Of a stretch of DNA of 64,000 nucleotides, positions 1 through 64,000 are shown piece after piece. The position numbers and the translations under genes are program-made. Source of the stretch: Vicinamibacterales bacterium (lineage in GTDB: Bacteria > Acidobacteriota > Vicinamibacteria > Vicinamibacterales > UBA8438). The stretch lies in NCBI GenBank assembly GCA_965263195.1, contig OZ253664.1, positions 2,037,045-2,101,044 of the forward strand. The letters are read 5' to 3'. A model generated the notes under the pieces. It did not search any database and had not been told where the DNA came from. It worked only from the letters and a program-made list of their open reading frames with translations. The first letter of the stretch is position 1. The number at the start of each line of letters is the position of its first letter.

Positions 1-97
1 TTTGACGGTCTTGTCTGGCGCGGTCACGGCCGGGACGGTGCTTGACGCGGATTCCAATGCGGATCAAGGGGCTGAAGCGGTCTGGCCGTGTGACTGA

Positions 98-420
98 AAC
101 CGCCCCTCCGACGGCAACCAACGTCTCGGGAGGTTGTCACATCCCTCGAGCGGCACCGGCGGCGAGGATGCGCCGCGCGACATGCTGGGGGCGCGGGTGG
201 CCATCATGCGGGACGGCGCCTCCACGATCCGGCAGCGCGCGCGGGCCGACGGCAGCAATGCCTCGGCGAACGACCCGCGAATGCTCATCGGGCTCGGCAC
301 GAGCGCCGACGCGCCGCTGGTCCGGGTGCAATGGCCGAGCGGTTGGGCGGAGGAGTCGCCGGACGTCGCCATCGACGAGTGGACCACTTTACGCAACGGT
401 TCCGGCAACGCCCCGGTAGA
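98..420 (+). pseudogene. UnbV/ASPIC-like C-terminal domain remnant (CRTAC1-family fragment)
   Basis: Translation in the frame of ORF 134..1897 gives GARVAIMRDG..SNASANDPRMLIGLG..VRVQWPSGW, the pattern I associate with UnbV_ASPIC domains. An in-frame TGA lies at 95-97 just upstream, and no stop separates the fragment from the downstream methyltransferase. It looks like a decayed fragment or an assembly frameshift. Confidence 0.3.
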
Positions 421-559
421 AACATCCCCGACGCGGTCGCCCCGAGATCACATACTCTCCGGCCACCCTCCCCGCCAGCGCCCGCGCCTGTTATCAGTCT
501 GCAGGCTGCGGACGCCTGGAGACTGCTGCGCCGACCGGTCGACTAGAATCGCGGCAGCG

Positions 560-1897
560 ATGGGAATCTTCTATGAGTTTCTGCGGGACTCGAAACGGGA
601 CTGGGCATGGTTCCGCGACGTGTTGCGGCATCCAGTAGCCGCTGCCGGCCGGCTATTCTACCGCGCCGCGCTGTTGCGGTACTGGCGGCCGCAGCGGCCA
701 GGCGCCACAATCGAACGCCGGGAGCTTCTGGAGCGGACGGAGGCATACAACACCGCGGCGGAACGCTACTTCGCGGAGCACGCGGAACCACAGTTTCTCC
801 TCGACAAACCGTTCAGCGATAGCGACGGGTTTCCGCAGCACCTGATTCGGGCCGGCACCCTTATCGCGGCGGGCCGCATCCAGCCCGGGGACACCGTGGT
901 CGAGATAGGCGCCGGCACCTGCTGGCTGTCGCACTTCCTGAACCGCTACGGCTGCCGCACCGTGGCCGTCGACGTGTCCCGCACCGCGCTCAAGATTGGG
1001 AAGAAGCTCTTCGCGCGGGAGCTGTCCACGAACTGGTCGCTCGAACCGCGCTTCGTCCCGTACGACGGCCACACCCTGCCCCTCGACGACGCAACGGCCG
1101 ACTGCATCGTCGTCTACGACGCGTTCCACCACATACCGAACCAGCACGCACTCCTTACGGAGATGCATCGGATTCTCCGGCCGCGCGGCATGGTTGTCAT
1201 GTCGGAACCCGGAGTTGGACATGCCGATAAGCCGGCCAGCATCGCCGAACGCGAGACGGGCGTACTGGAGAACGAACTGGTGGTCGCGGACATAGCCGCG
1301 CTGGCCGGGGCGGTCGGCTTTCGCGACACGAGGCTGCTGGTGTCGACGCCTTACTTCCGCCACGAAATTCCGGCCGGAGAGTTGGGCAGGTTCCTGGGCG
1401 GCGGGGGATTCGCCGACTATTGGGCAAACTTCTCAGAGGGCATGACGGTGCACCACTACATCCTGATGTACGGGCGGTCGAATGTGCCGACTACCGAACG
1501 GCCCGGCGGCGTTGCGCTCTTGGCCGCTATCGGGATCGAAGAAGCGCCGCACGTTCACGACCAGTACACCGCGGGGAAGCACGGCCGGGCCGTAGTCTCG
1601 ATCGAGAACCGTGGCGACGCCGTGTGGCTGCACGCCGAAGGCAAGGGCTGGACGCGGCTGGGCGGCCATCTGTTCGCCGTGAAGAACGGCTCTCGCGAAC
1701 TCGTCGACTTCGACTGGCTGCGCGTCGAATTCGGGCAGGACATCGAGCCGGAAGACCGCATAGTCGTCGAGGTCGACCTGCCGGCCATCGAGCGTCCGGG
1801 GTCGTACGAGGTCGAATTCGACGTCGTCCTCGAGGGCGTGACCTGGTTCACCAAGCGCGGGTCGCAGCCGACCTGCCTGGGCATCACGGTCGAGTGA
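560..1897 (+). CDS. class I SAM-dependent methyltransferase with C-terminal beta-rich domain
   Basis: In-frame ATG at 560 within ORF 134..1897. Motif I VVEIGAGTCWLSHFL, then AVDVS, VVYDAFHHI and LRPRGMVVMSEP. Confidence 0.7.
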   Translation: MGIFYEFLRDSKRDWAWFRDVLRHPVAAAGRLFYRAALLRYWRPQRPGATIERRELLERTEAYNTAAERYFAEHAEPQFLLDKPFSDSDGFPQHLIRAGTLIAAGRIQPGDTVVEIGAGTCWLSHFLNRYGCRTVAVDVSRTALKIGKKLFARELSTNWSLEPRFVPYDGHTLPLDDATADCIVVYDAFHHIPNQHALLTEMHRILRPRGMVVMSEPGVGHADKPASIAERETGVLENELVVADIAALAGAVGFRDTRLLVSTPYFRHEIPAGELGRFLGGGGFADYWANFSEGMTVHHYILMYGRSNVPTTERPGGVALLAAIGIEEAPHVHDQYTAGKHGRAVVSIENRGDAVWLHAEGKGWTRLGGHLFAVKNGSRELVDFDWLRVEFGQDIEPEDRIVVEVDLPAIERPGSYEVEFDVVLEGVTWFTKRGSQPTCLGITVE

Positions 1898-2014
1898 CGG
1901 ATAGCCGGGGGAGCGCAACAGGCTCCCTGTCCGCGCCTGGTCAGGCGGACGCCCCGCTGCTCCCGGTGCGACGCGGGGTTTCACCACTGCTAGACGCGTG
2001 CTGCGCCCGGCTGG

Positions 2015-2938
2015 TTGGAATGCACGGCGCGTGACGTTACGATTCACCCATGTTGTGCGGCGGGCGGGCGCGCGCGCGAATGCCTGCGAGCGATGCGGCC
2101 GCATCACTGGGTCAAGAACGTTCTCGTATTCGCCCCCCTCGTCGCGGCGCACGAGACCCGGGCAGAGCTGTACGTGCTGGCGGCCGGACTGTTCGCGGCC
2201 ATCTCGGCCTGCGCGTCGGGCACCTACCTGCTGAACGACCTGGTCGACCTGCCGTATGACCGCCGGCACGCGACCAAGCGCCATCGCCCGCTGGCGGCCG
2301 GCCGGATTTCGTCGCGGACGGCTGTCGTCCTCGGCGCGTCGCTGGCGGCCGCCGGGCTCGCGCTGGCCCTGTGGCTGTCGGTGGCGGGCGGGCTGTGCGT
2401 CCTGCTCTACCTGGCGGTCACCAGCGTCTACTCGCTGTCGCTGAAGCGGCATATCTTCGCCGACGTCATCGCGCTCGCGGTGCTGTTCACCGTCCGCGTG
2501 GTCGCTGGCGGCGTTGCAACTGCGGTGCCCCTGTCGCCCGCGTTCCTGGCATTCTCCATCTTCGTCTTTCTGGCGCTCGCCATCGTCAAGCGTCTGTCGG
2601 AGTTCCACACGCTGCGGGCGGCGGGCTTGACGGAAGCGGGCGGGCGAGCCTACGCCGCCGACGACCTCGTCGTGCTGGCGGGGCTCGGCGCCGCCAGCAG
2701 CTTCGCCGCGGTGGCGGTGCTCACGCTCTATCCGGCCACCCCGGCCGTCGTCGAACGCTACGCCCGGCCGGACCTGCTGTGGCTCATCTGTCTGCTGCTG
2801 CTGTACTGGATGGGCCGCATGCTGCTGCTCGCCAACCGCGGCGCGGTCGGCGAGGATCCGCTGGTATTCGCGATGCGCGACCGCAGCAGCTGGCTGGTCG
2901 GTGGCGCCATGCTCGTCACGTTCCTATGCGCGTTGTGA
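2015..2938 (+). CDS. UbiA-family prenyl-phosphate phosphoribosyltransferase (decaprenyl-phosphate 5-phosphoribosyltransferase-like)
   Basis: LRAMRPHHWVKNVLVFAPLVAAH, NDLVDLPYDRRHATKRHRPLAAG (Asp-rich UbiA motif) and multiple TM helices resemble the Rv3806c family. The codon at 2015 is TTG; an alternative ATG lies at 2093. Confidence 0.7.
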   Translation: MECTARDVTIHPCCAAGGRARECLRAMRPHHWVKNVLVFAPLVAAHETRAELYVLAAGLFAAISACASGTYLLNDLVDLPYDRRHATKRHRPLAAGRISSRTAVVLGASLAAAGLALALWLSVAGGLCVLLYLAVTSVYSLSLKRHIFADVIALAVLFTVRVVAGGVATAVPLSPAFLAFSIFVFLALAIVKRLSEFHTLRAAGLTEAGGRAYAADDLVVLAGLGAASSFAAVAVLTLYPATPAVVERYARPDLLWLICLLLLYWMGRMLLLANRGAVGEDPLVFAMRDRSSWLVGGAMLVTFLCAL

Positions 2939-2957
2939 AGAGCACGGAACCGCCGGC

Positions 2958-4286
2958 ATGAAGCTCTCCGGATGGGGCCGCTATCCAGTGGTGGACTGCC
3001 GGGTCGAACAATTCGGGGGCCAACCCGATCTGCCCTACCTGCTCCACGGCGCGCCGACGCTGATCGCCCGCGGCAACGGACGGTCGTACGGCGACGCCGC
3101 CGTAAACGCCGACCTGACCCTCTCGATGCTGGGGACCAATCGAATCCTGGCGTTCGACGACGAGACCGGTCTGCTGACGTGCGAAGCGGGCGTCCTGCTC
3201 GACGACATCCTGCGGAGTTTCGTGCCGCGCGGTTGGTTCCCGCCCGTGGTGCCGGGCACCCGCTTCGTCACCGTCGGCGGCCTGATCGCCGCCGACGTCC
3301 ACGGCAAGAACCACCATCACGCCGGGACCTTCGGCGCGCACGTCGAATCGCTCACGCTGGCGGTGGCCAGCGGCGAGGTTCTGGAGTGCAGCCGCACCGC
3401 GAACGCCGACCTCCTGCGCGCAACCATCGGCGGGATGGGGCTGACCGGCGTGATTCTGTCCGCCACCTTCCGTCTGGTACCGATCGAGACCGCCTACGTC
3501 TTGCAGGAAGTGCTGCCGGCCGGCGATCTCGACGAAGCGATGGCGCTGTTCGAGGCGTCGCGCGACTGGCCCTACTCCGTGGCCTGGATCGACACGTTGG
3601 CGCGCGGCCGGGCGCTGGGGCGCGCCCTGGTGTTGCGGGGCCGGCCGCTGGTGCGCCGCGACCTGCCGGCGCGGCTCGCGCGTGATCCCCTGCGCACCGC
3701 GCCCGCTGGCGCGCTTACGGTTCCTTGCGATGCGCCGAACATGCTGCTCAACCGCGTTTCGATCGGCGTCTTCAACGCGCTCTACTATCAATTGGGCCGC
3801 GCGCGGGGCGCCGCCCGGCCGGTGCACTTCGAGCCGTTCTTCTTTCCGCTTGACCGGATCGGGGCGTGGAACCGGCTCTACGGCCGGCGCGGCTTCGTCC
3901 AGTACCAGTGCGTGCTCCCCAAGCCCCAGAGCCGCGGCATCGCGGCCCTGCTGGCGCGCATCGCCGACGCGGGGCAGAATTCATTTCTCGCTGTTCTCAA
4001 GCTGCTCGGCCCCGGACGGGCGGGGATGCTGTCGTTTCCGATGGAGGGCTATACGCTGGCGCTCGATTTTCCGCTGCGCGACGGCACGCTCGAGCTCCTC
4101 GACGCGCTCGACGCCGTCACGCACGCGCACGGCGGGCGCGTCTATCTGGCAAAGGATGCCTGCTGCACGCCCGAACGCGTGCGCCGCGGCTACCCGGAAT
4201 GGGAGGCCTTCAGCGCCGTGCGTGCCACGGCCGCCGGATCCGCGCCCAGATTCACGTCCAGCCTGTCACGAAGGCTTGCGCTGTGA
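2958..4286 (+). CDS. FAD-binding oxidoreductase, DprE1-like
   Basis: ATG at 2958. MKLSGWGRYPVV N-terminus, RGNGRSYGDAA and GGLIAADVHGKNHH are typical of FAD-linked oxidases of the DprE1 type. Confidence 0.75.
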   Translation: MKLSGWGRYPVVDCRVEQFGGQPDLPYLLHGAPTLIARGNGRSYGDAAVNADLTLSMLGTNRILAFDDETGLLTCEAGVLLDDILRSFVPRGWFPPVVPGTRFVTVGGLIAADVHGKNHHHAGTFGAHVESLTLAVASGEVLECSRTANADLLRATIGGMGLTGVILSATFRLVPIETAYVLQEVLPAGDLDEAMALFEASRDWPYSVAWIDTLARGRALGRALVLRGRPLVRRDLPARLARDPLRTAPAGALTVPCDAPNMLLNRVSIGVFNALYYQLGRARGAARPVHFEPFFFPLDRIGAWNRLYGRRGFVQYQCVLPKPQSRGIAALLARIADAGQNSFLAVLKLLGPGRAGMLSFPMEGYTLALDFPLRDGTLELLDALDAVTHAHGGRVYLAKDACCTPERVRRGYPEWEAFSAVRATAAGSAPRFTSSLSRRLAL

Positions 4287-5026
4287 CCGGCGGCAGCGGC
4301 ACGGCGCTGATCATCGGCGCCACCTCGGATATCGGCCGCGCGATTGCGCGGCGGCTGGCCGCGGACGGGTACGCGCTGCAGCTGGCCGCGCGCGATGCGA
4401 CCCGGCTGGAGGAAGAGGCCGTGGACATCCGGTCGCGGTCCGGCGCCGCGGTGACGACGCAGCACTGCGACGTGCTCGAGACGGACGGCGGCGGCGCGCT
4501 GCTCGCGCGGCTCGATCCGTTGCCGGACGTGGCGATCTGCGCGGTCGGGTTGCTCGGCGATCAGCGCCGGAGCGAGCAGGACGGCGCCGCGGCGGAGCGG
4601 GTCATGCGCACCAACTACGTCGGTCCCGCGCTGCTGCTGGCCGCAGTCGCCGAGCGCTTCGCGCAGCGCGGCAGCGGCATCCTGGTCGGCGTCAGCTCGG
4701 TCGCCGGCGACCGCGGGCGCGCCGCGAACTACGTCTACGGATCGGCCAAGGCGGGCTTCACGGCGTTTCTGTCCGGCCTGCGCAACCGCCTGGCGCGGTC
4801 CGGCGTCCACGTGCTGACCGTCAAGCCCGGCTTCGTGCGTACGCGCATGACCGCCGGGATGAACCTGCCGGCGCGCCTGACCGCAACACCGGATGAGGTC
4901 GCCGCCGCGGTTGCCGAAGCGCTGCGCACGGGCCGCGACGTCGTCTACGTGCGGTGGATATGGCGGCTGATCATGTTGGCCGTCCGCGCCATACCGGAGC
5001 GCGTCTTCAAACGGATGAAGATGTGA
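4283..5026 (+). CDS. short-chain dehydrogenase/reductase, DprE2-like
   Basis: GTG at 4283 overlaps the upstream stop (GTGA). TALIIGATSDIGRAIARRL Rossmann motif; YGSAKAG catalytic YxxxK. Confidence 0.7.
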   Translation: MTGGSGTALIIGATSDIGRAIARRLAADGYALQLAARDATRLEEEAVDIRSRSGAAVTTQHCDVLETDGGGALLARLDPLPDVAICAVGLLGDQRRSEQDGAAAERVMRTNYVGPALLLAAVAERFAQRGSGILVGVSSVAGDRGRAANYVYGSAKAGFTAFLSGLRNRLARSGVHVLTVKPGFVRTRMTAGMNLPARLTATPDEVAAAVAEALRTGRDVVYVRWIWRLIMLAVRAIPERVFKRMKM

Positions 5027-6402
5027 TGAAGACCTGGGCCGGCCTCCTGCTCCTGGCGTTGCTGGTCATCTACCTGCCCGACATCGGCCACGGATTCATC
5101 AAGGACGACTTCGTCTGGATCGAGCAGAACCAGGCGCGCGGCCTGACCGACCTGCTCGCTCCGTTCACGGACGCCCCCGACTTCTACCGCCCGCTCGTCG
5201 CGCTGAGCTTCGCCGCCGACTGGTGGCTGTTCGGCGCGGATCCGCTCGGCTACGGGCTGACCAACCTGGCGTTCCTGCTGGCGGGCGCCGCCGTCCTTTG
5301 GAGCCTCGCAGGTACGCTCGGGCTGTCACGGGGCGCAGCCCTCGCCTGCACCGCGCTCTGGACCCTGAACTTCCACGGGATCAACATGGCGCTGCTATGG
5401 ATCAGCGGCCGCACGTCGCTGCTCGCGACGCTGTTCTCGTTGCTGGCGGCACGCGCCTTCGTGCGCGGGGCGGGACCGTGGGCGGCCGGCTGTGCGCTGC
5501 TGGCCATGCTGTCCAAGGAGGAGGCGGTCCTGCTGCCGTTCGTGCTGCTCGCGTGGGCCGCGCTGCGGCCAACCGGCGCGGACGATGCGGAGCCGTTGCG
5601 GATCGATTTGCGGCCCGCCGCGCGGCGGGCCTGGCCGCTCTTCGCCATGCTGGCGATCTATCTCGCGGTGCGGACGACCGCGGGCGGGATGACGCCGGCC
5701 ACGGCGCCGGCGGCCTATCAGTTCACGCAGGATCCCCTGGCGATTGGCCGCAACGTGCTCGAGTATCTCGACCGGTCGGCCACCCTCTCGGCAGCGGCGG
5801 TGCTGGTCATGGCGCTGGCGGCCGCCACCCTGCCCCGACCGACTCTTCAGCAGAAGCGACTGGCGGTGATGGGGGTCGTATGGATGATCGGACATCTTGG
5901 CCTCGCGGTGCTTCTGCCGATCCGCTCGAGCCTCTACGCCGTTGGTCCGTCAGCGGGCGCGGCGCTCGCAGGGGCCGCCCTGCTGGCGTCGGTCTGGCAG
6001 CGTGCCAGCCCCGGCGGCCAGCGCCGGATGCTGGGCTTGGCGGTGGCCATAGCCATGCTGACGGTACCGGTCCACTGGTCGCGCAACGAGCGCTGGGTCG
6101 CGCCGGCCGATCTGTCCGCGCACGTGCTGGACGAGATAGCGCCGGTCGCGGCGGCCCTGCCGCCGCACGGGGTGCTGCAGCTGGACGACGACCGGGGCGC
6201 CCGGGCAAACCTCGATTCCAGCTTCGGGACGCTGCTGGCCAACGCCGTACGGGTGCACACCGGTCTTGACCGGCGCGTCTGGATCGAGCCGCCGGTCGTC
6301 GCCTGGGAAGCGGGCGGGCTCGCGCCGCCCGCCGCGGAGGATGTCGCCGCGCGATTTGCGCTACGCGACGGCGCGTTGGTCCGGGTGTCGAGCGCGCCGT
6401 AG
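5026..6402 (+). CDS. polytopic membrane glycosyltransferase-like protein (GT-C/PMT-like fold suspected)
   Basis: ATG at 5026 overlaps the upstream TGA (ATGA). About 10 predicted TM helices, an early loop motif FIKDDFVW (the DD motif typical of GT-C enzymes) and a C-terminal soluble domain. Confidence 0.5.
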
Positions 6403-6429
6403 CCGGCGCGGCGGAGCTGACGCGCCGGC
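6402..6429 (+). terminator. GC-rich hairpin directly after the stop codon
   Basis: Perfect 9-bp stem GCCGGCGCG (6402-6410) / CGCGCCGGC (6421-6429) with a 10-nt loop. There is no T-tract, as is common in high-GC genomes. Confidence 0.3.
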
Positions 6430-6472
6430 GCCGCGCGGCCGGGCCGCACCGCGCTTGTGGCGGGTGGCCGGT

Positions 6473-6489
6473 ACCGATAGTCTATCGGT
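6473..6489. promoter_or_regulatory. perfect palindrome ACCGATAG-T-CTATCGGT upstream of coxS (candidate operator)
   Basis: 8-nt inverted arms around a single central base, located 20 nt upstream of the coxS ATG and just before the GGGAGG Shine-Dalgarno (6499-6504). Confidence 0.35.
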
Positions 6490-6508
6490 GAAATTCAAGG
6501 GAGGACGG

Positions 6509-6979
6509 ATGGCCCACGTTTCGATCACGGTCAACGGCAAGCGGCGCACGGCCGACGTGGAGCCGCGTCTGCTGCTGGTCCATTTCTTGCGCGAACACCT
6601 CAACCTGACCGGCGCGCACGTCGGGTGCGACACCAGCCAGTGCGGCGCCTGCACCGTCCTGTTCGACGGGCGCAGCGCGAAGTCGTGCACCATCTTCGCC
6701 GTGCAGGCCGACGGCTCCGAGGTCACGACCATCGAGGCGCTGGCGGACGGCGACCGGCTCCACCCGCTGCAGGAGGGGTTCTGGGAAGAGCACGGCCTGC
6801 AATGCGGCTACTGCACGCCCGGCATGATCATGTCGGCAGTCAACCTGCTGAACGACAACCCGGCGCCGACGGAGCAGGAGATCCGGGACGGTCTGGACGG
6901 CAACTTCTGCCGCTGCACCGGCTACCAGCACATCGTCAACGCGATTCAGCACGCCGCAGACCACGCGGACGACAAATAG
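6509..6979 (+). CDS. coxS: (2Fe-2S)-binding small subunit of a molybdenum hydroxylase (CoxS-like)
   Basis: [13 protein letters not shown].., [11 protein letters not shown] and [10 protein letters not shown] cysteine clusters; a GGGAGG SD precedes the ATG at 6509. Confidence 0.9.
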
Positions 6980-6984
6980 ACGGC

Positions 6985-9348
6985 ATGGCGGCGTCTCCGG
7001 TACTGCCGAAGCTCGTTGGCCAGCGCGTCAAGCGGCGTGAGGATCCGCGGCTGATCCAGGGCCGCGGCACCTACGTCGACGACATCAAGATCGTCGGTCT
7101 GCAGCATCTGGCGTTCAAGCGCAGCGATGTCGCGCACGGCCGGATCCTGGCCATCGACACCACTGCCGCGGAGGCGCTCGACGGCGTCGAGGCGGTCTTC
7201 ACCGGCGCGCAGCTCGCGGAGTTCCTCGACCCCATGCCGGTGGCGACGCCGTTTCCCTCGCCGGAGCATCGCGCGGTCGCCACCGACGTGGTCCGCTTCG
7301 TCGGCGATCCGGTCGCCGTCGTCGTGGCCCGCGACCGCTACGTGGCGCGCGACGCGGTCGACGCCATCACCGTCGACTACGACCCGCTGCCGGCGGTGGT
7401 CGATCCCGAGGAAGCGCTGACCGGGCGGCCGGCAGTACTGCACGCCGACTTTCCGAACAACCGGGCGGTCGGGCCGCTCCCGGCCGGTACCGGCGTCGGG
7501 CGCAAGGGGCAGGTGGACGACAGCGCCATTGACGAGGCCTTCGCCGCGGCTGACGTCGTGCTCTCGCAGCGCATGGTGAACCAGCGGCTCGCGCCGACGG
7601 CGATCGAACCGCGCGGTGTCGTGGCGCACTACGAGCCGGGCAAGGAAGCGCTGACCATCTGGTCATCCACGCAGAACCCGCACATCCTGCGCACCTACGT
7701 CGCCAGGATGACCGGCCTGGGCCAGGACCGCGTGCGGGCCATCGCGCCGGAGGTCGGCGGCGGCTTCGGCGCGAAGATCAACATCTACGGCGAGGAGTAC
7801 GTGGCGGCGGCGGTCTCGAAGCGACTCGGCCTCCCGGTCAAGTGGGTGGAGGATCGGTCGGAAGCGTTCGTCTCGACGATTCACGGCCGCGGCATCATCG
7901 GCTACGTCGACGTCGCCGCTCGGCGCGACGGCAAGGTGCTCGGCCTGAAGCTGCGGCTCGTCGCCGACATCGGCGCCTACAACATGCTGCTCACAGCCGT
8001 CATCCCGACGCATACGATGAGGATGGCGAACGGCACGTACGCCTTCCCCGCCGTGCGGGCGACGCTCACCGAGGTGTTCACCAACAAGACCCCGACCGAC
8101 GCCTACCGCGGCGCAGGGCGCCCCGAGGCGGCCTATTTCGTCGAGCGGGCCATGGACATGCTCGCGCGGGAGCTCGGCATGGACCCTGCCGACTTGCGCC
8201 GGAAGAACTTCATCCAGCCGGATCAGTTCCCCTACAAGACGCAGACGGGCGCCCTGTACGACTCCGGCGACTACGAGAAAGCGCTCGACCGCGCGCTGGA
8301 GAAGGCCGGCTGGGAACAGCTCAAGGCCGAGCGGGACGCGGCCCGTGCGGAAGGTCGCCTGGTCGGACTGGGCCTGGCGATGTATGTTGAGGTCTGCGGC
8401 CTCGGGCCGTCCGCCAGGCTCCCGCAAGGCGGCTGGGAGCACGCCCAGGTGACCGTCGAGCGCGACGGGCGGATCAGCGCCACGACAGGGGTGTCGCCGC
8501 ACGGGCAGGGCAACGAGACAACCTTTGCCCAGATGCTCGGCGACCAGTTCGGCGTGCCGCTCGAACACGTGACCATTCACCACGGCGACACGGCCGTCGT
8601 GAAGCAGGGCATCGGGACCTTCGGCAGCCGCTCGCAGGCGGTAGGCGGCGCGGCGCTGCACCTCGCCGGCGGCAAGGTCAAGGCGAAGATGGCAAAGTTC
8701 GCCGCGGCGCTGCTGGAGGCGCACGAGGCGGACCTGGTGTTCGAGAACGGCCGGATCACGGTGGCCGGCGCCCCGACCGCCGCGAAATCGTTCGCCGAGG
8801 TGGCGGCGTTCGCCTACCGGCCGACCCGGCTGCCCGAGGGGCTCGACCCGGGGCTGAGCGACGAGGCGTTCTTCGAGCCGAGCAACAACACCTACCCCTT
8901 CGGCTGCCACATCGCGATGCTGGAAGTGGACCGCGACACCGGCGAGCCGCGTCTTCTCCGCATGGTTGCGGTCGACGACGCCGGCAACCTGATCAATCCG
9001 CTGATCGTCGAGGGCCAGATACACGGCGGGCTGGCGCAGGGCATCGGGCAGGCGCTGGTGGAAGAGGTCGTCTACGGCGACGACGGCCAGCCGCTGACCG
9101 GCTCGTTCATGGACTACGCCATTCCGCGCGCCAGCGACTTCCCGCGCTTCGAGCTCGACAACACCGTGACGCCGACGCCGGTCAACCCGCTCGGCGCCAA
9201 GGGGGTCGGCGAGGCGGGGACGATCGGTTCGACGCCGTGCATCGTCGCGGCCGCCGTCGACGCCCTGAGCGGATTCGGCGTGCGGCACATCAACATGATG
9301 CTGCGGCCCGAGAAGCTGTGGCGCATCATTCACGGAGGCCAAGCGTGA
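6985..9348 (+). CDS. coxL: molybdopterin-binding large subunit, form-II CoxL-like
   Basis: ATG at 6985. [28 protein letters not shown]-terminus. The active-site loop reads AYRGAGR (form II), not the AYxCSFR of true CO dehydrogenases. Confidence 0.9.
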   Translation: MAASPVLPKLVGQRVKRREDPRLIQGRGTYVDDIKIVGLQHLAFKRSDVAHGRILAIDTTAAEALDGVEAVFTGAQLAEFLDPMPVATPFPSPEHRAVATDVVRFVGDPVAVVVARDRYVARDAVDAITVDYDPLPAVVDPEEALTGRPAVLHADFPNNRAVGPLPAGTGVGRKGQVDDSAIDEAFAAADVVLSQRMVNQRLAPTAIEPRGVVAHYEPGKEALTIWSSTQNPHILRTYVARMTGLGQDRVRAIAPEVGGGFGAKINIYGEEYVAAAVSKRLGLPVKWVEDRSEAFVSTIHGRGIIGYVDVAARRDGKVLGLKLRLVADIGAYNMLLTAVIPTHTMRMANGTYAFPAVRATLTEVFTNKTPTDAYRGAGRPEAAYFVERAMDMLARELGMDPADLRRKNFIQPDQFPYKTQTGALYDSGDYEKALDRALEKAGWEQLKAERDAARAEGRLVGLGLAMYVEVCGLGPSARLPQGGWEHAQVTVERDGRISATTGVSPHGQGNETTFAQMLGDQFGVPLEHVTIHHGDTAVVKQGIGTFGSRSQAVGGAALHLAGGKVKAKMAKFAAALLEAHEADLVFENGRITVAGAPTAAKSFAEVAAFAYRPTRLPEGLDPGLSDEAFFEPSNNTYPFGCHIAMLEVDRDTGEPRLLRMVAVDDAGNLINPLIVEGQIHGGLAQGIGQALVEEVVYGDDGQPLTGSFMDYAIPRASDFPRFELDNTVTPTPVNPLGAKGVGEAGTIGSTPCIVAAAVDALSGFGVRHINMMLRPEKLWRIIHGGQA

Positions 9349-10211
9349 TTCCGACCGCATTCGAATACGAGCGGGCCACCTCGCTCGACGACGCCATCGC
9401 ACGTCTCCAGGCCGCCGGCGCCGCCGGCAAGCTGCTTGCCGGCGGGCACAGCCTCGTGCCGCTGATGAAGCTGCGGCTGAGCGAGCCGGCGGTGCTGATC
9501 GACATCGCCCACATCCCGGACTTCGCCGGCATCCGGGAAGCCGGCGGCCTGATCGAGATCGGCGCCGGGACTACGCACCATGAGGTAGCGACGTCCGCCC
9601 TGCTGCGCGACCACTGCCGCGTCGTGGCCAACACCGCCGCCGTCATCGGCGATCCGCAGGTCCGCAACCGCGGCACGCTCGGCGGCAGCCTGGCGCACGC
9701 AGACCCGGCCGCCGACTATCCCGCCGCCATGCTGGCTGTCGACGCCGACCTGCACCTGAAGGGGCCCGGCGGATGGCGGGTCGTGAAGGCGCGCGATTTC
9801 TTCCAGGGTTTCTTCACGGTCGATCTCGCGGAGGATGAGATCCTCGCGAAGGTGACCTTCGCCCCGGCCCCCGCCTCGGCCTACGCGAAGCTGCACCAGC
9901 GCGCGTCGCGCTTCGCCATCGTGGGCGTGGCGGCGGTGCTGGACGCGGGCGACGGCGTCATCCGCTCGGCGCGCGTCGGCCTGACCGGCGCCGCGGCGTG
10001 CCCATCCCGCCTGGCGGCGGTCGAGTCCGCGCTCCAGGGGCAACCCGCGACGGCGGAGACCGCGGCGTCCGCGGCCCGTGGCGCCGCGGACGGGGTCGAC
10101 GACCTCAACGCCGACATCCACGGCAGCGCCGAGTACCGGCGCGCCATGATCCCCGTCTTCACCCGGCGCGCGCTCGACGCCGCGCTGGCGCGCGCGGGCC
10201 AGGTCTCATGA
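9345..10211 (+). CDS. coxM: FAD-binding medium subunit (CoxM-like)
   Basis: GTG at 9345 overlaps the coxL stop (GTGA). VIPTAFEYERATSLDDAIARL.., LLAGGHSLVPLMKLRL. Confidence 0.9.
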   Translation: MIPTAFEYERATSLDDAIARLQAAGAAGKLLAGGHSLVPLMKLRLSEPAVLIDIAHIPDFAGIREAGGLIEIGAGTTHHEVATSALLRDHCRVVANTAAVIGDPQVRNRGTLGGSLAHADPAADYPAAMLAVDADLHLKGPGGWRVVKARDFFQGFFTVDLAEDEILAKVTFAPAPASAYAKLHQRASRFAIVGVAAVLDAGDGVIRSARVGLTGAAACPSRLAAVESALQGQPATAETAASAARGAADGVDDLNADIHGSAEYRRAMIPVFTRRALDAALARAGQVS

Positions 10212-12574
10212 CGACATCCCCGATCCTGCCGAAGCTCGTCGGCCAGCGCGTCAAGCGCCGCGAGGACCCGCGCCTGATCCAGGGCCGCGGGACCTACGTC
10301 GACGACATCAAGCTCGCCGGCCTGCAGCACCTCGCGTTCAAGCGCAGCGATGTACCTCATGGCCGCATCCTGGCCATCGACACAAGTGCAGCTGAAGCGC
10401 TCGACGGCGTCGAGGCGGTCTTTACCGGCGCGCAGATCGCGGAGCTGGTCGGTCCGCTGCCGAGCCTGCTGCCGTTCCCGGCGCCCGAGCGCCGCGCGGT
10501 GGCGACCGACGTCGTGCGCTTCGTCGGCGAGCCGGTCGCCGTCGTGGTGGCGCGCGACCGCTACGTCGCGCGGGACGCAGCCGACGCCATCCTGGTGGAC
10601 TACGAGCCGCTGCCGGTAGTGGTCGATCCCGAGCAGGCGATGACCGGCCAGCCGATCGTGCTGCACGCCGACTTTCCGGACAACCTCATGCTCGGACCGC
10701 TGCCGAGCGGCACCGGCGTCGGGGCGGACGGCGAGGTCGACGACACGGCCATCGACCAGGCATTCGCGGACGCCGAAGTCGTGATCTCGCAGCGGATGGT
10801 CAACCAGCGGCTTGCGCCGACGCCCATCGAGCCGCGCGGCGTCGTGGCCCACTACGAACCGGGCAAGGACACGATCACCATCTGGTCTTCGACCCAGTCC
10901 CCGCACATGCTGCGGTCGTTCATCGCCTCGATGAACGATATGGGCGAGGACCAGGTGCGCGCCATCGCGCCGGAAGTCGGCGGCGGCTTCGGCTGCAAGT
11001 CGGCCGGCTCCGCCGAGGAATGCGTGACGGCCGCGGTTTCCAGGCGCCTGGGCGTTCCGGTCAAGTGGATCGAGGAGCGCTCGGAAGCGTTTCTCGCGAC
11101 GAGCCACGGCCGCGATCTGATCGGCTACGTCGACCTGGCGGCCCGGCGGGACGGTGCGGTGCTCGGCTTCAAGCTGCGCATCATCGCCGACGTCGGCGCC
11201 TACAACATGCTGTTCACCGCCGCCATTCCGACCTCCACGATGCTGATGGCGAGCGGCAACTACGCCATACCGGCCATCCGCGCGACGCTCACGGAGGTGT
11301 TCACCAACAAGACCCCGACGGACGCCTATCGCGGCGCCGGCCGTCCGGAAGCGATCTATTTCCTGGAGCGGGCGATGGACATGCTGGCCAGCGAGCTGGA
11401 GATGGATCCGGCCGAGCTGCGCCGGAGGAACTTCATCCGGCCGGAGCAGTTTCCGTATGCCACCCAGACGGGGGTCGAGTACGACTCGGGCGACTACGAC
11501 AAGGCGCTCGACCGCGCGCTGGAGACGGCGGGCTGGGAGCAGCTCAAGGCCGAGCGGGATGCCGCGCGCGCGGAGGGCCGGCTGGTCGGACTGGGTCTGT
11601 CGATGTACGTCGAGGTCTGCGGCGTCGGCCCCTCCGCGTCGCTGCCGATGGGCGGGTGGGAGCACTCGCAGGTCACCGTGGAGCGCGACGGGCGGATCAG
11701 CGCCACCACCGGCGCGTCGCCGCACGGGCAGGGCAACGAGACCACGTTCGCGCAGATGCTCGGCGACCAGTTCGGCGTGCCGCTCGAGCATGTCCGGATC
11801 CATCATGGCGACACGGCGGTGGTGAAGCAGGGCAGCCTCGGTACGGGCGGCAGCCGCTCGCAGGCCGTGGGCGGCGCAGCGCTGCACCTGGCCGGCGGCA
11901 AGGTAAAGACCAAGATGGCGAAGTTCGCGGCGCTGCTGCTCGAAGCGCACGAGGCCGACCTGGTCTTCGAGAACGGACGGATCGGCGTGCGGGGCGCTCC
12001 AGCCGCAGCGAAGACCTTCGCCGAGGTGGCCGCCTACGCCTACCGGCCGCTGAAACTGCCCGACGGGGTCGAGCCGGGGCTGAGCGACGAGGCCTTCTTC
12101 GAGCCGGCCAACAACACATACCCCTTCGGCTGCAACATCGCGATGCTGGAGGTGGACCGCGACACCGGCGAGCCGCGGCTGCTCCGGATGGTGGCGGTCG
12201 ACGACGCGGGCCACCTGATCAACCCGCTGATCGTCGAGGGACAGGTTCACGGCGGACTGGCCCAGGGGATCGGCCAGGCCTTGGTGGAAGAGGTGGTGTA
12301 CGGCAGCGACGGTCAGCCGCTGACCGGCTCGCTCATGGACTACGCCCTGCCGCGCGCGAGCGACTTCCCGCGTTTCGAGCTCGACAGCACCGTGACGCCG
12401 ACGCCGATGAACCCGCTGGGGGCCAAGGGGATCGGCGAGGCCGGTACGATCGGGTCCACGCCGTGCGTCGTGTCCGCCGCCGTCGATGCCTTGAGCGGGT
12501 TCGGCGCGCGCCACATCGACATGCTGCTGCGGCCCGAGAAGCTGTGGCGCATCATTCATGGCGGCCAGGTGTGA
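10208..12574 (+). CDS. coxL: second molybdopterin-binding large subunit, form-II CoxL-like paralog
   Basis: ATG at 10208 overlaps the coxM stop (ATGA). Colinear with the first coxL, with long identical peptides ([76 protein letters not shown]). Confidence 0.9.
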
Positions 12575-12576
12575 CG

Positions 12577-12828
12577 ATGCAGCGCCCGCCCCTGCCTCCC
12601 TTCACGGCCGATACCGCGAGACAGAAGGTGCGCCTGGCCGAGGATGCGTGGAACGGCCGCGATCCCGCCCGGGTGGCGCTGGCGTACACGCGCGACAGCC
12701 AGTGGCGGAACCGCGCGGAGTTCATCAACGGGCGCGCGGAGATCGAGGCGTTCCTGACCCGCAAGTGGAACCGGGAACTCGATTATCGACTCATCAAGGA
12801 GCTGTGGAGTCGGCGTCAATCACATTAG
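12577..12828 (+). pseudogene. DUF1348 family protein, N-terminal half (truncated by island insertion)
   Basis: ATG lies 2 nt after the coxL2 stop. [50 protein letters not shown] matches the N-terminal half of DUF1348. It then diverges into SRRQSH-stop at 12826-12828. Confidence 0.8.
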
Positions 12829-12876
12829 CCTCGTAAGTCACTGATGTGGCAGGGATTCAAGCCGGTCTGCGATCAG

Positions 12877-12899
12877 AGTTGCCCCCAAAGTTGCCCCCA
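12877..12899 (+). repeat. tandem AGTTGCCCCCA x2 (candidate integrase arm-type sites, left end of island)
   Basis: AGTTGCCCCCA at 12877-12887 and 12889-12899. The same motif recurs at 24270-24330 beside the integrase gene. Confidence 0.5.
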
Positions 12900-13233
12900 A
12901 CTCCGCGTTGTCAACCCCATCGTCCGGCGGGCCGTCAGACAGGGTCGTAGGCTCGAAGAGCCCGTGCTGATGCGGCATGCCAGTCGACTCGGCGCTTTCA
13001 CAAGACTGCCACCCTCGGTTCCGGTCGCCGGCTCAGAAACTGCGCGCTCGGGAGCCTGATCGTCGAATCCGCCTCCGGTTTCCTGGGTCGCGCGACGTGG
13101 CATGGACTCTGCCCTCGGTAGGGCGTGGCGCTCCCGTCGACGACCTACTGCCGCACTGGAGTGAGCCAGGGGCCGTCAGATGGATACCCCCATTTGGACA
13201 AGCGTGATCGGCCATGCAGACATTCGGAACGAA

Positions 13234-14211
13234 TTACGACACCTCCAGGGCGATGACGTGCAGGCTCAATTCCGTGACATGAATTGCCCGGACCGGAGTG
13301 CCTACACCGCCGGGCGTATACGGAGGAGGCTCCTCGCCTCTGGCCGCATACGCTTGATCCAGCGCCATCCGCAACTCTGAGAAATGGATCCACCTGACTT
13401 CCGTCGTCCTAGGGATGATTGGATCGTCCGTCCACGGGAACGGGCTGGCAAGCAGGGCGTCGATCCGAGCGCGCAGCTCCATGATGTGCACCGCGCGGAT
13501 CGGCGTCGCCCCGATAAGGGCAAGGGCGAAGTCGATCCCGCTCGTCGTCGCCCCGCCCCGCCACGGCAATCGGCGTCCCGGTCGTGACGTCGCAGAAAGT
13601 GAAACAGGGCAGGTCGTCATACAGCTCGTCGATGTAGCCGGCGAAGGAGGCGGCTAAGGTGCGCGTGAAGTAGGTCCCCGTTGGTAGCCCCCCGCGGTGT
13701 ACTGCCCCGCCCCGTCCGTACCATCGCAGTTCACCTGGGACCCCGACGCATCATAGATACAGGCAAAGACCCCGCTCACGCCGGTTCCGCCCGTGTCGGT
13801 CACCGTGCCGTTGATCGTCCCGCCGAGCGCCAGCGCGAAATCCACCCCGCTCGTCGTCGCCCCCGTCGTCACGGCGATCGGCGTCCCGGTCGTGACGTCG
13901 CAGGAAGGGAAACAGGGCAGGTCGTTATACAGCTCGTTGATATAGCCCGCCGAGGAGGCGAAGGTGCGCGCGAAGTAGGTCCCCGTTGGTAGCCCCCCCA
14001 GGGTGTACTGCCCCGTCCCGTCCGTAGACCCGAAGCCCGCAAACGACCCCGACGCGTCGTAAATCTGGACCCCGACCCCGCTCAGGCCGGTTCCGCCCGT
14101 GTCGGTCACCGTGCCGCTGATCGTCCCCGTGGCTTGCGCGTTGACCACGGAGGTGACGAGGCACATGAAGATGATCACGGGCACAACATGTCGTGCCCAG
14201 GACTGAATCAT
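13234..14211 (-). pseudogene. secreted carboxypeptidase-regulatory-like (CarboxypepD_reg) repeat protein, disrupted by at least two frameshifts
   Basis: Signal peptide MIQSWARHVVPVIIFMCLVTSVVNAQA (ATG 14211) followed by repeats GTISGTVTDTGGTGLSGVGVQIYDASG../GTINGTVTDTGGTGVSGVFACIYDASG... Reading continues in other frames after a C6 run at 13688-13693 (the paralogous repeat has C7 at 13993-13999) and again near 13550-13565. The C-terminal part (13234..13620) carries IRAVHIMELR-type repeats. Confidence 0.6.
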
Positions 14212-14567
14212 GTGAGCCGTGGATCGTCGACACGTGTAGGAAGAGTCCGTTCCCATAGCGAGGTCTCAATGGCCCCCCACGACCCAATATCAAGCCCGTC
14301 AGTCAGCAAGTCGTGCGAAGGCCATTCGCATCACTGCTCCTCTCCCCTCCACCGCGCACGATCACGACGGCGGCGCGCAACGATGCCGCACCGGCCAACG
14401 AGAAGAGCCCGTGCGTCCGGGCGGGCCCGACGCCACAAAGCGATACTCTCAGTCAACCGCGATTGTCCGGAATCTTATGGAAATGGCCGAAGCAGATCAC
14501 GCCGGAATTTCCATTGTGGTCGCACGGATCAGAACCGTTCGGACCTGCACGAGCCCGTATTCGTGGA

Positions 14568-14704
14568 GGGGCGGTCAAATCTCTGGGGGCTGACGGGACG
14601 GAGACCGCCGCCGCCGGGGGCCGACGCCGCGCCTCGATCTATAGGAAGTTCAAAACCTCATTTCCGATGTGCTTCGGACGACCCAGCAGGGCACAGTCAG
14701 CCGG
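14568..14704 (+). repeat. non-coding repeat, copy A (module 2 then module 1)
   Basis: GGGGCGGTCAAATCTCTGGGGGCTGACGG..GGAGACCGCC (14568-14609) and ATCTATAGGAAGTTCAAAACCTCATTTCC..GCCGG (14637-14704). Both modules recur at 17921-18130 in swapped order. Confidence 0.6.
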
Positions 14705-14922
14705 TCATCCGATATGACGACACAGCCGCGCGATTGAGGGGTGACGCCGTGACCCGCGCCTGTCTCGGCGCTGAGGCGATGCATCGACAGGCGTAAACGT
14801 CTCGCGCGCGGTGTGTCGGATGATCCTGTCCCAGGGGGTCCAGACAACGACGCTGATGCCCCATAGCCACGCCGCCCGCATCACACAGCCTCCCTTCACA
14901 AGTCGCTACGTGGGTACGAATC

Positions 14923-15588
14923 CTACTGGTCCGGCAAAGCGAACACGACCAGCCGCTCATTGCCTCTGGTCTCATCGGTGGCGCCGGCTGAGCCGTCCAG
15001 TTTCCTGACGCGGACGTTCCTAAACTTCACGATGCCTGCGCCATACTGCAACGCGATCGGGCCGTCGACATACTGCTCGTCCTCGACCTCCACCAAACGG
15101 GTGCCATTGAGCGTGACCGTCAACCGCGTTCCCTGGGCCGCGATCTCGTAGGTGTTCCAGCGCCCCCCCGCATCGATGACGCTCGTTGGTGAGGCCACGT
15201 GGACGATCCCACCGGTGCGGTAGGTCTGATCGGGTCGCGTGTCGTAGATATTCACTTCATACGAGTTGGTGTCGCGCACGGACTGCGGGTCCGCGCAGCG
15301 AATGAAGATGCCGCTGTTTGCGGGCTCGTTCACCCAGAACTCCAACGTCAGTTCGAAGTCGGCGTAGGAGTCATCAGTCACGAGGAAGCCACTGCCGCTG
15401 TCGGCCTGCACCGCGCCATCCAGCAGTTCCCAATTGGCATCGCCAAGCACTCTCCAGCCGTCGAGGCTGGAACCATCGAACAGCGTTGTCCACCCGTCAC
15501 CAGCTTGACCTGTCGCGCCAGACACAGGCTGAAGACTGATCACTCCGATCGCGAGCAACCCGATAACGATGACGGTTGAGCACTTCAT
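14923..15588 (-). CDS. DUF1080 (3-keto-disaccharide hydrolase-like) secreted protein
   Basis: ATG at 15588 with a GGAGGG SD. Signal peptide, then GWTTLFDGSSLDGWRVLGDANWELLDG.. and ..IALQYGAGIVKFRNVRV, typical of DUF1080. Confidence 0.8.
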   Translation of the reverse strand: MKCSTVIVIGLLAIGVISLQPVSGATGQAGDGWTTLFDGSSLDGWRVLGDANWELLDGAVQADSGSGFLVTDDSYADFELTLEFWVNEPANSGIFIRCADPQSVRDTNSYEVNIYDTRPDQTYRTGGIVHVASPTSVIDAGGRWNTYEIAAQGTRLTVTLNGTRLVEVEDEQYVDGPIALQYGAGIVKFRNVRVRKLDGSAGATDETRGNERLVVFALPDQ

Positions 15589-15699
15589 CTGCTTCCCTCC
15601 TCGGTGGGCACGAGGCGCGTGAGTGCCTCGAACCAGACGCGAAAATCAATGCCGGTCTTCACCACTTGTTCGCCTCTGGTGCGCCATGCCGCTCCGCCC

Positions 15700-16128
15700 T
15701 CACCGGCAAGCGCTAGGCGCTTCCACGACACCAAGCTGCTGCATCATCCAGAGATTGTCTTCGACACCCCAGTGCTCCACAAGCTTACGGTTCGAGATGC
15801 GCACGAAGTGTTGCTCGTCGACCGTGACGGTGCGGCTAGTAGCAGCGACGCCCATCAGCTCGCCCTGGTGAGTTCCGCGTGTGACGACGCGAACCGCTAC
15901 CTTGTCTCCCTCGGCCACGATGTCTTGTACGGTGACGGTGAGATCGGGAAACGCCGACCGGAACATCGTCACCACCTGTTTCAGACCAGCTTTGTCGGCA
16001 GGAAGATTGGGAGGTGGATTGTGATCGACGTAGTCGTCCGCGACTAACTCATCCACGACCGCAAGGTTCCCTTTACCAAACGCTTCATCGATGAAACGAC
16101 GTGTCGCTGCCTTGTTGACGTCCGACAT
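15700..16128 (-). CDS. SnoaL-like ester cyclase family protein
   Basis: ATG at 16128 (the track start at 16131 is TTG). NKAATRRFIDEAFGKGNLAVVDELVADDYVDHNPP.. and ..KLVEHWGV are typical of the SnoaL/ester cyclase family. Confidence 0.8.
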   Translation of the reverse strand: MSDVNKAATRRFIDEAFGKGNLAVVDELVADDYVDHNPPPNLPADKAGLKQVVTMFRSAFPDLTVTVQDIVAEGDKVAVRVVTRGTHQGELMGVAATSRTVTVDEQHFVRISNRKLVEHWGVEDNLWMMQQLGVVEAPSACR

Positions 16129-16671
16129 CAATGTTCCTCTTTCGTGTCCATATTGGCTCCGTCCCCTGTGGTCTGTAATGGGGTTGCCTGCCGATCATAC
16201 TTCCGATCCAGGGCGGCCTGGCCGGGGATCTCGCCCTTGGCGGGCAACGAGACGACACGAACGACAGCTATCCCTGCGCGGGGAAGTTCATACGCCGGAG
16301 GAGGGCGTGGGAGCAGCGATCTCGTGGGCTTAGGTGACGGCGGATTCGGCTTTTGATGGCACCCCACCGCAGTCACGGGCAAGCCCGACACCCAACTCGC
16401 GAAGCACGCGGCAATAGAACCTGACATAGCCCCCAAGCGTCCGAGGGGCTTCTACCGCCAAGGCGCGAACCATCGCCTGACGGAGTATCTGGGTCTGAAT
16501 GGTTGACGTGAGTGTCCGAAAGCGCTAGAGGGTCATTGGCGGTCCTCCTTTACTACTTAGGACGCATCAGGACCTCCAGCCGGTCCTTGGGAACAGGGCG
16601 ATTGTCTAGTTCGTCGGTTCCCTCCGCGCCTTCAGCTCCTCATGCCAGTCAGCGGGTCCCTCGCGGCAGTT

Positions 16672-17754
16672 CTACTCCGGCACTGGGGCGACCGCGATCC
16701 TCTCACCACGCGCCGATCCAAGCCAGAGTTCGTTTCCAATCTGAATGGCCGTGGTCGACGCTACGAACCCTTCCATCGAGGGGTGCTCAAAAATCCGCTC
16801 GACTTCCAACGTTTCCGGGTCGATCTTCGAGACGTTCGACGTCTCTAGCAACGGCTCTCGCGGCTCGACAATCGACTGTCCGTCCTTGTCGGTGTGACCC
16901 GCTGCGAGTAGCGCCGTCCCGTCGATCGACATCCGTAGATTGTCAGGCCGGAATCCCAGCTGGACGATGTCAACCTGCACCGGCGTCTGATCAAGCGACA
17001 CGCGCGTGAGCTTCTCCTCGCGCCACCCGGCAATGTACAGCCAGCGCCCGTCCCTCGAGATCTCCAGTCCATTTGGCGCCGTGTCGTCGGTACCCGGTAT
17101 CGGCATCCACCCCGCACCGGCGTGCCACGCCCACACGTTTCCGGTCCCCCCATTTGTGCCCGCTACGCCTCCCCCAGGCAGAGCGACCACACCATTGATA
17201 CGAATAGTCGACAGCGCTGGCACGCATCCGACCCATGTGAAGGCCGGTGGCGCTGCCCCGGCGTCCACCTCGAACACCTCGATCGCCTCCCTGGAGCCGT
17301 GGTGGACGACATACAACGTGTGGACGGCGTCTGCTCCCGGTTGGAGGTAGAGGCCGTGGGAAGTGAATGCCTCCCGCTGCTCCGCGTCGAGCGGACCGGG
17401 ACACGTCGGGTATGTCGTGGCGTCGAGCCGCTCGTTTGGTGCGGCCGTCGGGAACACGGCCGTGGCGGTCTTGTCGCGCACGTTGACGAGCTGGAGCCGG
17501 CCACCCTCCCGAAGCCCGGAGGCAATGACCCACTCCTCACCCGGAACGACGACGAGGTCTTCGGGACTGACGAGATCGCAAACGAACTGGACTTCTCCGA
17601 CGGGTTCGCAAGGTGTCACGCCGACAGGGGCAAAGCCGGGGCGTACCTCGCTCGAGTCGGGAGTGGGCTCCGGCGCGGGACCAGGTTCGGGCGCGCCGCA
17701 GCCCAGTGTGAACATTGCAGATAAACCAAGTAGTGTTAGTGTCAGTACTCTCAC
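16672..17754 (-). CDS. lipoprotein of unknown function (beta-propeller-like composition)
   Basis: GTG start at 17754 preceded by AGGAGGG. Lipobox LSAMFTLGC. No family confidently recognised. Confidence 0.6.
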   Translation of the reverse strand: MRVLTLTLLGLSAMFTLGCGAPEPGPAPEPTPDSSEVRPGFAPVGVTPCEPVGEVQFVCDLVSPEDLVVVPGEEWVIASGLREGGRLQLVNVRDKTATAVFPTAAPNERLDATTYPTCPGPLDAEQREAFTSHGLYLQPGADAVHTLYVVHHGSREAIEVFEVDAGAAPPAFTWVGCVPALSTIRINGVVALPGGGVAGTNGGTGNVWAWHAGAGWMPIPGTDDTAPNGLEISRDGRWLYIAGWREEKLTRVSLDQTPVQVDIVQLGFRPDNLRMSIDGTALLAAGHTDKDGQSIVEPREPLLETSNVSKIDPETLEVERIFEHPSMEGFVASTTAIQIGNELWLGSARGERIAVAPVPE

Positions 17755-17920
17755 AGCGTCCCTCCTAGAGCTTGCGCGATGCGATCTGCCAGCGCCGGGC
17801 GACCGGTTCGAGGGCTAACGCCCGTGTGTCGCCGGCCTTCTCCAGCTCGCCGATCGCATCAATGTAGGAATTCTAGTACCCCAATAAGGTTGTGTACGTC
17901 AAGTTGTTCAATCTAATCTA

Positions 17921-18130
17921 ATCTATAGGAAGTTCAAAAACTCATTTCCTGATGCGCTCAGGCCCTGTTGGGCATAGTCGGCCGGCGCGGTGAAGGGTGC
18001 AGCGATTCCCGCGCTCTGATGCCTCCGGGGACGATCTTCGGCGGCTGCGAAGCCTATGCGCAAGTGTGCGGGACGAGCCACCCGGCGGGGGGGCGTCAAA
18101 TCTCTGGAGGCTGACGGATTCGGAGACCGC
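17921..18130 (+). repeat. non-coding repeat, copy B (module 1 then module 2)
   Basis: ATCTATAGGAAGTTCAAAAACTCATTTCC..GCCGG (17921-17985) and GGGGGCGTCAAATCTCTGGAGGCTGACGG..GGAGACCGC (18088-18130). Preceded by (AATCT)3 at 17910-17924. Confidence 0.6.
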
Positions 18131-18304
18131 TGGCAGCTACTCTCGCGAGCGGGCAGCAAATCAGTTTCAGATTGGCGAGGACGGCAAGTCAGCTCGCGGC
18201 GAGAGCCGTCTCCACGGGCACCTTAGGCCGAAGTTTCAGAGCTGATCGCGTATAAGTCACTGTATTTCGGGCGGTTATTGGATTTCAAGGGGTGTCGTTA
18301 ATGG

Positions 18305-20068
18305 CTACATTCGCGGCGACACCCCCAGCAACTCGAAGCAGCGCTGCTGCACCGGCGTGGGCCGGGTCTGCAAAGGGAAGCTGGCGCCGGTGTCGGCTAC
18401 CTGCATCGTGTTGACGGTCAGCGTCCCCAGGTCGGTGAGCAGCGTGCGGAAGCTGTGGACGGGCAGGTCGTCTGCGGTCCGTTTACGGGCTGCCTTGGCC
18501 AGGGCCGCCGGTGAGCGCTGGGCCGGCGCCACGACCGAGCGCCGCCGCTGCTCTCCCGCCTGCGGGTCATGGTCATCGAAGAGCAGCGGCTTGAGCTTCC
18601 CCCGCATGTGCCACTCGACGTAGTAGGCCAGCATGCAGAGCAGGACGTGGGCGCGCACCCGGTCAGCCCGCCGGTGGTGGAGTGGCCGCACCTTCAGGTC
18701 CACGGACTTGAGGCACCGAAACGCCCGCTCGACATTCGAGAGGTCCTTGTAGGCCCGCACGGTCTGCGCGGCATCAAACTGCGCCGGCTCGACATTCGAG
18801 CGCACGATGTAGAGTCCGTCGAGCAGCGCCTCGGCCGCGACCTTGTCCTCGTCCCGGCGAAACGTGAAAGCGTCGTCGGTGATGGTGGTGACGAAGTGCT
18901 TGGCGACTTTGTGGCGGTCAATCACCTTGCCGACACGCACGCCGATGGCGGCCGCGGAGCGCAGCGGATTCGTCTTGCGCCGGGTCGCCGCCGCAATCGG
19001 TTCGAGGTCCGCTTCGGTGGCCGAGAGCAATTCCTGCCGCTTGCGCCCCCGCTCGGCGGCCAGCAGCGGGTTGCGGCAGACGACGAGCCGCTCGCCGGGG
19101 AACTCCTCGCTCGTCACTTCGGCCAGGTCCCGCTCGTCGAACAACGACGGCGTCACCGTGCCGGCGGCCACCAGCTTGCGAATGGTCGGCGCCCGCAGCG
19201 TGGTGATCCAGCGCAGTCCATCGACGCCTGCCAGGTCCTCACGGATGCGCGCCGCGGTCAGCATGCCCCGGTCGCCGACCAATACCACCCGCTTGAGCCC
19301 GAAGCGCTGCCGGAGCTTTGCCACCTGACTGGCCACCGTGTTCGGGTCCGCTGTCGAGCCTTCGAATACCTCGACCGCCACCGGACAGCCCGTGGACGTG
19401 CACAGCAGGCCGAAGACGATCTGCAGGGTGCCCTTCTTGCCGTCGCGGCTGTGGCCGCGCCGGGCCAAGGGGCAGTGACTGCCTTCCAGATAGCTGGACG
19501 TGAGGTCGTAGAGCACCAGCGTGTGGTCCTCAAGGTGCCGTTTGGCCAGGCGTTGCTCGATGGTTGCCTGGCGCGGCACCAGCCAGTCCATCGCGGCATA
19601 CAACTCATGCTGGTCGACGGCGCCGAGCCCGAGCGCCTCGCCCAAGGTGGACACGGCGCTCTCGGGGGCCAGGGCGCGGGCGGTCGCGAGCTTCGACTGC
19701 GCGTCGATGACGCGGGCGACAATCAGGGCCACGACGAGGTCGCGCGCGCGGCTCGCCGGGCGGGCGATGAGCGTGGGCAGGCCGAGCTGCCGCAGGGTGC
19801 CGAGCACGGCGGCGATGTGGCCATGCGGCAGGCTTCGGACGCAGTCGAAAGCGTTCTCGGGGTTGACGAACGTCTCGCCCTTCAGGGCACGACGGACCAG
19901 ATCGATGACGCGGTCGGGCAGGTGCGAGACGTTTCCGAGGGTTTCGTGCTTGACCCTTCCGTCCTCGCGGAAGGTACGTCGGAGCAGATGGGAATGGTAG
20001 GTCTGGTTCTTGTAGCGGCGCGTGGTGGTGGCTACATGAACGGCGCCTCCCCTGCTTGCCATACGCAT
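18305..20068 (-). CDS. IS1634-family (IS4 superfamily) DDE transposase
   Basis: ATG at 20068. N-terminus ..YKNQTYHSHLLRRTFREDGRVKHETLGNVSHLP.. and overall size (587 aa) are typical of IS1634-family transposases. IS termini not resolved. Confidence 0.85.
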   Translation of the reverse strand: MRMASRGGAVHVATTTRRYKNQTYHSHLLRRTFREDGRVKHETLGNVSHLPDRVIDLVRRALKGETFVNPENAFDCVRSLPHGHIAAVLGTLRQLGLPTLIARPASRARDLVVALIVARVIDAQSKLATARALAPESAVSTLGEALGLGAVDQHELYAAMDWLVPRQATIEQRLAKRHLEDHTLVLYDLTSSYLEGSHCPLARRGHSRDGKKGTLQIVFGLLCTSTGCPVAVEVFEGSTADPNTVASQVAKLRQRFGLKRVVLVGDRGMLTAARIREDLAGVDGLRWITTLRAPTIRKLVAAGTVTPSLFDERDLAEVTSEEFPGERLVVCRNPLLAAERGRKRQELLSATEADLEPIAAATRRKTNPLRSAAAIGVRVGKVIDRHKVAKHFVTTITDDAFTFRRDEDKVAAEALLDGLYIVRSNVEPAQFDAAQTVRAYKDLSNVERAFRCLKSVDLKVRPLHHRRADRVRAHVLLCMLAYYVEWHMRGKLKPLLFDDHDPQAGEQRRRSVVAPAQRSPAALAKAARKRTADDLPVHSFRTLLTDLGTLTVNTMQVADTGASFPLQTRPTPVQQRCFELLGVSPRM

Positions 20069-20129
20069 ATACTAGATTAACTCACGTTAAAGGTCAAGTA
20101 TATTAGTGGCTACACAATGCACCCAGAAT

Positions 20130-21299
20130 TCACGACATCTTCTGCCCGCTCAAGGACTTACGCTGACTTTGCCGCTGAAACTTCGGCTTAGGGCCGGTGA
20201 GAGCCGGTGGCACGCGACGAGTCCAGCGCATCCGGTGGCCGTCACGGTCCACGAGTGGGTCGATGCCAAAACTTCTTTGCAGCGACGTGGCCCACCGCAG
20301 TCGCCTCGGTTTTTCCAGCCGTTCCTGCCCAAGAAGTGCGAACACGGCATCGTGTGTCTGGCACTTCACGCGTGGCGCGAGGAGACCGAAATACCGGATG
20401 GCGTGGCGGTAGCGGTCAGGCACGTGATCGGCGAGCGTGGCCAAGAACTCGGCCGGGCTGTACGTCGTCTCGACGGTGCGTTTGGTGCGCGTGTCCTTCG
20501 TCACAAATCGGATTTCTTGACGGGTGATCGTCCGGAACCGGTGCTGCGCGATGGGCGGCCGGCGGGCGTAACGGCCCGCATAGCCGAGGAACTGCTTCTT
20601 GCTTCGGAATCGCTTGACGTCGATGTTCCACCACCGTTCGTACTGGGTGGTGAGCAACCGCAGCAACGCGCTGCGAAACATGTCGGTATCAAGGACGCCG
20701 GCCCGCGCGGCCTCCCGCAGCAACGTGATGACGGCGTAGCGCCACATCGGCATTAGCGCCTTCCGGTCCAGCCGGGCTCGGGCACACCATTTCGTGCCGT
20801 CCTCGCGGAGACCGCCCTCGGACACGAGGATGTGCAGGTGGCAGTTGAAGTTCAGGTGCCGGCCGAAGGTGTGCGGGATGACCACGATCATCAGCCGGAT
20901 GCCGTACTTCTGTCGTGCCCATTGCTGCAGCACCTGCGCACCCAAGACGGGAAGATCGTGCAGGAGATGGCGGTTCCGCTGGAACAGCGGCCACAGCACA
21001 TCCGGCATGGTGAGGCAGACGTGGGCGTACGGGACGTCGGGCAGCTCTCGCCACTGGTCGCGCTGCCACGCTCGGGTCGCCTGATACCCGCAACTGGGAC
21101 AGGCCCGTGATTTACAGGTGTGATACACGACACGCTCTTCGGTGTTAGACGCGAAGATCTCCGCGCCGAGGGCCTCGGTGCCGCAGTCGACCACCTTGGC
21201 AAACGCCTCCCACACCGCGGGACGAGTGTCGTCACGGTCCCACTCGTCCCGATGCATAGCGAGGACGTCTCTGAGCGGTCGAGCGCGAGCCGGGGTCAT
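20130..21299 (-). CDS. IS91-family HUH/Y2 rolling-circle transposase-like protein
   Basis: ATG at 21299 overlaps the ParB-like stop (ATGA). Zinc-binding YHTCKSRACPSCG, HUH motif NCHLHILV and Y2 region LGYAGRYARRPPIAQHRF. Confidence 0.8.
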   Translation of the reverse strand: MTPARARPLRDVLAMHRDEWDRDDTRPAVWEAFAKVVDCGTEALGAEIFASNTEERVVYHTCKSRACPSCGYQATRAWQRDQWRELPDVPYAHVCLTMPDVLWPLFQRNRHLLHDLPVLGAQVLQQWARQKYGIRLMIVVIPHTFGRHLNFNCHLHILVSEGGLREDGTKWCARARLDRKALMPMWRYAVITLLREAARAGVLDTDMFRSALLRLLTTQYERWWNIDVKRFRSKKQFLGYAGRYARRPPIAQHRFRTITRQEIRFVTKDTRTKRTVETTYSPAEFLATLADHVPDRYRHAIRYFGLLAPRVKCQTHDAVFALLGQERLEKPRRLRWATSLQRSFGIDPLVDRDGHRMRWTRRVPPALTGPKPKFQRQSQRKSLSGQKMS

Positions 21300-22243
21300 C
21301 GGGTGTGCTTCTCCTGCAGCTCCTCGTAGCACATCTGCGTCACCACCACGGCTCGCCCTGGAACGTCCACGACCGCCACGGTGATGTCAGCCGGGTCGTA
21401 CATCGGGAGTCCACCGAGGACGGTGACGGCCACGCCGTCGGGTTGAGCCGGAGCACCGGTGTCAGCGTGCGCCCTGATCAATCGGCCGACCGTCTTCTTG
21501 ATGCCCCCCTGGTGCAAATGTGTCCAGAGCGCATCACGCTGCCCCTTGGGGTTCAGCGTGCGCCACTGCGAGGCCCGATGGATGCTGACCTCCCCCCGTA
21601 GGAGTCGCTCCCGCACCTCCGGAATCACGGTGGCCAGGAGCTGCTTGACCTTGGTCACGTTGCCGGTCGAGACGCCCGCCTCCGCGGCGATGTCCTTCCG
21701 CACGTCGCGGTGCTCGTGGTTCGTCAACTTTGACGAGGCCCGCGTGTCGCCAGTCGACAGTGCCGGTCGACGCCGTTCCCTGAGGTACGACTCCAGGCCC
21801 AGGGCCAACACGATCCGGCCGTAATCGTTCAGCCCCTGGCAGCGCCGGTGCCGTTGGATGACAACCTGGAGCGCCTCCTCGTCGGTCACGTCGTACTCGA
21901 AGCAGGGAAGCGTCGGCTGCTGGCGTTCGATCGCCACATGCCACCGCGCGTGTCCGTCGAGAATCGTGCCATCCGTGGTCGTCAATAACGGCTCGCGGAT
22001 CGACCCTGGCTGCTGCGCCACTCGTCGAACTCGTGCCGCGGCGATTGGAGCACACAGGTCGTGATAGGCCGGATGTGGCCGCAACGCCGCGGTGGGGCGA
22101 TACACCAATCGATCCCGATGCGGACCATCCTGGCTCTCGTGTGCGTTGGGAATGGCGTCCAGTCGGGTGCCACCGCCGCTCAGGTGCGCATCGCCCGGTA
22201 GGTCGGAGGAATCGCCAGGACCGGGCGTAGAGCGCGTAGTCAT
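21296..22243 (-). CDS. ParB/sulfiredoxin-like nuclease-domain protein
   Basis: ATG at 22243 overlaps the AlpA stop (ATGA). ..LRPHPAY..REPLLTTTDGTILDGHARWHVAIE.. is ParB N-terminal-domain-like; an HTH-like C-terminal part follows. Confidence 0.7.
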   Translation of the reverse strand: MTTRSTPGPGDSSDLPGDAHLSGGGTRLDAIPNAHESQDGPHRDRLVYRPTAALRPHPAYHDLCAPIAAARVRRVAQQPGSIREPLLTTTDGTILDGHARWHVAIERQQPTLPCFEYDVTDEEALQVVIQRHRRCQGLNDYGRIVLALGLESYLRERRRPALSTGDTRASSKLTNHEHRDVRKDIAAEAGVSTGNVTKVKQLLATVIPEVRERLLRGEVSIHRASQWRTLNPKGQRDALWTHLHQGGIKKTVGRLIRAHADTGAPAQPDGVAVTVLGGLPMYDPADITVAVVDVPGRAVVVTQMCYEELQEKHTR

Positions 22244-22458
22244 GGCTGTAGTTGCCGCTCCGCGGGAGCGATCTTCCGGCTCTTCTCGACTTGCGCGGTC
22301 AGCCAGGCGTTCACTTCGGCTTCGAGCCAGCCGACCGCTCGTCCGCCCAAGGAAACGGGGGCGGGAAACGCGCCTTGGGAGACTCGGAGATAGATCGTGC
22401 TTCGGGACAGCCCAGTGCGGGTCTTGACGGCCGGAAGTCTCAGTATCGTGTGCGGCAT
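22240..22458 (-). CDS. alpA: AlpA-family phage/island regulatory protein (excisionase-like HTH)
   Basis: ATG at 22458. MPHTILRLPAVKTRTGLSRSTIYLRVSQGAFPAPVSLGGRAVGWLEAEVNAWL. Confidence 0.8.
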   Translation of the reverse strand: MPHTILRLPAVKTRTGLSRSTIYLRVSQGAFPAPVSLGGRAVGWLEAEVNAWLTAQVEKSRKIAPAERQLQP

Positions 22459-23034
22459 CTTCACACCTCTCGCAGTGAAAACGGACTCAACGAGATCACG
22501 ATAGCTGAGCGATTTGGGCGATGAAATAGGGGACCCGCGGCGCCGCGTGGGCAGAAACGCACACGAATCCGGACCCTGGCGGGAGGCGGACATCCCAACC
22601 AATGTGACCCGTTCGGTCGAGGGCGGCGCAGAACCCTTATGGAATCAAAGGGATAGAGAGGCGTGGTTGGGCGAAAAAATTCCGCCCAACTTTTTACGTC
22701 GTGAGGTGTTTCCGGATGGTGGCCGCACTCCGACCAGCCGCGATGTTCTTCTTGGCAATCTGCTCGGCGTACCACCCTTTGGACATGTTCGGACGACGTT
22801 TCCGCATACCGCGGTGGGCTTTCCGCCAGCGTTCGTGGAGTGCCTGCGTGTCGAGCTTGCGCGCCTCACGCCGCGTCGTGCTCGGCGTGTAGTGCGGATC
22901 GGCGGTCGTCGCCGAATCGACCAATCGCCGAATGGCGTCGATGTCCAGGGCGTAGGCGCCGTGACCGAAGTCGACCAGATCTGGAGTAATGACGAGCCAT
23001 CAGTGCCACCTGCACCGGTCGTGCTCGAACGCTT

Positions 23035-24267
23035 CTACGCGCGCCTGAACAGCGGAATCACCTGGGCGTCGCCCTTGAGCGCATCCAGATAGTCGGCCCA
23101 CGCCTGCATCATCTTGCGTCGTTCAGGGAGATGCTCCGCGAAGTTGTAAGCGGCGCTGACGGCGTTGCGCTCAGCGTGGGCGAGCTGGCGTTCGATGACC
23201 TGATGGTTCCAGCCGCGCTCGTGCAGGAGGGTTGACGCCATGCTGCGAAAGCCGTGGCCGGTCATTTCGTCTTTCGTGTAGCCCATCCGACGCAGCGCTG
23301 CAAGCACGGCGTTCTCGCTCATCGGTCGTGCCGCTGACCGTGCGCTGGGGAAGACGAAGCTGGGCGCGTCGGGCTTGAGGGACAACACGCGGTTCGTCAG
23401 CGGCTCAAGCTCGCGCAGAATGTCAACGGATTGTCGGGAGAGCGGCACAATGTGCGGCTCTCGCATCTTCATGCGATGGGCGGGAATGCGCCATTCGGCC
23501 TCGTGGAGGTCGATTTCTGGCCACTGCGCCCAGCGCAGCTCGCCGGGGCGCACGAACACCAGCGGGGCCAGCCGCAAGGCGCACTTCGTCACGAAGAACC
23601 CTGCGTAGGTGTCGATCGCACGAAGCAGCTCACCAATGCGTTTCGGTTCGATGATAGAGGCGTGATGTCGCTCCTTGGTCGGAGGTAGGGCGCCGCGAAT
23701 ATCGGCGATCGGATCGCGCTCTGCCCGGCCTGTGGCAATGGCGTACCGGAAGACTTGTCCGCAGTTCTGCATGGCGCGGTGGGCGGTCTCCACTGCACCG
23801 CGGTTCTCTATCCGGCGCAGCACCGAGAGCACTTCCGGCGCCCTGATGTCGGCGACCGGGCGCTCGCCAAGCCAGGGAAACAGGTCGTGCTCAAACCGAC
23901 GCAAGATGCGATCGCCGTGGCTTGCGACCCACCCTGGCGAGAACTTCGCGTGCCACTCCCGAGCGATGGCCTCGAAGCTGTCTGCTCCCGCGACCGCGAG
24001 CTTCTGCGCTTTGCGGGCCTGCCCAGGATCGATACCGGCGGCAAGCTGCTGGCGAACCGCATCACGTCTCTCACGGGCCGATTTCAGACTAACATCCGGG
24101 TAGACCCCGAGCGAGATCCGCTTTTCCTTGCCGCCGAACCGGTATTTCCAGCGCCACCACTTTCCGCCGGCGGGGCTGACCTCCAGGTAGAGACCGCCGC
24201 CGTCGAACAGCTTGCGTGTCCTGGCCCGCGGCTTGACAGTGCTGACCGCGATGTTCGTCAGTGGCAT
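23035..24267 (-). CDS. int: P4-like tyrosine integrase (DUF4102-type N-terminus)
   Basis: ATG at 24267. MPLTNIAVSTVKP..GGGLYLEVSPAGGKWWRWKYRFGGKEKRISLGVYPDVSL N-terminal arm-binding domain, catalytic HGFRSMASTLL and ..LAHAERNAVSAAYN (Tyr). Confidence 0.9.
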   Translation of the reverse strand: MPLTNIAVSTVKPRARTRKLFDGGGLYLEVSPAGGKWWRWKYRFGGKEKRISLGVYPDVSLKSARERRDAVRQQLAAGIDPGQARKAQKLAVAGADSFEAIAREWHAKFSPGWVASHGDRILRRFEHDLFPWLGERPVADIRAPEVLSVLRRIENRGAVETAHRAMQNCGQVFRYAIATGRAERDPIADIRGALPPTKERHHASIIEPKRIGELLRAIDTYAGFFVTKCALRLAPLVFVRPGELRWAQWPEIDLHEAEWRIPAHRMKMREPHIVPLSRQSVDILRELEPLTNRVLSLKPDAPSFVFPSARSAARPMSENAVLAALRRMGYTKDEMTGHGFRSMASTLLHERGWNHQVIERQLAHAERNAVSAAYNFAEHLPERRKMMQAWADYLDALKGDAQVIPLFRRA

Positions 24268-24269
24268 GA

Positions 24270-24330
24270 GGGGGCAACTCCTGTTCGACGTTCCCCTGTT
24301 GCCCCCAGAGTTGCCCCACATTGGGGGCAG
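24270..24330. repeat. cluster of GTTGCCCC(C)A motifs at the integrase 5' end (candidate arm-type/att-proximal sites)
   Basis: GGGGGCAACT (24270-24279, inverted), TGTTGCCCCCA (24297-24307), AGTTGCCCCA (24309-24318) and TGGGGGCAG (24322-24330, inverted, degenerate). A TAAGACAC/GTGTCTTA hairpin follows at 24374-24399. Confidence 0.5.
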
Positions 24331-24410
24331 ATCTCCCCGGAAGAAACTGGACTCTATCGGACAGTATATCAGGTGTAAGACACCTATTTACAGTGTCTTA
24401 TCTGTCTTTC

Positions 24411-24671
24411 TGGGCTCAGGTGGAACGTGTTGGTGGTGGAGGCGACGGGAACCGCATCGCGGTGCGCTTCGCCTACGAGTATCACGACGACAGCGGCAAC
24501 TGGTTCCGCGCCTACGGCAACGAGAACTGGGAATTCGACGACAACGGCTTGATGCGCCGGCGGATTGCCAGCATCAACGACCTCCCGATAGCCGCACGCG
24601 AGCGCCGCTACCGGTGGCCCCTGGGCCGCCGGCCCGACAACCATCCCGGCCTGAGCGAACTCGGCCTGTGA
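24411..24671 (+). pseudogene. DUF1348 family protein, C-terminal half
   Basis: ..[73 protein letters not shown]-stop. Same strand as the N-terminal half at 12577. It has no start codon of its own in a sensible position. Confidence 0.8.
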
Positions 24672-24756
24672 GGCGCCGCGATTCCTTTGACGGCACGGCT
24701 CGGCGCAGGAGTCAAGGCGGGAGCATCAAGCCGCGAACCGTGAGACGATAAAGGCG

Positions 24757-26106
24757 ATGCGTCGCCCCGTTGCGTTGCTCGCCGCCATCACGGTTGCCAT
24801 TGCTATCGCCGTGCCGCTGGCCGCGAACGACTGGCCGGAGTGGCGCGGCACCGGCCGCCTGGGCGTCTGGACGGACACCGGCATCGTCGAGGAGTTCCCC
24901 GCCGGCGGACTGACAGCCACTTGGCGTGTGCCGGTCGGCGGCGGCTACGCGGGTCCGGCGGTGGCGGACGGCCGCGTGTTCGTGACCGACGCGCTGCGCG
25001 CGGACCCCCGCAGCACCGCGGTGGTCGAGCGGCTGCTCGCGCTGGACGAGGCGACCGGCAGCGTGCTGTGGGAGCACGAATGGGACACCAACTACGCGGG
25101 GCTGCAGCTCATCTACGCGACCGGCCCGCGCGCCACGCCGACCGTGGACGGCAACCGCGTCTACGCGGTCGGCGCCATGGGCAACCTGCTGGCGCTCGAC
25201 GTGGCGGACGGCAGCGTGCTGTGGCAGAAGGACTACGTTCGCGACTTCAACGCCGCCATTCCGTCGTGGGGCATCACCGGCGCGCCGCTCGTGGACGGCG
25301 ACCGACTCATCTGTCTCGTGGGCGGCGAGCCGGACGCCAAGGTCGTCGCCTTCGACAAGCTGACCGGCGAGGTGCTCTGGCAGGCGCTCTCGTCCGACTG
25401 GGAGCCGGGCTATACGGCGCCAATCATGATCGAGGCCGCCGGCCTGCCACAGCTCATCGTCTGGCACCCCCGGGCGATCAGCTCGCTCGACCCGGAAACC
25501 GGCAGCGTCTACTGGGAAGTCCCCCACATCGTCGACATGGGCTTGACCATCCCGACCGCCGTGCGCAGCGGTCCGTACCTCTTCGTGACCTCGCAGTACG
25601 GCGGCGCCCGCATGCTGCGGCTGGCCGAGTCGCATCCGGACGCCACCCTGGCCTGGGAAGGCGTCGGCGAGAGCGACCCGGAGTACGGACGGGTCTTCGA
25701 CACGCTCGACTCCGTGATCAGCACGCCGGTGATCCAGGGCGACTACCTGTACGGGGTCGACGGGGAGGGCGTCCTGCGCTGCCTGGAGCTGCGGACGGGC
25801 CGGCGCATCTGGGAGACCGAAGCGCTTATCGGCGGCCGCACACACCAGGGCACGGCATTCTTCGTCCGGCACGGGGATCGCTACTTCATCAATACCGACG
25901 CCGGCGATCTCGTGATCGCGCGGCTCTCGCCGGCAGGCTACGACGAGATCAGCCGCACGCACCTGATCGATCCGACCAGTCCTGTCACGCGCCGCCGTCC
26001 CCAGGGTCCGGTCGTGCACTGGTCGCACCCGGCGTACGCGAACCGCCACATCGTCACACGCAACGATGAAGAGATCGTGCGTTTCTCCCTGGCCCGGACA
26101 CCGTAG
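24757..26106 (+). CDS. PQQ-like beta-propeller repeat protein (secreted)
   Basis: Signal peptide, then NDWPEWRGTGRLGVW.. and repeated ..DGRVFV/..GNRVYA/..GDRLIC blades. Confidence 0.8.
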   Translation: MRRPVALLAAITVAIAIAVPLAANDWPEWRGTGRLGVWTDTGIVEEFPAGGLTATWRVPVGGGYAGPAVADGRVFVTDALRADPRSTAVVERLLALDEATGSVLWEHEWDTNYAGLQLIYATGPRATPTVDGNRVYAVGAMGNLLALDVADGSVLWQKDYVRDFNAAIPSWGITGAPLVDGDRLICLVGGEPDAKVVAFDKLTGEVLWQALSSDWEPGYTAPIMIEAAGLPQLIVWHPRAISSLDPETGSVYWEVPHIVDMGLTIPTAVRSGPYLFVTSQYGGARMLRLAESHPDATLAWEGVGESDPEYGRVFDTLDSVISTPVIQGDYLYGVDGEGVLRCLELRTGRRIWETEALIGGRTHQGTAFFVRHGDRYFINTDAGDLVIARLSPAGYDEISRTHLIDPTSPVTRRRPQGPVVHWSHPAYANRHIVTRNDEEIVRFSLARTP

Positions 26107-27799
26107 CGGTCCGGCTCCGGACCGGCGGCCGGTGCGCGCTGCGCCGCGGCCGGTCGCATGGCCAAGAGCTGCGCTGGCGGCCGTCGCCGCGCTGGCTTGC
26201 ACGATGCTGTACGGTGCGGCGGCAGGCAAGTCGCAGCAGGACAGCCCCGAGCCACGGCTGATTGCGGTCCTCGCCGACCTGCACATGGGGTACGGCCGCG
26301 ACGCCGCCGGCGCATGGCAGGCCGCCGAGGACTTCCGCTGGGCGGACGAGCTCGAGGGCTTTCTCGAGGCGCTCGATGCGGAGGGCGGAGGGGCCACCGA
26401 CCTCATCCTGAACGGCGACACCTTCGATCTCGCGGCGGCCGGCTGCGTCCACGACGATCCCGCGCTCGGGTGCACTGAGCCCGAGGCGCTGGACGTGCTC
26501 GAGCGCGTGCTGGCGGCACACTCGCGCGAGATCGAGGCGCTGGCCGCCTTTGCGCGCGCCGGCTCCAATCGCGTCGTCCTCGTGCCGGGCGACCACGACG
26601 CCGCCCTCCTCTTTCCGGCAGTCCGAGCCCGTGTCGAGGAAGTGCTCGGGCCGGACCGCGTGGCGGTCCCGGCCAACGGCGCCTGGGTATCGTCCGACGG
26701 ACAGGTGTACGTCGAGCACGGGCAGCAGATCGGCTGGCGGGCGGACCGCTTCGCCAACTGGCCGGAGCCGTTCGTCGAGCGCGCCGGCCGGCGCCATCTC
26801 GAGCGCCCGCGGGGCGCCCGCACCGCGGGCGCCCTGGTCCGGGAGCACGAGCAGCGCTATCCCGTAGCGGACCACTTCGCCGACGCCGGCGCCGGGCTGA
26901 CGCATGCCCTGGCCGCCGCAGGCGTCACGGAGCTTGGTGCGGCGGTGCCAGACCTGCTGCGCTACGTCCTATTCCGGATGCCGTGGCAGCAGTTCCGCGT
27001 CGATCTCGACATCGGCGACGTGCAGCCGCCCGCGTGGGACCTCGCGGCCGTGCGGGCGCAGGGGCCGTCGTTCCTCGTCGACTCGCTGCCCGACGACGAC
27101 CGCTTCAAGCCACTGGCGCAGCGCTCATTGGACACAGGCGGCCTCGAGACGCTGATGAGCGCTCTGAACGACGAGGAACTGACCGCCATCTGCGACTACC
27201 GGGCCGCCGTGCGCCGCGCGCGCCGCCGTTTCGAGCGTATCCTGACCCAAATCGATCCGCAGGGGCCTCCGGTGGCCGAGTGCCCGCGCCTTGCCGACAG
27301 CCGCGGCGGGCAGTTCGACTACTTCTGGCGCACGCGCGACCTGATCTACGGTCGACGGCTCGAGACCGTGCAGGCCGGCCTGCCTGCCGGTGGAGCGCTG
27401 ATCGCCGTCTTCGTTCACAACCACACGCACCTGGTCGACTGGCGGCAGCGCATCCTGCTGTCGACCAGTCAGGGCCGACCCGTCATCGTCGACGGCTTCT
27501 CGCCGGTACGCAACGCGCTCGCGCCGGTGGTGGTCAACGGCGGGGCGTGGCAGCGGACCATCACGCCGGTCCAGTTCGCGCGGCTGCAGGCGGCCAGCGG
27601 GCTCTCCGACGCGGAGCTCATGGGCGCGCTGCGTCCGGAGCACCTCGCGCCGTGCTACAGCTTCGTCCAGGTCGACCCCTACGAGGTGACGCCTGCCGCG
27701 CCGACGGTCCGCTACTGGCGCCGGGCGGAGAGCGGAACCTGGGAGCTGGCCGCCGAGTGCGGTCGCGAGCCCGAACTGCCGCCCTCGGGCGCCCGCTGA
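26066..27799 (+). CDS. metallophosphoesterase-domain protein with large C-terminal extension
   Basis: IAVLADLHMGYG.. and ..LILNGDTFDL.. (calcineurin-like motifs I/II). Start uncertain: the ATG at 26066 overlaps the upstream gene by 41 nt. Confidence 0.6.
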   Translation: MKRSCVSPWPGHRSGPAPDRRPVRAAPRPVAWPRAALAAVAALACTMLYGAAAGKSQQDSPEPRLIAVLADLHMGYGRDAAGAWQAAEDFRWADELEGFLEALDAEGGGATDLILNGDTFDLAAAGCVHDDPALGCTEPEALDVLERVLAAHSREIEALAAFARAGSNRVVLVPGDHDAALLFPAVRARVEEVLGPDRVAVPANGAWVSSDGQVYVEHGQQIGWRADRFANWPEPFVERAGRRHLERPRGARTAGALVREHEQRYPVADHFADAGAGLTHALAAAGVTELGAAVPDLLRYVLFRMPWQQFRVDLDIGDVQPPAWDLAAVRAQGPSFLVDSLPDDDRFKPLAQRSLDTGGLETLMSALNDEELTAICDYRAAVRRARRRFERILTQIDPQGPPVAECPRLADSRGGQFDYFWRTRDLIYGRRLETVQAGLPAGGALIAVFVHNHTHLVDWRQRILLSTSQGRPVIVDGFSPVRNALAPVVVNGGAWQRTITPVQFARLQAASGLSDAELMGALRPEHLAPCYSFVQVDPYEVTPAAPTVRYWRRAESGTWELAAECGREPELPPSGAR

Positions 27800-27811
27800 G
27801 CGAAGGCGCCG

Positions 27812-27828
27812 CGCCGCGGTGCGCGGCG
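27812..27828. terminator. short GC hairpin between convergent genes
   Basis: 7-bp stem (27812-27818 / 27822-27828) with a GTG loop; no T-tract. Confidence 0.2.
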
Positions 27829-27846
27829 GCGCGGCATGGAGCGTCC

Positions 27847-28740
27847 TCAGGACGCCTCCGGGGTTGCGTCGCCGGCGCCCAGCGCCTCCACCAGCGTGAT
27901 CAGCGCCGACAGATCTTCGCGGCCCCTGCCCTGCCCGTGGAGCCCGTTGATGTGCTGCATCGTGAGCGCGCCGGCCGGCAGCGCGACGCCCAGGTCGTGC
28001 GCCAGACTCATGACGATGTCGAGATCCTTGTGATACAGGCGGCTCTCGATACCGGCCGTGAAATCCCGCCGCACCATCCGGTCGCCGAAGAATTCCAGAA
28101 CGCGGCTCGACGCCATGCCCCCGAGCAGCGCTTCGCGAACCTGCGCAGGGTCGAGCCCCGCGCGCCGCGCCAGCACGAGCGCCTCCGCCACGCCCTGCGC
28201 CGTGACGAGCAGCAGGAGCTGGTTGCAAGCCTTGGTCGCCTGTCCGGCGCCGTGGCCTCCCATGTGGCGCACGGTCGTGCCGAGGCAGTCCAGGAGCGGA
28301 CGGACGCGCTCCAGGACGTCGGCGCGGCCGCCCGCCATGATCGTCAGCGTGGCGGCGCGCGCGCCGTGCGGGCCGCCCGACACCGGGGCGTCCAGCATGT
28401 CGACGCCGTGCTCTGCCAGTGCGGCCGCCAGCGCCCGCGTCGCCGCCGGGTCGATGGTGCTCATGTCGATGACTACCGTGCCTTGGCGTGCGCCGTGCAC
28501 GACGCCCTCCGGACCTAGCAGGATCGACCCGACGTCGGACGTGCCGGTCACCATCGTGAAAACCGCGTCGCAGCGGGCCGCCAGCTCGGCCGGGGTCGCC
28601 GCGGTTGCCGCGCCGCGCTCCACCAGCGGCTGGACAGAGGCCGATCGGCGCGCATATGCCGTCACCTCGTGGCCGCCGCGCAACAGGTTGAGCGCCATGG
28701 GGCGCCCCATCACGCCCAGACCGATGAAACCGACCTGCAT
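27847..28740 (-). CDS. NAD(P)-dependent oxidoreductase, 3-hydroxyisobutyrate/tartronate-semialdehyde reductase family
   Basis: ATG at 28740. MQVGFIGLGVMGRPMALNLL.., DAPVSGG, ..GAGQATKACNQ. Confidence 0.85.
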   Translation of the reverse strand: MQVGFIGLGVMGRPMALNLLRGGHEVTAYARRSASVQPLVERGAATAATPAELAARCDAVFTMVTGTSDVGSILLGPEGVVHGARQGTVVIDMSTIDPAATRALAAALAEHGVDMLDAPVSGGPHGARAATLTIMAGGRADVLERVRPLLDCLGTTVRHMGGHGAGQATKACNQLLLLVTAQGVAEALVLARRAGLDPAQVREALLGGMASSRVLEFFGDRMVRRDFTAGIESRLYHKDLDIVMSLAHDLGVALPAGALTMQHINGLHGQGRGREDLSALITLVEALGAGDATPEAS

Positions 28741-28881
28741 CGCTTCGTCCTCCAATCAAGCCGGCAACAAGCGCTGCCGTACCGCCGAGCGTAGCAGCAG
28801 GCCGCCGCGGAAACCGCTTGAGGCAGCCACCGGCACGGGGATACGATAACCGTACTGCCCACAAGCTCACGGAGGATGACA

Positions 28882-29535
28882 ATGGCGGATCGAGACACTC
28901 GGCGTATACGGTGCGCGGTACTGCTTACCGGTCTCGCATTGCTTCTCATACATGCCATGCCAGCCACAGCCCAGAACCGCATGCCTCCGATACCGGAGGA
29001 CCAGATGACGGCGGAGCAAAAAGCGGCCGTCGAGGAATTCAAGCGCGTACGCCAGCGGCCGAATATCAGCGGACCGTTCGTGCCCCTGCTCAGAAGCCCC
29101 GAGATGCTGAGCCGCGCCCGCAACGTCGGCGACCATGCCCGCTTCAACACCGTGCTCCCGCCACGGCTCAGCGAGATGGTCATCCTCATGACGGCGCGCC
29201 ACTGGACGCAGAACTACGAGTGGGCGGCTCATGCCCCGATCGCCGAGCGGGAAGGGCTCGCGCCGGGGGTGATCGCCGCGATCGCCGACGGCCGGCGGCC
29301 GGCGTCGATGGCCGACGACGAGGCGGTGCTCTACGACTTCTGCACCGAGCTGTATCACACGCAGGGCGTGAGCGACGCCACTTACGCCCGTATGGTGTCG
29401 GAGTTCCAGGAGATCGGCGTTATCGACACCATCGGCATCATGGGCTACTACTCGATGCTGGCGATGGTCTTGAACACCGCGCGCACGCCGCTGCGGGAAG
29501 GCCAGACGCCGGGCCTCAAGCCGTTTCCGCGCTAG
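28882..29535 (+). CDS. carboxymuconolactone decarboxylase (AhpD-like) family protein, secreted
   Basis: ATG at 28882, 6 nt after GGAGG (the ATG at 28876 is also possible). Signal peptide; ..LPPRLSEMVILMTARHWTQNYEWAAHAPIA.. Confidence 0.75.
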   Translation: MADRDTRRIRCAVLLTGLALLLIHAMPATAQNRMPPIPEDQMTAEQKAAVEEFKRVRQRPNISGPFVPLLRSPEMLSRARNVGDHARFNTVLPPRLSEMVILMTARHWTQNYEWAAHAPIAEREGLAPGVIAAIADGRRPASMADDEAVLYDFCTELYHTQGVSDATYARMVSEFQEIGVIDTIGIMGYYSMLAMVLNTARTPLREGQTPGLKPFPR

Positions 29536-29588
29536 CAGCTTGCAGCCCGGCGCCCTCAGAGCGCGTCGCGGAACTATACTGGCTGCCC

Positions 29589-31187
29589 ATGAATGAACGG
29601 CTGGTTCGCCACGCCGCCTGCACCGCCGCTGCGGCGCTGCTGCTTGCCGCCGGCGCCTGCGGAAGCGCCCCCGGCGAGGCCGGCGCCGCCGCGCAGGCCA
29701 CGTCCTGCGCGCGGCTGATCGATCTCCACCTGCCCGACACCACCATCACGCACGCCGCGCCCGCGGCGGCGGACGGATTCACCCCGCCCGGCGGATCTTC
29801 GGCGCTGGACGCGCCTGCGTTCTGCCGCGTCACCGGCGTCATCGCGCCGGCCATCAACTTCGAGGTGTGGCTGCCGGCCGCGGACTGGAACGGCAAGTTC
29901 CAGGGGATCGGCAACGGCGGGATGGCCGGGTCGATCCGCTTCGACCGGATGGCGACGGCGCTCGACCGGGGCTACGCCGCGGCCGCCACCGACACCGGCC
30001 ACGTCGCACAGGGCAGCGTATTCGATGCGACCTGGGCGTTCGGCCGGCCGGACCTGATCGAAGACTTCGGCCACCGCGCGCTCCACCTGACGACCGTGAA
30101 CGCCAAGGCCATAACCGAGGCGCATTACGGCCGGCCGCCGGCCTACTCCTACTACGTCGGCTGCTCCAAGGGCGGCCAGCAGGGACTGATGGAGGCGCAG
30201 CGCTACCCGCAGGACTACGACGGGCTGATCGCCGGCAACCCGGCGCACGACTGGACGAGCTTCTATGCCGGCGCGCACCTGTGGTACTCGCAGGCCACGC
30301 TGGCCGATCCCGACAGCTACATTCCGGCCGACAAGCTGCCGCTTCTGGGCGACGCCGTGAACGGCGCCTGCGATGCGCTGGACGGGATAGAAGACGGCGT
30401 CCTGGACGATCCGCGCGCCTGTGACTTCGATCCGGCGGAGCTGACGTGCTCGGCCGGCCAGGATCCGGCGACCTGCTTCACGCCAAGACAGGTGGAAGCG
30501 GTCCGCGCCATCTGGTCGGGCGGCAGGAACGCGGCAGGTGAGCGCGTGTACCCGGGACTCGTGCCGGGCGGCGAAGCGACACCGGGCGGATGGGACCGCT
30601 GGATCAGCGGACAAGCGCCCTTCACCAGCCTGCACTGGCTGGCGGCCGAGGGATTCTTCCGCAATCTCGTCTTCGACGACCTTGAGTGGAACTTCCGCAC
30701 GTTCGACTACGAAGAAGACCTGGCCTTCGCGCTCGGGAAGGTGGGCGCAGCGCTCGACGCGGTGGATCCCGACCTCAGGCCGCTGCGCGACCAGGGCGGC
30801 AGGCTGATCGTCTACCACGGCTGGAGCGATGCCGACATCTCGCCGCTCGGGTCGATCGACTACTACGAGGACGTCGTCTCCGTCGTCGGCGACGGCCGCG
30901 CCCACGAGACGGCGCTGGCGGACACGCGGGAGTTCTTCCGCCTGTTCATGGCGCCCGGGATGGGCCACTGCGCCGGCGGGCCCGGCCCGAGCCGGTTCGA
31001 CGCGCTGACCGCGCTGGAGCAGTGGGTGGAGGAGGGCAAGGCGCCGGATCGGATTGTCGCCTCGCGAGTGACCGGCGGCGTGGTCGACCGCACGCGCCCG
31101 CTCTGCCCGTATCCGGAGGTCGCCCGCTGGAACGGCGCCGGCAGCACCGACGATGCGGCGAACTTCGTGTGCGTGAGGCCGGATTGA
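29589..31187 (+). CDS. tannase/feruloyl esterase family alpha/beta hydrolase (lipoprotein-like signal)
   Basis: ATG at 29589 inside ORF 28818..31187. LLLAAGAC, FCRVTGVIAPAINFEVWLPAADWNGKFQGIGNGGMAG, GYAAAATDTGH, GCSKGGQQGLMEAQRYPQDYDGLIAGNPA. Confidence 0.8.
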   Translation: MNERLVRHAACTAAAALLLAAGACGSAPGEAGAAAQATSCARLIDLHLPDTTITHAAPAAADGFTPPGGSSALDAPAFCRVTGVIAPAINFEVWLPAADWNGKFQGIGNGGMAGSIRFDRMATALDRGYAAAATDTGHVAQGSVFDATWAFGRPDLIEDFGHRALHLTTVNAKAITEAHYGRPPAYSYYVGCSKGGQQGLMEAQRYPQDYDGLIAGNPAHDWTSFYAGAHLWYSQATLADPDSYIPADKLPLLGDAVNGACDALDGIEDGVLDDPRACDFDPAELTCSAGQDPATCFTPRQVEAVRAIWSGGRNAAGERVYPGLVPGGEATPGGWDRWISGQAPFTSLHWLAAEGFFRNLVFDDLEWNFRTFDYEEDLAFALGKVGAALDAVDPDLRPLRDQGGRLIVYHGWSDADISPLGSIDYYEDVVSVVGDGRAHETALADTREFFRLFMAPGMGHCAGGPGPSRFDALTALEQWVEEGKAPDRIVASRVTGGVVDRTRPLCPYPEVARWNGAGSTDDAANFVCVRPD

Positions 31188-31191
31188 CCGT

Positions 31192-32826
31192 TTACGGAAC
31201 GGCGGCGTCGGTCACCAGGCGGTCGGCGCGCTCCTGCACGGTGCCGGGCACGCCGAGCCGCGTGTTGGCGCCCAGCTCGGCCAGCAGCTCCGCGGTTTCG
31301 GGAAACGCCTGGAACTGGAAGGACTGCTTGGAACCCTCCGCGAGACGGAACGGCGTGCGGCTACGGAAGTCCCGCGCATCGATGTCGGCGCCATGCATCA
31401 CGAGGTACTCCACCACCTCGTTCAGGCCACGGAACGCGGCGCCGTGCAGCGCCGTGAAATCGGCTTCGTTCACTGCGTTGATGTCGGCGCCCGCCGCGAG
31501 CAGCAGCTTCACGGCCGCCTCCGCACCGGGCGAGCGTGTGCCGCGCGTCTGATTCGGCCGGAACGTCGAGCGGCCGAGTCCGGCCGCCACCATGAACGGC
31601 GTGGTGCCGTCGTCCGTCGTCAAGCTCTGATCGGCGCCCGCGGCGAGCAGCGCCTGAATGACCGCTGCGCTGGCGCGGGCATGGCGCTCGGCATCGGCTC
31701 CGTCAGCGCGCCGGTAGAACCCGCTGCTGGCCGCCTCGAAGGCCGCTACCCACAGCGGCGTGGCGCCGCGCAGATTTCCGGTGCCGCACGCGAACCGCTC
31801 GAACGCCCCTTTCTTCGGGTAGCCGATGTACTCCATCAGCATGGCCGTGGTGCTGATCCGCCGGTTCGGATCGGCGCCGTGCAGCAGCAAGGCCTCAACC
31901 AGCGGCGGTCGGCGGTCAGCGTCGAGGTTTACCCGGCCGTTGTTGCGCCGGCCGCCCGACCTGCGGCTGGCGCCGTGCGCCCGGTCCCAGTCGATCAGCC
32001 AGCGATCGACGACACCCGCCGCAGCGTGCAGGGCTGAAACGCCGGCCATCGTGCCATTGGGGTCGGCGCCCCGATCGAGCAGGAATCGCGCGAAGTCGTC
32101 CTGCCCGTGGATGATCGCGAACGGCAGCGCGTGCGTCCCGTCCGAGCCGACGCCATTGACGTCGGCACCGGCCGCGAGCAGTAGCCGGGCCGTGTCGATG
32201 TCACCGTTGCGGACGGCCGTGAGCAGCGGCGTCATCCCCTTGGAGGTCGACACGTGCGCGTCGGCGCCGGCGTCGAGCAACGCCCCGACAATCACCCGGT
32301 GGGGCGCCGCCACGGCCCACATCAGCGCCGTGGCCCCCACCTCGGTCGTTGCCGCGTTGACGTCGGCGCCGTGCGTGAGGAGCGCGCTTACGACTTCAAG
32401 GTTTCCGGTGCGAGCCGCCACCATCAGCGGGGTGAGACCGTTCGCCTGGGAGGCGTCCGCGTCGGCGCCCGCATCCAGCAGGTGGTTGACGAGGGTCGGG
32501 CTGGCGTTTTCGGCGGCCCGGATCAGCGGCGTCACGCCGTGGTCATCCGCGGCGTTCGCGTCGGCATGGGCCGCCAGCAGCAGCTCGGCGGTCTCCAGGT
32601 CGTCCCGGTGGGCCGCCCAGAGCAGGGCGGTCACTCCGTCGGACCGGCGGGCGTCCACGTCGACCCCCTCGGCAATCAGCGTCCGCACCGCCGCGGCGTC
32701 CTGACGGGCCGCCGCGGCAACCAGCCGGAGGTCGGCTTCCGCCCCCGCAGCGGGCGCAGCCGTGGCCAGCATGCCTCCCAGTACGCCGATTACGGTTGTC
32801 CGCCGGATCACTTCGAACCTCACCAT
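31192..32826 (-). CDS. secreted ankyrin-repeat protein, paralog 1
   Basis: N-terminal hydrophobic signal (TVIGVLGGMLATAAPAAGA). Many ANK repeats (..GVTALLWAAHRDDLETAELLLAAHADANA..) and a conserved C-terminus FTALHGAAFRGLNEVVEYLV..RTPFRLAEGSKQSFQFQAFPETAELLA. Confidence 0.85.
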   Translation of the reverse strand: MVRFEVIRRTTVIGVLGGMLATAAPAAGAEADLRLVAAAARQDAAAVRTLIAEGVDVDARRSDGVTALLWAAHRDDLETAELLLAAHADANAADDHGVTPLIRAAENASPTLVNHLLDAGADADASQANGLTPLMVAARTGNLEVVSALLTHGADVNAATTEVGATALMWAVAAPHRVIVGALLDAGADAHVSTSKGMTPLLTAVRNGDIDTARLLLAAGADVNGVGSDGTHALPFAIIHGQDDFARFLLDRGADPNGTMAGVSALHAAAGVVDRWLIDWDRAHGASRRSGGRRNNGRVNLDADRRPPLVEALLLHGADPNRRISTTAMLMEYIGYPKKGAFERFACGTGNLRGATPLWVAAFEAASSGFYRRADGADAERHARASAAVIQALLAAGADQSLTTDDGTTPFMVAAGLGRSTFRPNQTRGTRSPGAEAAVKLLLAAGADINAVNEADFTALHGAAFRGLNEVVEYLVMHGADIDARDFRSRTPFRLAEGSKQSFQFQAFPETAELLAELGANTRLGVPGTVQERADRLVTDAAVP

Positions 32827-32925
32827 GCACCCCCCTGCAACGTCAACGAACCGGACGATACGCAGGCCGCGCGAGGGTCACCCTGACCTTCGCGTCCTCG
32901 AAATCGGACGCCGCGACCGTGCCCG

Positions 32926-34566
32926 TCAGGGAGAAGCGGTGTCGGTCACCGCGCGGTCGGCGCGTTCCTGCACCGTGCCGGGGACGCCCAGGCGGGTGTC
33001 CGCGCCCAACGCCGCCAGCAGCTCCGCCGTTTCCGGGAACGCCTGGAACTGGAACGACTGCTTGGAGCCTTCCGCCAGCCGGAACGGCGTCCGCCCGCGG
33101 TAGTCGCGCGCGTCCATGTCGGCTCCCTGCGCCACCAGGTATTCCACCACTTCGTTCAGGCCGCGGAACGCCGCGCCGTGCAGCGCGGTGAAGTCCGCCT
33201 CGTTGACCGCGTTGATCTCCGCGCCCGCTTCCAGCAGCACGCGCGTCGCCTCCTCGGCGCCGCGCGAGCGATTGCCGCGCGTCCAGTTCGGCCGGAAGGT
33301 CGAGCGGCCCAGGCCGGCGGCCACCATGAACGGGGTCGTGCCGTCGTCGGTCGCGAGCGACTGGTCGGCGCCGGCGTCAAGCAGTGTGCGCACGATCTCG
33401 GCGCTGCTCTCGACGCGATAGTTCTCCGAACCGGCCGCGCTGCTACGGTACGCACCCTCCGAGGCCGCGCCGAAGGCCGCCACCCACAGCGCGGTGGCGC
33501 CCCGCAGGTCGCCCGTGCCGCAGGCGAACCGCTCGAAAGCCCCCTTCTTCGGATAGCCGATGTAGTTCATCAGCATGGCGGAGGTCTCGATGCGCCCGTT
33601 CGGGTCGGCGCCGGCCGCCAGCAGCGCTTCGACGAGCGGGAGACGCTGCGCTGCCGTCAGGTAGATCCGCCCGCCGCTGGAACGGTAGCGGCTGACATAG
33701 CGCGCGTCGCCGTGCCGCTGGTCCCAGCCGGAAAGCCACGTGTCGACGTTGCCCGCGGCGGCGGCCATCGCGGGGATGCCATCGATGCGCGTGTTGGGGT
33801 CGGCCCCCTCCCGCAGCAGGAACAGGACGAAGTCATCGTGACCATCGACAATGGTGAACGGCAGCGGGTAGGTTCCGTCCGCGCCCGGCTGGTTGACGTC
33901 CGCGCCAGCCGCGATCAACAGCCGCGCCATCTCGATGTCGCCGTGCTGCGCCGCGGTCAGCAGCGGCGTCATCCCCTTGGCGGTCGACACGTGGACGTCG
34001 GCGCCGGCGGCAATCAACGCCTCGGCAATTGCGGGGTGCGGCGCCGCCACGGCCCACATCAACGCCGTGGCGCCGATCTCCGTCGTGGCCGCGTTGACAT
34101 TCGCGCCGTGCTTCAGGAGCGTGCGGACGAGGTCCGTATTGCCGGTGCGGGCCGCCACCATCAGCGGGGTGAGGCCGTTCGCCTGGTCGGCGCTCGCGGC
34201 AGCGCCCGCGGACAGCAGCAACTCGGCCAGCGCCACGCTCGCGTTCTCGGCCGCGCGGATGAGCGGGGTCACGCCGTGGTCGTCGGCGGCATTCGCGTCG
34301 GCGCCCGCCGCCAGCAGCAGCTCGGCGGTCTCGATGTCGTCCCGGTGCGCCGCCCACAGAAGGGCGGTCACCCCGTCGGGCCGGCGGGCGTCGACATCGA
34401 CCCCCGCGTCGATCAGCGTCCGCACCGCCGCCGCATCCCGCCGCGCCGCGGCGGCTACCAGTCGGAGATCGGGTTCCGCGGCCGGGACGGCGGCGACCGC
34501 CGCGGCAAGCATGCCCGCCAGAACGCCGATCCACGTCGCGCGCCGGATGTCTGTGGCCCTCACCAT
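32926..34566 (-). CDS. secreted ankyrin-repeat protein, paralog 2
   Basis: ATG at 34566 chosen by analogy with paralog 1 (MVRATDIRRATWIGVLAGML). Colinear with paralogs 1 and 3. Confidence 0.85.
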   Translation of the reverse strand: MVRATDIRRATWIGVLAGMLAAAVAAVPAAEPDLRLVAAAARRDAAAVRTLIDAGVDVDARRPDGVTALLWAAHRDDIETAELLLAAGADANAADDHGVTPLIRAAENASVALAELLLSAGAAASADQANGLTPLMVAARTGNTDLVRTLLKHGANVNAATTEIGATALMWAVAAPHPAIAEALIAAGADVHVSTAKGMTPLLTAAQHGDIEMARLLIAAGADVNQPGADGTYPLPFTIVDGHDDFVLFLLREGADPNTRIDGIPAMAAAAGNVDTWLSGWDQRHGDARYVSRYRSSGGRIYLTAAQRLPLVEALLAAGADPNGRIETSAMLMNYIGYPKKGAFERFACGTGDLRGATALWVAAFGAASEGAYRSSAAGSENYRVESSAEIVRTLLDAGADQSLATDDGTTPFMVAAGLGRSTFRPNWTRGNRSRGAEEATRVLLEAGAEINAVNEADFTALHGAAFRGLNEVVEYLVAQGADMDARDYRGRTPFRLAEGSKQSFQFQAFPETAELLAALGADTRLGVPGTVQERADRAVTDTASP

Positions 34567-34628
34567 GCGCCTCCCTGCAACGGCAGCGAACCGGACGATA
34601 CGGCGGCCGCGCACACCGCGGCCAGCAA

Positions 34629-35075
34629 TCAGTCTCCCGACCAGCGTTTCAATCTGAACGTGTCGGCGGCTGCGGGGTCGGGCTCGCGGTAGGTATCGTG
34701 GCACGCCTGGCAGGCCGTGTCCACCGCCTTCAGCGCCGCACCGACAGCCGCCGGGTCGACCGTGAGCTCCGACAGCGCCACGTCGAGCGCGTCGAGGCGG
34801 CGGGTCGCGTCGCGCAACATGCCGACTGCATCGTCGCGACTGTTCTTGCGCCAGAAAACGATGGTGGGCGACAACTGCTCCCGCGCGCGGGTCACCCTGA
34901 CCTTCGCTTCCTCGAAGTCTCCCGCCTCGACCATGCGGGTCAGCAGCGAGAACTGCCGCCCGACGCCCTTCATCGCCTCATCGAGATCGTCGGCGCTGAA
35001 GAGCGGATATTCCTGGGCCGGCGCCACGCCAACCATGCACAACACCACCGCCGCCGTCAAAGTCAGATATCGCAT
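34629..35075 (-). CDS. cytochrome c' (class II c-type cytochrome)-like protein
   Basis: ATG at 35075 (the track start at 35081 is TTG). Signal peptide, helical composition and a single C-terminal heme motif CQACH. Confidence 0.65.
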   Translation of the reverse strand: MRYLTLTAAVVLCMVGVAPAQEYPLFSADDLDEAMKGVGRQFSLLTRMVEAGDFEEAKVRVTRAREQLSPTIVFWRKNSRDDAVGMLRDATRRLDALDVALSELTVDPAAVGAALKAVDTACQACHDTYREPDPAAADTFRLKRWSGD

Positions 35076-35081
35076 TTCCAA

Positions 35082-36707
35082 TCAGGGAACCGTCTCGTCC
35101 GCGACCGCGCGGTCGGCGCGCTCCTGCACCGTGCCGGGCACGCCGAGGCGCGTATTGGCGCCCAGCTCGGCCAGCAGCTCGGCAGTTTCCGGGAACGCCT
35201 GGAACTGGAACGACTGCTTCGATCCCTCCGCCAGTCGGTACGGTGTCCGGCCGCGGTAGTCGCGCGCGTCGATGTCGGCGCCGTTCGCCACCAGGTAATC
35301 CACCACTTCATTGAGACCGCGGTACGCCGCGCCGTGCAGCGCGGTGAAGTCCGCTTCGTTGATCGCGTTGATGTCCGCACCCGCCTCCAGGAGCACCCGC
35401 ACCACCGCCTCGGCGCCCTGCGAGCGGAAGCCGCGCTTCAGGTTCGGCCGAAAGGTGCACTGGCCGAGGCCGGCCGAGGCCATGAACGGCGTCGTACCGT
35501 CGTCGATCGCCAGCGACCGATCGGCGCCGGCAGCCAGCAGGCGCTCGATGACCGCGGCCTGGTGCCTGGCGTTCTCCATGCTCACCGCTTCGGGCACCGG
35601 CACGTACCCCTGGCCATTGGCGTCGTGGGCCGCCACCCAGAGCGGCGTGGCGCCGCGCAGGTCGCCGGTACCGCACGAGAACGACTCGAACGCCCCCTTC
35701 GTGGGATGGCCGATGTAGTTCATCAGCATAGCCGAGGTGGTGATCCGGCCGTTCGGGTCGGCGCCCGCGTCGAGCAGCGCCGCGACGAGCGGAAGGCGCT
35801 GAGCCGGTGTCAAATAGATGCGGCCGCCCCCGGCGCGCGCCCGGACGGCATATTGCGCGCCGCCGTGCTCGCGGTCCCAGTGGAACGACCAGGCGTCGGT
35901 GTTGCCAGCGGCGGCGGCCAGCGCCGGGATGCCTCCGATCGTCACGTTCGGGTCGGCGCCCTGCTCAATCAGGAACAGCGCAAAGTCGGCATGGCCATCG
36001 ACGATGGCGAACGGCAGCGGGTACGTTCCGTCGGCCCCCGGCTGGTTTACGTCCGCGCCGGCCGAGATCAGCAGCCGCGCCATCTCGATGTCGCCCTGCT
36101 GCGCCGCGGTCAGCAACGGCGTCATGCCCTTCGTGGTCGATACGTCGACGTCGGCGCCGCTCTCCAGCAACCGCTCCACAATGGCGCGGTGCGGCGCTGC
36201 GACGGCCCACATCAGCGCCGTGGCCAACGTTCCGGCAGTCGAAGCGTTGACGTCCGCGCCGTGCGCCACGAGCGCCCGGACGACGTCGATACTGCCGGTG
36301 CGCGCCGCCACCATCAGCGCCGTCAGTCCGCTCCTCTGTGCGGCGTTGGGATCGGCACCGGCCGCCAGCAGCCTGTCGACCGTGGCGATACTGGCATTCT
36401 CGCTCGCCCGCATGAGCGGCGTCACGCCGTAGTCGGCGGCGGCGTTCACGTCGGCGCCGGCATCGAGCAGCAACTCGACCGTCTCCTGGTCATCCCAGTG
36501 GGCGGCCCAGAGCAGCGCCGTCGCGCCGTCGGCCCGCCGGGTGTCGACGTCCGCGCCCGCTCCCAGCAACTGCCTGACGGCGGCCCCGTCCTGCCGGGCC
36601 GCGGCATCCACGAGCCGGAGGTCCGGAGTCGCGGCCGCCAGCCCGACAACCACCGCCAGCGAGAAAGCGACACAGGCTCCCGTCTTCCGGGTGTTCACGC
36701 CTGCCAT
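35082..36707 (-). CDS. secreted ankyrin-repeat protein, paralog 3
   Basis: ATG at 36707 (MAGVNTRKTGACVAFSLAVVVGLAAA). Colinear with paralogs 1 and 2. Confidence 0.85.
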   Translation of the reverse strand: MAGVNTRKTGACVAFSLAVVVGLAAATPDLRLVDAAARQDGAAVRQLLGAGADVDTRRADGATALLWAAHWDDQETVELLLDAGADVNAAADYGVTPLMRASENASIATVDRLLAAGADPNAAQRSGLTALMVAARTGSIDVVRALVAHGADVNASTAGTLATALMWAVAAPHRAIVERLLESGADVDVSTTKGMTPLLTAAQQGDIEMARLLISAGADVNQPGADGTYPLPFAIVDGHADFALFLIEQGADPNVTIGGIPALAAAAGNTDAWSFHWDREHGGAQYAVRARAGGGRIYLTPAQRLPLVAALLDAGADPNGRITTSAMLMNYIGHPTKGAFESFSCGTGDLRGATPLWVAAHDANGQGYVPVPEAVSMENARHQAAVIERLLAAGADRSLAIDDGTTPFMASAGLGQCTFRPNLKRGFRSQGAEAVVRVLLEAGADINAINEADFTALHGAAYRGLNEVVDYLVANGADIDARDYRGRTPYRLAEGSKQSFQFQAFPETAELLAELGANTRLGVPGTVQERADRAVADETVP

Positions 36708-36852
36708 GGGGCCATTCTCAGCCAAGCCTCGATTTCTGTTGTGCGATCCTTGCTCCACGGTTGATATTATATGTGCGGAGTCATTTTCAACTGCGCAACC
36801 ATTTTCGTATGCCGGCCGGAACCCGGAAACCTGTGTCCGTGGTAGCCAGCTC

Positions 36853-39297
36853 ATGCCCATAAGATTCGTTGGTACGTTCGTCCTTGCGCTGGCGCTGACA
36901 TTCGCCGGCGCCCTGCAGCCTGCAAGCGCACAACCCACAACCCGCGGCGGCGCTCCGGCCGCAGGCGAGCCGTCCCGGGCGCTGCTCGACCGCTATTGTG
37001 TCACCTGTCACAACGAACGGCTCAAGACCGCCGGTCTGGCGCTCGACGCCATCGACCTCGCGCAGGTCGCGACCCACGCCGAGGTGCTCGAGAAGGTCGT
37101 CCGGAAGCTGCGCAGCGGACAGATGCCCCCCGAGGGGCGGCCGCGTCCCGACGCCGCCGATGTCGACACGTTCGTCACCGCACTCGAAACCACCCTGGAC
37201 CGCGAGAACGAGACCACGCCCAACCCGGGCCGCGTCGCCTCCCGGCGGCTGAACCGTGTCGAGTACGTCAACGCCATCAAGGACCTGCTGGCGCTCGAAG
37301 TCAACGGCGCCGAGCTGCTGCCGAGCGACATGGCCGGCTTCGGGTTCGACAACAATGCGGACGTGCTGTCGATGACGCCGTCCCTGATGACGCGCTACAT
37401 CGCCGCCGCCACGAAGGTCAGCCGGGCGGCCATCGGCAGTCCCGACAACCGGCCCGTGATGCAGGTGTACTCGCTCGGCTTCGAGGAGCGGGACATCCGC
37501 GCCAACGAGGACATGCCGTTCTCGACCATCGGCGGGTTGTCGGAGCGGCACATGTTCCCGCTTGACGGGGAATACGTGTTCGCCGTCCGGCTGAAGCGGA
37601 ACGCCACCGTCGAGACCATCGAGGGCATCGAGGAGGACGGGCACGAGATCGAGCTGCGCGTCGACCACGAGCTGATCCAGCGCTGGCCGATCGGCGGGCA
37701 GTTCTCCGGCCCCGATCCGGGCGTGCTGATCGCCGTGCCCGAGGACGATGTCGAGGGTCAGCGACTCCACGCGTACCGCATGACGGCCGACGACGAGCTC
37801 GAAATCCGCGTCCCGATCGAAGCCGGCCAGCGGCTCGTCTCCGTCGCGTTCACCGACTCGGCGCCGTCGCCGCACGGCCTGCGGGGCGAGCCGGGCATCG
37901 CCAAGCTGTTTATTTCCGGTCCGTTCAACGGCACGGTGCCGGACGACACGCCGAGCCGGCAACAGATCTTCACCTGCCGTCCGGCCAGCGCTGCGGCGGA
38001 CGCCGAGCAGGAGGCGTGCGCGCGGGAGATCATCAGCGCCCTCGCGCGGCGGGCCTACCGGCGGCCGGTCACCGACATCGACGTCGACCCGCTCGTCGCG
38101 GTCTACCGCGACGGGCGTGCCGAGCGCGATTTCGAATTCGGCATCGAGTTGGCTCTCGAAGCGTTGCTCTCGATGCCGGAATTCCTGATGCGCATCTATC
38201 AGGAACCGGTCGACCTGACGCCCGGCGAGCCGTACAAGTTAAGCGACCTGGAGCTGGCCTCGCGGCTGTCGTTCTTCCTCTGGCGGTCGATCCCGGACGA
38301 CGAGCTGATCGACCTCGCCGCCGCGGGGCGGCTGAGCGATGCCGAGGTGCTCCCCGCACAGATCCGGCGCATGCTGGCGGACGACCGCGCCACGCGGTTC
38401 ATGAACGACTTCGTGGGCCAGTGGCTGCAGATTCGCAACATCAACGAGCAGGCGCCCGACGGTGCGCTGTTTGCGCAGTTCAACGACACGCTGCGCAAGG
38501 CCATGGTGCAGGAGACGCAGCTGTTCTTCGAGAGCCAGTTGCGCGAAGACCGGCCGATTCAGGAGCTGCTGACCGCGAACTACAGCTTCCTGAACGAGCA
38601 GCTCGCCCGCCACTACGGGGTGGATGACATCTACGGCAGCCGCTTCCGCCGCGTCGAGTTGGCGGACGATCGGCGGCATGGCCTGCTCGGTCAGGCGAGC
38701 CTGCTGACGGTCACCTCCTATGCGAACCGGACTTCCGTGGTGCTGCGGGGCAAGTGGGTGCTGGAGACGCTGCTCGGTGCGCCGCCGCCGCCGCCGCCGC
38801 CGAACGTGCCGCCGCTGGAGGAAGACGAGGCCGGCGCCGCGCCGACGTCACTGCGCGAGAAGATGGAGCAGCACCGGCGGAACCCGGTGTGCGCCACCTG
38901 CCACACGGAGATGGACCAGCTCGGCTTCGCCATGGAGCACTTCAACGCCATCGGCCAGTGGCGCGAGACGGACCGCGGCGCGGAGATCGATGCGACGATC
39001 GAGTGGGCGGGACATACAATCGACAGCCCCCGGTCGTTCCGCGAGGCGCTGGTCGCCAAGGGGGACGAGTTCGAGCGGACCGTGGTCGAGAAGCTGCTGA
39101 CCTACGCGCTCGGCCGCGGTGTCGACTATTACGACGCGCCGACCATACGCCGGATCGTGCGCGACGTCGCCGACGCGGACTACCGCTGGTCGGCGATCAT
39201 CGAAGGGGTCGTCAGGAGCATGCCGTTCCAGATGCGGCGGGTGGCCGATCCGGCCGACATGCCGGCGACGACAGCGGCGGCCGACGCCGGACTCTGA
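36853..39297 (+). CDS. DUF1592/DUF1588/DUF1587/DUF1585/DUF1595-type heme-binding protein (PSCyt-like)
   Basis: ATG at 36853. Signal peptide, N-terminal CVTCHNERLKTAGLALD, and later NPVCATCHTEMDQLGFAMEHFNAIGQWR. Confidence 0.85.
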   Translation: MPIRFVGTFVLALALTFAGALQPASAQPTTRGGAPAAGEPSRALLDRYCVTCHNERLKTAGLALDAIDLAQVATHAEVLEKVVRKLRSGQMPPEGRPRPDAADVDTFVTALETTLDRENETTPNPGRVASRRLNRVEYVNAIKDLLALEVNGAELLPSDMAGFGFDNNADVLSMTPSLMTRYIAAATKVSRAAIGSPDNRPVMQVYSLGFEERDIRANEDMPFSTIGGLSERHMFPLDGEYVFAVRLKRNATVETIEGIEEDGHEIELRVDHELIQRWPIGGQFSGPDPGVLIAVPEDDVEGQRLHAYRMTADDELEIRVPIEAGQRLVSVAFTDSAPSPHGLRGEPGIAKLFISGPFNGTVPDDTPSRQQIFTCRPASAAADAEQEACAREIISALARRAYRRPVTDIDVDPLVAVYRDGRAERDFEFGIELALEALLSMPEFLMRIYQEPVDLTPGEPYKLSDLELASRLSFFLWRSIPDDELIDLAAAGRLSDAEVLPAQIRRMLADDRATRFMNDFVGQWLQIRNINEQAPDGALFAQFNDTLRKAMVQETQLFFESQLREDRPIQELLTANYSFLNEQLARHYGVDDIYGSRFRRVELADDRRHGLLGQASLLTVTSYANRTSVVLRGKWVLETLLGAPPPPPPPNVPPLEEDEAGAAPTSLREKMEQHRRNPVCATCHTEMDQLGFAMEHFNAIGQWRETDRGAEIDATIEWAGHTIDSPRSFREALVAKGDEFERTVVEKLLTYALGRGVDYYDAPTIRRIVRDVADADYRWSAIIEGVVRSMPFQMRRVADPADMPATTAAADAGL

Positions 39298-39338
39298 ATC
39301 CGGCGCTGAACACGACGCAGACGAAAGAGGACTCACCC

Positions 39339-40685
39339 ATGGTCATCACGAAGATGCAACTGCCACGACGCACCGTGTTGCGGGGCCTTGGTGTCAGCAT
39401 GGCGCTGCCGCTGCTCGACAGCATGGTGCCCGCGCTCACCGCACTCAGCAAGACGGCCGCCGCGCCGGTCCGCCGGTTTGGCGTCTTCTACGTGCCGAAC
39501 GGGATGTCGATGCCCTACTGGTCGCCGAAGGCGGAGGGCCCGCTCCCGGAGCTGCCGCCGACGTTGCAGTCGCTGGCCGGATTCGAGGATCGCGTGCTGA
39601 TGTGCGGCGGCCTGGCGGACGAGGCGGCCAACCTGGTAAAGGGCGGCGGCGACCACGCGCGCTCGGCCGGGACGTTCCTGACCGGCGTGCCGTTCAAGAT
39701 CACGGCGGGCGCCGATGTCTACGCCGCCGTGTCAATGGACCAGATGGCGGCGCGGGTGCTGGCGCAGGAGACGCAGCTCGCCTCCATCGAGCTGGGCATC
39801 GAGTCGAACGCCATGCTCGGATCGTGTGACGGCGGCGCAAGTTGCGCGTACACCAACACCATCGCGTGGCGCACGCCTACCACGCCGCTGCCGATCGAGA
39901 ACGACCCGCGCGCCGTCTTCGAGCGGCTGTTCGGGACGAGCGGCAGCACGGATCCGAAGGCGCGGCTCGCGCGCCTCCGCCGCGACCGCACCATCCTGGA
40001 CCTCGTCGGCAACGAGCTCGACGACCTCGTGCGGGTCATCGGCCCGGGCGACCGGGTGAAGCTGGACGAGTACCTGGAGTCGGTCCGCGACATCGAGCGC
40101 CGCATCGAGATGGCGGAGCGCCAGAATACGCGCGAGCTTCCCGTGGTCGACCAGCCGGTCGGTGTGCCGAGCGACTACGCGGAGCACGCCACGCTGATGA
40201 TGGATCTGCTCGCGCTCGCCTACCAGACCGACCTGACGCGGATCAGCACGTTCATGCTGGCGCGGGAGGTCTCCGGACACGCCTATCCGGAAATCGGCGT
40301 ATCCGACTCGCACCACCCGCTGTCGCACCACCAGGACGAGCCGGCAAAGCTGGAGCGGCTGCACAAGATCAACGAGTACCACTTCCGGCAGTTCGGCCAC
40401 CTGGTCAAGACGCTGTCCGAGACGCCGGAAGGCGACGGGACGATGCTCGACTCCTCCATGTTCCTGTACGGCACCGGCATCAGCGACAGCAACACGCACT
40501 TCCACGACGACCTGCCGATTGCGCTGATCGCCGGGAAGAAGACCGGGATCGACGGCGGCCGGTACGTGAGATACGCCGAGGGGACGCCCCTGGCGAACCT
40601 GCACCTGTCGATTCTGGAAAGTCTGGGGACGCCGGAAGAGGCATTCGGCGACAGCACCGGCAAGCTGAAGCGGCTCAGCTTGTAG
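39339..40685 (+). CDS. DUF1552 domain protein with Tat-type signal
   Basis: ATG at 39339. MVITKMQLPRRTVLRGLGVSMALPLLDSM... The usual partner of DUF1592 proteins. Confidence 0.85.
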   Translation: MVITKMQLPRRTVLRGLGVSMALPLLDSMVPALTALSKTAAAPVRRFGVFYVPNGMSMPYWSPKAEGPLPELPPTLQSLAGFEDRVLMCGGLADEAANLVKGGGDHARSAGTFLTGVPFKITAGADVYAAVSMDQMAARVLAQETQLASIELGIESNAMLGSCDGGASCAYTNTIAWRTPTTPLPIENDPRAVFERLFGTSGSTDPKARLARLRRDRTILDLVGNELDDLVRVIGPGDRVKLDEYLESVRDIERRIEMAERQNTRELPVVDQPVGVPSDYAEHATLMMDLLALAYQTDLTRISTFMLAREVSGHAYPEIGVSDSHHPLSHHQDEPAKLERLHKINEYHFRQFGHLVKTLSETPEGDGTMLDSSMFLYGTGISDSNTHFHDDLPIALIAGKKTGIDGGRYVRYAEGTPLANLHLSILESLGTPEEAFGDSTGKLKRLSL

Positions 40686-40747
40686 ACCAGCATTTCTCCG
40701 GGCGGCCGGCCAGGCACCGGCCGTCCGGGGAGCATCCGCCGCAGCCG

Positions 40748-41302
40748 CTACCTGCCAGGGTATTCCGCCGGAATGCCAGGCGGCATCTCACCGAACATCA
40801 CGTGTGCGGCTGAAGTTCCGGCCCACATCAACCAGGGGCCTTCCAACCGTTCCTCGGTCGGCAGTCCGGTCGACTCGCCCGTCGCATGCGGCAGGTTGAT
40901 CGAGATGTGCAGCTCCGCTTCCTCGCGGGTCGGTCCGACCAGCGCATACTGCATGGCTCCCGGGCTCACCTCGGCGTCGGGACCGCCGCCGATGAATAGT
41001 TCCGTGAAGCTGCGTGCGCCCTCCGCCATGCGCCGGGTCATCCAGTCCATCACGTCCTGGAAGCTGGTGTGGTAGCACTCCACGGCGAACCCCGGACTTG
41101 GGCGGTCCGTCTCGCATACCAGCTCGTTGGTCCCCCGGCGGATTACTGTCGGCACGCCGTCCGCATCACGCGCGATCACCCTGGCCCCCGCGCGCAGCGC
41201 CTCGGGCGCCGCCAGCACCGCTTCGGCAATCTGCTCGTCAACCGACTGCGCGGCGGCGGCCGGCATCGCCAGCAGCACTGCACCGATGACAAGACTCCTC
41301 AT
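40748..41302 (-). CDS. secreted hypothetical protein
   Basis: ATG at 41302. Signal peptide MRSLVIGAVLLAMPAAAAQS. No family recognised. Confidence 0.5.
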   Translation of the reverse strand: MRSLVIGAVLLAMPAAAAQSVDEQIAEAVLAAPEALRAGARVIARDADGVPTVIRRGTNELVCETDRPSPGFAVECYHTSFQDVMDWMTRRMAEGARSFTELFIGGGPDAEVSPGAMQYALVGPTREEAELHISINLPHATGESTGLPTEERLEGPWLMWAGTSAAHVMFGEMPPGIPAEYPGR

Positions 41303-41363
41303 GGCGGTGGTCCCCTCCCTGCGCGCCGGCGAGGCGGCGCGGCCCACCGCTACTGTATCTTTA

Positions 41364-41461
41364 GATGGGGCTGCGCCCCAAACCCCCGGCAAGCCCTAGC
41401 GGGGGCCCCTCGCCTCGCCCCGCGCCGGGCTTGCCGAGCCGCGCCGTGCGCGGCTTGGGGA
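41364..41461. repeat. GC-rich palindromic (REP/MITE-like) intergenic element, long copy
   Basis: GATGGGGCTGCGCCCC..(53 nt with inverted CCCGGCAAGCCC/GGGCTTGCCG)..GCCGAGCCGCGCCGTGCGCGGCTTGGGGA. Both flanking modules recur at 60377-60425. Confidence 0.55.
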
Positions 41462-41600
41462 TGGCTACGTCGACTTTAGCCGTCCCCTTCATATCCAACC
41501 GTACGTCAGGGTTGCGGCGCCTAGGCGGAAGCTAGGCGGAAGATGCTTGCGTCGCGAGCGTGGCTGTAGGAGGATGAAACCAGTGTCAGGGAGGTTTCAG

Positions 41601-42557
41601 ATGACAAGTAGATATCTCGTCGCGTTGCTTACGGCGTTCGCCATTGGCGGGCTGCTCGCGGCGCCCGCCGCCGGACAACCGCAGGATGCTTCGAGCGTGC
41701 AGCGGACCCCGTGGGGCGACCCGGACCTGCAAGGGCAATGGTCGTACGCGACGCTCACGCCGCTGCAGCGGCCCGCCGAGTTCGAGCAGCAGCAGTTCTT
41801 CACCGCCGAGGAAGTCGCGGCGCGGAACGCAAGCGGCAAGGCCGACCGTCCCGACCGGCCCGGGGTCGATCCCGGCTCGTACAACGCGTTCTGGGTCGAC
41901 CGCGGGGAGGTGCTCCAGGATCGCCGCACGTCGCAGATTGTCGATCCGCCCAGCGGCCGGCTGCCGCTGAACGCCGAGGGTCAGGCGCGGGTGGACGCGC
42001 TGCGGGAACACCGTCGGATGCACCCGGCCGACACCTGGCTGGACCGGAGCGCGTGGGATCGGTGCATCACCTACCATGGCGTGCCGCCGGTCGGCACCAG
42101 CTACAACAACACGTACCACATCCTCCAAACGCCCGAGTTCGTCGCGATCCACGTCGAGAACATTCACGACGTCCGCATCATTCCACTGACCGGCCGGCCG
42201 CATCTCGACGAGGAGATCCCGCAGTGGAACGGCGATTCCCGCGGCCACTGGGACGGCGACACGCTCGTGGTCGAGACGACCGGCTACAGCGACAAGACCG
42301 AGCTGCGCTTCCCGTCGACCCGCAACACGCGCGCCGTCGAGCGGTTCACGCGCACCGGCGAGCACACCATCGACTACCGCTTCACGATCGAGGACCCGGA
42401 GATCTACACGCAACCCTGGACCGTCGAGCGCCCGTTCCAGGGCCTGCCCGATTACCACATCTACGAGTACGCCTGCCACGAGGGCAACTACGCGCTGCCG
42501 AACATCATGGCCGGTGAACGCGCCGCCGAAGCCGCGGCGGAGAACGGATCCAGGTAG
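41601..42557 (+). CDS. secreted hypothetical protein
   Basis: ATG at 41601 with a GGGAGG SD. Signal peptide, then ..VQRTPWGDPDLQGQWSYATLTPLQRP... No named family recognised. Confidence 0.6.
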   Translation: MTSRYLVALLTAFAIGGLLAAPAAGQPQDASSVQRTPWGDPDLQGQWSYATLTPLQRPAEFEQQQFFTAEEVAARNASGKADRPDRPGVDPGSYNAFWVDRGEVLQDRRTSQIVDPPSGRLPLNAEGQARVDALREHRRMHPADTWLDRSAWDRCITYHGVPPVGTSYNNTYHILQTPEFVAIHVENIHDVRIIPLTGRPHLDEEIPQWNGDSRGHWDGDTLVVETTGYSDKTELRFPSTRNTRAVERFTRTGEHTIDYRFTIEDPEIYTQPWTVERPFQGLPDYHIYEYACHEGNYALPNIMAGERAAEAAAENGSR

Positions 42558-42626
42558 GCGCAAGCCCGCCGCCGGCACCCGCGTCCAACCCGACAGCATC
42601 CTGCACGCGCGCGACACGGACCGCAC

Positions 42627-43046
42627 GTGACGGTCGTCGCGGACGCCTCGGTGCTCGTGTCGGCTCTGGTCGACTCGGGTCGCGAAGGGCAATGGTCCGA
42701 ATCGGTGGTCGCGGTCGGCCAGCTTGCCGGCCCCGAGTTGGTCCTGGCGAAAACCAGCAACATTCTGCGCCGGCTGGAAATCGCGGGCGAAATCTCAGAT
42801 TTCGAGGCGACGAGCTCGCACAGAAACCTTCTGCAGCTCAACCTGGAGCTATTCCCCTTTGCGCCGTTTGCCGAGCGCATCTGGGCGCTGCGCGGCAACC
42901 TGACCAGCTACGACGCCTGGTATGTGGCGCTGGCCGAAGAACTTGATTGTCCGCTGGCGACCCTGGATCGCAGGCTCAGCCGCGCCCACGGCCCCAGGTG
43001 CACGATACGCGTACCGCCGATACCTCAGACCGAAGAGGACGCTTGA
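42627..43046 (+). CDS. vapC: PIN-domain toxin, VapC family
   Basis: GTG at 42627. VTVVADASVLVSALVD.. (first acidic residue), ..SYDAWYVALAEELDCPLATLDRRL.. is typical of the VapC C-terminal part. Confidence 0.8.
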   Translation: MTVVADASVLVSALVDSGREGQWSESVVAVGQLAGPELVLAKTSNILRRLEIAGEISDFEATSSHRNLLQLNLELFPFAPFAERIWALRGNLTSYDAWYVALAEELDCPLATLDRRLSRAHGPRCTIRVPPIPQTEEDA

Positions 43047-43208
43047 ACCGCTCATATTGTCGCGGTCATGCTGGCTGGCTATATTTGCTAACACCGATGC
43101 CACGAAGCAAACGACGCGATGCCGCGTCTGCCACGGTGCAGGAATCGGAATAATGCCGGATCCGAACAGCCGATCTCGGTCGGACTATCTTGGTGGAGAA
43201 ATGACAGA

Positions 43209-43439
43209 ATGCGCTTCTATGCTTACGAGAACTGGCGCGCCCACGGCCACCGGATGACGATTCATCGCGGCGACTGTCCGTTCTGCAACGACGGTCGTGG
43301 TCAAGCCGGTGGAACCACGGCCGACAACGGCGAGTGGCACCAACTGCCTGAATCGACCGACGCCGAAACCGCCACGGCCGCCGCGCGGTCGCTTCGTGCA
43401 GCGCCGACGATCCGCTTGTGCCGCCGTTGTTTACGGTAG
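43209..43439 (+). CDS. small CxxC..CxxC (zinc-ribbon-like) protein
   Basis: ATG at 43209 within ORF 43119..43439. MRFYAYENWRAHGHRMTIHRGDCPFCNDGRG..WHQLPESTDAETA..IRLCRRCL. Confidence 0.4.
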   Translation: MRFYAYENWRAHGHRMTIHRGDCPFCNDGRGQAGGTTADNGEWHQLPESTDAETATAAARSLRAAPTIRLCRRCLR

Positions 43440-43506
43440 GCCCAAGCCCTACACATTTGAATCGGTGAGAAGCCATAGCGCCTGATCGCGAACCATCACC
43501 TTGCGT

Positions 43507-44004
43507 TCACCAGCCACGGGCGACTCCGCACGTCGAAACTCTTGAAGGCCGTGAAGACAACGGAATCTCGGCGCTACCGCCGCCACCGCGAATCCAATTC
43601 GACAATTCGATGATGGTCCGGTCACGTTCCGGCCCTTCTTTACGCACGGCACACTCCCAGACAACCATCACGCGCCATCCCGCCTCACGCAACTGACGAA
43701 GCTTGCTAGCATCACGCTCCACGTTGCGTGCAAACTTTTCCATCCACCAAGCCCGGTTTGACACCGGCGTCGTTGCATAGTGGCATCCGCCGTGACGATG
43801 CCAGAAGCAGCCGTTGATGAAGATGACCGCGCCGTACCGCGACAGCTTCAGGTCGGGACTGCCCGGAAGGGTCCGATCCGACGTTCGAAACCTGAAGCCG
43901 ATCCGGTGCAGCGACTGCCGAACCACCATCTCGGGCCGCGTATTGAGACGCCGCACCGCCGCCATCATGCGTGACCGCGTTTCACGATCGACAGTATCGG
44001 TCAT
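43507..44004 (-). CDS. vsr: very short patch repair endonuclease
   Basis: ATG at 44004 overlaps the upstream stop (ATGA at 44001-44004). ..TRPEMVVRQSLHRIGFRFR..PGSPDLKLSRYGAVIFINGCFWHRH.. Confidence 0.9.
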   Translation of the reverse strand: MTDTVDRETRSRMMAAVRRLNTRPEMVVRQSLHRIGFRFRTSDRTLPGSPDLKLSRYGAVIFINGCFWHRHGGCHYATTPVSNRAWWMEKFARNVERDASKLRQLREAGWRVMVVWECAVRKEGPERDRTIIELSNWIRGGGGSAEIPLSSRPSRVSTCGVARGW

Positions 44005-45980
44005 GCGCCGCTGACCACCACGATTCCGTCGCCGTCTGGCCGGAGCTCAAGCACATCGCCGTTTCCGAGTTGCAGCGCAGCTATCACAGATTCCAGTCCG
44101 GCTACGCTTCGCTCGTAAACGACGATCCGACCGATGTCCGCGCCGGTCGGGTCTTGAACTTGCCATTGTCCAGTCAAACCGATCACATCAGAAGCACTGA
44201 ACCTTCCAGACAACCGCGTGCGTGACGAAATCGGTATCCGCAAGCATACGTCCGACAACATATCCGCTTCTTCGACATCATCGCAATCACTCACGTCGTC
44301 CGTGGAAATCCGCGCGTGCAGTCCGTCAAGATCGATGTCCTCCGGTCGCGGTACAAACTTGTAGATACCCTCCTTGTACCCGACACCTGGTCGCGTATGT
44401 ACAAGAAATGGACTGTACGCGATCGTCGCTCGGGCATTTTCGCTGGTGAGCCCTTCACGAACCAGCCGTGTGTAGATGACATTGCTTGAAACAACTCGAC
44501 CATTCTCCACACAAATTTCGAGCAGCGCAAGATCGCGACCGCCGATGGAACACCAAGCAGGCCCCGGCCTTCTTCGAACTTCGCCGTCCTGGACATCGAA
44601 TAAGCCCGATCGCTCCGCTATTCCTTCCAACACAGGAACCGGTAGATCTGTAACCGTTCCATAAGGTATCGCCGACCGTACCCTGGAGTTTCTAGGAATG
44701 GACCGAACAAGATCAAGAATTTCCGCTCGACTCGTCGCGGAGAACACCTTGCATAGGTTCGTGAGGATATTGTTCCCCGTGATGCGAAAATTCTGGGGTG
44801 GCAAGGGTGGCCGCTTCCACAAATATCGACGACCACCATCAAGAAATTCCAGCCGGCTGCTGGCGTCAACGATCCTGCGCAGCATCTTCTCACCACAATC
44901 GATACGTCTTGCAATACTCCCTATTTCGGCGTAAAGCTCGCCGTTAACCTCCTCTCTCAGGCGGGCGATCCACTCAACCGTGGCTTCATCAGCATGATCG
45001 ACGACAATCTGACCGATACCACCTATTGCCCGCACCTTGAAGGGGAAGTCCAAACCGAAGATATCCGCACAGTGTTCTAACGTCTTGAAGTTGTTCTCAG
45101 GATCCGGATACGACTCGTAGCCGAACCGGGACACGATATCCGGAACGGATGCCGGCAAGATGCTCCTCGCTTCCACCAGTGCCGGCTCCCATCCTACGAA
45201 TCGCTGATTCGACGCTTTCTTCCGCAGCCCACGGTCGGCGGCGTCCAAGACCTGTCGGACTCGTTCCCTTGTGACCGCGTAGCGGAAGCCGTATTCAACG
45301 CCGTCGTCTGCGATTTCCTGTAGAGTCCGTCGCGGAGCACCTGCGACTCCATGGTACGCAACAAAACAAAGCGCCTGGTTCTCTTTCGGGGCAAGGAGTC
45401 GCGCCAACGTGTCCTGCAACTCATCCTTGAACGTCCCGTAGACTCTCGTCGTATCCTCCGGGGACCCTGCGGCCAAGTCATCAGCCGTCACGCTGCCCGG
45501 AGGCCGAAGACCGAGGGTTAACCCCCACTTCTGCAGCCCGTTCTCGATAACCTCAAGAACAGTTGGGTCCACGCCGGGCATCGCGAGAAGCTGATCGGGT
45601 GTCATATAGACCAGGGTGTCCACGCGATCGACATCGCTTCTGCGAAGGATTTCCATAGCGCTGACGAATTCCTCAACCTGACGGACCGGTCCCGCGTCGG
45701 CAATCTGCAGAGCTTCGTTGACGTCCGCATCTCGCATGCCGAGACGCAAACCCATCTTGCTCAACGTCCGCTCAACATCCCGCAGACTTGTTCGGCCCAT
45801 GTTCCGGATGGCCAATAACTGTTCTGGAGTCTGCCGGACGAGGTCGCCGACGCGAGTAATCTCCTGCTGCCTCAGACAGTTGTGGGACCGAACGGTGAGG
45901 TCAAGATCGTCGATATGCATCGATAGCACGTCCGCGACAGCGCTTTCTTCCGTTGCCGTTCGATCGGGTGTGTCGCTCAC
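44001..45980 (-). CDS. large uncharacterised protein with RNAP alpha-subunit CTD-like HhH module(s) and a sigma-70 region-4-like HTH
   Basis: IDDLDLTVRSHNCLRQQEITRVGDLVRQTPEQLLAIRNMGRTSLRDVERTLSKMGLRLGMRD aligns position by position with the E. coli alpha-CTD core ([52 protein letters not shown]). There is a second degenerate HhH (VYMTPDQLLAMPGVDPTVLEVIENGLQKWGLTLGLR), then RRTLQEIADDG..AVTRERVRQVLDAADRGLRK. About 400 C-terminal residues match no family I recognise. Start options: GTG 45980 (GAGG 8 nt upstream), TTG 46025, ATG 45920. Confidence 0.7.
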   Translation of the reverse strand: MSDTPDRTATEESAVADVLSMHIDDLDLTVRSHNCLRQQEITRVGDLVRQTPEQLLAIRNMGRTSLRDVERTLSKMGLRLGMRDADVNEALQIADAGPVRQVEEFVSAMEILRRSDVDRVDTLVYMTPDQLLAMPGVDPTVLEVIENGLQKWGLTLGLRPPGSVTADDLAAGSPEDTTRVYGTFKDELQDTLARLLAPKENQALCFVAYHGVAGAPRRTLQEIADDGVEYGFRYAVTRERVRQVLDAADRGLRKKASNQRFVGWEPALVEARSILPASVPDIVSRFGYESYPDPENNFKTLEHCADIFGLDFPFKVRAIGGIGQIVVDHADEATVEWIARLREEVNGELYAEIGSIARRIDCGEKMLRRIVDASSRLEFLDGGRRYLWKRPPLPPQNFRITGNNILTNLCKVFSATSRAEILDLVRSIPRNSRVRSAIPYGTVTDLPVPVLEGIAERSGLFDVQDGEVRRRPGPAWCSIGGRDLALLEICVENGRVVSSNVIYTRLVREGLTSENARATIAYSPFLVHTRPGVGYKEGIYKFVPRPEDIDLDGLHARISTDDVSDCDDVEEADMLSDVCLRIPISSRTRLSGRFSASDVIGLTGQWQVQDPTGADIGRIVVYERSVAGLESVIAALQLGNGDVLELRPDGDGIVVVSGA

Positions 45981-45990
45981 TTCGGTGACC

Positions 45991-47355
45991 TCACAGCACT
46001 GACACCGCCCCCATGCCGACGACAAAGCCGAGCTGCGGCGGTACGGCAGAACCGATCATGTTGGCGTAGTCACTCCGTGTCACCGTACCCGTCCTCGGCA
46101 GCCAGTTGAAGTCCTCTCCGAATCCTTGGAGCTTGGCTCCCTCATGTGGCGTGAGAGACCTAGGCTCCAACGGGTGCGTGAATCGACCTCTACCGGGGGA
46201 AAGAAACCCCGTCGTGATGGTAGGAGCCACCTGGTTCGGCCTCATGCGGCCGTACACCGAAAGGTAGTTGTGGTTCTTCAATCGGTGGCAATCGGGACGC
46301 TCGTCGTCCGGTAGATCGTATTCTTGACGTTCCGTGAGAAAACGTACCCGCCTCTGGTTTTCGTCCGACAACTGAGACGGTCTATCGAACGTCGTGCCAG
46401 GGTCCACATCTGCCAACAAGGCCAGCGCCTCCGACGCGGTCGGAGCGGAAATCTGCAGCCGAACAAAATCCGATATCGTAACGATCCGCTCGGACTTTCC
46501 GGCAATCAGGAAATGGCGGCGGCGCTCTTGCGGTGTTCCATAGTCGGACGCCGTCAACGTGAATCCGTTGCCGTCGATCCGATAACCAGCGAACTCAAGC
46601 AGCGACAACGCGCGGCCCACGACATTCTGCTTCGATCGTTTCACTGCGGGAACGTTCTCTACAACTATCACGCTGGCCCCGAGAGCAACCCCCGCAACCA
46701 CAGCGTCAAGGTAAAGTTCGTTCCGGTAGTCGATGCGACGCGTCCGATTGTTAAGGTTGGAATTGCCTTCGCATGGTGGGCCGGCAAGCAGGATGTCGAC
46801 ATTGCCCGCGAGCACTGCCAGTTCGCGGCTCAGATAAACCGATTCCATATCCGGAAGCGATTTTTCTCCCTTTGTACGCAACCGGTAATCGACGAGATTC
46901 TCCACGTTCTCCCGAACTGTCCTAAGTGGTCGCACGTTTCTGGCGTATACATCCAGCGCCGGCCGCGAAAGATCCGCCGCCAGTGCGAACACCGGCCGCA
47001 CGCCGACTGCCTCGATTGCCTGCTTGACGCCTATCGACAATCCACCACATCCGCAGAACAGGTCGACTACGTTGACACGGGCCCTTCCGATGCCACGATA
47101 GAGACTTGGACGCCCACCTTTGAGCTGTGACAAATTCCAGAACCGCGCCAACCTAGCACAATCCGCCTTATCATCTTCCGGCGTGGGGGTCGTTGCACCG
47201 CGAAAGGACATCCACGACCGCGAAGTGAACCGACCGGCGGTAGCATCGCGAACGAGGGATCGATCTTCAAGATCGTAGCCGACCGTCACCGTACCGGCAT
47301 CGTCCCGGTCGTCAACTTCGGGTGGCTCGCATCCCGAAGGTGCTATCTGCACCAT
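45991..47355 (-). CDS. dcm: DNA (cytosine-5)-methyltransferase
   Basis: Motif I VVDLFCGCGGLS, IV LLAGPPCEGNS, VI VVENVPA, VIII QERRRHFLIAG, LTPHEGAKLQGFGEDF, X IGSAVPPQL. ATG at 47355; GTG at 47388 is also possible. Confidence 0.9.
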   Translation of the reverse strand: MVQIAPSGCEPPEVDDRDDAGTVTVGYDLEDRSLVRDATAGRFTSRSWMSFRGATTPTPEDDKADCARLARFWNLSQLKGGRPSLYRGIGRARVNVVDLFCGCGGLSIGVKQAIEAVGVRPVFALAADLSRPALDVYARNVRPLRTVRENVENLVDYRLRTKGEKSLPDMESVYLSRELAVLAGNVDILLAGPPCEGNSNLNNRTRRIDYRNELYLDAVVAGVALGASVIVVENVPAVKRSKQNVVGRALSLLEFAGYRIDGNGFTLTASDYGTPQERRRHFLIAGKSERIVTISDFVRLQISAPTASEALALLADVDPGTTFDRPSQLSDENQRRVRFLTERQEYDLPDDERPDCHRLKNHNYLSVYGRMRPNQVAPTITTGFLSPGRGRFTHPLEPRSLTPHEGAKLQGFGEDFNWLPRTGTVTRSDYANMIGSAVPPQLGFVVGMGAVSVL

Positions 47356-48101
47356 GATTCCCGGTCTTCCCAAAGTCGCGTGACCCACCGATACGCCTTG
47401 ACTTCATCAAATAATTCGAACGCGATTGTCGCTTGACGGCGCCGTATTTCCTTGGCCAAGTCCCTGAATCCGGCCGGGATGGTCGGATCATTCCCCACTC
47501 CTCGCTGCAGCTTGAGGTCGCGGACCACTTTGACAAAAGCACGCGCCATCACCGGCGAACTTCCGAAGTTGACGTCGATGACGTGGGAATCCCAGAGGTC
47601 GACGTCGGCGTACTCGATGCCGTCATAGGGGTCAACTGCGCCTTCGACATACATCATGCTCGCGCAAATCCATAGCTTCGCGAACATGCCTTTCTTGAGC
47701 TCTTCAAGGCCGTAGTAGATCCCCCTGCCCGGTCCGGACTCGGACAGCTTCTGATGTCCATTCCCATAGCGCCAGTCCACGATATCGGCACCGAAACCAT
47801 CATCCATGAACGTTAACCATCGCCAGAAATCCGCATCCCCGGCCATTACCGGCGGCAACCGGAGGGTGCCGTGGACTATCGGTGCGCATTGGCTGTCGAA
47901 TTCCGCGACCGGTATTTTGTCGTCTCGTGCGGAGGTTGCGAGGTCACAACATTGGTTCAGACAGTCTCTGGCTGTCGACTCCTGGAAGTCAGCGCCCGAC
48001 TTGCGCAGTACGTCACGCTGGTTGAGTCGTGCTTCGCCGCTCTCCTTGCGCAATATGTACACCGCTCTGGCGGTTTCAAGTCCCAACCCAGGATAAGCCA
48101 A
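47343..48101 (-). CDS. uncharacterised 252-aa protein (operon member)
   Basis: TTG start at 48101 preceded by a strong GAGGAGG SD (48105-48111) that overlaps the stop of the upstream gene. No motif recognised (..DADFWRWLTFMDDGFGADIVDWRYG..). Confidence 0.6.
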   Translation of the reverse strand: MAYPGLGLETARAVYILRKESGEARLNQRDVLRKSGADFQESTARDCLNQCCDLATSARDDKIPVAEFDSQCAPIVHGTLRLPPVMAGDADFWRWLTFMDDGFGADIVDWRYGNGHQKLSESGPGRGIYYGLEELKKGMFAKLWICASMMYVEGAVDPYDGIEYADVDLWDSHVIDVNFGSSPVMARAFVKVVRDLKLQRGVGNDPTIPAGFRDLAKEIRRRQATIAFELFDEVKAYRWVTRLWEDRESWCR

Positions 48102-48110
48102 TACACCTCC

Positions 48111-48595
48111 TCACAACTTCATGGTCGCGAAGACCTTGTCCGCCCCTGCGAGCTTCCAGCACCTCGGCATCAGTTTGGCGCGCCCCCCAGGGCCACGTCC
48201 ATACTCCTGCTTCGCTGCCTCCAGGCTCATTCCGAATTCATTCTCGATCAAATCCGCGACGACACTGGTCAAGCTGTTCGGTTCCTCGCTGCCTCCGTCC
48301 GTGCCCAGAACATGAGACAGCACGTCGGCGTATACGTGCGCCGCAATGTTCCGAGCGATGTGCTCGGACGCCGCACTGGCCTGCCTGGAACTCAAGGCGC
48401 GAAACTTGTCCTCGAAATCCTTGTTCAGCAAGACTTCAAACAACTCGTTCGGGGGCCGATCAGGATCCTCACCGCGCCAGTGAACATAGTAGACCGTCCG
48501 ACGGTCCAGTCCTTGCTTCACCATCTCGTCGGGTTCGACGAACCTAATGGGAACGTCGAGCCCGCGATTCGGGACACGTATCTTGAACGTCTTGG
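48111..48595 (-). pseudogene. C-terminal half of IS-interrupted operon gene X
   Basis: TKTFKIRVPNRGLDVPIRFVEPDEM... continues in frame from 50391 once the IS plus one target copy (1789 nt) is removed. Confidence 0.7.
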
Positions 48596-50390
48596 TAGCT
48601 AGTGCCCGCCAGAAAACCCCCTTGCGGGCGGAAATCTGCGACAAATCCGGCCCACCTCGGGCGTGATTCCCACCACGGATCCTGCCACGACGGCGGTACT
48701 TGGCGGCCGGCGGGGAGCGACCGGCAAAGAATCAGTGCGGAGGTCCGGCTGCCAAGGATGGGGAAGCCCTCCCATCTTTCGACGGGTCGGAGCACGGCAT
48801 GCTTTAGGGGAAGCGGCCGGTCAGGCGGCGAGTCGTCGTCGTTTGCGCTCGCGCTTTTGCAGGAGCAACCCGATGCGATGCAGGTTGGCGGCCAGTACCG
48901 ACAGTGCGACGGTGCGCGCGAAGCCGTCGGCGCCATGGCTGCGGACACGGTCGAGCCCCCGGTGTTCCAGCCCATTGATGGCCGACTCGATTGCCGGATG
49001 CGCACGCCGCGCGGCCGCGAAGGGTTCCTCCGCCTCCCGTTCGCGGTCGGCTCTGGAAAGATACCCCTTTCTCGGCAGCGCGTTGAGGTCGAGCAGCGCG
49101 TCGAGCTTGATTCGGTTGTCAGGGCTGTGAAAGCCCCGGTCGAAGCTGCACGCCCGCAGTTCGGGATACCGCGCCTGGGCTTCGCTCACCATCGGCGCCG
49201 CCACGTCGACGTCCTCGCCCTCCCACAGGATCTTGTGGTGCAGGATGAATTGATGCTGGTCTTCGATGAGAGCTACAGGAACCCCGAGTTCTACCGGCGT
49301 GCCTGCCTTGCCCTTGGAAACCCAGCGAGTATGCTCCTCGAAGACCGAGAACACCTTCTCCTCGTGAGCAATCGCCTCGCCCCGCAGGAGTCGGCGCTCG
49401 ACCTGGCCGAGCTGGCGCTGGGCATGCGCGATAAAGCCCTGGATTGATTGGCAGGTGGTTTCCTCGACGCCCTTGTCCCGCAACTCGTCGAGGGTCTCCA
49501 TGGTCCGAGCGACCAGTGCACGGCAGCGCGCCAAGTACGCCTCCACCCGCTCCGGACGGCGCTTGGCCCGCCGCGTCGAACGCACCTGGTTGAACAGTTT
49601 CCTGACCTCCTTGGACAGATGCCGCCACTGACGCCATCCCCCCACCGCGTGTCTCCCAGCCGCCCGCCCGGTCTCCCGCAGCAGGCAGCGCAGCGCGTCC
49701 CACAACAGGCTGACATCCGTCGGATAGTGCACGTCCGTCTCGACCACGAACGAGTCACACCGCCCGCGCAATCGCTCGCCAGGCTTTTTTTTAGCGACCG
49801 TATGGCCGCTCTCCACCACCAACCGCCCGACTTCTGACAGCAGCTCCGGCGTCAACAGACACACATTGTCGAGCACCGTTTGGTACTCGTAATACGTCTT
49901 GTCGGCGAAATCGCCGTGGCCCAGGAACGCGCGCACCGTCTCGTGATGGTTCGCGAGGTCGTGAAGGCGGTCGAAGTCGCAACCCAGACCCTGCTTCAAC
50001 ACCCCCAGCACCAAAATCCGCCAGAGCGCCATCCCCGGACGCCCGACCTCCCGGTCGGTCTCCGGCAGGACATGCTCGTCGAGCAGCGCAAACAACCGCG
50101 CGCGCAACTCCTCGTCAGACCAAATGTGCTGAAGCCCCTTCAACACCGCCGGGATGTCGTCCCGCGACTTGGGGTCGATCCAAATCTTCTCCACCGGAAC
50201 CTGACCAAACTCGAACTGCCGTCTGTGAACTTCTCTCATGACGTCGACGTCTCGAAGATTCCCCCGAAATGGGCCGATAGTGGAAATTCCACCCACAAAA
50301 CTACGACATCTCAACGTTCTTCGCCACTTGAAATCCGAAATGCGACTCGTAGAATCAACCTATTACGGGTTTTCTGGCGGACACTAGCTA
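48596..50390. mobile_element. IS element (IS5/IS1182-superfamily-like) with terminal inverted repeats
   Basis: TAGCTAGTGCCCGCCAGAAAACCC (48596-48619) versus GGGTTTTCTGGCGGACACTAGCTA (50367-50390) gives 23/24 inverted identity. The palindromic TAGCTA makes the target duplication ambiguous (2, 4 or 6 bp). The core IS is about 48601-50385. Confidence 0.8.
48821..50239 (-). CDS. DDE transposase of the IS element
   Basis: ATG at 50239 (the track start at 50314 is TTG). ..CDSFVVETDVHYPTDVSLLWDA.., ..CSFDRGFHS.., ..ESAINGLEHRGLDRVRSHG... IS family not resolved. Confidence 0.8.
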   Translation of the reverse strand: MREVHRRQFEFGQVPVEKIWIDPKSRDDIPAVLKGLQHIWSDEELRARLFALLDEHVLPETDREVGRPGMALWRILVLGVLKQGLGCDFDRLHDLANHHETVRAFLGHGDFADKTYYEYQTVLDNVCLLTPELLSEVGRLVVESGHTVAKKKPGERLRGRCDSFVVETDVHYPTDVSLLWDALRCLLRETGRAAGRHAVGGWRQWRHLSKEVRKLFNQVRSTRRAKRRPERVEAYLARCRALVARTMETLDELRDKGVEETTCQSIQGFIAHAQRQLGQVERRLLRGEAIAHEEKVFSVFEEHTRWVSKGKAGTPVELGVPVALIEDQHQFILHHKILWEGEDVDVAAPMVSEAQARYPELRACSFDRGFHSPDNRIKLDALLDLNALPRKGYLSRADREREAEEPFAAARRAHPAIESAINGLEHRGLDRVRSHGADGFARTVALSVLAANLHRIGLLLQKRERKRRRLAA

Positions 50391-50850
50391 GCGAGGCTCC
50401 CGTCGGAATCGCTATCCCCCATTGATTCACGATGTCCGACCGTGGTGTTGCAACGACTACAAGATCAAATAGCGTGGATCTGGAGAATCTGTGCAGCACC
50501 TCATTCAGCGACCAGACGTCTTCGGGCACTTCGCGCATCGGCCATGAGTTCACTGTTTCGAACTTGCAAAGACGACGGTCCCGGCAAATCACTGACACGA
50601 CGATGTCGTCCGCCTGCACTCCAGTGTCAGCCGTAAGCCTCGCCGTGTCGATGTCGAAGAACAACTCCGGCGTCAATCCGTCCCAATCCTGTTCGCCCTC
50701 AAGGTAGCGAGTCACATTGTTGGCTCGATCCGTCGGATCCTCGCTCATGCTCAGCCGGAGCCCCACGTTTTCCAGGCTCGGGTCGGATGTAGGAAACGGC
50801 CTGGTCACCCTATGTTCGACCGCCCTCCAAGTTAGTGGCCGTGCGATCAT
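50391..50850 (-). pseudogene. N-terminal half of IS-interrupted operon gene X
   Basis: ATG at 50850 overlaps the GHKL gene stop (ATGA at 50847-50850). MIARPLTWRAVEH...NQWGIAIPTGASLA, then the IS sequence. Confidence 0.7.
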
Positions 50851-52733
50851 TGTGCTCGGTCCTCGCATCGGGCCACTTCGATATCCCATCGAGTAGTCCA
50901 CGCTGGGTGAACCTCTGCGCGAGCTTCCGCATCCACCCGTTCTCCTCGTCCAAGTGTCGACATGAAAGTCGTCCGGCCGTCTGGGCCGCTGCCCCTGTAC
51001 TCCCCGGTGGCCGTTCTCACGTGCGGCGCAAGCACATCCATCGGCCTCATGTTATCGTCGGCCAATACCTTGAGAGACAGCGTGACTTCGACGTCAACGG
51101 ATTCAACCGGCGCGTGAGTCGACAAGCCGATACGGAACACCACAAATGCGTCTTGTGCGTTACCGTTCTGCGTCCGCCCAGAATCGATCGTTTCTATCGT
51201 GAACGCGCGCGAACGGGACTCCGGCTTGACGGTAGTCCGGCTTCCGGTACGACGGGTGAACAGATTTCGTAACGTTCTGCGCAGGAACTCTGCTGCGTTG
51301 GTCCGTTCAACCGCCGGCGCATCCATCTGCCGCGTCTGGAAATCACGGGTCAGGTTGCGCAGCCGCTGTTTCGTGAGGCGAATGAAGTCACGACCCCAGT
51401 CGTACTTGCCGCGCAACCGATCGCCGTTCTCGACCCAGTCGTCATGTGTCGGTGGCTCGGAAAATACGAACGCCTGCATCGTGTCCGGGTCAACATCGGG
51501 CGAAAAGACACCGACGACTGGTGGTCTGTCTTCGTGCGCGAACTCGCTCGAATACTTGATGACCAGTCCGTCTCGAACGAACGCAATGCGATTCGTGAGA
51601 GCGACGTGGTCATCGCTCTCACTTGATGCGTCGATCGCCTTCAGCACGAGTCGTCCGGCCTTACGCGGTCCACCCGCCGGATTGACTCTGACGTCCTTCA
51701 CGTCGTACTTGTCGCCCACGGTGTTGGCGTTGATCTGCTTGTGGCAGTCGATGAACGGACTCAACTCGCGCCGGGATCGCGGATTGCGTCCCGGCATCGA
51801 TTCACCTTCATCAAGGAACTCGAAATTCACCCGCCGACCGCTATGATGACGTGCCATCGTCGGCCACCACCACGTCTCACAGCTCTCCACGACCTCGTTC
51901 ATCGTAGCGGCGAACGCAGGAATCACGACGGTTGTCCCCGTTTCCTCGTTTGACCGTTCCGGTAGACCGAGTGTTCGAACCCACGCGTGGGCGTCGTCGT
52001 CGACTAGGGGCTTCCGCGGGCTTCGTTCCTCACCACTGTCGTTTCCGTAGTACGCCTGTCCCGCATAGTCGATGTCTCCGACCGAGTGCTGCGGGAGGAA
52101 CGCGGTGGCCATCGCACGACAGCGGGCGCCGGTAGTGTTGTGGTCTGGACGGAACGTGGAGTAGTAGGCGACGGTTCGAATCTCCGAACTCAACGCGAAC
52201 GCCATCTTGCCGTACCCATACGATCCGAGCGTACGTATGGCGTCGGTGTCTCCCTCCTCTTCGTCTTCCCACTTGAGACTGCCACCGATCGAGAGAACCA
52301 GGTTGAAGAAACGATCCTGCTTGGACCGGCGCCGATTCCAGTGACCACCCAACCCGTTGGCATTGAAATCGGATATTAAAAGGACCGGCAGCGGAACGTC
52401 GGGCTTCCCGATGTCGTCCAGCACGTGGTTGCCTCTTCCGAACCAGTTGTGTGCGGTTCGAAAGGCTCGCCTCCGGTCGGCAAGAACGCGAAGATCCAGC
52501 GCATCGACGAAGAGCTTCTTGCCGTTTCCAATCAGCACGTCCCGTTCGAATCGGATCCGGACGGAGTCATCGCTATCCCGACGACGTTCGTCCAGACTGT
52601 TCTGAACGGCTTCGCGAACGAGCAGATCAGTTGGACCCAGATTCGACCCGCGTAGCGGATCGGCCATGTTGCTGGCCGGCAAGATGCCGGCTCCGTCCTT
52701 CAGGAAGGCCCAGGATTGCGCCGGGAAAGTCAT
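50847..52733 (-). CDS. GHKL (Bergerat-fold, MORC/HATPase_c_3-like) ATPase
   Basis: ATG at 52733 (the track start at 52742 is TTG). N-box LVREAVQNSLDE, G1-like LLISDFNANGLGG, G2-like LGSYGYGKMAF. Large uncharacterised C-terminal region. Confidence 0.75.
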   Translation of the reverse strand: MTFPAQSWAFLKDGAGILPASNMADPLRGSNLGPTDLLVREAVQNSLDERRRDSDDSVRIRFERDVLIGNGKKLFVDALDLRVLADRRRAFRTAHNWFGRGNHVLDDIGKPDVPLPVLLISDFNANGLGGHWNRRRSKQDRFFNLVLSIGGSLKWEDEEEGDTDAIRTLGSYGYGKMAFALSSEIRTVAYYSTFRPDHNTTGARCRAMATAFLPQHSVGDIDYAGQAYYGNDSGEERSPRKPLVDDDAHAWVRTLGLPERSNEETGTTVVIPAFAATMNEVVESCETWWWPTMARHHSGRRVNFEFLDEGESMPGRNPRSRRELSPFIDCHKQINANTVGDKYDVKDVRVNPAGGPRKAGRLVLKAIDASSESDDHVALTNRIAFVRDGLVIKYSSEFAHEDRPPVVGVFSPDVDPDTMQAFVFSEPPTHDDWVENGDRLRGKYDWGRDFIRLTKQRLRNLTRDFQTRQMDAPAVERTNAAEFLRRTLRNLFTRRTGSRTTVKPESRSRAFTIETIDSGRTQNGNAQDAFVVFRIGLSTHAPVESVDVEVTLSLKVLADDNMRPMDVLAPHVRTATGEYRGSGPDGRTTFMSTLGRGERVDAEARAEVHPAWTTRWDIEVARCEDRAQ

Positions 52734-52944
52734 GGCGGGCAAATATTAATCACTTGACTACGGTACAAACAAGCCGGCCGGTCATGACGCTGACATGGTG
52801 CTCACGGTTCCGTGTCCGCCGCGACATGGAAGCGACCCGTGTCCTCGCCGGCGACGCCAAACGCGCAGCGCCCGCCCGCGGGTGGAATGGGCATTGATTG
52901 GGCGCGGCAGCCAGAACCACAACGAGGCCAGTGTGGAGAAAAAA

Positions 52945-53021
52945 TGGTGCCGATGCAGGGACTTGAACCCCGGACCTAGCGGATATGAGCCGCTCGCTCT
53001 AACCAGCTGAGCTACACCGGC
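52945..53021 (-). tRNA. tRNA with CAT anticodon (elongator Met, or Ile2 if lysidine-modified)
   Basis: The reverse complement reads GCCGGTGTAGCTCAGCTGGTTAGAGCGAGCGGCTCATATCCGCTAGGTCCGGGGTTCAAGTCCCTGCATCGGCACCA. It has a 7-bp acceptor stem, D and T arms, a CTCATAT anticodon loop and an encoded CCA. The paired G1-C72 argues against an initiator. Confidence 0.9.
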
Positions 53022-53089
53022 ATCCCACGGGCTCGTGGAAACGCTCCATTGTATCAGCCTGCGGCCAAAGCCCCGCTGCATTCGGGCGG

Positions 53090-54142
53090 CTACGTGATCA
53101 GCATCGCATCGCCGTAGCTGTAGAACCGGTAGCGCCGCGCGACCGCGTCGGCGTACGCCGCAAGCACCCGCTCGCGGCCGCCGAACGCAGACACCAGCAC
53201 CAGCAGCGACGAGCGCGGCAGGTGGAAGTTCGTGAGCAGCTTGCCGACCACGCGATACTCGAAGCGCGGTCCAATGTACAGGTCGGTCGATCCGGTCCCG
53301 GCTGCGATCCGGCCGTCGGCGCGGGCCGCCGCGGACTCCAGCACGCGCGTCGTGGTCGTGCCGACCGCCACCACCCGGCGCCCTTCGTCCAGGGCGCGGT
53401 TGATGGTGCGGGCCGCGGCAGCGGTGATCTCGAACGGCTCCGCCGCGACGCTGTGCTGCTCGACATCCTCGCCGCGGATCGGCTGGAACGTCCCGTAGCC
53501 GACGTGCAGCGTGACGGCCGTCCGCTCGATGCCGCGTGCGTCGAGCGCCTGCAGCAGGTCCTTCGTGAAGTGCAGCCCGGCCGTCGGCGCGGCGACCGAC
53601 CCGCGGGCTCGCGCGTACACCGTCTGATACCGGCCGCGATCGTCCGGCGCGTCGGTCCGCTTGATGTAGGGCGGCAGCGGCATATGGCCGATCGCATCGA
53701 TCGCCTCGTCGACGTCCCGCCCCGCGTCCGCGGTCAACCGGACGGTACGCCGGCCGTGATAACGGCTGGCCAGTACCTCCAGCCGCAGCCGGTAGCCGCC
53801 GCCTTCGAAGACGGCGCGCGCCCCTTCCCGGAGCTTCTGCCCCGGATGCAGCAGCACGTCCCATTCGCCGCTGTCCGCCCTGGACAGCAGCAGGCACTCG
53901 ACCGCACCGCCGCTGGGATCGCGGCGGCCGAGCAACCGCGCCGGATAGACGCGCGTGTCGTTGACGACGAGCAGGTCTCCCGGTTCCAGCAGCAGCGGCA
54001 GGTCGGCCACCTGGCGGTGCGCATGCCGCCCGGTCCGCCGGTCCAGATGGAACAGACGCGCGCGGTCGCGGACGGGGTGCGGCTGCTGCGCGATCAACTC
54101 GGCAGGCAGTTCGTAGTCGAATTCGGAGACCGGGGTGGGCAA
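53090..54142 (-). CDS. queA: S-adenosylmethionine:tRNA ribosyltransferase-isomerase
   Basis: ..SEFDYELPAELIAQQP.., ..GDLLVVNDTRVYPARL.., ..MPLPPYI.., ..AAPTAGLHFT... The start codon at 54142 is TTG. Confidence 0.9.
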   Translation of the reverse strand: MPTPVSEFDYELPAELIAQQPHPVRDRARLFHLDRRTGRHAHRQVADLPLLLEPGDLLVVNDTRVYPARLLGRRDPSGGAVECLLLSRADSGEWDVLLHPGQKLREGARAVFEGGGYRLRLEVLASRYHGRRTVRLTADAGRDVDEAIDAIGHMPLPPYIKRTDAPDDRGRYQTVYARARGSVAAPTAGLHFTKDLLQALDARGIERTAVTLHVGYGTFQPIRGEDVEQHSVAAEPFEITAAAARTINRALDEGRRVVAVGTTTTRVLESAAARADGRIAAGTGSTDLYIGPRFEYRVVGKLLTNFHLPRSSLLVLVSAFGGRERVLAAYADAVARRYRFYSYGDAMLIT

Positions 54143-54165
54143 AGGTCAGCGGGGCTCAGCCGGGC

Positions 54166-55203
54166 TCAGCAGGCCCAGCGCAGGAGGACGGCGCCGACCG
54201 TGAAACCGGCGCCGACCGAGGCCAGCAGCACCCGGTCCCCCTTCTTCAGGCGCCCGTCCGCGCGCGCATCCTCCAGGGCAAGCGGGATGGTGGCCGCGGT
54301 GGTGTTGCCGTAGCGGTCGATGTTGATCACGACCCGGGAGCGGTCGAGCCCGAGCCGGTCGGCCGTGCCCAGAATGATGCGGAGGTTGGCCTGGTGCGCC
54401 ACGAACAGGTCGACGTCTCCGGCCCCCAGACCGTTGCGCTCCAGCACCTGCCGGCAGACCTCTTCCATCTTGCGCACGGCAAACTTGAAGACGGTGGCGC
54501 CGTCCTGGTGCACGTAGTGCATCCGCTTCTCGACGGTCTCGTGCGTGGCCGGATTCCGGCTGCCGCCGGCCGGCATCTGCAGCGCGGGTCCGCCGCTACC
54601 GTCCACCTCGTGGACGAAATCGAGCAGACCGACACCGGGTTCCACCTCCGGCGAGATGACCACCGCGCCCGCGCCGTCACCGAACAGCACGCAGGTCTGC
54701 CGATCCTTGTAGTCGATGATCGATGACATCACGTCGGCGCCGATCACCAGCGCATGCTCGTGCGCGCGGGTCGCCACGAGTTGCGCGCCGACGGTCAGGG
54801 CGTAGGCGAAACCGGAACACGCGGCGCCTACGTCGAACCCCCAGGCGCGGGAGGCGCCGATCTTGTTCTGGACCAGGCACGCGGTGCTGGGAAAGAACAT
54901 GTCCGGCGTGGTCGTGCCGACCACGATGACCCCTATGTCGTCGGGCGTCAGTCCCGCCTCGGCGATGGCGCGCAGCGCCGCTTCCTTCGCGAGATCGGAG
55001 GTGGCGACACCTTCGTCGACGATGTGCCGCTCGCGAATCCCGGTGCGCTGCAGAATCCACTTGTCCGAGGTGTCGACCAGCTTCTCGAGGTCGGCGTTGG
55101 TCAGCAAACGGGGCGGAACATACGTGCCGAGCGCCGCAATCCGCGTGCCTCTCAGCGGCGCGCCGCCGCGCAATCTTGCCCCTGGTCCGTTCGTCACGTG
55201 CAT
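54166..55203 (-). CDS. fabH: 3-oxoacyl-ACP synthase III
   Basis: ..[40 protein letters not shown].., ..ACSGF.., ..HQANLRI.. Confidence 0.9.
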
Positions 55204-55217
55204 CCGTCCCTTCGCTG

Positions 55218-56261
55218 CTACCAGAGCCGGGAGCCGCGGTCGGGCCCCTGCAGGCCGAAATAGCCATACGCGCGCTCGGTCGCAACCCGGCCCCGCGGCG
55301 TGCGGTCGATGAACCCGGCCTGGATGAGGAACGGCTCGTAGATATCTTCGATCGCTTCCTTTTCCTCGCTGATCGCCGCCGCAATGCTGTTGAGACCGAC
55401 CGGCCCGCCGCCGAACTTGTCGATGACGGCCCGCAGCAGCCGCCGGTCCGCCTCGTCAAAGCCGTTGTCGTCCACCCCCAGCAGCTCCAGCGCCTGCCTG
55501 GCCACCGCGGTGTCGACCGCGCCGTCCGCCCGTACCTCCGCATAGTCGCGCACCCGCCGCAAGAGGCGGTTCACCACGCGCGGCGTGCCCCGGCCGCGCC
55601 GCGCCAGCTCCCCCGCCGCGGCGGCATCGACTGGCACGTTCAGGATGCGGGCCGAGCGCGTGACGATCTCGCGCAGGTCGTCCTCCGTGTAGAAGTCGAG
55701 GCGATGCACGATCCCGAACCGCGTACGGAGGGGCGAGGTGAGCAGGCCCGCGCGCGTCGTGGCGCCGATCAGCGTGAACGGCTGGAGCGGCACCTTGACC
55801 GAACGCGCGCTGGGACCCTGCCCGATGACGATGTCGAGCTCGTAGTCCTCCAGGGCCGGATAGAGGATTTCCTCGATGACCGGGCTCATGCGGTGAATCT
55901 CGTCGATGAAGAGCACCTCGTGCGCCTTGAGATTCGTCAGCAACGCGGCGAGGTCTCCCGGCCGCTCCAGCACGGGGCCGGAGGTCGTACGGATCTGCAC
56001 CTCCAGCTCCTGCGCAATGATGTAGGCGAGCGTGGTCTTGCCCAGGCCCGGCGGACCGTACAGCAGCACGTGATCGAGCGCTTCCCGGCGCTGCCGGGTC
56101 GCCTCGATCGACACGGCCAGGTTCTCGCGCACGCGCTCCTGGCCGACGTAGTCCGCCAGCGTGCGCGGCCGGAGACCCGCCTCGTACTGCAGCTCCTCGG
56201 CGTCCCGCAGCGGGGTGACGATCCGCTCGGTCGCCGCCGGCTGTGGCTCTTGATCGGTCAT
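55218..56261 (-). CDS. ruvB: Holliday junction branch migration DNA helicase RuvB
   Basis: ..[12 protein letters not shown].., Walker [12 protein letters not shown], ..VLFIDEIHR.. Confidence 0.95.
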
Positions 56262-56854
56262 TTCGCCAGCTCGCGCAGCGCCTGGCGCAACGTCTTCTCG
56301 AATCCTGCCGCGCCGGACCCCGACGCCGCCTTCACCGCGCGCTCGGCCACCGAACGATGGTATCCGAGGTTGAGCAGCGCCGACACCACGTCGCCCCGCC
56401 CGTCGCCACCCGCCTGCGATTGATCCTCTCCGTCATCCCCGGGATCGAGGCCGGCCGGCAGGCGGTCCCGCAGCTCCAGCCCGATGCGCTCGGCCGTCTT
56501 CTTGCCCACGCCGGGGATGCGCGTCAGGCGGCTGACGTCGCCCTGCATCACCGCCCGCACCAGCTCCGGCGGCTCGATGCCGGACAGGACCGCCAGGGCC
56601 AGCCGCGGACCGACGCCGCTGATGGAGATAAGACGCTCGAACACCTGCAGCTCCAGCGTCGTCGCGAACCCGAACAGCGCCAGCGTGTCCTCGCGGACGT
56701 GGGTGTGCACGCGCAGCGACACCGTGCTGCCGGGCTCGCCCAGCTCGTAGAACGTGGAGAGCGGCACGTGCAGCTGGTACCCGACGCCCTGTACGTCGAC
56801 CAGCAGGCGCTCGGGTTGCTTGTCGACGATGCGGCCGGTGAGCGCGCCGATCAT
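56258..56854 (-). CDS. ruvA: Holliday junction DNA helicase RuvA
   Basis: [25 protein letters not shown].., HhH ..ISGVGPRLA.. and ..[12 protein letters not shown]... Overlaps the ruvB start by 4 nt. Confidence 0.9.
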
Positions 56855-57441
56855 GGGGTGCTGCGGCGGCCCCGCCGCCCCGCGCCGCCGGTCGCCTCGT
56901 CAGCCTCGCGCGGACGATACTGGCGCCAACTGCGCGCCGGGCCGCCGCCGCGGCTGCCGCGCTCCCCCGTCGGGCCGATTGAGTGAGCGTGGCACACGGC
57001 CACGGCCAGCGCGTCGGAAGCATCGAGCGGCGACGGGGGCGCGTCCATGCCCAGGAGCAGCGTCACCATCTGCTGCACCTGCTGCTTGTCGGCGCGGCCA
57101 TACCCTACCACCGCCTTCTTCACCTCGGCCGGCGAGTACTCCGCCGCCGGCACGCCGGCCTTCGCGGCCGCGAGCATCAGCACGCCGCGCACATGCCCCA
57201 GTACCAGTGCGGACCGGACATTGCGCGCGTAGAACAGGTCTTCGAGCGCCACGACATCCGGTTGGTGCGCCGCGATCAGCCTGGCGAGCCCGTCGTGGAC
57301 GGCCAGGAGCTTGTCGGGGAGGGCAGCGTGCGCCGGTGCGGCGATCGCGCCGCAGACGATGAGCCGGTGCCGGCTGCCGCTCGTCTCGATGCAGCCGTAG
57401 CCGGTGCGCCGGGAGCCGGGGTCGACCCCGAGGATTCTCAC
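56851..57441 (-). CDS. ruvC: crossover junction endodeoxyribonuclease RuvC
   Basis: GTG at 57441 overlaps the yebC stop (GTGA). VRILGVDPGSRRTGYG.. Confidence 0.9.
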   Translation of the reverse strand: MRILGVDPGSRRTGYGCIETSGSRHRLIVCGAIAAPAHAALPDKLLAVHDGLARLIAAHQPDVVALEDLFYARNVRSALVLGHVRGVLMLAAAKAGVPAAEYSPAEVKKAVVGYGRADKQQVQQMVTLLLGMDAPPSPLDASDALAVAVCHAHSIGPTGERGSRGGGPARSWRQYRPREADEATGGAGRRGRRSTP

Positions 57442-58187
57442 GCCAACGACGCCTCGATCTCCTTGGCGTCGATATCGAAGTTGGACCACACGTGCCGCAC
57501 GTCGTCGTGGTCCTCAAGCAATTCCATCAGCTTCAGGATCTGGCGGACCGCCGCGCCTTCGACCTTGACGTAGTTCTGGGGCAGCATCGCGAGCTGCGCG
57601 CTTGCCGGCTCGATGCCGGCCTGCTTCACGGCCTCCAGCACGGAATCGTATGTCTCCGGCGAAGTCACCACTTCCCAGTGCTCGTCGTCCTCCTGGATAT
57701 CGTCGGCGCCCGCGTCGATGACCGCCGTCATGAACGCGTCCTCGTCAACGCCATCCTGTTCGACGATGAGGTGGCCTTGCTTGGCGAACAACCAGGCCAC
57801 GCTGTTGGTCGTGCCGAGGTTGCCGCCGTGCTTCGACAGCAGGTGGCGGATCTCCCCGACCGCGCGGTTGGTGTTGTCCGTCAGCACGTCGATCAGCAGC
57901 GCCGCGCCGCCCGGACCGTAGGCCTCGTAGGTGATCTCTTCGTACGAGACGCCGGGCTCCTCGCCCGTGCCCCGGCGAATCGCCCGCTTGATGTTGTCGG
58001 CCGGCATGTTGGCGGCCTTCGCATCGGCGACGACCGTCCGCAGCCGCGGGTTGCTGTCCGGGTCACCGCCGCCGTCGCGGGCGGCGACCGTCAACTCCTT
58101 GATGATGCGGGTGAAGACCTTGCCGCGCTTGGCGTCGGCAGCGCCTTTCTTGTGCTTGATCGAATGCCACTTGGAATGGCCTGACAT
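57438..58187 (-). CDS. yebC: YebC/PmpR family DNA-binding transcriptional regulator
   Basis: ATG at 58187. MSGHSKWHSIKHKKGAADAKRGKVFTRIIKE.. Confidence 0.9.
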   Translation of the reverse strand: MSGHSKWHSIKHKKGAADAKRGKVFTRIIKELTVAARDGGGDPDSNPRLRTVVADAKAANMPADNIKRAIRRGTGEEPGVSYEEITYEAYGPGGAALLIDVLTDNTNRAVGEIRHLLSKHGGNLGTTNSVAWLFAKQGHLIVEQDGVDEDAFMTAVIDAGADDIQEDDEHWEVVTSPETYDSVLEAVKQAGIEPASAQLAMLPQNYVKVEGAAVRQILKLMELLEDHDDVRHVWSNFDIDAKEIEASLA

Positions 58188-58343
58188 GGGAAACGCTCTC
58201 CGGTTGCTTGAACGACGGGAGCCGCGCAAAACGACCGCGCAGCAGCTGTCCGGACTCGCGACGACCGCGCATATTATCGCAGATGTAGCAGTATCATAAA
58301 GCCCCGGCGGAAGCCGGAGCAGCGGCACGGAGGGACCATACCA

Positions 58344-59411
58344 ATGACACCCGATTGGGCACCCAACATCCATCCGATGATCGTCCACTTCCCGATCGCC
58401 CTGCTAACGGCCGGGCTGGTGGCCGACCTGCTCAGCCTGATCCTGTTCCGGCGCCCGGCGCTGCGGGACGCCGCGACGTGGCTGTACTGCGCCGGCGCGG
58501 CCGCCGCCATCGCCGCCTACCTCACGGGCGAGAACGCGGCGGATTCCATGCTGCTGCCGGCCGAGGTGGCGCCGCTGGTCGACGTCCACGACAACTGGGC
58601 GTTTCGGACCATGCTGCTCTTCACGCTGCTGGCCGCCGCGCGGGTGGCCCTGCCGTTCTTCATGACGCTCAAGGCGCCGGCCTGGTGGGCGGCGTTCGTG
58701 CTGGCGCTGGCCGGCCTGGGCCTGTTGTTCGAGACGGCCGAGCATGGCGCGCAGCTCGTCTACGTGCACGGGCTCGGCGTGCGGACCATCACCATCGATA
58801 CGCCGCTAGAGGAACTGATCCCGGAAGCGGCGGCGGACCAGGTCGATCCCGGTCCCATCGATCTGGGCGACGGCTCGTGGGTCTGGCGACCGGTCCAGGG
58901 CGCGGACGCGGTGCTGGCGGAACAGTTCACCTGGATGCAGAACAGTCCGGCCGGACTGTCCGCCGCGATCGTGGACGACACGGAGAAAGGCTCGGTGCTG
59001 GGCTTCCATCCGGCGGGAGCGCCGGCGCTGCTCGTCGCGGGCGGCGCGATCGACGCCGCGCAGGCCGATGTCTACGTCAACGTCGACCAGCTCGACGGCG
59101 AGCTGCAGATCCTCCTGCACGCCCAGGACGCGGATAATTTCGACTACTTCTCGGTCGACGGGACGACCGCCGCGCTGGGCCGGATGGAGGGCGGCACGTC
59201 CACGGTATTCGAGGAAAAGACCATCGACGCGTCAGGCTGGCTGTTCCTGCGCGTGTTCGGCGGCGACGGTCACTTCCGGGGCTATGTGAACGGCGACCTG
59301 GTAGCGCACGGCCACGCCGACGACCTGCCGCCCGGTCCGTTCGGCTTGAAGGTAAGCGGCGCCGGGACCGTCCTCGTCGAGCAGATCCAGGTGCAGGCAG
59401 TGAGCGACTAG
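58344..59411 (+). CDS. membrane protein, DUF2231-like N-terminal domain plus C-terminal DUF1080/LamG-like domain
   Basis: ATG at 58344 after GGAGGGA. ..IHPMIVHFPIALLTAGLVADLL.., four TM helices. The C-terminus ..FRGYVNGDLVAHG..FGLKVSGAGTVLVEQIQV is jelly-roll-like. Confidence 0.65.
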   Translation: MTPDWAPNIHPMIVHFPIALLTAGLVADLLSLILFRRPALRDAATWLYCAGAAAAIAAYLTGENAADSMLLPAEVAPLVDVHDNWAFRTMLLFTLLAAARVALPFFMTLKAPAWWAAFVLALAGLGLLFETAEHGAQLVYVHGLGVRTITIDTPLEELIPEAAADQVDPGPIDLGDGSWVWRPVQGADAVLAEQFTWMQNSPAGLSAAIVDDTEKGSVLGFHPAGAPALLVAGGAIDAAQADVYVNVDQLDGELQILLHAQDADNFDYFSVDGTTAALGRMEGGTSTVFEEKTIDASGWLFLRVFGGDGHFRGYVNGDLVAHGHADDLPPGPFGLKVSGAGTVLVEQIQVQAVSD

Positions 59412-59414
59412 CGG

Positions 59415-59903
59415 CTAGGCCAGCGGGCGATCCAGCCGCATCGCCATCGGCACGAACACTATGCCGTTCACGCTACGCTCCGGACCCGTCTGCCGGAACC
59501 CCAGCTTTTCGTACGCCGCAACACCGTAGCGTGACGAATTCATCGTCACGCGCTCCACGTCGGGCCTGGTGACGCGCGCCTGCTGCAGCGCGCGGTCAAA
59601 TAGCGCGCCGGCAATCCCCCGCCGGTGAAACTGCTTCCCCACGAACAGCAGCGCCACGTGGTTGCAGTCGCGGATCTCGGTGATGCCGGCGAGCCGGCCG
59701 CCGACCTCCGCCACCATCACGAAATGGCTGCCGCCTCGCACGCGCTCCCGGAACGCCTCCGGGTCGGCATAGCGGTGGAACTCGGCAACGCCCTGCTCGG
59801 TGTAGTCGGGGCCTATGAACTCATCGAAAGCCGAGCGGACCAGGTCCGAGACCTGCTCCACGTCGGCCGGCTTCATCATGCGGCAGGTGACAGGTTCGCG
59901 CAT
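59415..59903 (-). CDS. GNAT family N-acetyltransferase
   Basis: ..VALLFVGKQFHRRGIAGALFDRAL.. (acetyl-CoA binding motif A). Confidence 0.8.
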   Translation of the reverse strand: MREPVTCRMMKPADVEQVSDLVRSAFDEFIGPDYTEQGVAEFHRYADPEAFRERVRGGSHFVMVAEVGGRLAGITEIRDCNHVALLFVGKQFHRRGIAGALFDRALQQARVTRPDVERVTMNSSRYGVAAYEKLGFRQTGPERSVNGIVFVPMAMRLDRPLA

Positions 59904-59906
59904 GGT

Positions 59907-60365
59907 TCAATCTTGCGCGACATCATAGTGTTCCCACAGGTATTCGGGAAAATAGCTGTGCAGGTGCAGGAAGATTTCGTGCACCAGATTGACCGATTTG
60001 GTGACGCCGTAGGCGTGGTGCCCCGGCCTGGCGACCACCTGGACCTGCAGGGTACCGCGGTGGTTGGAGCAGCCGGGCCGGGCGCGGCGGCGGTCGATGC
60101 GGCGGTGCGCCGGCAGCGACGGCGCCGACCGTCCCTCGATGAACTGCCGGAGCTCCGCGGCGAGCGGTGACCGAGCCCGCACGTGCGGCAGCACGTTCGT
60201 GAAGGTCAGCGTACCGCTGGCCGGCTCATACGTCAGCTTGAACGGCCTGTCGGCCAGCCACAGGAAGCGGAAGTAGTACCGGCCGGCCCGCAGCGGCTGC
60301 TCCGCGTACCCGCGGAACACGCCGCGGTCGGCATACGTCTGGAGGCGCCGGCGCACTGCCGCCAC
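59907..60365 (-). CDS. hypothetical protein
   Basis: Only the 3' part of track ORF 59907..62480 is credible; upstream it is antisense to the ThDP enzyme. GTG at 60365 is the first plausible start after the repeat element, but the start is uncertain. Confidence 0.4.
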   Translation of the reverse strand: MAAVRRRLQTYADRGVFRGYAEQPLRAGRYYFRFLWLADRPFKLTYEPASGTLTFTNVLPHVRARSPLAAELRQFIEGRSAPSLPAHRRIDRRRARPGCSNHRGTLQVQVVARPGHHAYGVTKSVNLVHEIFLHLHSYFPEYLWEHYDVAQD

Positions 60366-60376
60366 GTCTTTGTCCG

Positions 60377-60425
60377 GATGGGGCTGCGCCCCGGCCGCCG
60401 AGCCGCGCCGTGCGCGGCTTGGGGA
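60377..60425. repeat. GC-rich palindromic (REP/MITE-like) intergenic element, compact copy
   Basis: GATGGGGCTGCGCCCC-GGCC-GCCGAGCCGCGCCGTGCGCGGCTTGGGGA. Internal stem AGCCGCGC/GCGCGGCT. Confidence 0.55.
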
Positions 60426-60487
60426 CAACTCCGTATCTTGCGTGTTGTCCCTTCGCAGGTCGGGACTACCGCCGCGTAAGCGCGGCA

Positions 60488-62437
60488 TCAGTGGTTGTAC
60501 GACATCACGCCCGGCTCGACCTTGCCGAGGAACCCGGGCGGATACTGGTCGCGCAGCCAGAACTCCTTCTTCGCCTGCACGTTGATGACCGACGGGCGGC
60601 TCTCGTCCAGCGCCACCTGATAGGCCCGCTCCAGCGCCGGCTTGAACTCGGCGGAGCGCGTCACGTATTCCCCGTGCGCGCCCAGCGCCTCGCCCATCTT
60701 GTCGTAGCGCACGTTCTCCTGGAACAGGTGGATGGGCAGGCTCACGGCGTTGTTGCGTTGGCCCGTCCACGTGCCCCACGCGTTGTTGTTGTAGACGATC
60801 AGCACGACCGGCAGGCGGTACTTGGAGAGTGTCTCGATCTCCATCCCCGAGTAGCCGATGCCGCCGTCGCCCGTGATGGCCACCACCGGGTGCCCCTGGT
60901 AGTCGGCCTGCGCGCCGACGCCCTGCTGCACCGCCACCGCCGTGCCCAGGGCGTAGCCGACGTCCGGGCCGATGGCGCCGTACTGGTACGCCCCGTTGAT
61001 GATCTGGCCCGGCCGGAACCCGCGCAGGTAGCGGCGCGTGTAGCGGGCGATCCCGTAGCCGCCCTGGATGATGGTGGTGCGGTCCCGCGGCAGGCTGCCG
61101 TTGTGCACGAAGTCGGCGACCTCCTTGCCGAGCACCGCCGGGTGGACCGCATCCGTGTAGCCCAGACCGGTCTGGTAGAACTGCTCGTTCTCGGCCTCGA
61201 ACTCCTGCCGGGCCGCGGCCACCTCGGCCACCCAGGCGTCGTGCCGCTGTTGCGGCATGGCGTCGGCGAGCGCCTCGAGCGCGACCATCTCGTCGCTGAC
61301 GATACCGACGTCGATCGGCAGGTTGCGGCCGATGTCCTCGGCGGCCGGGTCGATCCGGATGTAGCGCGCGTCGGGGCCGAAAGCGAACTCGCCCATCGCC
61401 GGCATGCAGTACTGCCCCACCAGCAGCACGACGTCGGCGCTCGGCAGCGCGCCCGGCGCCGCGTCGGCCGACAGCGGGCTGTCGGCCGGAAACTGCCCCT
61501 TCATCGCGCCCGACTCGACGACCGGGATCTGCGCCTTCTCCGCGAGCCGCTGCAGCGCCTTCCAGGCCTTGTGGTAGAACACGCCGTTGCTCGACACGAT
61601 GATCGGCCGCTGCGCGCCTCGCAGCAGGGCCGCCGCGGCGTCGATGGCCTTGGGATCCGGGTGCGGCTTCGCCTCTGTCCGGTAGCGCGTCTTGTCGTAG
61701 TAGTACTCCAGCTCGCTGGCGTCCGCGAACTGCGCGCCCGCCACCTCGGCCGGGAAGTCCAGGTGCACCGGCTTCGGCACGCCGGTCTTCAGCTGCCGGA
61801 AGGCGTAGCCCGCGTATTCCCACGTGCGTTCCGGCGTGATGAGCCGCTTGCCGTACTTGCGCAGCCCCTCCGTGTTCGGCTGCTGGTAGCCGTCCTGGAT
61901 GCCGCGCTCGGTGTCGTCGCCGCGGATGGTCGAGTTGCTCGCCACCACCAGGATGGGCGAACGGGCTGCATTCGCGGCGGCAATCCCGCAGATCATGTCG
62001 GTGAACCCCGGCCCCTCGGTGCCGGAGGTCGCCGCGATCTCGCCCGTGGCGCGGCAGAACGCATCGGCCGCGTGACACAGCGAGCCCTCGTGACGGCCCG
62101 AGAACGTCGGAATCCCCAACTGGGCCATCGCGTGCACCACCAGGTAGTTCCCCGGGCAGCAGAACAGCGCGCCGACACCCTCTTCCTTGCACGCGCGCGC
62201 AAACACCTGCGCGCCGATCATCGGGAAGTCGACCGCCGGCCGCGGCGCCCGCGCCGCCGCTTCGAACTCGCTGGGGATGGTGATCGGCCTGGCGTCCTCT
62301 TCCGCAGCGGCCGCGATGCCTCCGGTGCCGAGCGCTGCCGCCGTCGCGCCGGCGCCGCCGAGCATCGCCTTCTTCATGAACAACCGACGGGATTCCGCGA
62401 CCTTCTCCTGCTTGCGATTCTGACCGCCCTTCTTCAT
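60488..62437 (-). CDS. thiamine-diphosphate-dependent enzyme (acetolactate synthase/POX superfamily) with twin-arginine signal peptide
   Basis: N-terminus ..[31 protein letters not shown] (SRRxFxK Tat motif plus h-region), then the Pyr domain (..[18 protein letters not shown]..) and the ThDP-binding motif [17 protein letters not shown]...YNNNAWG. Confidence 0.85.
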
Positions 62438-62567
62438 CGAAGCTCCCCGTTTGCAACCGCTCTCCCGGATACCTTGCCACCCGCCGCGCCGAACGCGCCT
62501 ATCGTATCACCGGCCGGGCAAGGTTCGATCTCCGCGTCGCGACCCGCGCCGCACCCCACTCCATTGT

Positions 62568-62939
62568 TTAAACGTGCTGATCGATGAGGATGGGGTTGCC
62601 GTCCGGATCGACAGCCACGCAGCTGGCGGGTCCGGAGGTCGTTTCGTCCGCCTGACGTACAAGCTCGACGCCCGCCGCCTTGAGTCGCCGTTGAATCTCT
62701 CTGACGTCCATGAACTTATCGAGCGGCTGGGCGTCCGCGTCCCAGCCCGGATTGAACGTCAGGATGTTCTTGTCGAACATGCCCTGAAACAGGCCGACCG
62801 TGTAGCCCGGGCCCTGCATGATGAGCCACCCCTGGCTCGCTTCACCCTGCGCCACCCGCAATCCCAGCTTCTCGTAGAACGCCCGCGATGCGGCGAGATC
62901 CTTTACCGCAAGGCTGATGGAGAAATTCCCAAGATCCAT
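62568..62939 (-). CDS. VOC/glyoxalase family protein
   Basis: MDLGNFSISLAVKDLAASRAFYEKLG.. and ..VAVDPDGNPILIDQ. Confidence 0.8.
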   Translation of the reverse strand: MDLGNFSISLAVKDLAASRAFYEKLGLRVAQGEASQGWLIMQGPGYTVGLFQGMFDKNILTFNPGWDADAQPLDKFMDVREIQRRLKAAGVELVRQADETTSGPASCVAVDPDGNPILIDQHV

Positions 62940-62981
62940 TTTGCGGCTCCTGTTTGCGAACAGTGCGGGCGCGGCGCCAAA

Positions 62982-64000
62982 TTACCGCGCAACGCCGGGC
63001 AACCGGGGCGCATCCGGCTTCACCGCCAGCTTGCTGGCCAGCTCGAACACCACATCGGTCATCTGCCGCTTGAAACCCTCGTCGTCCATGAAATGCTTGA
63101 ACAACTGGGTGTCGTCCTTCACCACGGACGTCATGGCGCGCAGCAGCGCCTTGTCGTGCTCGATGCGGGTGTTTGCATCGTCCGAGTTCAGCATCGCATT
63201 CTTGAAGGCGGCGTCCGCGGCCACACGGGTGGGGATGGTTTCGGTGATGAGCTGCCGCACGCGGTCTTCGTCGTCCCAGTCGATATCACCGAAGAGGTCG
63301 TTGAATACCTTGAGGATGTTCGACAGGCGATCCATCTCCGGATCCGGGGCGTGCCCTCCGCCGGCGGTCGGCACCGGGGCAATCTCGGCGTCTTCGTCGG
63401 GCAGGATGATCGTCTGCATCGCCTTCTTCTCGACCCGGTAGCTGTCGATATCGATGGCGTCCAGGATGCCCTTCGACAGGTCCTCGTCGTCAGGGGCCGG
63501 CAACTTCGAGATCAGAAAATTCAGGAAGATCGAGCGCTTCTCCCACGCGGCGTTGCCGTAGGAGAGGATGGATGACAGGAAGGCGTAGGTACGCACGAAA
63601 CCCTTGGCGTTGCCCTTGAACGCCACCTGGCCGTCCTCGTCAAGGTCGTTCTTGTAGACCGCTACACAGGCGTCCAGAATGGTATGGAGCTCGTCGACGG
63701 GAGTCCCGCCCAGGTAACGCTCTACGAACTCGTCGACCTGATCGGCCGTGTAGACCTGGGCCGCATCCAGATCCGCCTGCAGGTCGTGCAGCTTGTTGGG
63801 GTCGGTCTCGTCGGCCAGGATCGTCGCCCGATAGAAATCAGCGAACGAATCGTGGATAGTATCGGCGTCGTTCAGGAAGTCGAGCACGAACACGTCGTGC
63901 TTCTTCGGATGCGCCCGGTTGAGGCGCGACAGCGTCTGCACCGCCTTGATGCCGGAGAGGGTCTTGTCGACGTACATCGTGTGCAGCAGCGGCTCGTCGT
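62982..64000 (-). CDS. hsdR: type I restriction enzyme R subunit, C-terminal part (gene runs off the window)
   Basis: ..DEPLLHTMYVDKTLSGIKAVQTLSRLNRAHPKKHDVFVLDF.NDADTI..F..FY.. is typical of the HsdR helicase C-end plus C-terminal domain. The reading frame stays open to position 64000. Confidence 0.85.
   Translation of the reverse strand, partial: DEPLLHTMYVDKTLSGIKAVQTLSRLNRAHPKKHDVFVLDFLNDADTIHDSFADFYRATILADETDPNKLHDLQADLDAAQVYTADQVDEFVERYLGGTPVDELHTILDACVAVYKNDLDEDGQVAFKGNAKGFVRTYAFLSSILSYGNAAWEKRSIFLNFLISKLPAPDDEDLSKGILDAIDIDSYRVEKKAMQTIILPDEDAEIAPVPTAGGGHAPDPEMDRLSNILKVFNDLFGDIDWDDEDRVRQLITETIPTRVAADAAFKNAMLNSDDANTRIEHDKALLRAMTSVVKDDTQLFKHFMDDEGFKRQMTDVVFELASKLAVKPDAPRLPGVAR

Follow-up and report, generated by a model that had tools for sequence, protein, structure and literature searches.

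An island of a tmRNA-associated integrase lineage splits a DUF1348 gene, probably through off-target integration

Introduction

E. coli CP4-57 is an example of an island that targets the tmRNA gene (ssrA) with a P4-type integrase, and the secondary attachment sites of lambda exemplify integration at secondary sites. The ssrA-targeting islands with P4-type integrases have been catalogued in Islander (PMC4383910), and secondary-site integration has also been described for SGI1 in Salmonella (PMC2297512) and for ICEBs1 in B. subtilis (PMC3715440). Within genes, ICEBs1 inserts at look-alike secondary sites, and its excision from them is impaired, particularly if a heteroduplex arises; these secondary insertions arose in laboratory matings into a recipient without the primary attB (PMC3715440). 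Integrases specific for dusA use one site, the 5′ end of dusA, in >200 bacteria (PMC4482086). Here, we analyzed an island with a P4-type integrase that lies inside a DUF1348 gene, within a stretch of 64,000 nucleotides (the window), and compared it with these systems.

One DUF1348 gene split by an inherited insertion

Two fragments on the plus strand of the window are complementary halves of a single DUF1348 gene, as the preliminary description of this DNA had proposed. The N-terminal fragment (12577..12828), delimited by its Pfam PF07080 match and by alignment to intact homologues and to the DNA of contig L001, matched profile positions 1-74 of 130 over 12577-12807 (E 2.9e-35); the C-terminal fragment GNRIAVRF...SELGL (24447..24671, stop 24669-24671) matched positions 74-129 of 130 (E 1.2e-25), and the halves joined into one protein gave E 9.7e-64. 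The gene starts 2 nt 3′ of the stop of the upstream coxL-like gene and retains 77 native codons ending in ..KELW, followed by six island-encoded codons, SRRQSH, and a stop at 12826-12828. What remains of a lost Thr codon is its first base, A12808, and of a lost Gly codon its third, C24446. The C fragment lacks a start codon of its own; of the C-terminal half as previously described, GNRIAVRF.. is native from 24447, but the preceding VGGGGD is encoded by the junction and not by the gene.

Comparison with relatives and with unoccupied sites revealed the extent of the insertion. Intact homologues of 154-157 aa (92-96% identity) read continuously (..KELWTFGGNRIAV..) over the break point. Contig L001 has the same gene order (Fer2, coxL-like, coxM-like, coxL-like, DUF1348, PQQ_2) and is collinear with the window minus the island (92.2% over 13.6 kb), with no insertion, providing the intact coxL-DUF1348 junction from which the preliminary description had suggested defining the target; its DNA differs from the N fragment at 9 of 232 nt and from the C fragment, which contains no stops, at 8 of 226. 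In empty-site contigs of runs X3 and X6, from the same metagenomes, positions 12808 and 24446 are linked by exactly CGTTCGG, and the island therefore occupies 12809..24445 (11,637 bp). It is read on the minus strand in the conventional orientation, in which int reads away from the tRNA-type core, and the GC profile shows 60-66% GC within it versus ~70% in the flanks. The syntenic relatives and the empty-site contigs give the unoccupied target as CTGTGGA-CGTTCGG-CGGGAAC, of which the seven middle bases are missing from both junctions. Since synteny is intact, there was no deletion beyond these seven bases, which are all that was found of the secondary deletion considered earlier.

The filled allele is not an assembly artefact: an independent ENA contig, L215, carries it with 99.8% identity over 11.9 kb, and Logan contigs of several studies span both island junctions. 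All of these are occurrences of the same inherited insertion. Unlike the secondary insertions of ICEBs1, the DUF1348 event is natural; the filled allele is inherited and coexists with the empty one in many metagenome samples.

The integrase belongs to a tmRNA-preferring lineage

The integrase that bounds the island is, as previously described, of the P4 type. The gene (23035..24267, minus strand) encodes a full-length tyrosine integrase of 410 aa from MPLT, with the Pfam domains Arm-DNA-bind_3, Phage_int_M and Phage_integrase and with the catalytic R (VRPGEL), HGFR, LAH and AAY in its translation; database proteins of 410 aa match it at 97-100% identity. In its closest relatives (77-90% aa identity), a tmRNA, tRNA-Ala or tRNA-Glu gene is in every case located 115-170 nt upstream. 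Those at 77-88% adjoin tmRNA, tRNA-Ala(cgc) or tRNA-Glu(ctc), and those at 89-90% directly follow full tmRNA genes ending GGGTTCGACTCCCGCCGCCTCCACCA in six of six cases. Tandem integrases downstream of tmRNA are present in the family (L220/L221), and many sibling island copies occur in the same metagenomes. No DUF1348 gene was found at any of 80 int-related loci, and neither island junction has a tRNA or tmRNA gene. The lineage prefers the tmRNA (ssrA) 3′ end, and DUF1348 is not its target.

These results contradict what the preliminary description had implied, namely that the integrase targets a protein-coding gene through a very short core; DUF1348 would then be the dedicated attachment site of a retargeted P4-type integrase. 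The position of the island inside a gene, with only short flanking repeats, fits such a site, yet we consider it highly improbable given the absence of DUF1348 from the related loci, the tmRNA and tRNA sites of all close relatives, the tmRNA sequence at the island ends, the unrestored gene with its loss of 7 bp, and the finding that the other DUF1348 occurrences are only inherited copies of this insertion. The island resembles the dusA elements in being a tyrosine-integrase island within an ORF. However, no relative shares its site and the gene is destroyed, whereas a dusA element reportedly restores the 5′ end of dusA.

The island shares with ssrA islands the three-domain integrase (arm-binding, central and catalytic), a distance of ~170 nt between int and a tmRNA-type 3′ end, the presence of arm-type repeats in each arm, and closest relatives at ssrA, where the target is regenerated. 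In contrast to ssrA islands, tmRNA is absent here, the cores are relics of 12-20 nt carried by the island, and the partner in the host is a protein gene, on its antisense strand, which was not regenerated and lost 7 bp.

Island ends and target site

On the minus strand, a tmRNA 3′-end core is present at each island end: one, CCCGTCGCCTCCACCA, lies beside int, and the other, GATTGACGCCGACTCCAC, at the opposite end. The preliminary description was correct in finding no long direct repeat at the junctions, but it viewed the gene strand only, and these cores lie on the opposite one.

The int-proximal core (attL, 24434..24449, minus strand) reads CCCG-TCGCCTC-CACCA, which corresponds to the final 16 nt of a tmRNA-type 3′ end, and has CCCG (24446-24449) in common with the target. 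The sibling L216/L217 (97.8%) carries GATTCCCGCCGCCTCCACCA followed by a P′ spacer, CCAACACGTTCCACC, identical to that of the window, and ..TCCCGTCGCCTCCACCA terminates real tmRNAs elsewhere. The adjoining P′ arm (24268..24433, minus strand; 97.8% to L216/L217), aligned by eye with 11 relatives and 7 closer ones, contains arm-type repeats at 24271-24278 (plus) and at 24298-24305 and 24310-24317 (both minus), as well as a conserved box, ATACTGTCCGATAGAGTCC, and a hairpin, TAAGACAC..GTGTCTTA.

The int-distal core (attR, 12804..12823, minus strand), GTGATTGACG-CCGACTC-CAC, is a degenerate copy of a tmRNA 3′ end, as read from the sequence, and shares TCCAC (12804-12808) with the target. The distal (P) arm (12811..13148, minus strand; 84% to L082/L084/L086, 88% to L083 and 94% to L085), which is conserved in the island family, has two arm-type repeats, GGGGCAAC, at 12878-12885 and 12890-12897, and shares with 24298-24317 a repeat of 19/20 that was equalled in none of 500 shuffles; arm-type repeats are confined to the two island ends. 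The distal arm ends in ..GTGATTGACGCCG, followed by CCTCCACCA plus other DNA in L082/84/86 and by ACTCCACCAC plus other DNA in X2/X6, where copies of the distal end read CCGACTC-CACCAC before unrelated DNA; ..CGACTCCACCA is a genuine tmRNA/tRNA-Ala 3′ end elsewhere. The two junction middles, TCGCCTC (attL) and CCGACTC (attR), differ at 2 of 7 positions, and each is one base off the CCGCCTC of the lineage. Both are island-type, not target-type.

The antisense strand of the DUF1348 target, TTCCCGCCGAACGTCCAC, resembles the ssrA end, TCCCGCCGCCTCCACCA. Aligned over DUF1348 codons 76-83, the target GGTTCCCGCCGAACGTCCACAG and the ssrA end GACTCCCGCCGCCTCCACCA share identical blocks of 8 nt and 5 nt, which in the target are 2 nt too far apart, such that the half-sites are separated by 9 nt and not 7. 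In the 52-kb host sequence, 0.045 matches are expected for TTCCCG-N7-TCCAC and 0.005 for the stricter TTCCCGCCG-N2-6-TCCAC, the sole match to which is the occupied site. A generic local-alignment score ranked the site only 9th to 238th among ~3000 windows of that host sequence, so that its likeness to ssrA is specific in register but not overwhelming in score.

Because both island ends carry tmRNA cores and the target mimics the ssrA end, we favor secondary-site (pseudo-attB) insertion. We propose, with a probability of roughly 0.7, that an 11.6-kb island of the tmRNA lineage integrated off-target into DUF1348 and was then trapped and began to erode. The P4-type integrase, whose lineage would normally integrate at the ssrA 3′ end, may have recombined the attP core with a pseudo-attB on the antisense strand of codons 76-83. 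The island's own ends, both arms with their GGGGCAAC sites and the tmRNA-type cores, are intact at both junctions. As previously noted, the gene was not regenerated, since the island brings a tmRNA 3′ end and not DUF1348 sequence. The outcome was non-conservative, with seven target bases lost and unequal junction overlaps, and we suggest that the 9-nt spacing of the half-sites was the cause and that the integrase itself catalyzed the event. This would be a natural case of off-target integration and not a new integrase specificity.

What counts against this proposal is that a single conservative crossover fails to give both junctions: it predicts the target middle (CCGAACG or CCGAACGTC) at one of them, and this was found at neither. 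The modest rank of the site by the generic score also counts against it, as does the lack of circle junctions and excision scars in the contigs (see below). In a possible though doubtful sub-variant of the proposal, ordinary secondary-site integration came first and a second event at attL then swapped the target-derived middle, either by gene conversion or homology-facilitated recombination with a sibling at ssrA, or by accretion of a tandem sibling and later collapse. A crossover in TCCAC with the attP middle CCGACTC, as in X2/X6, agrees with the distal junction, and the tandem integrases known in the family, the many sibling copies in the same metagenomes and the composite look of the island (two IS91-type ends and a permuted tail fragment) would all be in keeping with it. 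Nevertheless, it requires two or three events, neither an att remnant nor a third group of arm repeats was found within the island, and the T at attL overlap position 1 was found in no known parent.

Less probable still is integrase-independent, ends-out replacement by a linear donor fragment carrying a still-integrated island, with a donor attL of ..GATTCCCG-TCGCCTC-CACCA.. and attR of ..GACG-CCGACTC-CACCA..; crossovers in TTCCCG and TCCAC would swap out the 7 intervening bases. No other model gives the exact sequence of both junctions, with the 7-bp loss and the two different island-type middles. Both middles are found as real tmRNA/tRNA-Ala ends, and X2 and X6 hold the other distal-end copies with CCGACTC-CACCAC and unrelated DNA. 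However, double homology-facilitated illegitimate recombination with 5-6 nt per side and an 11.6-kb insert is very rare, and no donor carrying precisely this pair of cores was found. Replacement also makes a coincidence of a landing site that mimics the att core of the carried integrase, although the same similarity would guide annealing.

Like the secondary insertions of ICEBs1 and SGI1, the favored off-target integration involves an element whose primary site is of the tRNA type, an attB-like sequence within an ORF as the landing site, non-identical overlaps, and signs of later inactivation. It differs from them in its non-conservative junctions, with half-sites 9 and not 7 nt apart; the junctions of those secondary insertions are expected to be conservative.

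Excision and decay

With seven bases lost and differing junction middles, excision could not restore DUF1348 and is probably impaired. Most tyrosine recombinases require overlap identity (PMC2817482). Non-identical overlaps predict poor excision and selection against the element. Integrase-mediated excision would be inefficient and would leave at best a frameshifted scar, and the element is thus likely trapped. Of the two forms that the preliminary description had proposed to look for, the empty site was present in X3/X6 contigs, whereas no circle junction or excision scar was seen in contigs, in which rare forms are invisible. The island is decaying: it has acquired an IS1634 insertion, and in some populations (X8/X15) a 659-bp deletion (23782-24440) has removed the 5′ half of int and the P′ arm.

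Passenger elements and cargo

All internal features are on the minus strand. An AlpA-family small DNA-binding protein (maximal ORF 22240..22602; 72 aa, ~22240-22458, in the L215 gene call; PF05930, E 1.3e-18) is followed by a 315-aa ORF (21296..22243; 74% identity to L002) and an IS91-family HUH-Y2 transposase (20130..21332; Pfam Y2_Tnp E 1e-33, Zn_Tnp_IS91 E 6e-16; NCBIfam IS91 E 1e-73; 91% aa identity to its L002 counterpart). The 315-aa ORF had no Pfam or NCBIfam match, leaving its earlier "parB-like" label unsupported, and no family is assigned; in sibling islands (L215, L216/217, L219, L222/223) it always lies between alpA and Y2 and overlaps both neighbors. The IS91-family tail (17921..18201; homologous to L002 11752-12000 and L216 17683-17838) has the terminus GAAATGAGTTTTTGAACTTCCTATAGAT at 17921-17948, a motif kept 3′ of every Y2 gene in sibling islands, where the next bases, CAAG, GAAC or GGAC, are complements of IS91-family target tetranucleotides. 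Between the Y2 gene and its tail is an IS1634-family insertion (approximately 18202..20202; transposase 18305-20068, NCBIfam NF033559, E 6e-93), which is missing there in L002 and L216; one X6 contig joins 18214 to 20187. The NCBIfam matches bear out the earlier IS1634 and IS91/Y2 identifications.

The alpA/315-aa ORF/Y2 block resembles IS91 in ending in a conserved terminal motif (PMC13181058) and in having an upstream ORF that overlaps the transposase start, by 37 nt for the 315-aa ORF, where in IS91 the orf121 stop overlaps the tnpA start codon (PMC13181058). It differs in carrying an AlpA-type gene and the 315-aa ORF, neither of which is described for IS91, and its other end (terIS) was not located. 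Rolling-circle (one-ended) transposition by this Y2 protein at GTTC within the lost CGTTCGG could itself be considered as the source of the insertion, given that GTTC is a preferred IS91-family target, that no target duplication is made (PMC13181058) and that the island encodes a Y2 transposase whose terminal motif is conserved. The element anatomy contradicts this reading, which we regard as the least probable: the IS91-type end motifs (17921-17948 and 14637-14664) are internal and off the island boundaries, the boundaries are the conserved arms of the integrase family with tmRNA-type cores, and IS91 insertion does not delete target bases. The IS91-type element is a passenger within the island and did not itself split DUF1348.

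Flanked on either side by the IS91-type end motifs are cargo genes for a 3-keto-disaccharide hydrolase (14923-15588; PF06439, E 1e-40), a SnoaL-type protein (15700-16131; PF07366, E 5e-38) and a weakly SGL/lactonase-like protein (16672-17754; PF08450, E 4e-4, below cut-off). Beyond them lie an orphan second IS91-type terminal motif (14637-14664; motif scan) and a permuted "tail" fragment (14551-14608; 91% to L002 11824-11881), together spanning 14551..14664 (repeats D11 and D13) and, with the first IS91-type end, giving the island a composite appearance. A cargo remnant of repeated, frame-broken CarboxypepD_reg-type ORFs (13234..14256; PF13620, E 1.3e-10) contains internal direct repeats of ~306 nt (repeats D1-D8).

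A DUF1348 gene split by the island

Analysis of the two DUF1348 fragments showed that they are the halves of a single gene. The reading frame opening at 12577 continues as far as ...RLIKELW and then runs into SRRQSH and a stop codon at 12826-12828, and the frame ending at 24671 closes with ...GLSELGL. The N-terminal fragment (12577-12807) matched positions 1-74 of the 130 positions of the PF07080 profile (Pfam, E 2.9e-35) and the C-terminal fragment (24447-24671) matched positions 74-129 (E 1.2e-25). The two thus cover complementary, non-overlapping parts of the profile, on one strand and in the right order, and the rejoined halves matched it with E 9.7e-64, bearing out the proposal in the preliminary description that they represent one DUF1348 gene. 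A protein search with the joined halves returned thousands of intact homologues, with at least 120 homologues of 154-165 aa among the matches listed; the best were 154-157 aa long and 92-96% identical, and all of these read KELWTFGGNRIAV across the break.

The gene order of contig L001, source of the best of these homologues and an intact syntenic relative (Fer2, coxL-like, coxM-like, coxL-like, DUF1348 and PQQ_2), matches that of the window, and its DUF1348 gene is uninterrupted at 10001-10465, between the coxL-like and PQQ_2 genes. Once the island is taken out, 13.6 kb of the window align collinearly with L001 at 92.2%; mismatches number 9/232 nt in the N-terminal fragment and 8/226 nt in the C-terminal fragment, with no additional stops in either. 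Profile complementarity, intact relatives and this collinearity together show that the split is real and that the fragments are halves of one gene. Because its start lies 2 nt past the stop codon of the coxL-like gene, the N-terminal fragment probably continues to be translated as part of the operon; the C-terminal fragment lacks a start codon.

Filled and empty alleles in public metagenomes

The left junction was found nearly word for word in many public metagenome runs. When contigs from runs were mapped onto positions 11800-25200, each junction was spanned by several contigs without differences, indicating that the insertion is not an assembly artefact, and an independent ENA contig (L215) carried the same insertion at 99.8% identity. 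The empty site called for in the preliminary description was present in contigs of runs X3 and X6, which link 12808 directly to 24446 through CGTTCGG; loose contig ends elsewhere agree. These contigs define the ancestral target as CTG TGG ACG TTC GGC GGG AAC CGC (L W T F G G N R) and place the limits of the island at 12809-24445 (11,637 bp); together with L001 they supply the uninterrupted target in relatives with an intact coxL-DUF1348 junction. The X6 empty allele differs from the window flanks at 1 of ~77 bases, and the filled and empty forms occur at similar depth (about 7-10 versus 4.7-10.8). CGTTCGG is absent from both filled junctions, such that seven target bases have been lost, and DUF1348 is not regenerated, as observed earlier.

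The integrase and its regular target

The island is bounded, as had been described, by a P4-type tyrosine integrase with an arm-binding N-terminal domain (23035-24267, minus strand, 410 aa from MPLT), in which three Pfam domains, Arm-DNA-bind_3, Phage_int_M and Phage_integrase, each scored above cut-off. The catalytic residues R..HxxR..H..Y were identified by reading the translation. An exact-sequence look-up of the 410-aa and 428-aa forms found neither on record; L215 was reached through the cluster representative, P0121.

A scan of one genome per species identified 80 loci with relatives of the integrase (57-88% identity). At the 11 closest (66-88%) the integrase gene lies 115-170 nt downstream of an RNA gene in the same orientation, the RNA being tmRNA at eight, tRNA-Ala(cgc) at two and tRNA-Glu(ctc) at one. 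Closer relatives were obtained by protein search, and all six loci at 89-90% lie directly after full tmRNA genes ending GGGTTCGACTCCCGCCGCCTCCACCA. By locus, tmRNA genes are found at L004-7, L009-12 and L218-223, and tRNA-Ala or tRNA-Glu genes at L002, L003 and L008. DUF1348 occurred at none of the 80 loci. The regular primary site of the lineage is thus tmRNA/tRNA, and the earlier view of a P4-type integrase with a protein-coding target finds no support. The sibling island of L216 and L217 (97.8% identity in DNA) has a spacer, CCAACACGTTCCACCTGAGCCC, identical to that of the window, with GATTCCCGCCGCCTCCACCA before it, and the window and all relatives have in common a box, ATACTGTCCG..GTCC, together with GGGGCAACTCTGGGGGCAAC and GGAGTTGCCCCC repeats ahead of the start codon.

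Although the relatives have an intact tRNA or tmRNA gene regenerated beside the integrase, the window holds only a 16-nt relic of such a 3' end. ARAGORN and Rfam searches found neither a tRNA nor a tmRNA within 28 kb of either junction and no further Rfam RNA at the junctions themselves, the sole tRNA in the window being tRNA-Met at 52945-53021.

Two features of sibling loci were observed in passing. In L216 (9782-9836; the same in L217) the island adjoins a 55-nt 'mini-tmRNA' rather than a full tmRNA gene; both the 5' and the 3' end of the Rfam model are there, but the 314 positions in the middle are lacking and the score, 23.9 bits, is under the gathering score. Earlier island traffic could have left it as a relic, or it could be a further decoy site. 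In L220 and L221 (10001-15313) two P4-type integrases, separated by an ISL3 element, stand in tandem after a single tmRNA gene, a case of tandem island accretion in this integrase family.

Island ends and att cores

On the minus strand, the integrase-proximal junction (attL, 24434-24449) reads ..GCGATGCGGTT CCCG TCGCCTC CACCA CCAACACG.., in which antisense DUF1348 is joined to the final 16 nt of a tmRNA-type 3' end. The far junction (attR) reads ..CGAGGCTAATGTGATTGACG CCGACTC CAC AGCTCC.. and represents a second, degenerate copy of the tmRNA end. A direct repeat of the 3' part of the target is present at this far end (GTGATTGACGCCGACTCCAC, 12804-12823, minus strand), imperfect at 16/22 and matched by 3/1000 shuffles. 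In addition, the two island ends share a 19/20 repeat of arm-type sites, a level reached by 0/500 shuffles. These two were the best matches in a repeat search of the ends, confirming that there is no long direct repeat at the junctions. Of six copies of the 8-mer GGGGCAAC in the window, five fall within the two island ends and one, at 10037, is a chance match. The distal arm (12811-13148, ~340 nt) is kept at 84-94% in the metagenome contigs L082-L086.

No repeat of the tRNA/tmRNA 3' end marking an attR was found within 10 kb in L002-L012, the 11 closest loci, and the crossover was therefore narrowed instead from five metagenome contigs that hold the distal arm, recovered by a distal-end scan. 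Three of the five show the canonical attR of a tmRNA site, with GTGATTGACGCCG closing the arm and then CCTCCACCA before unrelated DNA; other sequences follow the arm in the remaining two. Copies of the same distal end in runs X2 and X6 continue with ACTCCAC-CAC and unrelated DNA. A scan of viral contigs with the distal-end pattern gave no match. Both core variants, ..TCCCGTCGCCTCCACCA and ..CGACTCCACCA, are genuine: unrelated contigs have tmRNA and tRNA-Ala genes that end in them. From these sequences the attP of the lineage is predicted to be about GTGATTGACG-CCGCCTC-CACCACCAACACG and, because of where the contexts diverge, we infer that the crossover would fall in the 3' strand of the acceptor stem and not in the T loop.

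A look-alike of the tmRNA end within DUF1348

The DUF1348 site reads GCGGTTCCCGCCGAACGTCCACAGCTCC, and the antisense target is GCGGTTCCCG CCGAACGTC CACAGCTCC. The target and the end of ssrA, the tmRNA gene, share TCCCGCCG and TCCAC, with the two blocks 2 nt wider apart in the target. The pattern TTCCCGCCG-N2-6-TCCAC, expected 0.005 times in the 52-kb island-less window, was observed once, at the target; TTCCCG-N7-TCCAC, expected 0.045 times, was observed twice, at the target and at 41991-42008. This second match, on the minus strand, reads TTCCCGCAGCGCGTCCAC and is unoccupied. The generic local-alignment score of the target against the att cores is less impressive, ranking 9 to 238 among ~3000 windows, which is not exceptional, and the case for a pseudo-attB therefore rests on identity in the junction register.

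Use of look-alike sites inside genes is documented for the tRNA-specific element ICEBs1 (PMC3715440) and for SGI1 (PMC2297512). Sequence comparison leads us to conclude that the DUF1348 split arose naturally, when a tmRNA-specific island inserted at a secondary site, with the island's own integrase as the putative catalyst. In keeping with secondary-site integration, the lineage has a regular primary site elsewhere, at tmRNA/tRNA genes; in contrast, the conservative reciprocal exchange expected of such integration is absent at DUF1348, where seven bases were lost.

Non-conservative junctions

Both junction middles are 7 nt long and of island type, whereas a conservative crossover would leave the target overlap in one of them. 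The T of the attL middle, TCGCCTC, is absent from every known parent; the A of the attR middle, CCGACTC, fits the target and also the X2 and X6 copies; and the CCGAACG(TC) of the target is missing from both junctions. One-crossover models, placed in the T loop, CGCCG or TCCAC, were tried and none yields both junctions; a non-conservative junction of this kind is unusual.

Three routes to these junctions remain in contention. They may have arisen by repair of a mismatched 7/9-nt heteroduplex, or by later conversion, or tandem insertion and collapse, with a sibling island, tandem integrases being known in L220 and L221. Replacement from an unexcised donor copy through the TTCCCG and TCCAC identities would fit the junction letters exactly, but is mechanistically rare. 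We consider it unlikely, with roughly one chance in four, that the seven lost bases and the two island-type overlaps, each one base off CCGCCTC, are the signature of a distinct outcome of tyrosine integrases. Such an outcome would have the integrase start the exchange on half-sites 9 instead of 7 nt apart and host repair finish it, with the target overlap dropped on both sides. If reproducible, it could allow tmRNA-targeting integrases to make irreversible knock-outs at a predictable class of look-alike sites; if the reading is true, a recurrent site of this class would be formed in GC-rich bacteria by the highly conserved W-T-F-G-G-N codons of DUF1348.

Decay of a probably trapped island

Recombination of attL with attR could at best restore a site 2 nt short of the original, leaving a frameshift; the predicted scar is CTGTGGAG(T/G)CG(G/A)CGGGAAC. 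The attL and attR overlaps differ at 2/7 positions, and overlap mismatch impairs exchange for most tyrosine recombinases (PMC2817482), and likewise for ICEBs1 (PMC3715440). The frameshift outcome and the overlap mismatch are consistent with a trapped element. Neither a circle junction (..GGTGGTGGAG up to the join) nor an excision scar was seen in the contigs of eight runs, which are uninformative for rare forms.

Signs of decay were found within the island. An IS1634-family element lies between the gene for Y2, an IS91-family HUH transposase, and its tail, where sibling islands lack it, and in runs X8 and X15 a derivative of the DUF1348 insertion joins 23781 to 24441. The 659 bp deleted (23782-24440) comprise the 5' half of the integrase gene and the whole P' (integrase-proximal) arm.

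The locus represents a natural case of the laboratory prediction from ICEBs1, namely off-target gene insertion by a tRNA/tmRNA-specific element, with no clean exit and subsequent decay. For integrase mining aimed at genome engineering (e.g. PMC12884075), it contributes a single, defined off-target sequence (9-nt spacing) of a widespread clade specific to tmRNA; it reveals neither a new integrase specificity nor a new kind of element.

An IS91-type block and its cargo

The alpA, 315-aa ORF and Y2 block occupies 17921-22981 in the window, interrupted by IS1634 at ~18202-20202, and is found again in sibling islands, pointing either way with respect to the integrase (L002, 8926-12000; L216, 13887-18000; L219, 17793-20995; L223, 6461-9547). 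At the apparent breakpoint, 22981/22982, the siblings carry an additional segment of 1.7-2.6 kb. We read the block as a probable IS91-family element with two accessory genes that rides in the island; it is not an island-specific replication module. The 'ParB-like' identity given to the 315-aa ORF had to be dropped, as Pfam and NCBIfam profile searches gave it no support.

The block always ends in a conserved 28-nt motif, G(G/A)AATGAGTTTTTGAwyTTCCTATAGAT, which in three loci abuts CAAG, GAAC or GGAC, the complements of IS91-family target tetranucleotides (PMC13181058). The motif showed no resemblance to a Piscirickettsia IS91 copy, and its reading as oriIS-like therefore rests on position, conservation and the adjacent tetranucleotides; the other end (terIS) was not located. 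Two direct copies of the motif, an orphan at 14637-14664 and that at 17921-17948, bracket 3.2 kb of cargo with three genes, for a 3-keto-disaccharide hydrolase, SnoaL and an SGL-like protein. A permuted tail fragment of the element (14551-14608) follows the orphan copy, and the arrangement suggests rolling-circle capture or a collapsed tandem. As an origin of the split, insertion of the IS91/Y2 element at the GTTC within the lost CGTTCGG was also weighed and was rejected because both end motifs are internal to the island, the boundaries of which are integrase arms. An (AGATT)n tract right after the motif copy at 17921-17948 differs in repeat number between the window, L215 and run X2.

Additional features of the window

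The names of the closest MAGs point to a host that is probably an Acidobacteriota (Vicinamibacterales-like) bacterium. A second low-GC stretch (~43000-53000, 55-62% versus ~70%) abuts tRNA-Met (52945-53021, minus strand). Its genes encode a C-5 cytosine methylase (45991-47388), an RNA polymerase alpha CTD-like domain protein (44001-46025), a DUF6339 protein and several ORFs without a family. A Pfam search of seven large ORFs in this region found no integrase, and no repeat of the tRNA 3' end is present; the idea of another integrase island, sited at tRNA-Met, was rejected on these grounds. The stretch may belong to a different class of island, carrying defence or cargo genes.

Filled, empty and further-deleted DUF1348 alleles coexist in public metagenomes, and the locus could therefore gauge what such an insertion costs in fitness under natural conditions. 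These alleles could also reveal whether the cox-like (form II, AYRGAGR) molybdenum hydroxylase operon, which DUF1348 closes, can do without that gene. Within this operon, two coxL-like paralogues (6625-9348 and 9998-12574) flank the coxM-like gene; they are 83% identical in DNA through L001, and both carry AYRGAGR, which we take to be typical of form II (non-canonical) CO-dehydrogenase-like enzymes.

Follow-up and report, generated by a model that had tools for sequence, protein, structure and literature searches.

A putative m5C-linked restriction-modification-like operon of a clade without Z1 and DUF4420 genes, interrupted by an insertion sequence in a Vicinamibacterales bacterium

Introduction

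A six-gene operon in a 64-kb window (the whole stretch of DNA analysed here) from a Vicinamibacterales bacterium encodes a GHKL-type ATPase, a protein here called X, a DUF6339 protein, a C5 cytosine DNA methyltransferase (Dcm), a protein with an alphaCTD and a sigma-70 region 3/4-like segment ("sigma-like" below), and the very-short-patch-repair endonuclease Vsr. Our preferred reading, on which we find belief and doubt evenly balanced, is that this locus is a copy, inactivated by an insertion sequence (IS), of a mobile m5C-linked restriction-modification (R-M)-like module of putative function, belonging to the paraMORC2 or 'Z1-DUF4420-MORC-like-DUF6339' family and, within it, to a distinct clade without Z1 and DUF4420. 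An earlier, sequence-only reading had proposed an undescribed system; its layout is indeed conserved and distinct, but DUF6339 is already in Pfam, and the families of the GHKL-X-DUF6339 trio and of the C5 methyltransferase figure in the 'Type I' prediction of Miller et al. (2022), and the operon is thus not wholly undescribed. The comparison set consisted of 80 related genome loci of 20 kb each; L-numbers denote loci related to the window operon.

We know of no validated system of the GHKL/MORC ATPase and cytosine methylase kind other than Mza. As relayed by Miller et al. (Nat Commun, PMC9523054) from Gao et al. (2020), Mza (mzaABCDE) comprises the sigma-like MzaA, a MutL/MORC-like GHKL protein, Z1, DUF4420 and AIPR. 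The putative 'Type I' of Miller et al. has a core of Z1, DUF4420 and a C5 methyltransferase, to which genes for DUF6339, a MORC-like protein (704 aa) and an unannotated one (310 aa) are added (PMC9523054, supplementary table); the same paper defines Z1 and DUF4420 proteins as the core of all variants and likens its AIPR-containing Type II to validated Mza. Iyer, Abhiman and Aravind (2008, PMC2292703) described paraMORC2 as GHKL+S5 ATPases in predicted R-M operons, with an ExxxH motif as the defining feature and with predicted partner helicases and nucleases.

Results

The operon is real, and every structural claim made for it from sequence was reproduced: six tightly coupled genes lie on the minus strand at 43507-52733 (Table 1). 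ATGA overlaps join GHKL to X at 50847-50850 and the sigma-like gene to vsr at 44001-44004, where the vsr ATG overlaps the stop of the gene upstream. The SD placed at the X stop for the 252-aa gene corresponds to a GGAGG 6-7 nt before the TTG, and the gene follows directly after that stop; dcm begins, with an ATG, 10 nt before the 252-aa gene stops, giving the expected overlap; and the next start, described as after or overlapping the dcm stop, is either a GTG 10 nt past it or, for the longest ORF (674 aa), position 46025. The operon occupies the AT-richer island beside a tRNA that had been described, with a GC content of 57-63% against approximately 70% in the flanks; no att repeat or integrase was found at the island ends. 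Adjacency to a tRNA was rejected as a family trait: at a distance of up to about 300 nt a tRNA occurs only in L081, a 99% identical copy of the present locus, and in four other clade loci tRNAs lie 6-10 kb away.

Table 1. Features of the operon and its immediate surroundings in the 64-kb window
Feature	Position	Strand	Basis or remark
GHKL-type ATPase, paraMORC2-like	50847..52733	-	628 aa counted from ATG
Gene X, 5' part, codons 1-155	50386..50850	-	ATG overlaps GHKL stop (ATGA)
ISNCY-family IS plus one AGCT target-duplication copy, 1789 nt	48597..50385	-	inverted repeats, junctions, NF033593
ISNCY transposase ORF	48821-50314	within IS	NF033593
Gene X, 3' part, codons 156-316	48111..48596	-	frame restored on IS removal
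DUF6339 protein, 252 aa, TTG start	47343..48101	-	PF19866
dcm, C5 cytosine DNA methyltransferase, ~454 aa	45991..47355	-	PF00145, motifs in translation
alphaCTD + sigma-70 region 3/4-like protein, ~659 aa from GTG	44001..45980	-	PF03118, profile matches
vsr, very-short-patch-repair endonuclease, 165 aa	43507..44004	-	TIGR00632, PF03852, PADLOC Vsr
tRNA-Met (CAU)	52945..53021	-	~210 nt upstream of operon; context only

The proposed break of the operon by a 1789-nt IS with its target duplication was confirmed. The element carries an ISNCY-family transposase (NF033593, 442 bits; cutoff 325), ends in 29-nt inverted repeats that are 90% complementary, and is flanked by a 4-bp AGCT duplication; without the 1789 nt, 50850..50386 and 48596..48111 join in frame into the 316-aa X that had been reconstructed. 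An intact 316-aa X is called in L081, the metagenome locus 99% identical to this one, in which the site is empty and window position 50385 is joined to 48602; the IS-free operon occupies L081 10001-17450. As its sequence reads, the system in the window is off in the source genome because the IS splits X. Three further clade loci (L005, L061, L002) carry independent IS insertions, and the four loci together represent four IS families, with Dcm intact in each; that all four insertions miss dcm carries no statistical significance, as this gene accounts for just about 15-19% of the operon length.

The N-box, G1 and G2 motifs claimed for the first protein are all present and are invariant in 63 sequences (N-box E41, N45, D48; G1 D122, G127, G130; G2 G170, G173, G175, K176), as is an ExxxH motif (E426/H430) in the transducer domain. 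Searches of its sequence against Pfam, NCBIfam and the PDB gave no match. The AlphaFold model (pLDDT 89.3) contains a Bergerat ATPase domain, a transducer domain, a helical linker and a C-terminal beta-sandwich, and Foldseek matched it to TRAP1 (Hsp90; 1.6e-8), TopoVI-B (2.2e-7) and SMCHD1 (5e-6); the model thus confirms the prediction of a GHKL plus transducer ATPase, which fits paraMORC2 (Iyer 2008). PADLOC PDC-M33A was the sole PADLOC match (5.7e-16), the MzaB model giving none; the GHKL protein, at 631 aa (Table 1 counts from the ATG), is similar in length to the PDC-M33A model (627), although only the N-terminal 210 of the 627 model positions align. The family is large (approximately 2,000 clusters at 50% identity, E <= 1e-30), and its members are labelled only as hypothetical proteins in the one RefSeq record looked at.

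Of the three partners said to match no nameable family, the 252-aa protein proved to be DUF6339 (PF19866, 1.4e-7), while X indeed matched nothing in Pfam, PADLOC, NCBIfam, PHROGs or the PDB. X-like genes were found by jackhmmer in 74 of the 80 loci; the family has zero invariant residues across 39 members, and X is therefore probably a non-enzymatic adaptor. The DUF6339 protein matches PADLOC PDC-M33C at 0.005 in the window and at 1e-6 in L011; its AlphaFold model is all-alpha (pLDDT 91, pTM 0.89) and has no relative by Foldseek in the PDB (best E 1.9) or BFVD (best E 1.4). The alignments show X and DUF6339 to be predicted proteins without conserved catalytic residues. In Streptomyces, DUF6339 is fused to a C5 methyltransferase (L021:12739-14601), and the same fusion occurs in eight other Streptomyces loci.

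The assignments of Dcm (PF00145, E 2.6e-32) and Vsr (TIGR00632, 134 bits, cutoff 97.85; PF03852; PADLOC Vsr, 2.5e-34) were borne out, and these matches show both to be, by prediction, bona fide family members. Dcm, with an N-terminal extension of roughly 100 aa that is common to its clade, shares 38-69% identity with the adjacent Dcm in clade loci and 23-30% with other Dcm genes; its best PADLOC model is DruM2 (5e-79). Druantia type II was rejected, as only Dcm matches a DruM model and DruE, DruF and DruG are without a match.

The presence of a Dcm and Vsr pair alongside a GHKL ATPase recalls E. coli Dcm-Vsr repair with MutL, a GHKL ATPase that, as cited in PMC2292703, functionally interacts with Vsr. 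The operon might then be a self-contained very-short-patch repair unit, with the GHKL protein in MutL's role for Vsr and X and DUF6339 as accessories, such that a mobile Dcm brings its own limit on C-to-T mutagenesis. Translational coupling of the window vsr and the presence of Vsr within 10 kb in 44 of the 80 loci would agree with this, as would the many relatives in Actinobacteria, which to our knowledge are generally without MutS/MutL. However, the window ATPase is not MutL (it neither matches MutL nor has its C-terminal domain), about half of the clade loci do without a nearby Vsr, as do 36 of the 80 loci overall, compared with 65 that have Dcm, most relatives are wired to Z1 and a PD-(D/E)XK nuclease as in anti-phage Mza, and a repair function would not be expected to suffer recurrent knock-out by IS; we consider this reading improbable.

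With regard to the sigma-like protein, Pfam gives one match, an alphaCTD at aa 26-89 (PF03118, 3.3e-22), and profile comparisons match the RpoA CTD (3.5e-21) and SigA regions 3-4 (4e-11); Sigma70_r4 was matched in two of nine homologues. A possible second alphaCTD copy was read by eye. The protein is full-length in L001, L003, L004, L006, L007 and L008, has a shorter N-terminus in L005 and is IS-disrupted in L002. An 85-residue alphaCTD-like segment resembles PglW residues 780-864 (PADLOC 1.6e-8; NCBIfam 24 bits against a cutoff of 990); membership in BREX/Pgl was rejected, as nothing beyond this segment matches.

Pairs of dcm and vsr commonly accompany a restriction enzyme, and the locus could be a Type II-like R-M system whose restriction endonuclease (REase) has an unrecognised fold; its possible hiding places would be X, the last 400 aa of the sigma-like protein and the ExxxH(D) site of the GHKL protein, where the conserved residues E426, H430 and D431 are potential metal ligands. 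The earlier reading had seen no PD-(D/E)xK, HNH or PLD motif, and none was detectable outside Vsr; no restriction endonuclease domain was found among the six proteins in Pfam, PADLOC or NCBIfam, no nuclease fold appeared in the two AlphaFold models (GHKL and DUF6339), and Type II R-M membership was rejected, as no cognate REase lies beside the methyltransferase by these searches and models. Sequence-profile searches of the PDB with GHKL, X, DUF6339 and the unassigned sigma-like C-terminal region (about 400 aa) gave nothing significant; a PHROGs search gave zero matches; and hhalign of all components, pairwise and against Z1/DUF4420 alignments, gave probabilities under 1% throughout and no sign of a degenerate nuclease or of an internal duplication. 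Each proposed hiding place also has evidence against it: X has no invariant residue, the sigma-like protein is absent from half of the clade and its C-terminal profile has no recognisable nuclease motif, with one invariant acidic residue in a nine-sequence alignment and two in a seven-sequence C-terminal one, and the GHKL model consists of ATPase, transducer and beta-sandwich domains only. We regard a hidden REase as very unlikely.

Conserved linkage of the gene families in other genomes, to which the sequence-only reading had looked for a check, was found: the six genes occur in the same order in L001, L002, L003 and L005 (38-69% amino-acid identity), which by record titles span at least two phyla, and the operon is therefore not a chance arrangement. 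The GHKL-X-DUF6339 trio occurs in fixed order in 72-74 of the 80 loci, with Dcm within 10 kb of it in 65 and Vsr in 44, and gene coordinates place stop/start overlaps in relatives as well. These data show GHKL, X and DUF6339 to be an invariant trio, translationally coupled by prediction, and they support the view of the operon as a single methylase-linked module that is conserved and has spread horizontally. In 55 of the 80 loci, a Z1 protein (PF10593; PADLOC MzaC, 1e-93) and a DUF4420 PD-(D/E)XK nuclease (PADLOC MzaD) are encoded immediately upstream of the GHKL gene. The suggestion of a distinct effector/sensor set did not hold in this respect: most relatives carry Z1 and the nuclease, and the window operon is therefore one form of a predicted family rather than an unrelated set.

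On an NJ tree of GHKL proteins, the loci that lack Z1 group into a clade of their own; the window falls within it, and record titles place its members in several phyla. The complete genomes OZ242003.1, OZ243958.1, OZ250177.1 and OZ251549.1 are among the carriers of clade operons. Z1 and DUF4420 are absent throughout this clade within the 20-kb loci, and a tblastn search of the 64-kb window with 16 Z1/DUF4420 proteins from related loci found nothing; the absence of Z1 and AIPR noted earlier was likewise upheld by Pfam and PADLOC for the six proteins. The Z1 helicase-like protein and the DUF4420 nuclease have thus either disappeared from the clade or never belonged to it. Within it, Dcm always follows DUF6339 directly, Vsr is present in about half of the loci, and the sigma-like protein is an addition of a single subclade, that of the window; there are no further conserved neighbour genes. 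Enrichment in defence islands was rejected as weak, with about 4 of 93 neighbours of clade loci matching PADLOC models of known defence genes, and viral carriage amounts to one distant relative in 2.9 million viral contigs.

In L075, a full Z1-DUF4420 operon stands back-to-back with a clade operon, with a single Dcm/Vsr pair. Such an arrangement, the lack of a nuclease or helicase in the clade, the fusion or coupling of DUF6339 with Dcm and the few defence genes nearby would all suit a modification-only complex, in which the trio and Dcm are the methylation/recognition half of the Z1/DUF4420 system (compare Type I M2S without HsdR), acting as an ATP-regulated or targeted epigenetic methyltransferase or pairing with Z1/DUF4420 elsewhere in the genome. 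On the other hand, this monophyletic clade reaches across several phyla with its ATPase motifs invariant though its 20-kb loci lack Z1 and DUF4420, neither gene is in the 64-kb window, and repeated IS disruption of genes other than dcm suggests a cost. We judge a modification-only role rather unlikely.

Discussion

The R-M-like module that we prefer is closest to the Miller 'Type I', itself a prediction only. The GHKL protein, DUF6339, an unannotated protein of about 310 aa and the C5 methyltransferase belong to the same families, the link to the repair endonuclease (Vsr) is the same, and 55 of the 80 related loci have exactly its layout; the window and its clade differ in being without the Z1 and DUF4420 core, and the window in having Dcm translationally coupled to DUF6339 and an added sigma-like protein. 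Mza, as far as the account in PMC9523054 goes, shares a GHKL ATPase operon with Dcm and Vsr association and may share a sigma-like component, and relatives of the window operon carry MzaC-like and MzaD-like genes; by the same account, the window differs in having neither Z1, DUF4420 nor AIPR, with X and DUF6339 in AIPR's place. None of the six proteins matches a PADLOC Mza model, including MzaA for the sigma-like protein despite its region 3/4-like segment, and AIPR (MzaE) has no Pfam or PADLOC match among them; no protein is then detectably homologous, and the resemblance would be confined to the overall GHKL fold and to the association with Dcm and Vsr.

The likeness to paraMORC2 lies in the GHKL motifs, the C-terminal S5/transducer domain and the ExxxH motif (E426, H430), and is drawn from the published description rather than from published sequences; the predicted partner helicases and nucleases are absent from the window. 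Janibacter sp. is a species on the paraMORC2 list of PMC2292703, and Janibacter sp. HTCC2649 (L045) carries a member of the present family. The PADLOC-DB v2 candidate PDC-M33 resembles the operon in that the GHKL protein approaches model A and DUF6339 model C, both weakly or partially, but X has no match and no window protein matched a PDC-M33B-named model; literature searches on PDC-M33 and DUF6339 found no published description. MADS (composition per preprint 10.1101/2023.03.30.534895) was rejected, with no mad model matched by the six proteins. BREX/Pgl may work alike, in that a methyltransferase marks self and unmarked DNA is stopped by an ATPase and its accessories with no nuclease in evidence; the window differs in its mark (m5C rather than m6A) and in lacking PglX, PglZ, BrxC and BrxL.

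As a mechanism for the preferred R-M-like module, we propose that Dcm would mark host DNA and Vsr would repair the T:G mismatches that arise from m5C deamination, while the GHKL ATPase would dimerise and, with X and DUF6339 serving as adaptors, form an ATP-driven DNA-surveillance complex, tethered to the methyltransferase via DUF6339 and acting on unmarked DNA. The sigma-like protein may act as a regulator or as an output subunit by binding DNA, RNA polymerase or both; it could then be compared with MzaA, the sigma-like protein of Mza. Since the clade has no nuclease, interference would probably be non-nucleolytic, as a BREX-like block or MORC-like clamping, or would borrow Vsr or a host nuclease; the effector step is thus possibly non-nucleolytic.

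A stronger version, which we consider unlikely, treats GHKL-X-DUF6339-Dcm as an immunity or epigenetic system complete in itself and independent of nucleases, in which a MORC/SMCHD1-like ATP-driven clamp recognises DNA without m5C and silences or blocks it, leaving it uncut, and in which the sigma-like protein couples this action to RNA polymerase or promoters in the window subclade. A prediction of 2008 reportedly saw in cytosine-methylase-linked GHKL/MORC ATPases the bacterial ancestors from which the MORC silencing proteins of eukaryotes arose; the stronger version, if true, would give bacteria a counterpart of the MORC-type methylation-linked silencing of eukaryotes. The clade represents a system pared to an ATPase, two putative adaptors and a methylase, without helicase or nuclease, and it therefore isolates the least understood part of the family and makes it testable. 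With the IS-free L081 sequence and a cultured carrier, Arenimonas composti DSM 18010 (L010), at hand, it can be asked whether the trio senses unmethylated DNA, whether it is toxic without Dcm, and whether interference may proceed without cutting.

Structure of the operon and interruption of gene X

The six coupled minus-strand genes that a sequence-only reading had proposed as a methylation-linked defence operon were reproduced from the open reading frames at 43507-52733, as were the junctions it reported, including ATGA overlaps at 50847-50850 and 44001-44004, a GGAGG Shine-Dalgarno sequence of the 252-aa gene immediately following the X stop, a dcm ATG upstream of the stop of the preceding gene, and a GTG 10 nt past the dcm stop. 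The AT-richer island beside a tRNA also held up; GC content is 57-63%, versus ~70% in the flanks, and the island begins ~210 nt from a tRNA-Met. An att repeat or integrase for the island was looked for, and none was found. A PIN/VapC-like gene (42627-43046, plus strand), named through the Pfam match of a 99% identical gene in metagenome contig L081, adjoins a small plus-strand ORF (43119-43439), and the two are probably a toxin-antitoxin pair (42627-43439), convergent with vsr. Flanking genes (38754-40685, plus strand, in the window, and the flanks in L081) encode HXXSHH/DUF1552 and PSD/PSCyt-domain proteins, FabH, QueA, and RuvABC.

Coordinates of the operon genes and of insertion sequences (IS) in this and related operons (window positions unless a locus is named)
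Feature	Position	Strand	Size	Remark
GHKL-like gene	50847-52733	minus	628 aa	
Gene X, interrupted	50850..50386 + 48596..48111	minus	316 aa once rejoined	
DUF6339 gene	47343-48101	minus	252 aa	
dcm	45991-47355	minus		PF00145
Sigma-like gene	44001-45980; longest ORF begins 46025	minus	~660 aa	
vsr	43507-44004	minus		TIGR00632
ISNCY-family IS + duplication	48597-50385		1789 nt	inside gene X
IS1380-family element	L005:13284-14699			inside DUF6339 gene
IS256-family element	L061:12758-14062			inside or between operon genes
ISL3-family element	L002:17419-18828			inside or between operon genes

The operon is inactivated by an IS in the window genome, as had been claimed; the element in X encodes an ISNCY-family transposase (442 bits; cutoff 325), has 29-nt inverted repeats and a 4-bp AGCT duplication, and its deletion in silico restores the X reading frame. 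As the site is empty in L081, 99% identical to the window, and a 316-aa X gene is called there, the insertion is recent and polymorphic. Three other operons of the same type carry IS elements (loci L005, L061, and L002), and Dcm is intact in all four IS-hit operons; these repeated independent insertions are consistent with a costly activity, although four cases are not significant. Split or shortened GHKL ORFs in several metagenome-assembled genome (MAG) loci may represent frameshifts or assembly errors.

Conservation across genomes

A scan of species-representative genomes confirmed 368 GHKL relatives, and iterative profile searches covered all ORFs of the best 80 of these loci. The co-occurrence analysis that the sequence-only reading had called for found X in 74 and DUF6339 in 72 of these 80 loci, directly after GHKL and in constant order, with truncated contigs as the exceptions; within 10 kb, Dcm is present in 65/80 and Vsr in 44/80. 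The complete six-gene order also occurs in L001 and L002 (Vicinamibacterales), L003 (Alphaproteobacteria), and L005, while L004, L006, and L007 have five of the six genes. Among the best 80 of 368 loci, the nearest relatives of the operon are in Vicinamibacterales MAGs. The GHKL family comprises 2,080 clusters at 50% identity (E <= 1e-30).

Neighbour clustering identified two further genes directly upstream of GHKL in 55/80 loci, encoding a Z1-domain protein (PF10593; PADLOC MzaC, 1e-93) and a DUF4420 PD-(D/E)XK protein (PADLOC MzaD). Both are absent from L001-L013, L015, L016, L019, L028, L053, L061, and the window, where neither gene was found across all 64 kb. In a neighbour-joining tree of GHKL proteins, Z1-less loci with an adjacent Dcm form one clade apart from Z1 loci, covering, by record titles, Acidobacteriota, Proteobacteria, Chloroflexota, and Acidimicrobiia; neighbour clustering found no further conserved neighbour in this clade. 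Its members include a cultured type strain, Arenimonas composti TR7-09 = DSM 18010 (L010; NZ_AUFF01000001.1 467411-489093), with a Z1-less GHKL-X-DUF6339-Dcm-Vsr operon, which could be used for genetics. On Rhizobium sp. SRDI969 plasmid pSRDI969_2 (L083; 526041-532157), a Z1 gene precedes three "hypothetical protein" genes, the first matching the window GHKL protein by tblastn and the others X-like and DUF6339-like in length; the record annotation lists no DUF4420 gene, and the cluster is bordered by genes for AAA ATPases, a DEAD/DEAH helicase, and a protein with an EcoRII N-terminal domain. Haloarchaeal and Synechococcus plasmids also carry weak relatives.

Properties of the proteins and candidate mechanism

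Dcm and Vsr, previously called unambiguous, match PF00145 and, above cutoff, TIGR00632. The GHKL protein is named by no library searched; the assignment nevertheless stands, as no substitution occurs in its N-box, G1, and G2 motifs among 63 homologues and its AlphaFold model (pLDDT 89.3) matches TRAP1/Hsp90, topoisomerase VI-B, and SMCHD1 in their ATPase and transducer modules. The C-terminal 110 residues of the model form a beta-sandwich, and the model contains no nuclease fold. The family-invariant E426-x3-H430 matches the ExxxH hallmark of paraMORC2 (Iyer et al. 2008, PMC2292703). Dcm, Vsr, and the GHKL ATPase are the only recognisable enzymes among the operon products, and a restriction enzyme hidden in the operon seems very improbable.

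While the 252-aa protein was said to fit no nameable family, it matches Pfam DUF6339. Its all-alpha model (pLDDT 91, pTM 0.89) has no structural relative in PDB or BFVD, and only W93, A87, R111, W144, and R213 are conserved family-wide. X matched no library searched and has no invariant residue across 39 members; X and DUF6339 thus look like adaptors rather than enzymes. In Streptomyces, DUF6339 forms the N-terminal part of a fusion with a C5 methyltransferase (L021:12739-14601), which speaks for a physical partnership of the two. L021 (12739-15774) and eight other Streptomyces loci encode this 620-aa fusion, a separate second C5 methyltransferase, and then Vsr.

The ~660-aa sigma-like protein, found only in the subclade nearest the window, combines an alphaCTD domain, possibly with a second copy as read by eye, with a sigma-70 region 3/4-like segment; no relative of its ~400-aa C-terminal region was detected. 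A homologue in L008 (14851-17283, minus), on the opposite strand, carries about four copies of alphaCTD; the two paralogues in L005 (16610-18070; 20322-21671) lack this domain.

We give about even chances to an m5C-marked, restriction-modification (R-M)-like surveillance module, in which DUF6339 would tether a GHKL-X-DUF6339 complex to Dcm and the complex would act on DNA without the m5C mark. Vsr would limit the mutational burden that m5C imposes, the sigma-like protein would serve as a regulator or output subunit, and the effector step may, by analogy with BREX, be non-nucleolytic. The scarcity of PADLOC model matches among neighbours of clade loci (~4/93) counts against a defence role, as does the lack of a demonstrable homologue shared with Mza. 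A role as a self-contained, MutL-like aid to Vsr repair is quite unlikely, and is weakened because half of the clade lacks Vsr. An Ilumatobacter MAG (L075:1936-15280) has both architectures back-to-back: its minus strand holds a full Z1-DUF4420-GHKL-X-DUF6339 operon and its plus strand a Z1-less GHKL-X-DUF6339-Dcm-Vsr operon of the window's clade, with a single Dcm/Vsr pair for both trios; this arrangement favours a modification-only complex, or one using Z1/DUF4420 in trans, which we nonetheless regard as rather unlikely.

Relation to predicted systems

According to a prediction by Iyer et al. (2008, PMC2292703), R-M systems have among their components paraMORC GHKL ATPases associated with cytosine methylases and Vsr. 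A defence system built on a core of Z1, DUF4420, and a C5 methylase is a prediction of Miller et al. (2022, PMC9523054); in its "Type I" form the core is joined by DUF6339, a MORC-like protein of 704 aa, and an unannotated protein of 310 aa, exactly matching the Z1-containing architecture of 55/80 loci. The latter study sees a resemblance to mzaABCDE, which it calls validated and whose mzaA it calls a sigma factor, in Type II, which contains AIPR, rather than in Type I; a PADLOC scan demonstrated no homologue shared between the window operon and Mza itself. PADLOC candidate PDC-M33 matched weakly (model A, 5.7e-16, partial region; model C, 0.005), and literature searches found no paper on PDC-M33 or DUF6339. 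In the RefSeq plasmid record inspected, the trio carries the annotation "hypothetical protein". The family is thus known as a prediction only. The claim of an undescribed system therefore fails for the family and survives for the clade lacking Z1 and DUF4420 and its alphaCTD-sigma protein, of which the literature examined holds no description. The window operon is a variant of a computationally known, experimentally uncharacterised family, and its clade pares MORC-like, methylase-linked systems down to the core that is least understood, a minimal form open to testing.

Follow-up and report, generated by a model that had tools for sequence, protein, structure and literature searches.

A Protein Built from RNA Polymerase-like and Other DNA-Binding Modules, Encoded between dcm and vsr, Is a Probable Recognition Subunit of a Restriction-like Defense System

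Results

Genes at the Locus

The window, i.e., the whole stretch of 64,000 nucleotides that was analyzed, carries the gene under study (R) on the reverse strand, between genes for a C5-cytosine DNA methyltransferase (Dcm) and for the T:G mismatch endonuclease Vsr. A first-pass annotation of the sequence had proposed this position, which was borne out by matches of the two neighbors to PF00145 (E = 3e-32) and TIGR00632 (E = 3e-39), respectively. The elements of the locus, with the evidence for each, are as follows:

43507..44004 (-): vsr, T:G mismatch endonuclease (TIGR00632, E = 2.9e-39; Pfam Vsr, E = 8e-23)
44001..45980 (-): R, 659 aa from a GTG at 45980 (ORF and translation)
45991..47388 (-): dcm, C5-cytosine DNA methyltransferase (PF00145, E = 2.6e-32; PADLOC DruM-type, E = 5e-79)
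47343..48101 (-): gene C, DUF6339 protein (Pfam DUF6339, E = 1.4e-7)
48114..48605 (-): C-terminal half of gene B, pseudogene fragment (tblastn of intact B, residues ~150-312)
48600..50388 (-): ISNCY-family insertion sequence inside gene B (transposase at 48821..50314; NCBIfam transpos_ISNCY_1, E = 2e-132)
50359..50886 (-): N-terminal half of gene B, pseudogene fragment (tblastn of intact B, residues ~3-170)
50847..52742 (-): gene A, putative GHKL-type ATPase, 631 aa (PADLOC PDC-M33A, E = 5.7e-16, residues 37-239)
52945..53021 (-): tRNA-Met, adjoining the start of gene A (ARAGORN)

The ATG of vsr overlaps the stop codon of R (ATGA), and dcm ends 10 nt before the GTG of R. The longest frame of R runs from 44001 to 46025 (-) and, from its first TTG at 46025, would encode 674 aa; the other alternative start is an ATG at 45920, which was picked by the gene caller and yields 639 aa. 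Because residues on the 5' side of the internal ATG (MHIDDL) are conserved in homologues, the GTG is a plausible start. The ORF was confirmed as a genuine gene, for which we collected a set of 36 close homologues, and an AF2 model of its product had a mean pLDDT of 84.1.

The GC content is 0.57-0.64 over 42-54 kb of the window, compared with ~0.70 in the flanks, and the tRNA-Met gene is the likely integration site of this low-GC island. A PIN toxin gene was also observed near the island. The ISNCY element has terminal inverted repeats of ~21 nt, and the junction sequences show CTAG at both ends. Because this element splits gene B, a family for which we found no relatives in Pfam or the PDB, the system in this genome is probably inactive.

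The first-pass annotation had taken one of the neighbors to be a GHKL ATPase. In an alignment of 31 homologues of gene A, the columns E44, N48 and D51, D125, G130 and G133, G173, G176, G178 and K179, and G269 are invariant, with T270 nearly so, and these columns match the four motifs of the Bergerat fold. The ATPase assignment is putative, at the level of motifs; searches with Pfam (HATPase models), a PDB profile and hhalign gave it no support. Gene A also has an invariant E429/P430/H433/D434 cluster, with the consensus SEPPTHDDW. Alignment of gene C with its counterparts in distant operons revealed invariant residues H77, D89, K136, D166, D168 and H173. This DUF6339 protein is the best candidate, as yet unproven, for a hydrolase.

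A Conserved Operon and a Widespread Family

The gene order A-B-C-Dcm-R was found at seven other loci (L001, L002, L004, L013, L017, L019 and the P0088 contig), and the gaps between dcm and R are 2-27 nt wherever both genes are intact. Vsr was encoded at each of the six further loci that were retrieved with the operon complete (L001, L002, L004, L013, L017 and L019). Of the core genes, R stands last, and it is followed by vsr. The suggestion that R fills the endonuclease slot of a methylase-endonuclease-Vsr (M-R-V) cassette was therefore correct in that the gene does lie between M and V, but the context is a conserved six-gene operon, A-B-C-Dcm-R-Vsr, in which B happens to be split by an insertion sequence in the present genome.

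The C-terminal module of R is shared by at least 613 representative clusters at 50% identity, from several phyla. Members of the family contain 640-1050 aa and from five to eight DNA-binding domains. A distant branch has a second, independent architecture, S-ATPase-R', seen at L006, L015 and L016 and partly visible at L011 and L018, in which the ATPase matches Pfam HATPase_c_3 with E = 3.5e-12. L006, the one second-architecture locus with upstream DNA, also encodes Dcm, an integrase and a T:G-glycosylase-type protein similar to EndoIII/Mig (HhH-GPD), the last of these standing in place of Vsr.

R comes directly after the gene for a C5-methyltransferase, within a conserved operon that also encodes an enzyme for repair of 5mC deamination and a GHKL ATPase, either putative or confirmed by Pfam. 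Apart from Vsr, we identified no nuclease in the operon, and no SF-II helicase or protein with a restriction-endonuclease fold in any operon examined. Because Vsr was the only nuclease identified, the term "restriction" as used here is an inference from context.

R Contains Alpha-CTD and Sigma Region 4 Modules

R is a chain of nucleic-acid-binding folds, without a detectable enzyme domain:

45717..45929 (-): canonical alpha-CTD, residues ~18-88 (Pfam and Foldseek)
45501..45698 (-): second HhH domain of the alpha-CTD type, degenerate, residues ~95-160 (hhalign)
45201..45446 (-): sigma-70 region 4 (4.1 and 4.2) HTH, residues ~179-260 (family profile; Pfam in relatives)
44340..45197 (-): four winged-helix domains in tandem, residues ~262-547 (AF2 and Foldseek)
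44004..44249 (-): seven-stranded barrel with two helices, B3/cradle-loop-like, residues ~578-659 (Foldseek, structure only)

The presence of an alpha-CTD at the N terminus, recognized by eye in the first-pass annotation, was established by a Pfam match to RNA_pol_A_CTD (PF03118; E = 3.2e-22, 78.5 bits, residues 11-74) and by superposition of the AF2 model on the E. coli alpha-CTD (3n4m_B; rmsd 0.7 Å over 66 columns, 47% identity) using Foldseek. The residue range then given, 38-100, fits the 674-aa ORF starting from TTG, but not the 659-aa ORF that its own coordinates imply. Residues were mapped by direct reading against the E. coli sequence. The equivalents of R265, N268, N294, G296 and S299 in the 265 determinant are all retained, while that of K298 is a threonine. 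Across the family, R31 (equivalent to R265) and G62 (G296) of the first alpha-CTD are invariant, and N34 (N268) is conserved in at least 90%, whereas the acidic 261-type patch, which contacts protein (sigma), varies. This pattern, with the DNA-contact residues conserved and the acidic sigma-contact patch not, speaks for DNA binding as the function on which selection has acted.

A second, degenerate HhH copy, also predicted earlier, was confirmed by an hhalign comparison of residues 95-160 with residues 18-90 (probability 99.4%, E = 8.8e-22). Its helices were modeled by AF2 with pLDDT ~79-89, and its DNA-contact residues have been lost. Relatives have from one to three alpha-CTD copies. We also considered whether R might be an RNA polymerase alpha subunit. 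This was ruled out: the N-terminal dimerization/assembly domain of RpoA is absent, the TIGR02027 and PRK05182 models match only through their positions ~222-323, and the scores against rpoA equivalogs are 82-87 bits, compared with cut-offs of 228-302.

The proposed segment resembling sigma region 4 was upheld at the level of the family and is borderline for R alone. A profile of the family matched SigA1 (9dvs_G, E = 1.8e-9) and sigma70 region 4 (1tlh_B, E = 7.6e-9) in the PDB, and Pfam Sigma70_r4 was matched by 46 of 68 distant relatives. With R as sole query, there was no Pfam match to Sigma70_r4 at E < 0.1, and the nearest results were NCBIfam RpoD_Cterm (E = 0.009) and a phmmer match to 3n97_A (E = 0.07). 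The residue alignment to 3n97_A, 1tty and 4g6d spans both regions 4.1 and 4.2, with an insertion of ~10 residues ahead of the recognition helix. This helix, VTRERVRQ, is identical with the -35-reading helix of sigma-70/SigA except for V in place of I, and its residues V236, R238, E239, R240, R242 and Q243 are invariant in the family. The DNA-contact residues of both the alpha-CTD and the sigma-4 modules stay nearly invariant even in relatives at <25% identity.

In contrast to the group 1 sigma-70 factors, R has region 4 but lacks regions 1-3; Pfam Sigma70_r2 (region 2) was not matched by R or by any of the 68 relatives. The two modules that come together on the UP/-35 DNA of a promoter (PDB 3N97), alpha-CTD and sigma region 4, are covalently linked in R. 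R was also rejected as a controller (C) protein of a restriction-modification (R-M) system, since it has 659 aa, is the last core gene and has a sigma-type rather than an Xre-type HTH.

The C-Terminal Region Comprises Four Winged Helices and a Barrel

The remaining ~400 residues, which had been described as unassignable by eye, were modeled with high confidence as a tandem of four winged helices followed by a B3-like barrel. For the C-terminal 397 aa, AF2 gave a pLDDT of 85.6 and a pTM of 0.70. The best Foldseek matches of the winged-helix array are tandem winged-helix proteins, i.e., UFL1/DDRGK1 (8b9x, E = 8.6e-4), TFIIIC tauB, STK19, RPC62 and ESCRT-II.

The barrel resembles plant B3 domains, the closest being that of VAL1 (6fas_A; Foldseek probability 1.00, TM 0.54, rmsd 3.5 Å, E = 0.08), with those of ARF, TEM1, RAV1, VRN1 and At1g16640 matched at probabilities of 0.60-0.99; the matches to VAL1, ARF, TEM1 and VRN1 had probabilities of 0.96-1.00 and TM 0.48-0.54, at E = 0.08-0.3. 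A sequence profile of the barrel gave nothing significant (AbrB matches at E ~0.55), and the domain is kept in distant relatives. B3-like domains form the DNA-binding parts of the restriction enzymes EcoRII (EcoRII-N), BfiI (BfiI-C) and NgoAVII/CglI (C-terminal domains). The barrel of R is like these pseudobarrels in its restriction-like context and may be so in its modeled fold, but it has ~80 rather than ~110 aa, shows no match at the level of sequence and is not fused to a nuclease; moreover, EcoRII-N and BfiI-C were not among its top 50 Foldseek matches. The barrel may be a domain that reads sequence or methylation.

R had also been suggested to have an effector role, but its sequence and models show no sign of effector or nuclease activity. 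No nuclease or other enzyme family was matched in Pfam, NCBIfam or PADLOC; no nuclease fold was found by Foldseek against the PDB or BFVD, where the only matches were to alpha-CTD, winged-helix and B3-like structures; and, across the wide family, the C-terminal module has no conserved acidic/histidine cluster, its nearly invariant residues being limited to N, K, G, S and Y. Of the two outcomes named in the first-pass annotation as refuting it, neither was observed: profile searches gave significant matches for the N-terminal modules, and no known Type II endonuclease family accounts for the C-terminal 400 aa.

Discussion

We propose that A-B-C-Dcm-R-Vsr is an undescribed system, probably ATP-dependent and anti-phage, and consider it fairly likely that R serves as the non-catalytic subunit for DNA recognition (the "reader") in this multi-subunit, restriction-like defense, which would be governed by cytosine methylation. 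A role in DNA recognition was among the possibilities raised in the first-pass annotation, and it is the one favored by the evidence, the rest of the protein also consisting of DNA-binding folds (four winged helices and the B3-like barrel). In such a system, Dcm would mark host DNA and Vsr would repair the T:G mismatches left by deamination of 5mC. The alpha-CTD of the reader would contact the A/T-rich minor groove and its sigma-4 helix a -35-like hexamer, with further DNA contacts made by the winged helices. The C-terminal barrel, or one of the winged helices, would sense whether the cognate site lacks methylation. On unmodified foreign DNA, the reader would then recruit or license the ATPase A together with B and C, and these would carry out the attack, either by nuclease cleavage, the candidates here being DUF6339 and A, through its C-terminal HDD motif, or by ATP-driven clamping.

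The position of R directly after M and before V, with dcm immediately upstream both here and at seven other loci, would also suit a restriction endonuclease whose active site, of a new kind, is hidden in the C-terminal module. Polar residues that are invariant or nearly so in this module (D381, N403, K411, Y522 and H528) might contribute to such a site, and B3-like domains do occur in EcoRII, BfiI and NgoAVII. We nevertheless give a cryptic endonuclease very little credence: Pfam, NCBIfam and PADLOC reveal no nuclease family, the confident AF2 models (pLDDT 84-86) match winged-helix arrays and B3 barrels, and the wide family has the module without the acidic/histidine cluster, its N, K, G, S and Y residues alone being nearly invariant. 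A transcriptional role, in which R on promoter UP/-35 regions would control the operon in the manner of a giant R-M controller protein, or would repress host or phage promoters, seems unlikely to us. It would make use of exactly the two modules that serve UP elements and -35 hexamers, with their reading residues intact, and of the many HTH and winged-helix domains of a protein that has no enzyme domain. However, R-M controller proteins are small (~80-100 aa), of the Xre HTH type and encoded upstream of the endonuclease gene, whereas members of the R family have 640-1050 aa and five to eight DNA-binding domains, and R is the last core gene, close behind dcm (gaps of 2-27 nt). That R is found together with an ATPase in two operon types of unrelated architecture also points to a structural partnership and not to regulation.

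Another explanation starts from the phage side. Phage early proteins attack RNA polymerase at the very surfaces copied in R, with anti-sigma factors binding region 4 and ADP-ribosyltransferases modifying R265 of alpha. R could then be a decoy or guard, whose capture or modification would switch on the ATPase/effector module. The fidelity of R to the host modules is high (47% identity and 0.7 Å to the alpha-CTD of E. coli, R265 being retained, and a full region 4.1-4.2 with a group-1-type recognition helix), and a copy number of one to three alpha-CTDs among relatives might suit a bait. What has been conserved, however, is the DNA-contact set (equivalents of R265, N268 and G296, and RERxRQ), which is invariant or nearly so while the acidic 261-type patch varies; the other 400 aa are more DNA-binding folds; and strict linkage to genes for a methyltransferase and for T:G repair is what one would expect if DNA is marked as self or non-self, rather than if proteins are sensed. 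We regard a decoy as distinctly improbable.

Returning to the reader subunit, a more specific version can be envisaged, although we hold it only tentatively and think it rather doubtful. The fusion of alpha-CTD and sigma-4 would rebuild the upstream promoter reader of the holoenzyme (UP plus -35), the complex would scan invading DNA for unmethylated promoter-like sites, and the ATPase would cut the DNA or, like MORC, clamp and silence it; in a variant, the two modules would be a bait, taken by anti-sigma or alpha-modifying proteins of phages. If promoters are indeed scanned, phages that depend on host sigma-70 transcription could not mutate such sites away.

Should R be a reader, the consequences would be several. 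The operon would represent a widespread family of methylation-linked defense (at least 613 clusters at 50% identity, in several phyla) without a recognizable nuclease, and target recognition built from the promoter-reading modules of RNA polymerase would be a new kind of specificity subunit in restriction-like immunity. A function would be provided for DUF6339 and for two unannotated families (A and B), and there would be a tractable test of cleavage versus DNA clamping by bacterial GHKL ATPases in R-M contexts, a question that dates from the 2008 MORC/paraMORC proposal. The joining of alpha-CTD and sigma-4 in one protein also provides a natural experiment on how the two modules cooperate on DNA.

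Parts of this arrangement have precedents. The DNA-binding/sensing half of PglW from type-2 BREX consists of an alpha-CTD-like domain and three wHTH domains (PMC12839542). The PADLOC PglW model matched R with E = 8e-8, and the alpha-CTD plus sigma-4 stretch of a relative with E = 1e-14, in both cases only through model positions ~790-950. R resembles PglW and the BrxA-like wHTH triads in having an alpha-CTD followed by several (w)HTH domains in a methylation-linked context. However, the NERD nuclease, kinase and inactive STAND domain of PglW are absent from R (no kinase or NERD match in Pfam), and whereas PglW has PglX, PglZ and BrxC as partners, R is a stand-alone protein that ends in a B3-like barrel and is accompanied by Dcm, Vsr and a putative GHKL ATPase.

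R-M operons in which a GHKL ATPase accompanies Dcm and Vsr have been described (Iyer, Abhiman and Aravind, 2008; PMC2292703). The present operon shares with those of the MORC/paraMORC type a cytosine methylase and Vsr on a mobile island, linked here to a putative ATPase with GHKL motifs. It differs in having Vsr only, where those operons have an SF-II helicase and a nuclease of the restriction-endonuclease fold, and in that gene A is too divergent for the Pfam HATPase models. An alpha-CTD/sigma-4 reader is not described in that paper (PMC2292703), in which the terms "HhH," "sigma" and "alpha subunit" are not used.

The remaining point of comparison is PDC-M33, a three-gene PADLOC candidate that is itself unvalidated. 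Gene A matches PDC-M33A (E = 6e-16) over its N-terminal ~200 residues only, gene C matches PDC-M33C weakly (E = 0.005-0.017), and gene B gave no match in three operons. As listed, PDC-M33 has neither a methylase nor an alpha-CTD protein; both cassettes are multi-gene and lie in defense contexts.

A Putative Reader Protein Composed of DNA-Binding Folds

The protein encoded between dcm and vsr, here termed the reader, consists of DNA-binding folds in which the DNA-contact residues are strongly conserved; it contains no enzyme domains, and its gene is tightly linked to methylase, repair-enzyme and ATPase genes. On translation of the window, the open reading frame extends on the minus strand from 46025 (TTG) to 44001, and a GTG start at 45980 yields 659 aa, whereas a gene caller chose an internal ATG, giving 639 aa (P0001). 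Because homologues conserve the residues just before that ATG ("...VLSMHIDDL" in the window; "...NLMAMHIEEL" and "...NVMSMPIDKL" in relatives), the GTG start is plausible. At the junctions, the dcm stop codon precedes the GTG by 10 nt, and the vsr ATG overlaps the reader stop codon as ATGA.

A first-pass annotation had described an RNA polymerase alpha-CTD, a second degenerate HhH copy and a segment resembling sigma region 4, and each of these was borne out. Pfam assigned RNA_pol_A_CTD with E=3.2e-22, and in a Foldseek comparison of an AlphaFold2 model (25 homologues in the alignment; mean pLDDT 84.1) the N-terminal domain matched E. coli alpha-CTD (rmsd 0.7 A, 47% identity). Set against the E. 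coli sequence, the "265 determinant" for DNA binding retains R265, N268, N294, G296 and S299, with T in place of K298. Across the family the equivalents of R265 and G296 are invariant and that of N268 is conserved in at least 90%; the acidic 261 patch varies. Residues 95-160 are a second, degenerate copy of the alpha-CTD (hhalign probability 99.4%, E=9e-22), in which the DNA-contact residues of the first are lost.

Residues ~179-260 align across sigma regions 4.1 and 4.2 in full, apart from an insertion of ~10 residues, and carry a recognition helix reading VTRERVRQ. With the target sequence alone this match was borderline (E=0.009-0.09), but a family profile recovered the region 4 structures of SigA and sigma-70 at E=2e-9 to 8e-9, and 46 of 68 distant relatives reached Pfam Sigma70_r4. 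The RERxRQ residues of this helix are invariant in the family; their counterparts in primary sigma factors recognize the -35 hexamer.

The C-terminal 400 residues, for which there is no Pfam model, were modeled separately (residues 263-659; pLDDT 85.6, pTM 0.70). The model contains four winged-helix domains in a row, a disordered linker, and a seven-stranded, two-helix barrel. The top Foldseek matches to the array were tandem winged-helix proteins, i.e., UFL1/DDRGK1 (E=8.6e-4), TFIIIC tauB, STK19, RPC62 and ESCRT-II; against viral structures, the C-terminal model gave weak winged-helix matches only. The barrel matched plant B3 domains (VAL1, probability 1.00, TM 0.54, E=0.08; also ARF, TEM1, RAV1 and VRN1). 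The B3 fold is common to the DNA-binding domains of the restriction enzymes EcoRII, BfiI and NgoAVII. Because those enzymes were absent among the listed Foldseek matches to the barrel, and because its sequence profile gave only non-significant matches to AbrB and uL13 in the PDB, we assign a B3-like fold with moderate confidence.

A known Type II endonuclease family, the alternative raised initially for this region, was not what the model and Foldseek revealed: they gave winged helices and a barrel. No nuclease fold or motif was found in the target by Pfam, NCBIfam, PADLOC or Foldseek of the models, and a classical Type II endonuclease was rejected on these grounds. Of the suggestion that the protein is a recognition/effector subunit, the recognition half is consistent with DNA-binding folds throughout, but the effector half finds no enzyme domain. 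Across the wide family the near-invariant residues of the C-terminal module are N, K, G, S and Y, with no acidic or histidine cluster.

Other identities were also discarded. The NCBIfam rpoA models cover only their last ~80 positions in the target and score far under the equivalog cut-offs, so that it is not an RpoA paralogue; nor is it a sigma factor, since Pfam found no Sigma70_r2 in the target or the 68 relatives. An R-M controller protein was rejected because the reader has 659 aa, is encoded by the last core gene of the operon, and has a sigma-type rather than an Xre-type HTH.

Family Size and Distribution

In an index of 5.8 billion proteins there were only 36 close homologues of the target. 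With a profile of the C-terminal module, 613 representative clusters passed E<=1e-3 and 226 passed E<=1e-10; these retain the order of an alpha-CTD in one to three copies, then sigma region 4 and the C-terminal module. Searches with the C-terminal profile of species-representative genomes, IMG/VR and JGI metagenomes yielded very few or no close relatives; a first genome scan had been swamped by sigma-factor matches to the VTRERVRQ pattern. Against plasmids and phages, tblastn returned only RpoA alpha-CTD matches and one hypothetical protein on the Pseudomonas amygdali megaplasmid pMPPla107 (L020 9001-9855). This 316-aa protein, encoded amid dnaE, dnaB and dnaG with neither a methylase nor an ATPase adjoining, resembles the sigma-4 segment plus first winged helix of the family (25% identity, E=2e-6).

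Conserved Operon Context

A gene of the target type lies directly 3' of a C5-methyltransferase gene at seven other loci, with a gap of 2-27 nt where both genes are intact. The order A-B-C-methyltransferase-reader was found at L001, L002, L004, L013, L017, L019 and on the P0088 contig, the genes conserved 5' of the methyltransferase being:

Conserved genes 5' of the methyltransferase
A: ~450-660 aa
B: ~310-325 aa
C: DUF6339, ~240-260 aa

These operon loci take in relatives that match the C-terminal profile at only E~1e-18 to 1e-25. In a tblastn survey Vsr was present at all six of L001, L002, L004, L013, L017 and L019; in the close subfamily its gene directly follows that of the reader, whereas in the distant subfamily it lies upstream of A. 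The first-pass annotation had placed the gene in the endonuclease slot of an M-R-V cassette; its position between dcm and vsr stands, but A, B and C are conserved too, and this is not a three-gene cassette.

The closest named operon relatives lie in Vicinamibacterales MAGs. At one of these loci (L013 8183-12488) A, B, C, Dcm and Vsr are all present, but the best reader match is only a short piece within a 4.3-kb interval, so the reader gene there may be disrupted. At L002 (473-4157) genes for a phage capsid, a prohead protease and a portal protein lie immediately 5' of the operon, which may therefore be prophage-borne; its dcm was called in two pieces (273 and 148 aa), possibly through a frameshift.

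A second, unrelated architecture was found at L006, L015 and L016, and in part at L011 and L018. It comprises a ~190-aa protein, an ATPase of ~550 aa whose HATPase_c_3 identity was confirmed by Pfam, and a long member of the reader family. Upstream DNA came from L006 only, where the neighborhood includes an integrase, a C5-methyltransferase (E=2e-58) and the following gene:

6638-7339 of L006, minus strand: HhH-GPD/EndoIII-type glycosylase with Fe-S motif, adjoining the C5-methylase (Rickettsiales MAG)

This glycosylase looks like a non-homologous replacement for the T:G repair function of Vsr. The loci of both architectures thus point to a conserved partnership of reader, ATPase, cytosine methylase and deamination repair.

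Partner Proteins

Profile searches with A, B and C found no relatives among PDB sequences, and Pfam gave nothing relevant for A or for 31 homologues of A. Across those homologues, the most divergent of which share ~20% identity, A keeps the following columns invariant or nearly so: E44, N48, D51; D125, G130, G133; G173, G176, G178, K179; and G269, T270. Both their order and their pattern are those of the four Bergerat-fold motifs. The N-terminal third of A also resembles PADLOC PDC-M33A (E=6e-16), and an invariant E429/P430/H433/D434 cluster (consensus SEPPTHDDW) lies further on. Because hhalign detected no relationship between A and the Pfam-confirmed HATPase_c_3 partner, A is a putative GHKL ATPase at the level of motifs. 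Similarly, hhalign found no relationship between the ~190-aa protein and A, B or C.

B belongs to a family without relatives elsewhere and conserves no acidic cluster. C (DUF6339) retains H77, D89, K136, D166, D168 and H173, and is our best, though unproven, hydrolase candidate. The candidate system PDC-M33 comprises three genes, is itself unvalidated and was found embedded in known defense loci (bioRxiv 10.1101/2024.01.29.577857, supplementary file 8); the operon bears only partial likeness to it. The methylase itself was as follows:

45991-47388, minus strand: Dcm, with an N-terminal extension of ~100 residues ahead of the methyltransferase domain and a catalytic motif PCE, not PCQ; best PADLOC match the Druantia type II methylase DruM (E=5e-79)

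Proposed Function and Alternatives

We propose that the reader is a DNA-recognition subunit that would load or license the ATPase module on DNA without the Dcm mark, with Dcm expected to protect the host and Vsr to limit the mutational cost of 5mC. There are precedents for such parts. In the type-2 BREX protein PglW, the DNA-binding and sensing half comprises an alpha-CTD-like domain and, after it, three wHTH modules (PMC12839542). For R-M operons that combine a GHKL ATPase with Dcm and Vsr, the ATPase has been predicted to link the sites of recognition and cleavage (PMC2292703). The PADLOC PglW model matches members of the reader family, but the target is not a PglW orthologue, having no kinase or NERD match in Pfam and having A, B, C, Dcm and Vsr as neighbors. 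The alpha-CTD, sigma-4, wHTH arrays in defense proteins and Dcm/Vsr/GHKL operons are already known as parts. In our literature searches, which covered DUF6339, PDC-M33 and the pairing of RNA_pol_A_CTD with Sigma70_r4 among others, we came across no account of the reader family, the alpha-CTD/sigma-4 fusion, the six-gene operon or the system.

The fusion might rebuild the UP/-35 promoter-recognition unit of RNA polymerase, in which case the system would target promoter-like sites on unmethylated DNA, a reading we hold only tentatively and consider unlikely. That the reader is instead a transcription regulator is improbable, given its large size, the position of its gene in the operon, and the partnership with an ATPase in two architectures. 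A decoy that baits phage factors directed at alpha or sigma, as raised initially, seems a little less probable still, since it is the DNA-contact residues that are conserved and since the protein carries additional DNA-binding domains. We give least credence to a cryptic nuclease, for the confident models contain no such fold and no catalytic cluster is conserved.

State of the Operon and Its Island in the Window

The GC content of the window, ~0.70 overall, dips to 0.57-0.64 across 42-54 kb. Intact B proteins map here as two halves, 50886..50359 and 48605..48114, separated by an insertion:

48600-50388: ISNCY-family element splitting B; transposase 48821..50314 (E=2e-132), ~21-nt terminal inverted repeats, CTAG at both ends
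52945-53021: tRNA-Met, directly upstream of A; the low-GC island begins beside it

Because the element splits B, the system is probably inactive in the window, despite an intact target ORF and intact dcm and vsr genes. No near-identical copy of the element was found in the plasmid collection. No repeat of the 3' end of the tRNA-Met that could mark the far boundary of the island occurs elsewhere in the window within 3 mismatches. A 371-aa ORF overlapping the tRNA (52782..53897) is probably spurious. Just past vsr, inside the low-GC stretch, is an ORF (42627-43046, plus strand) encoding a PIN-domain, VapC-type toxin (Pfam E=3e-10).

A second low-GC region (14000-24400, GC 0.62-0.64) is likely to be another mobile element, and carries:

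18305..20068: DDE transposase
20130..21332: IS91-type Y2 transposase
23035..24321: tyrosine integrase with arm-binding domain

Finally, a DUF1552 (HXXSHH) protein is encoded at 38754-40685 on the plus strand (Pfam E=7e-96).
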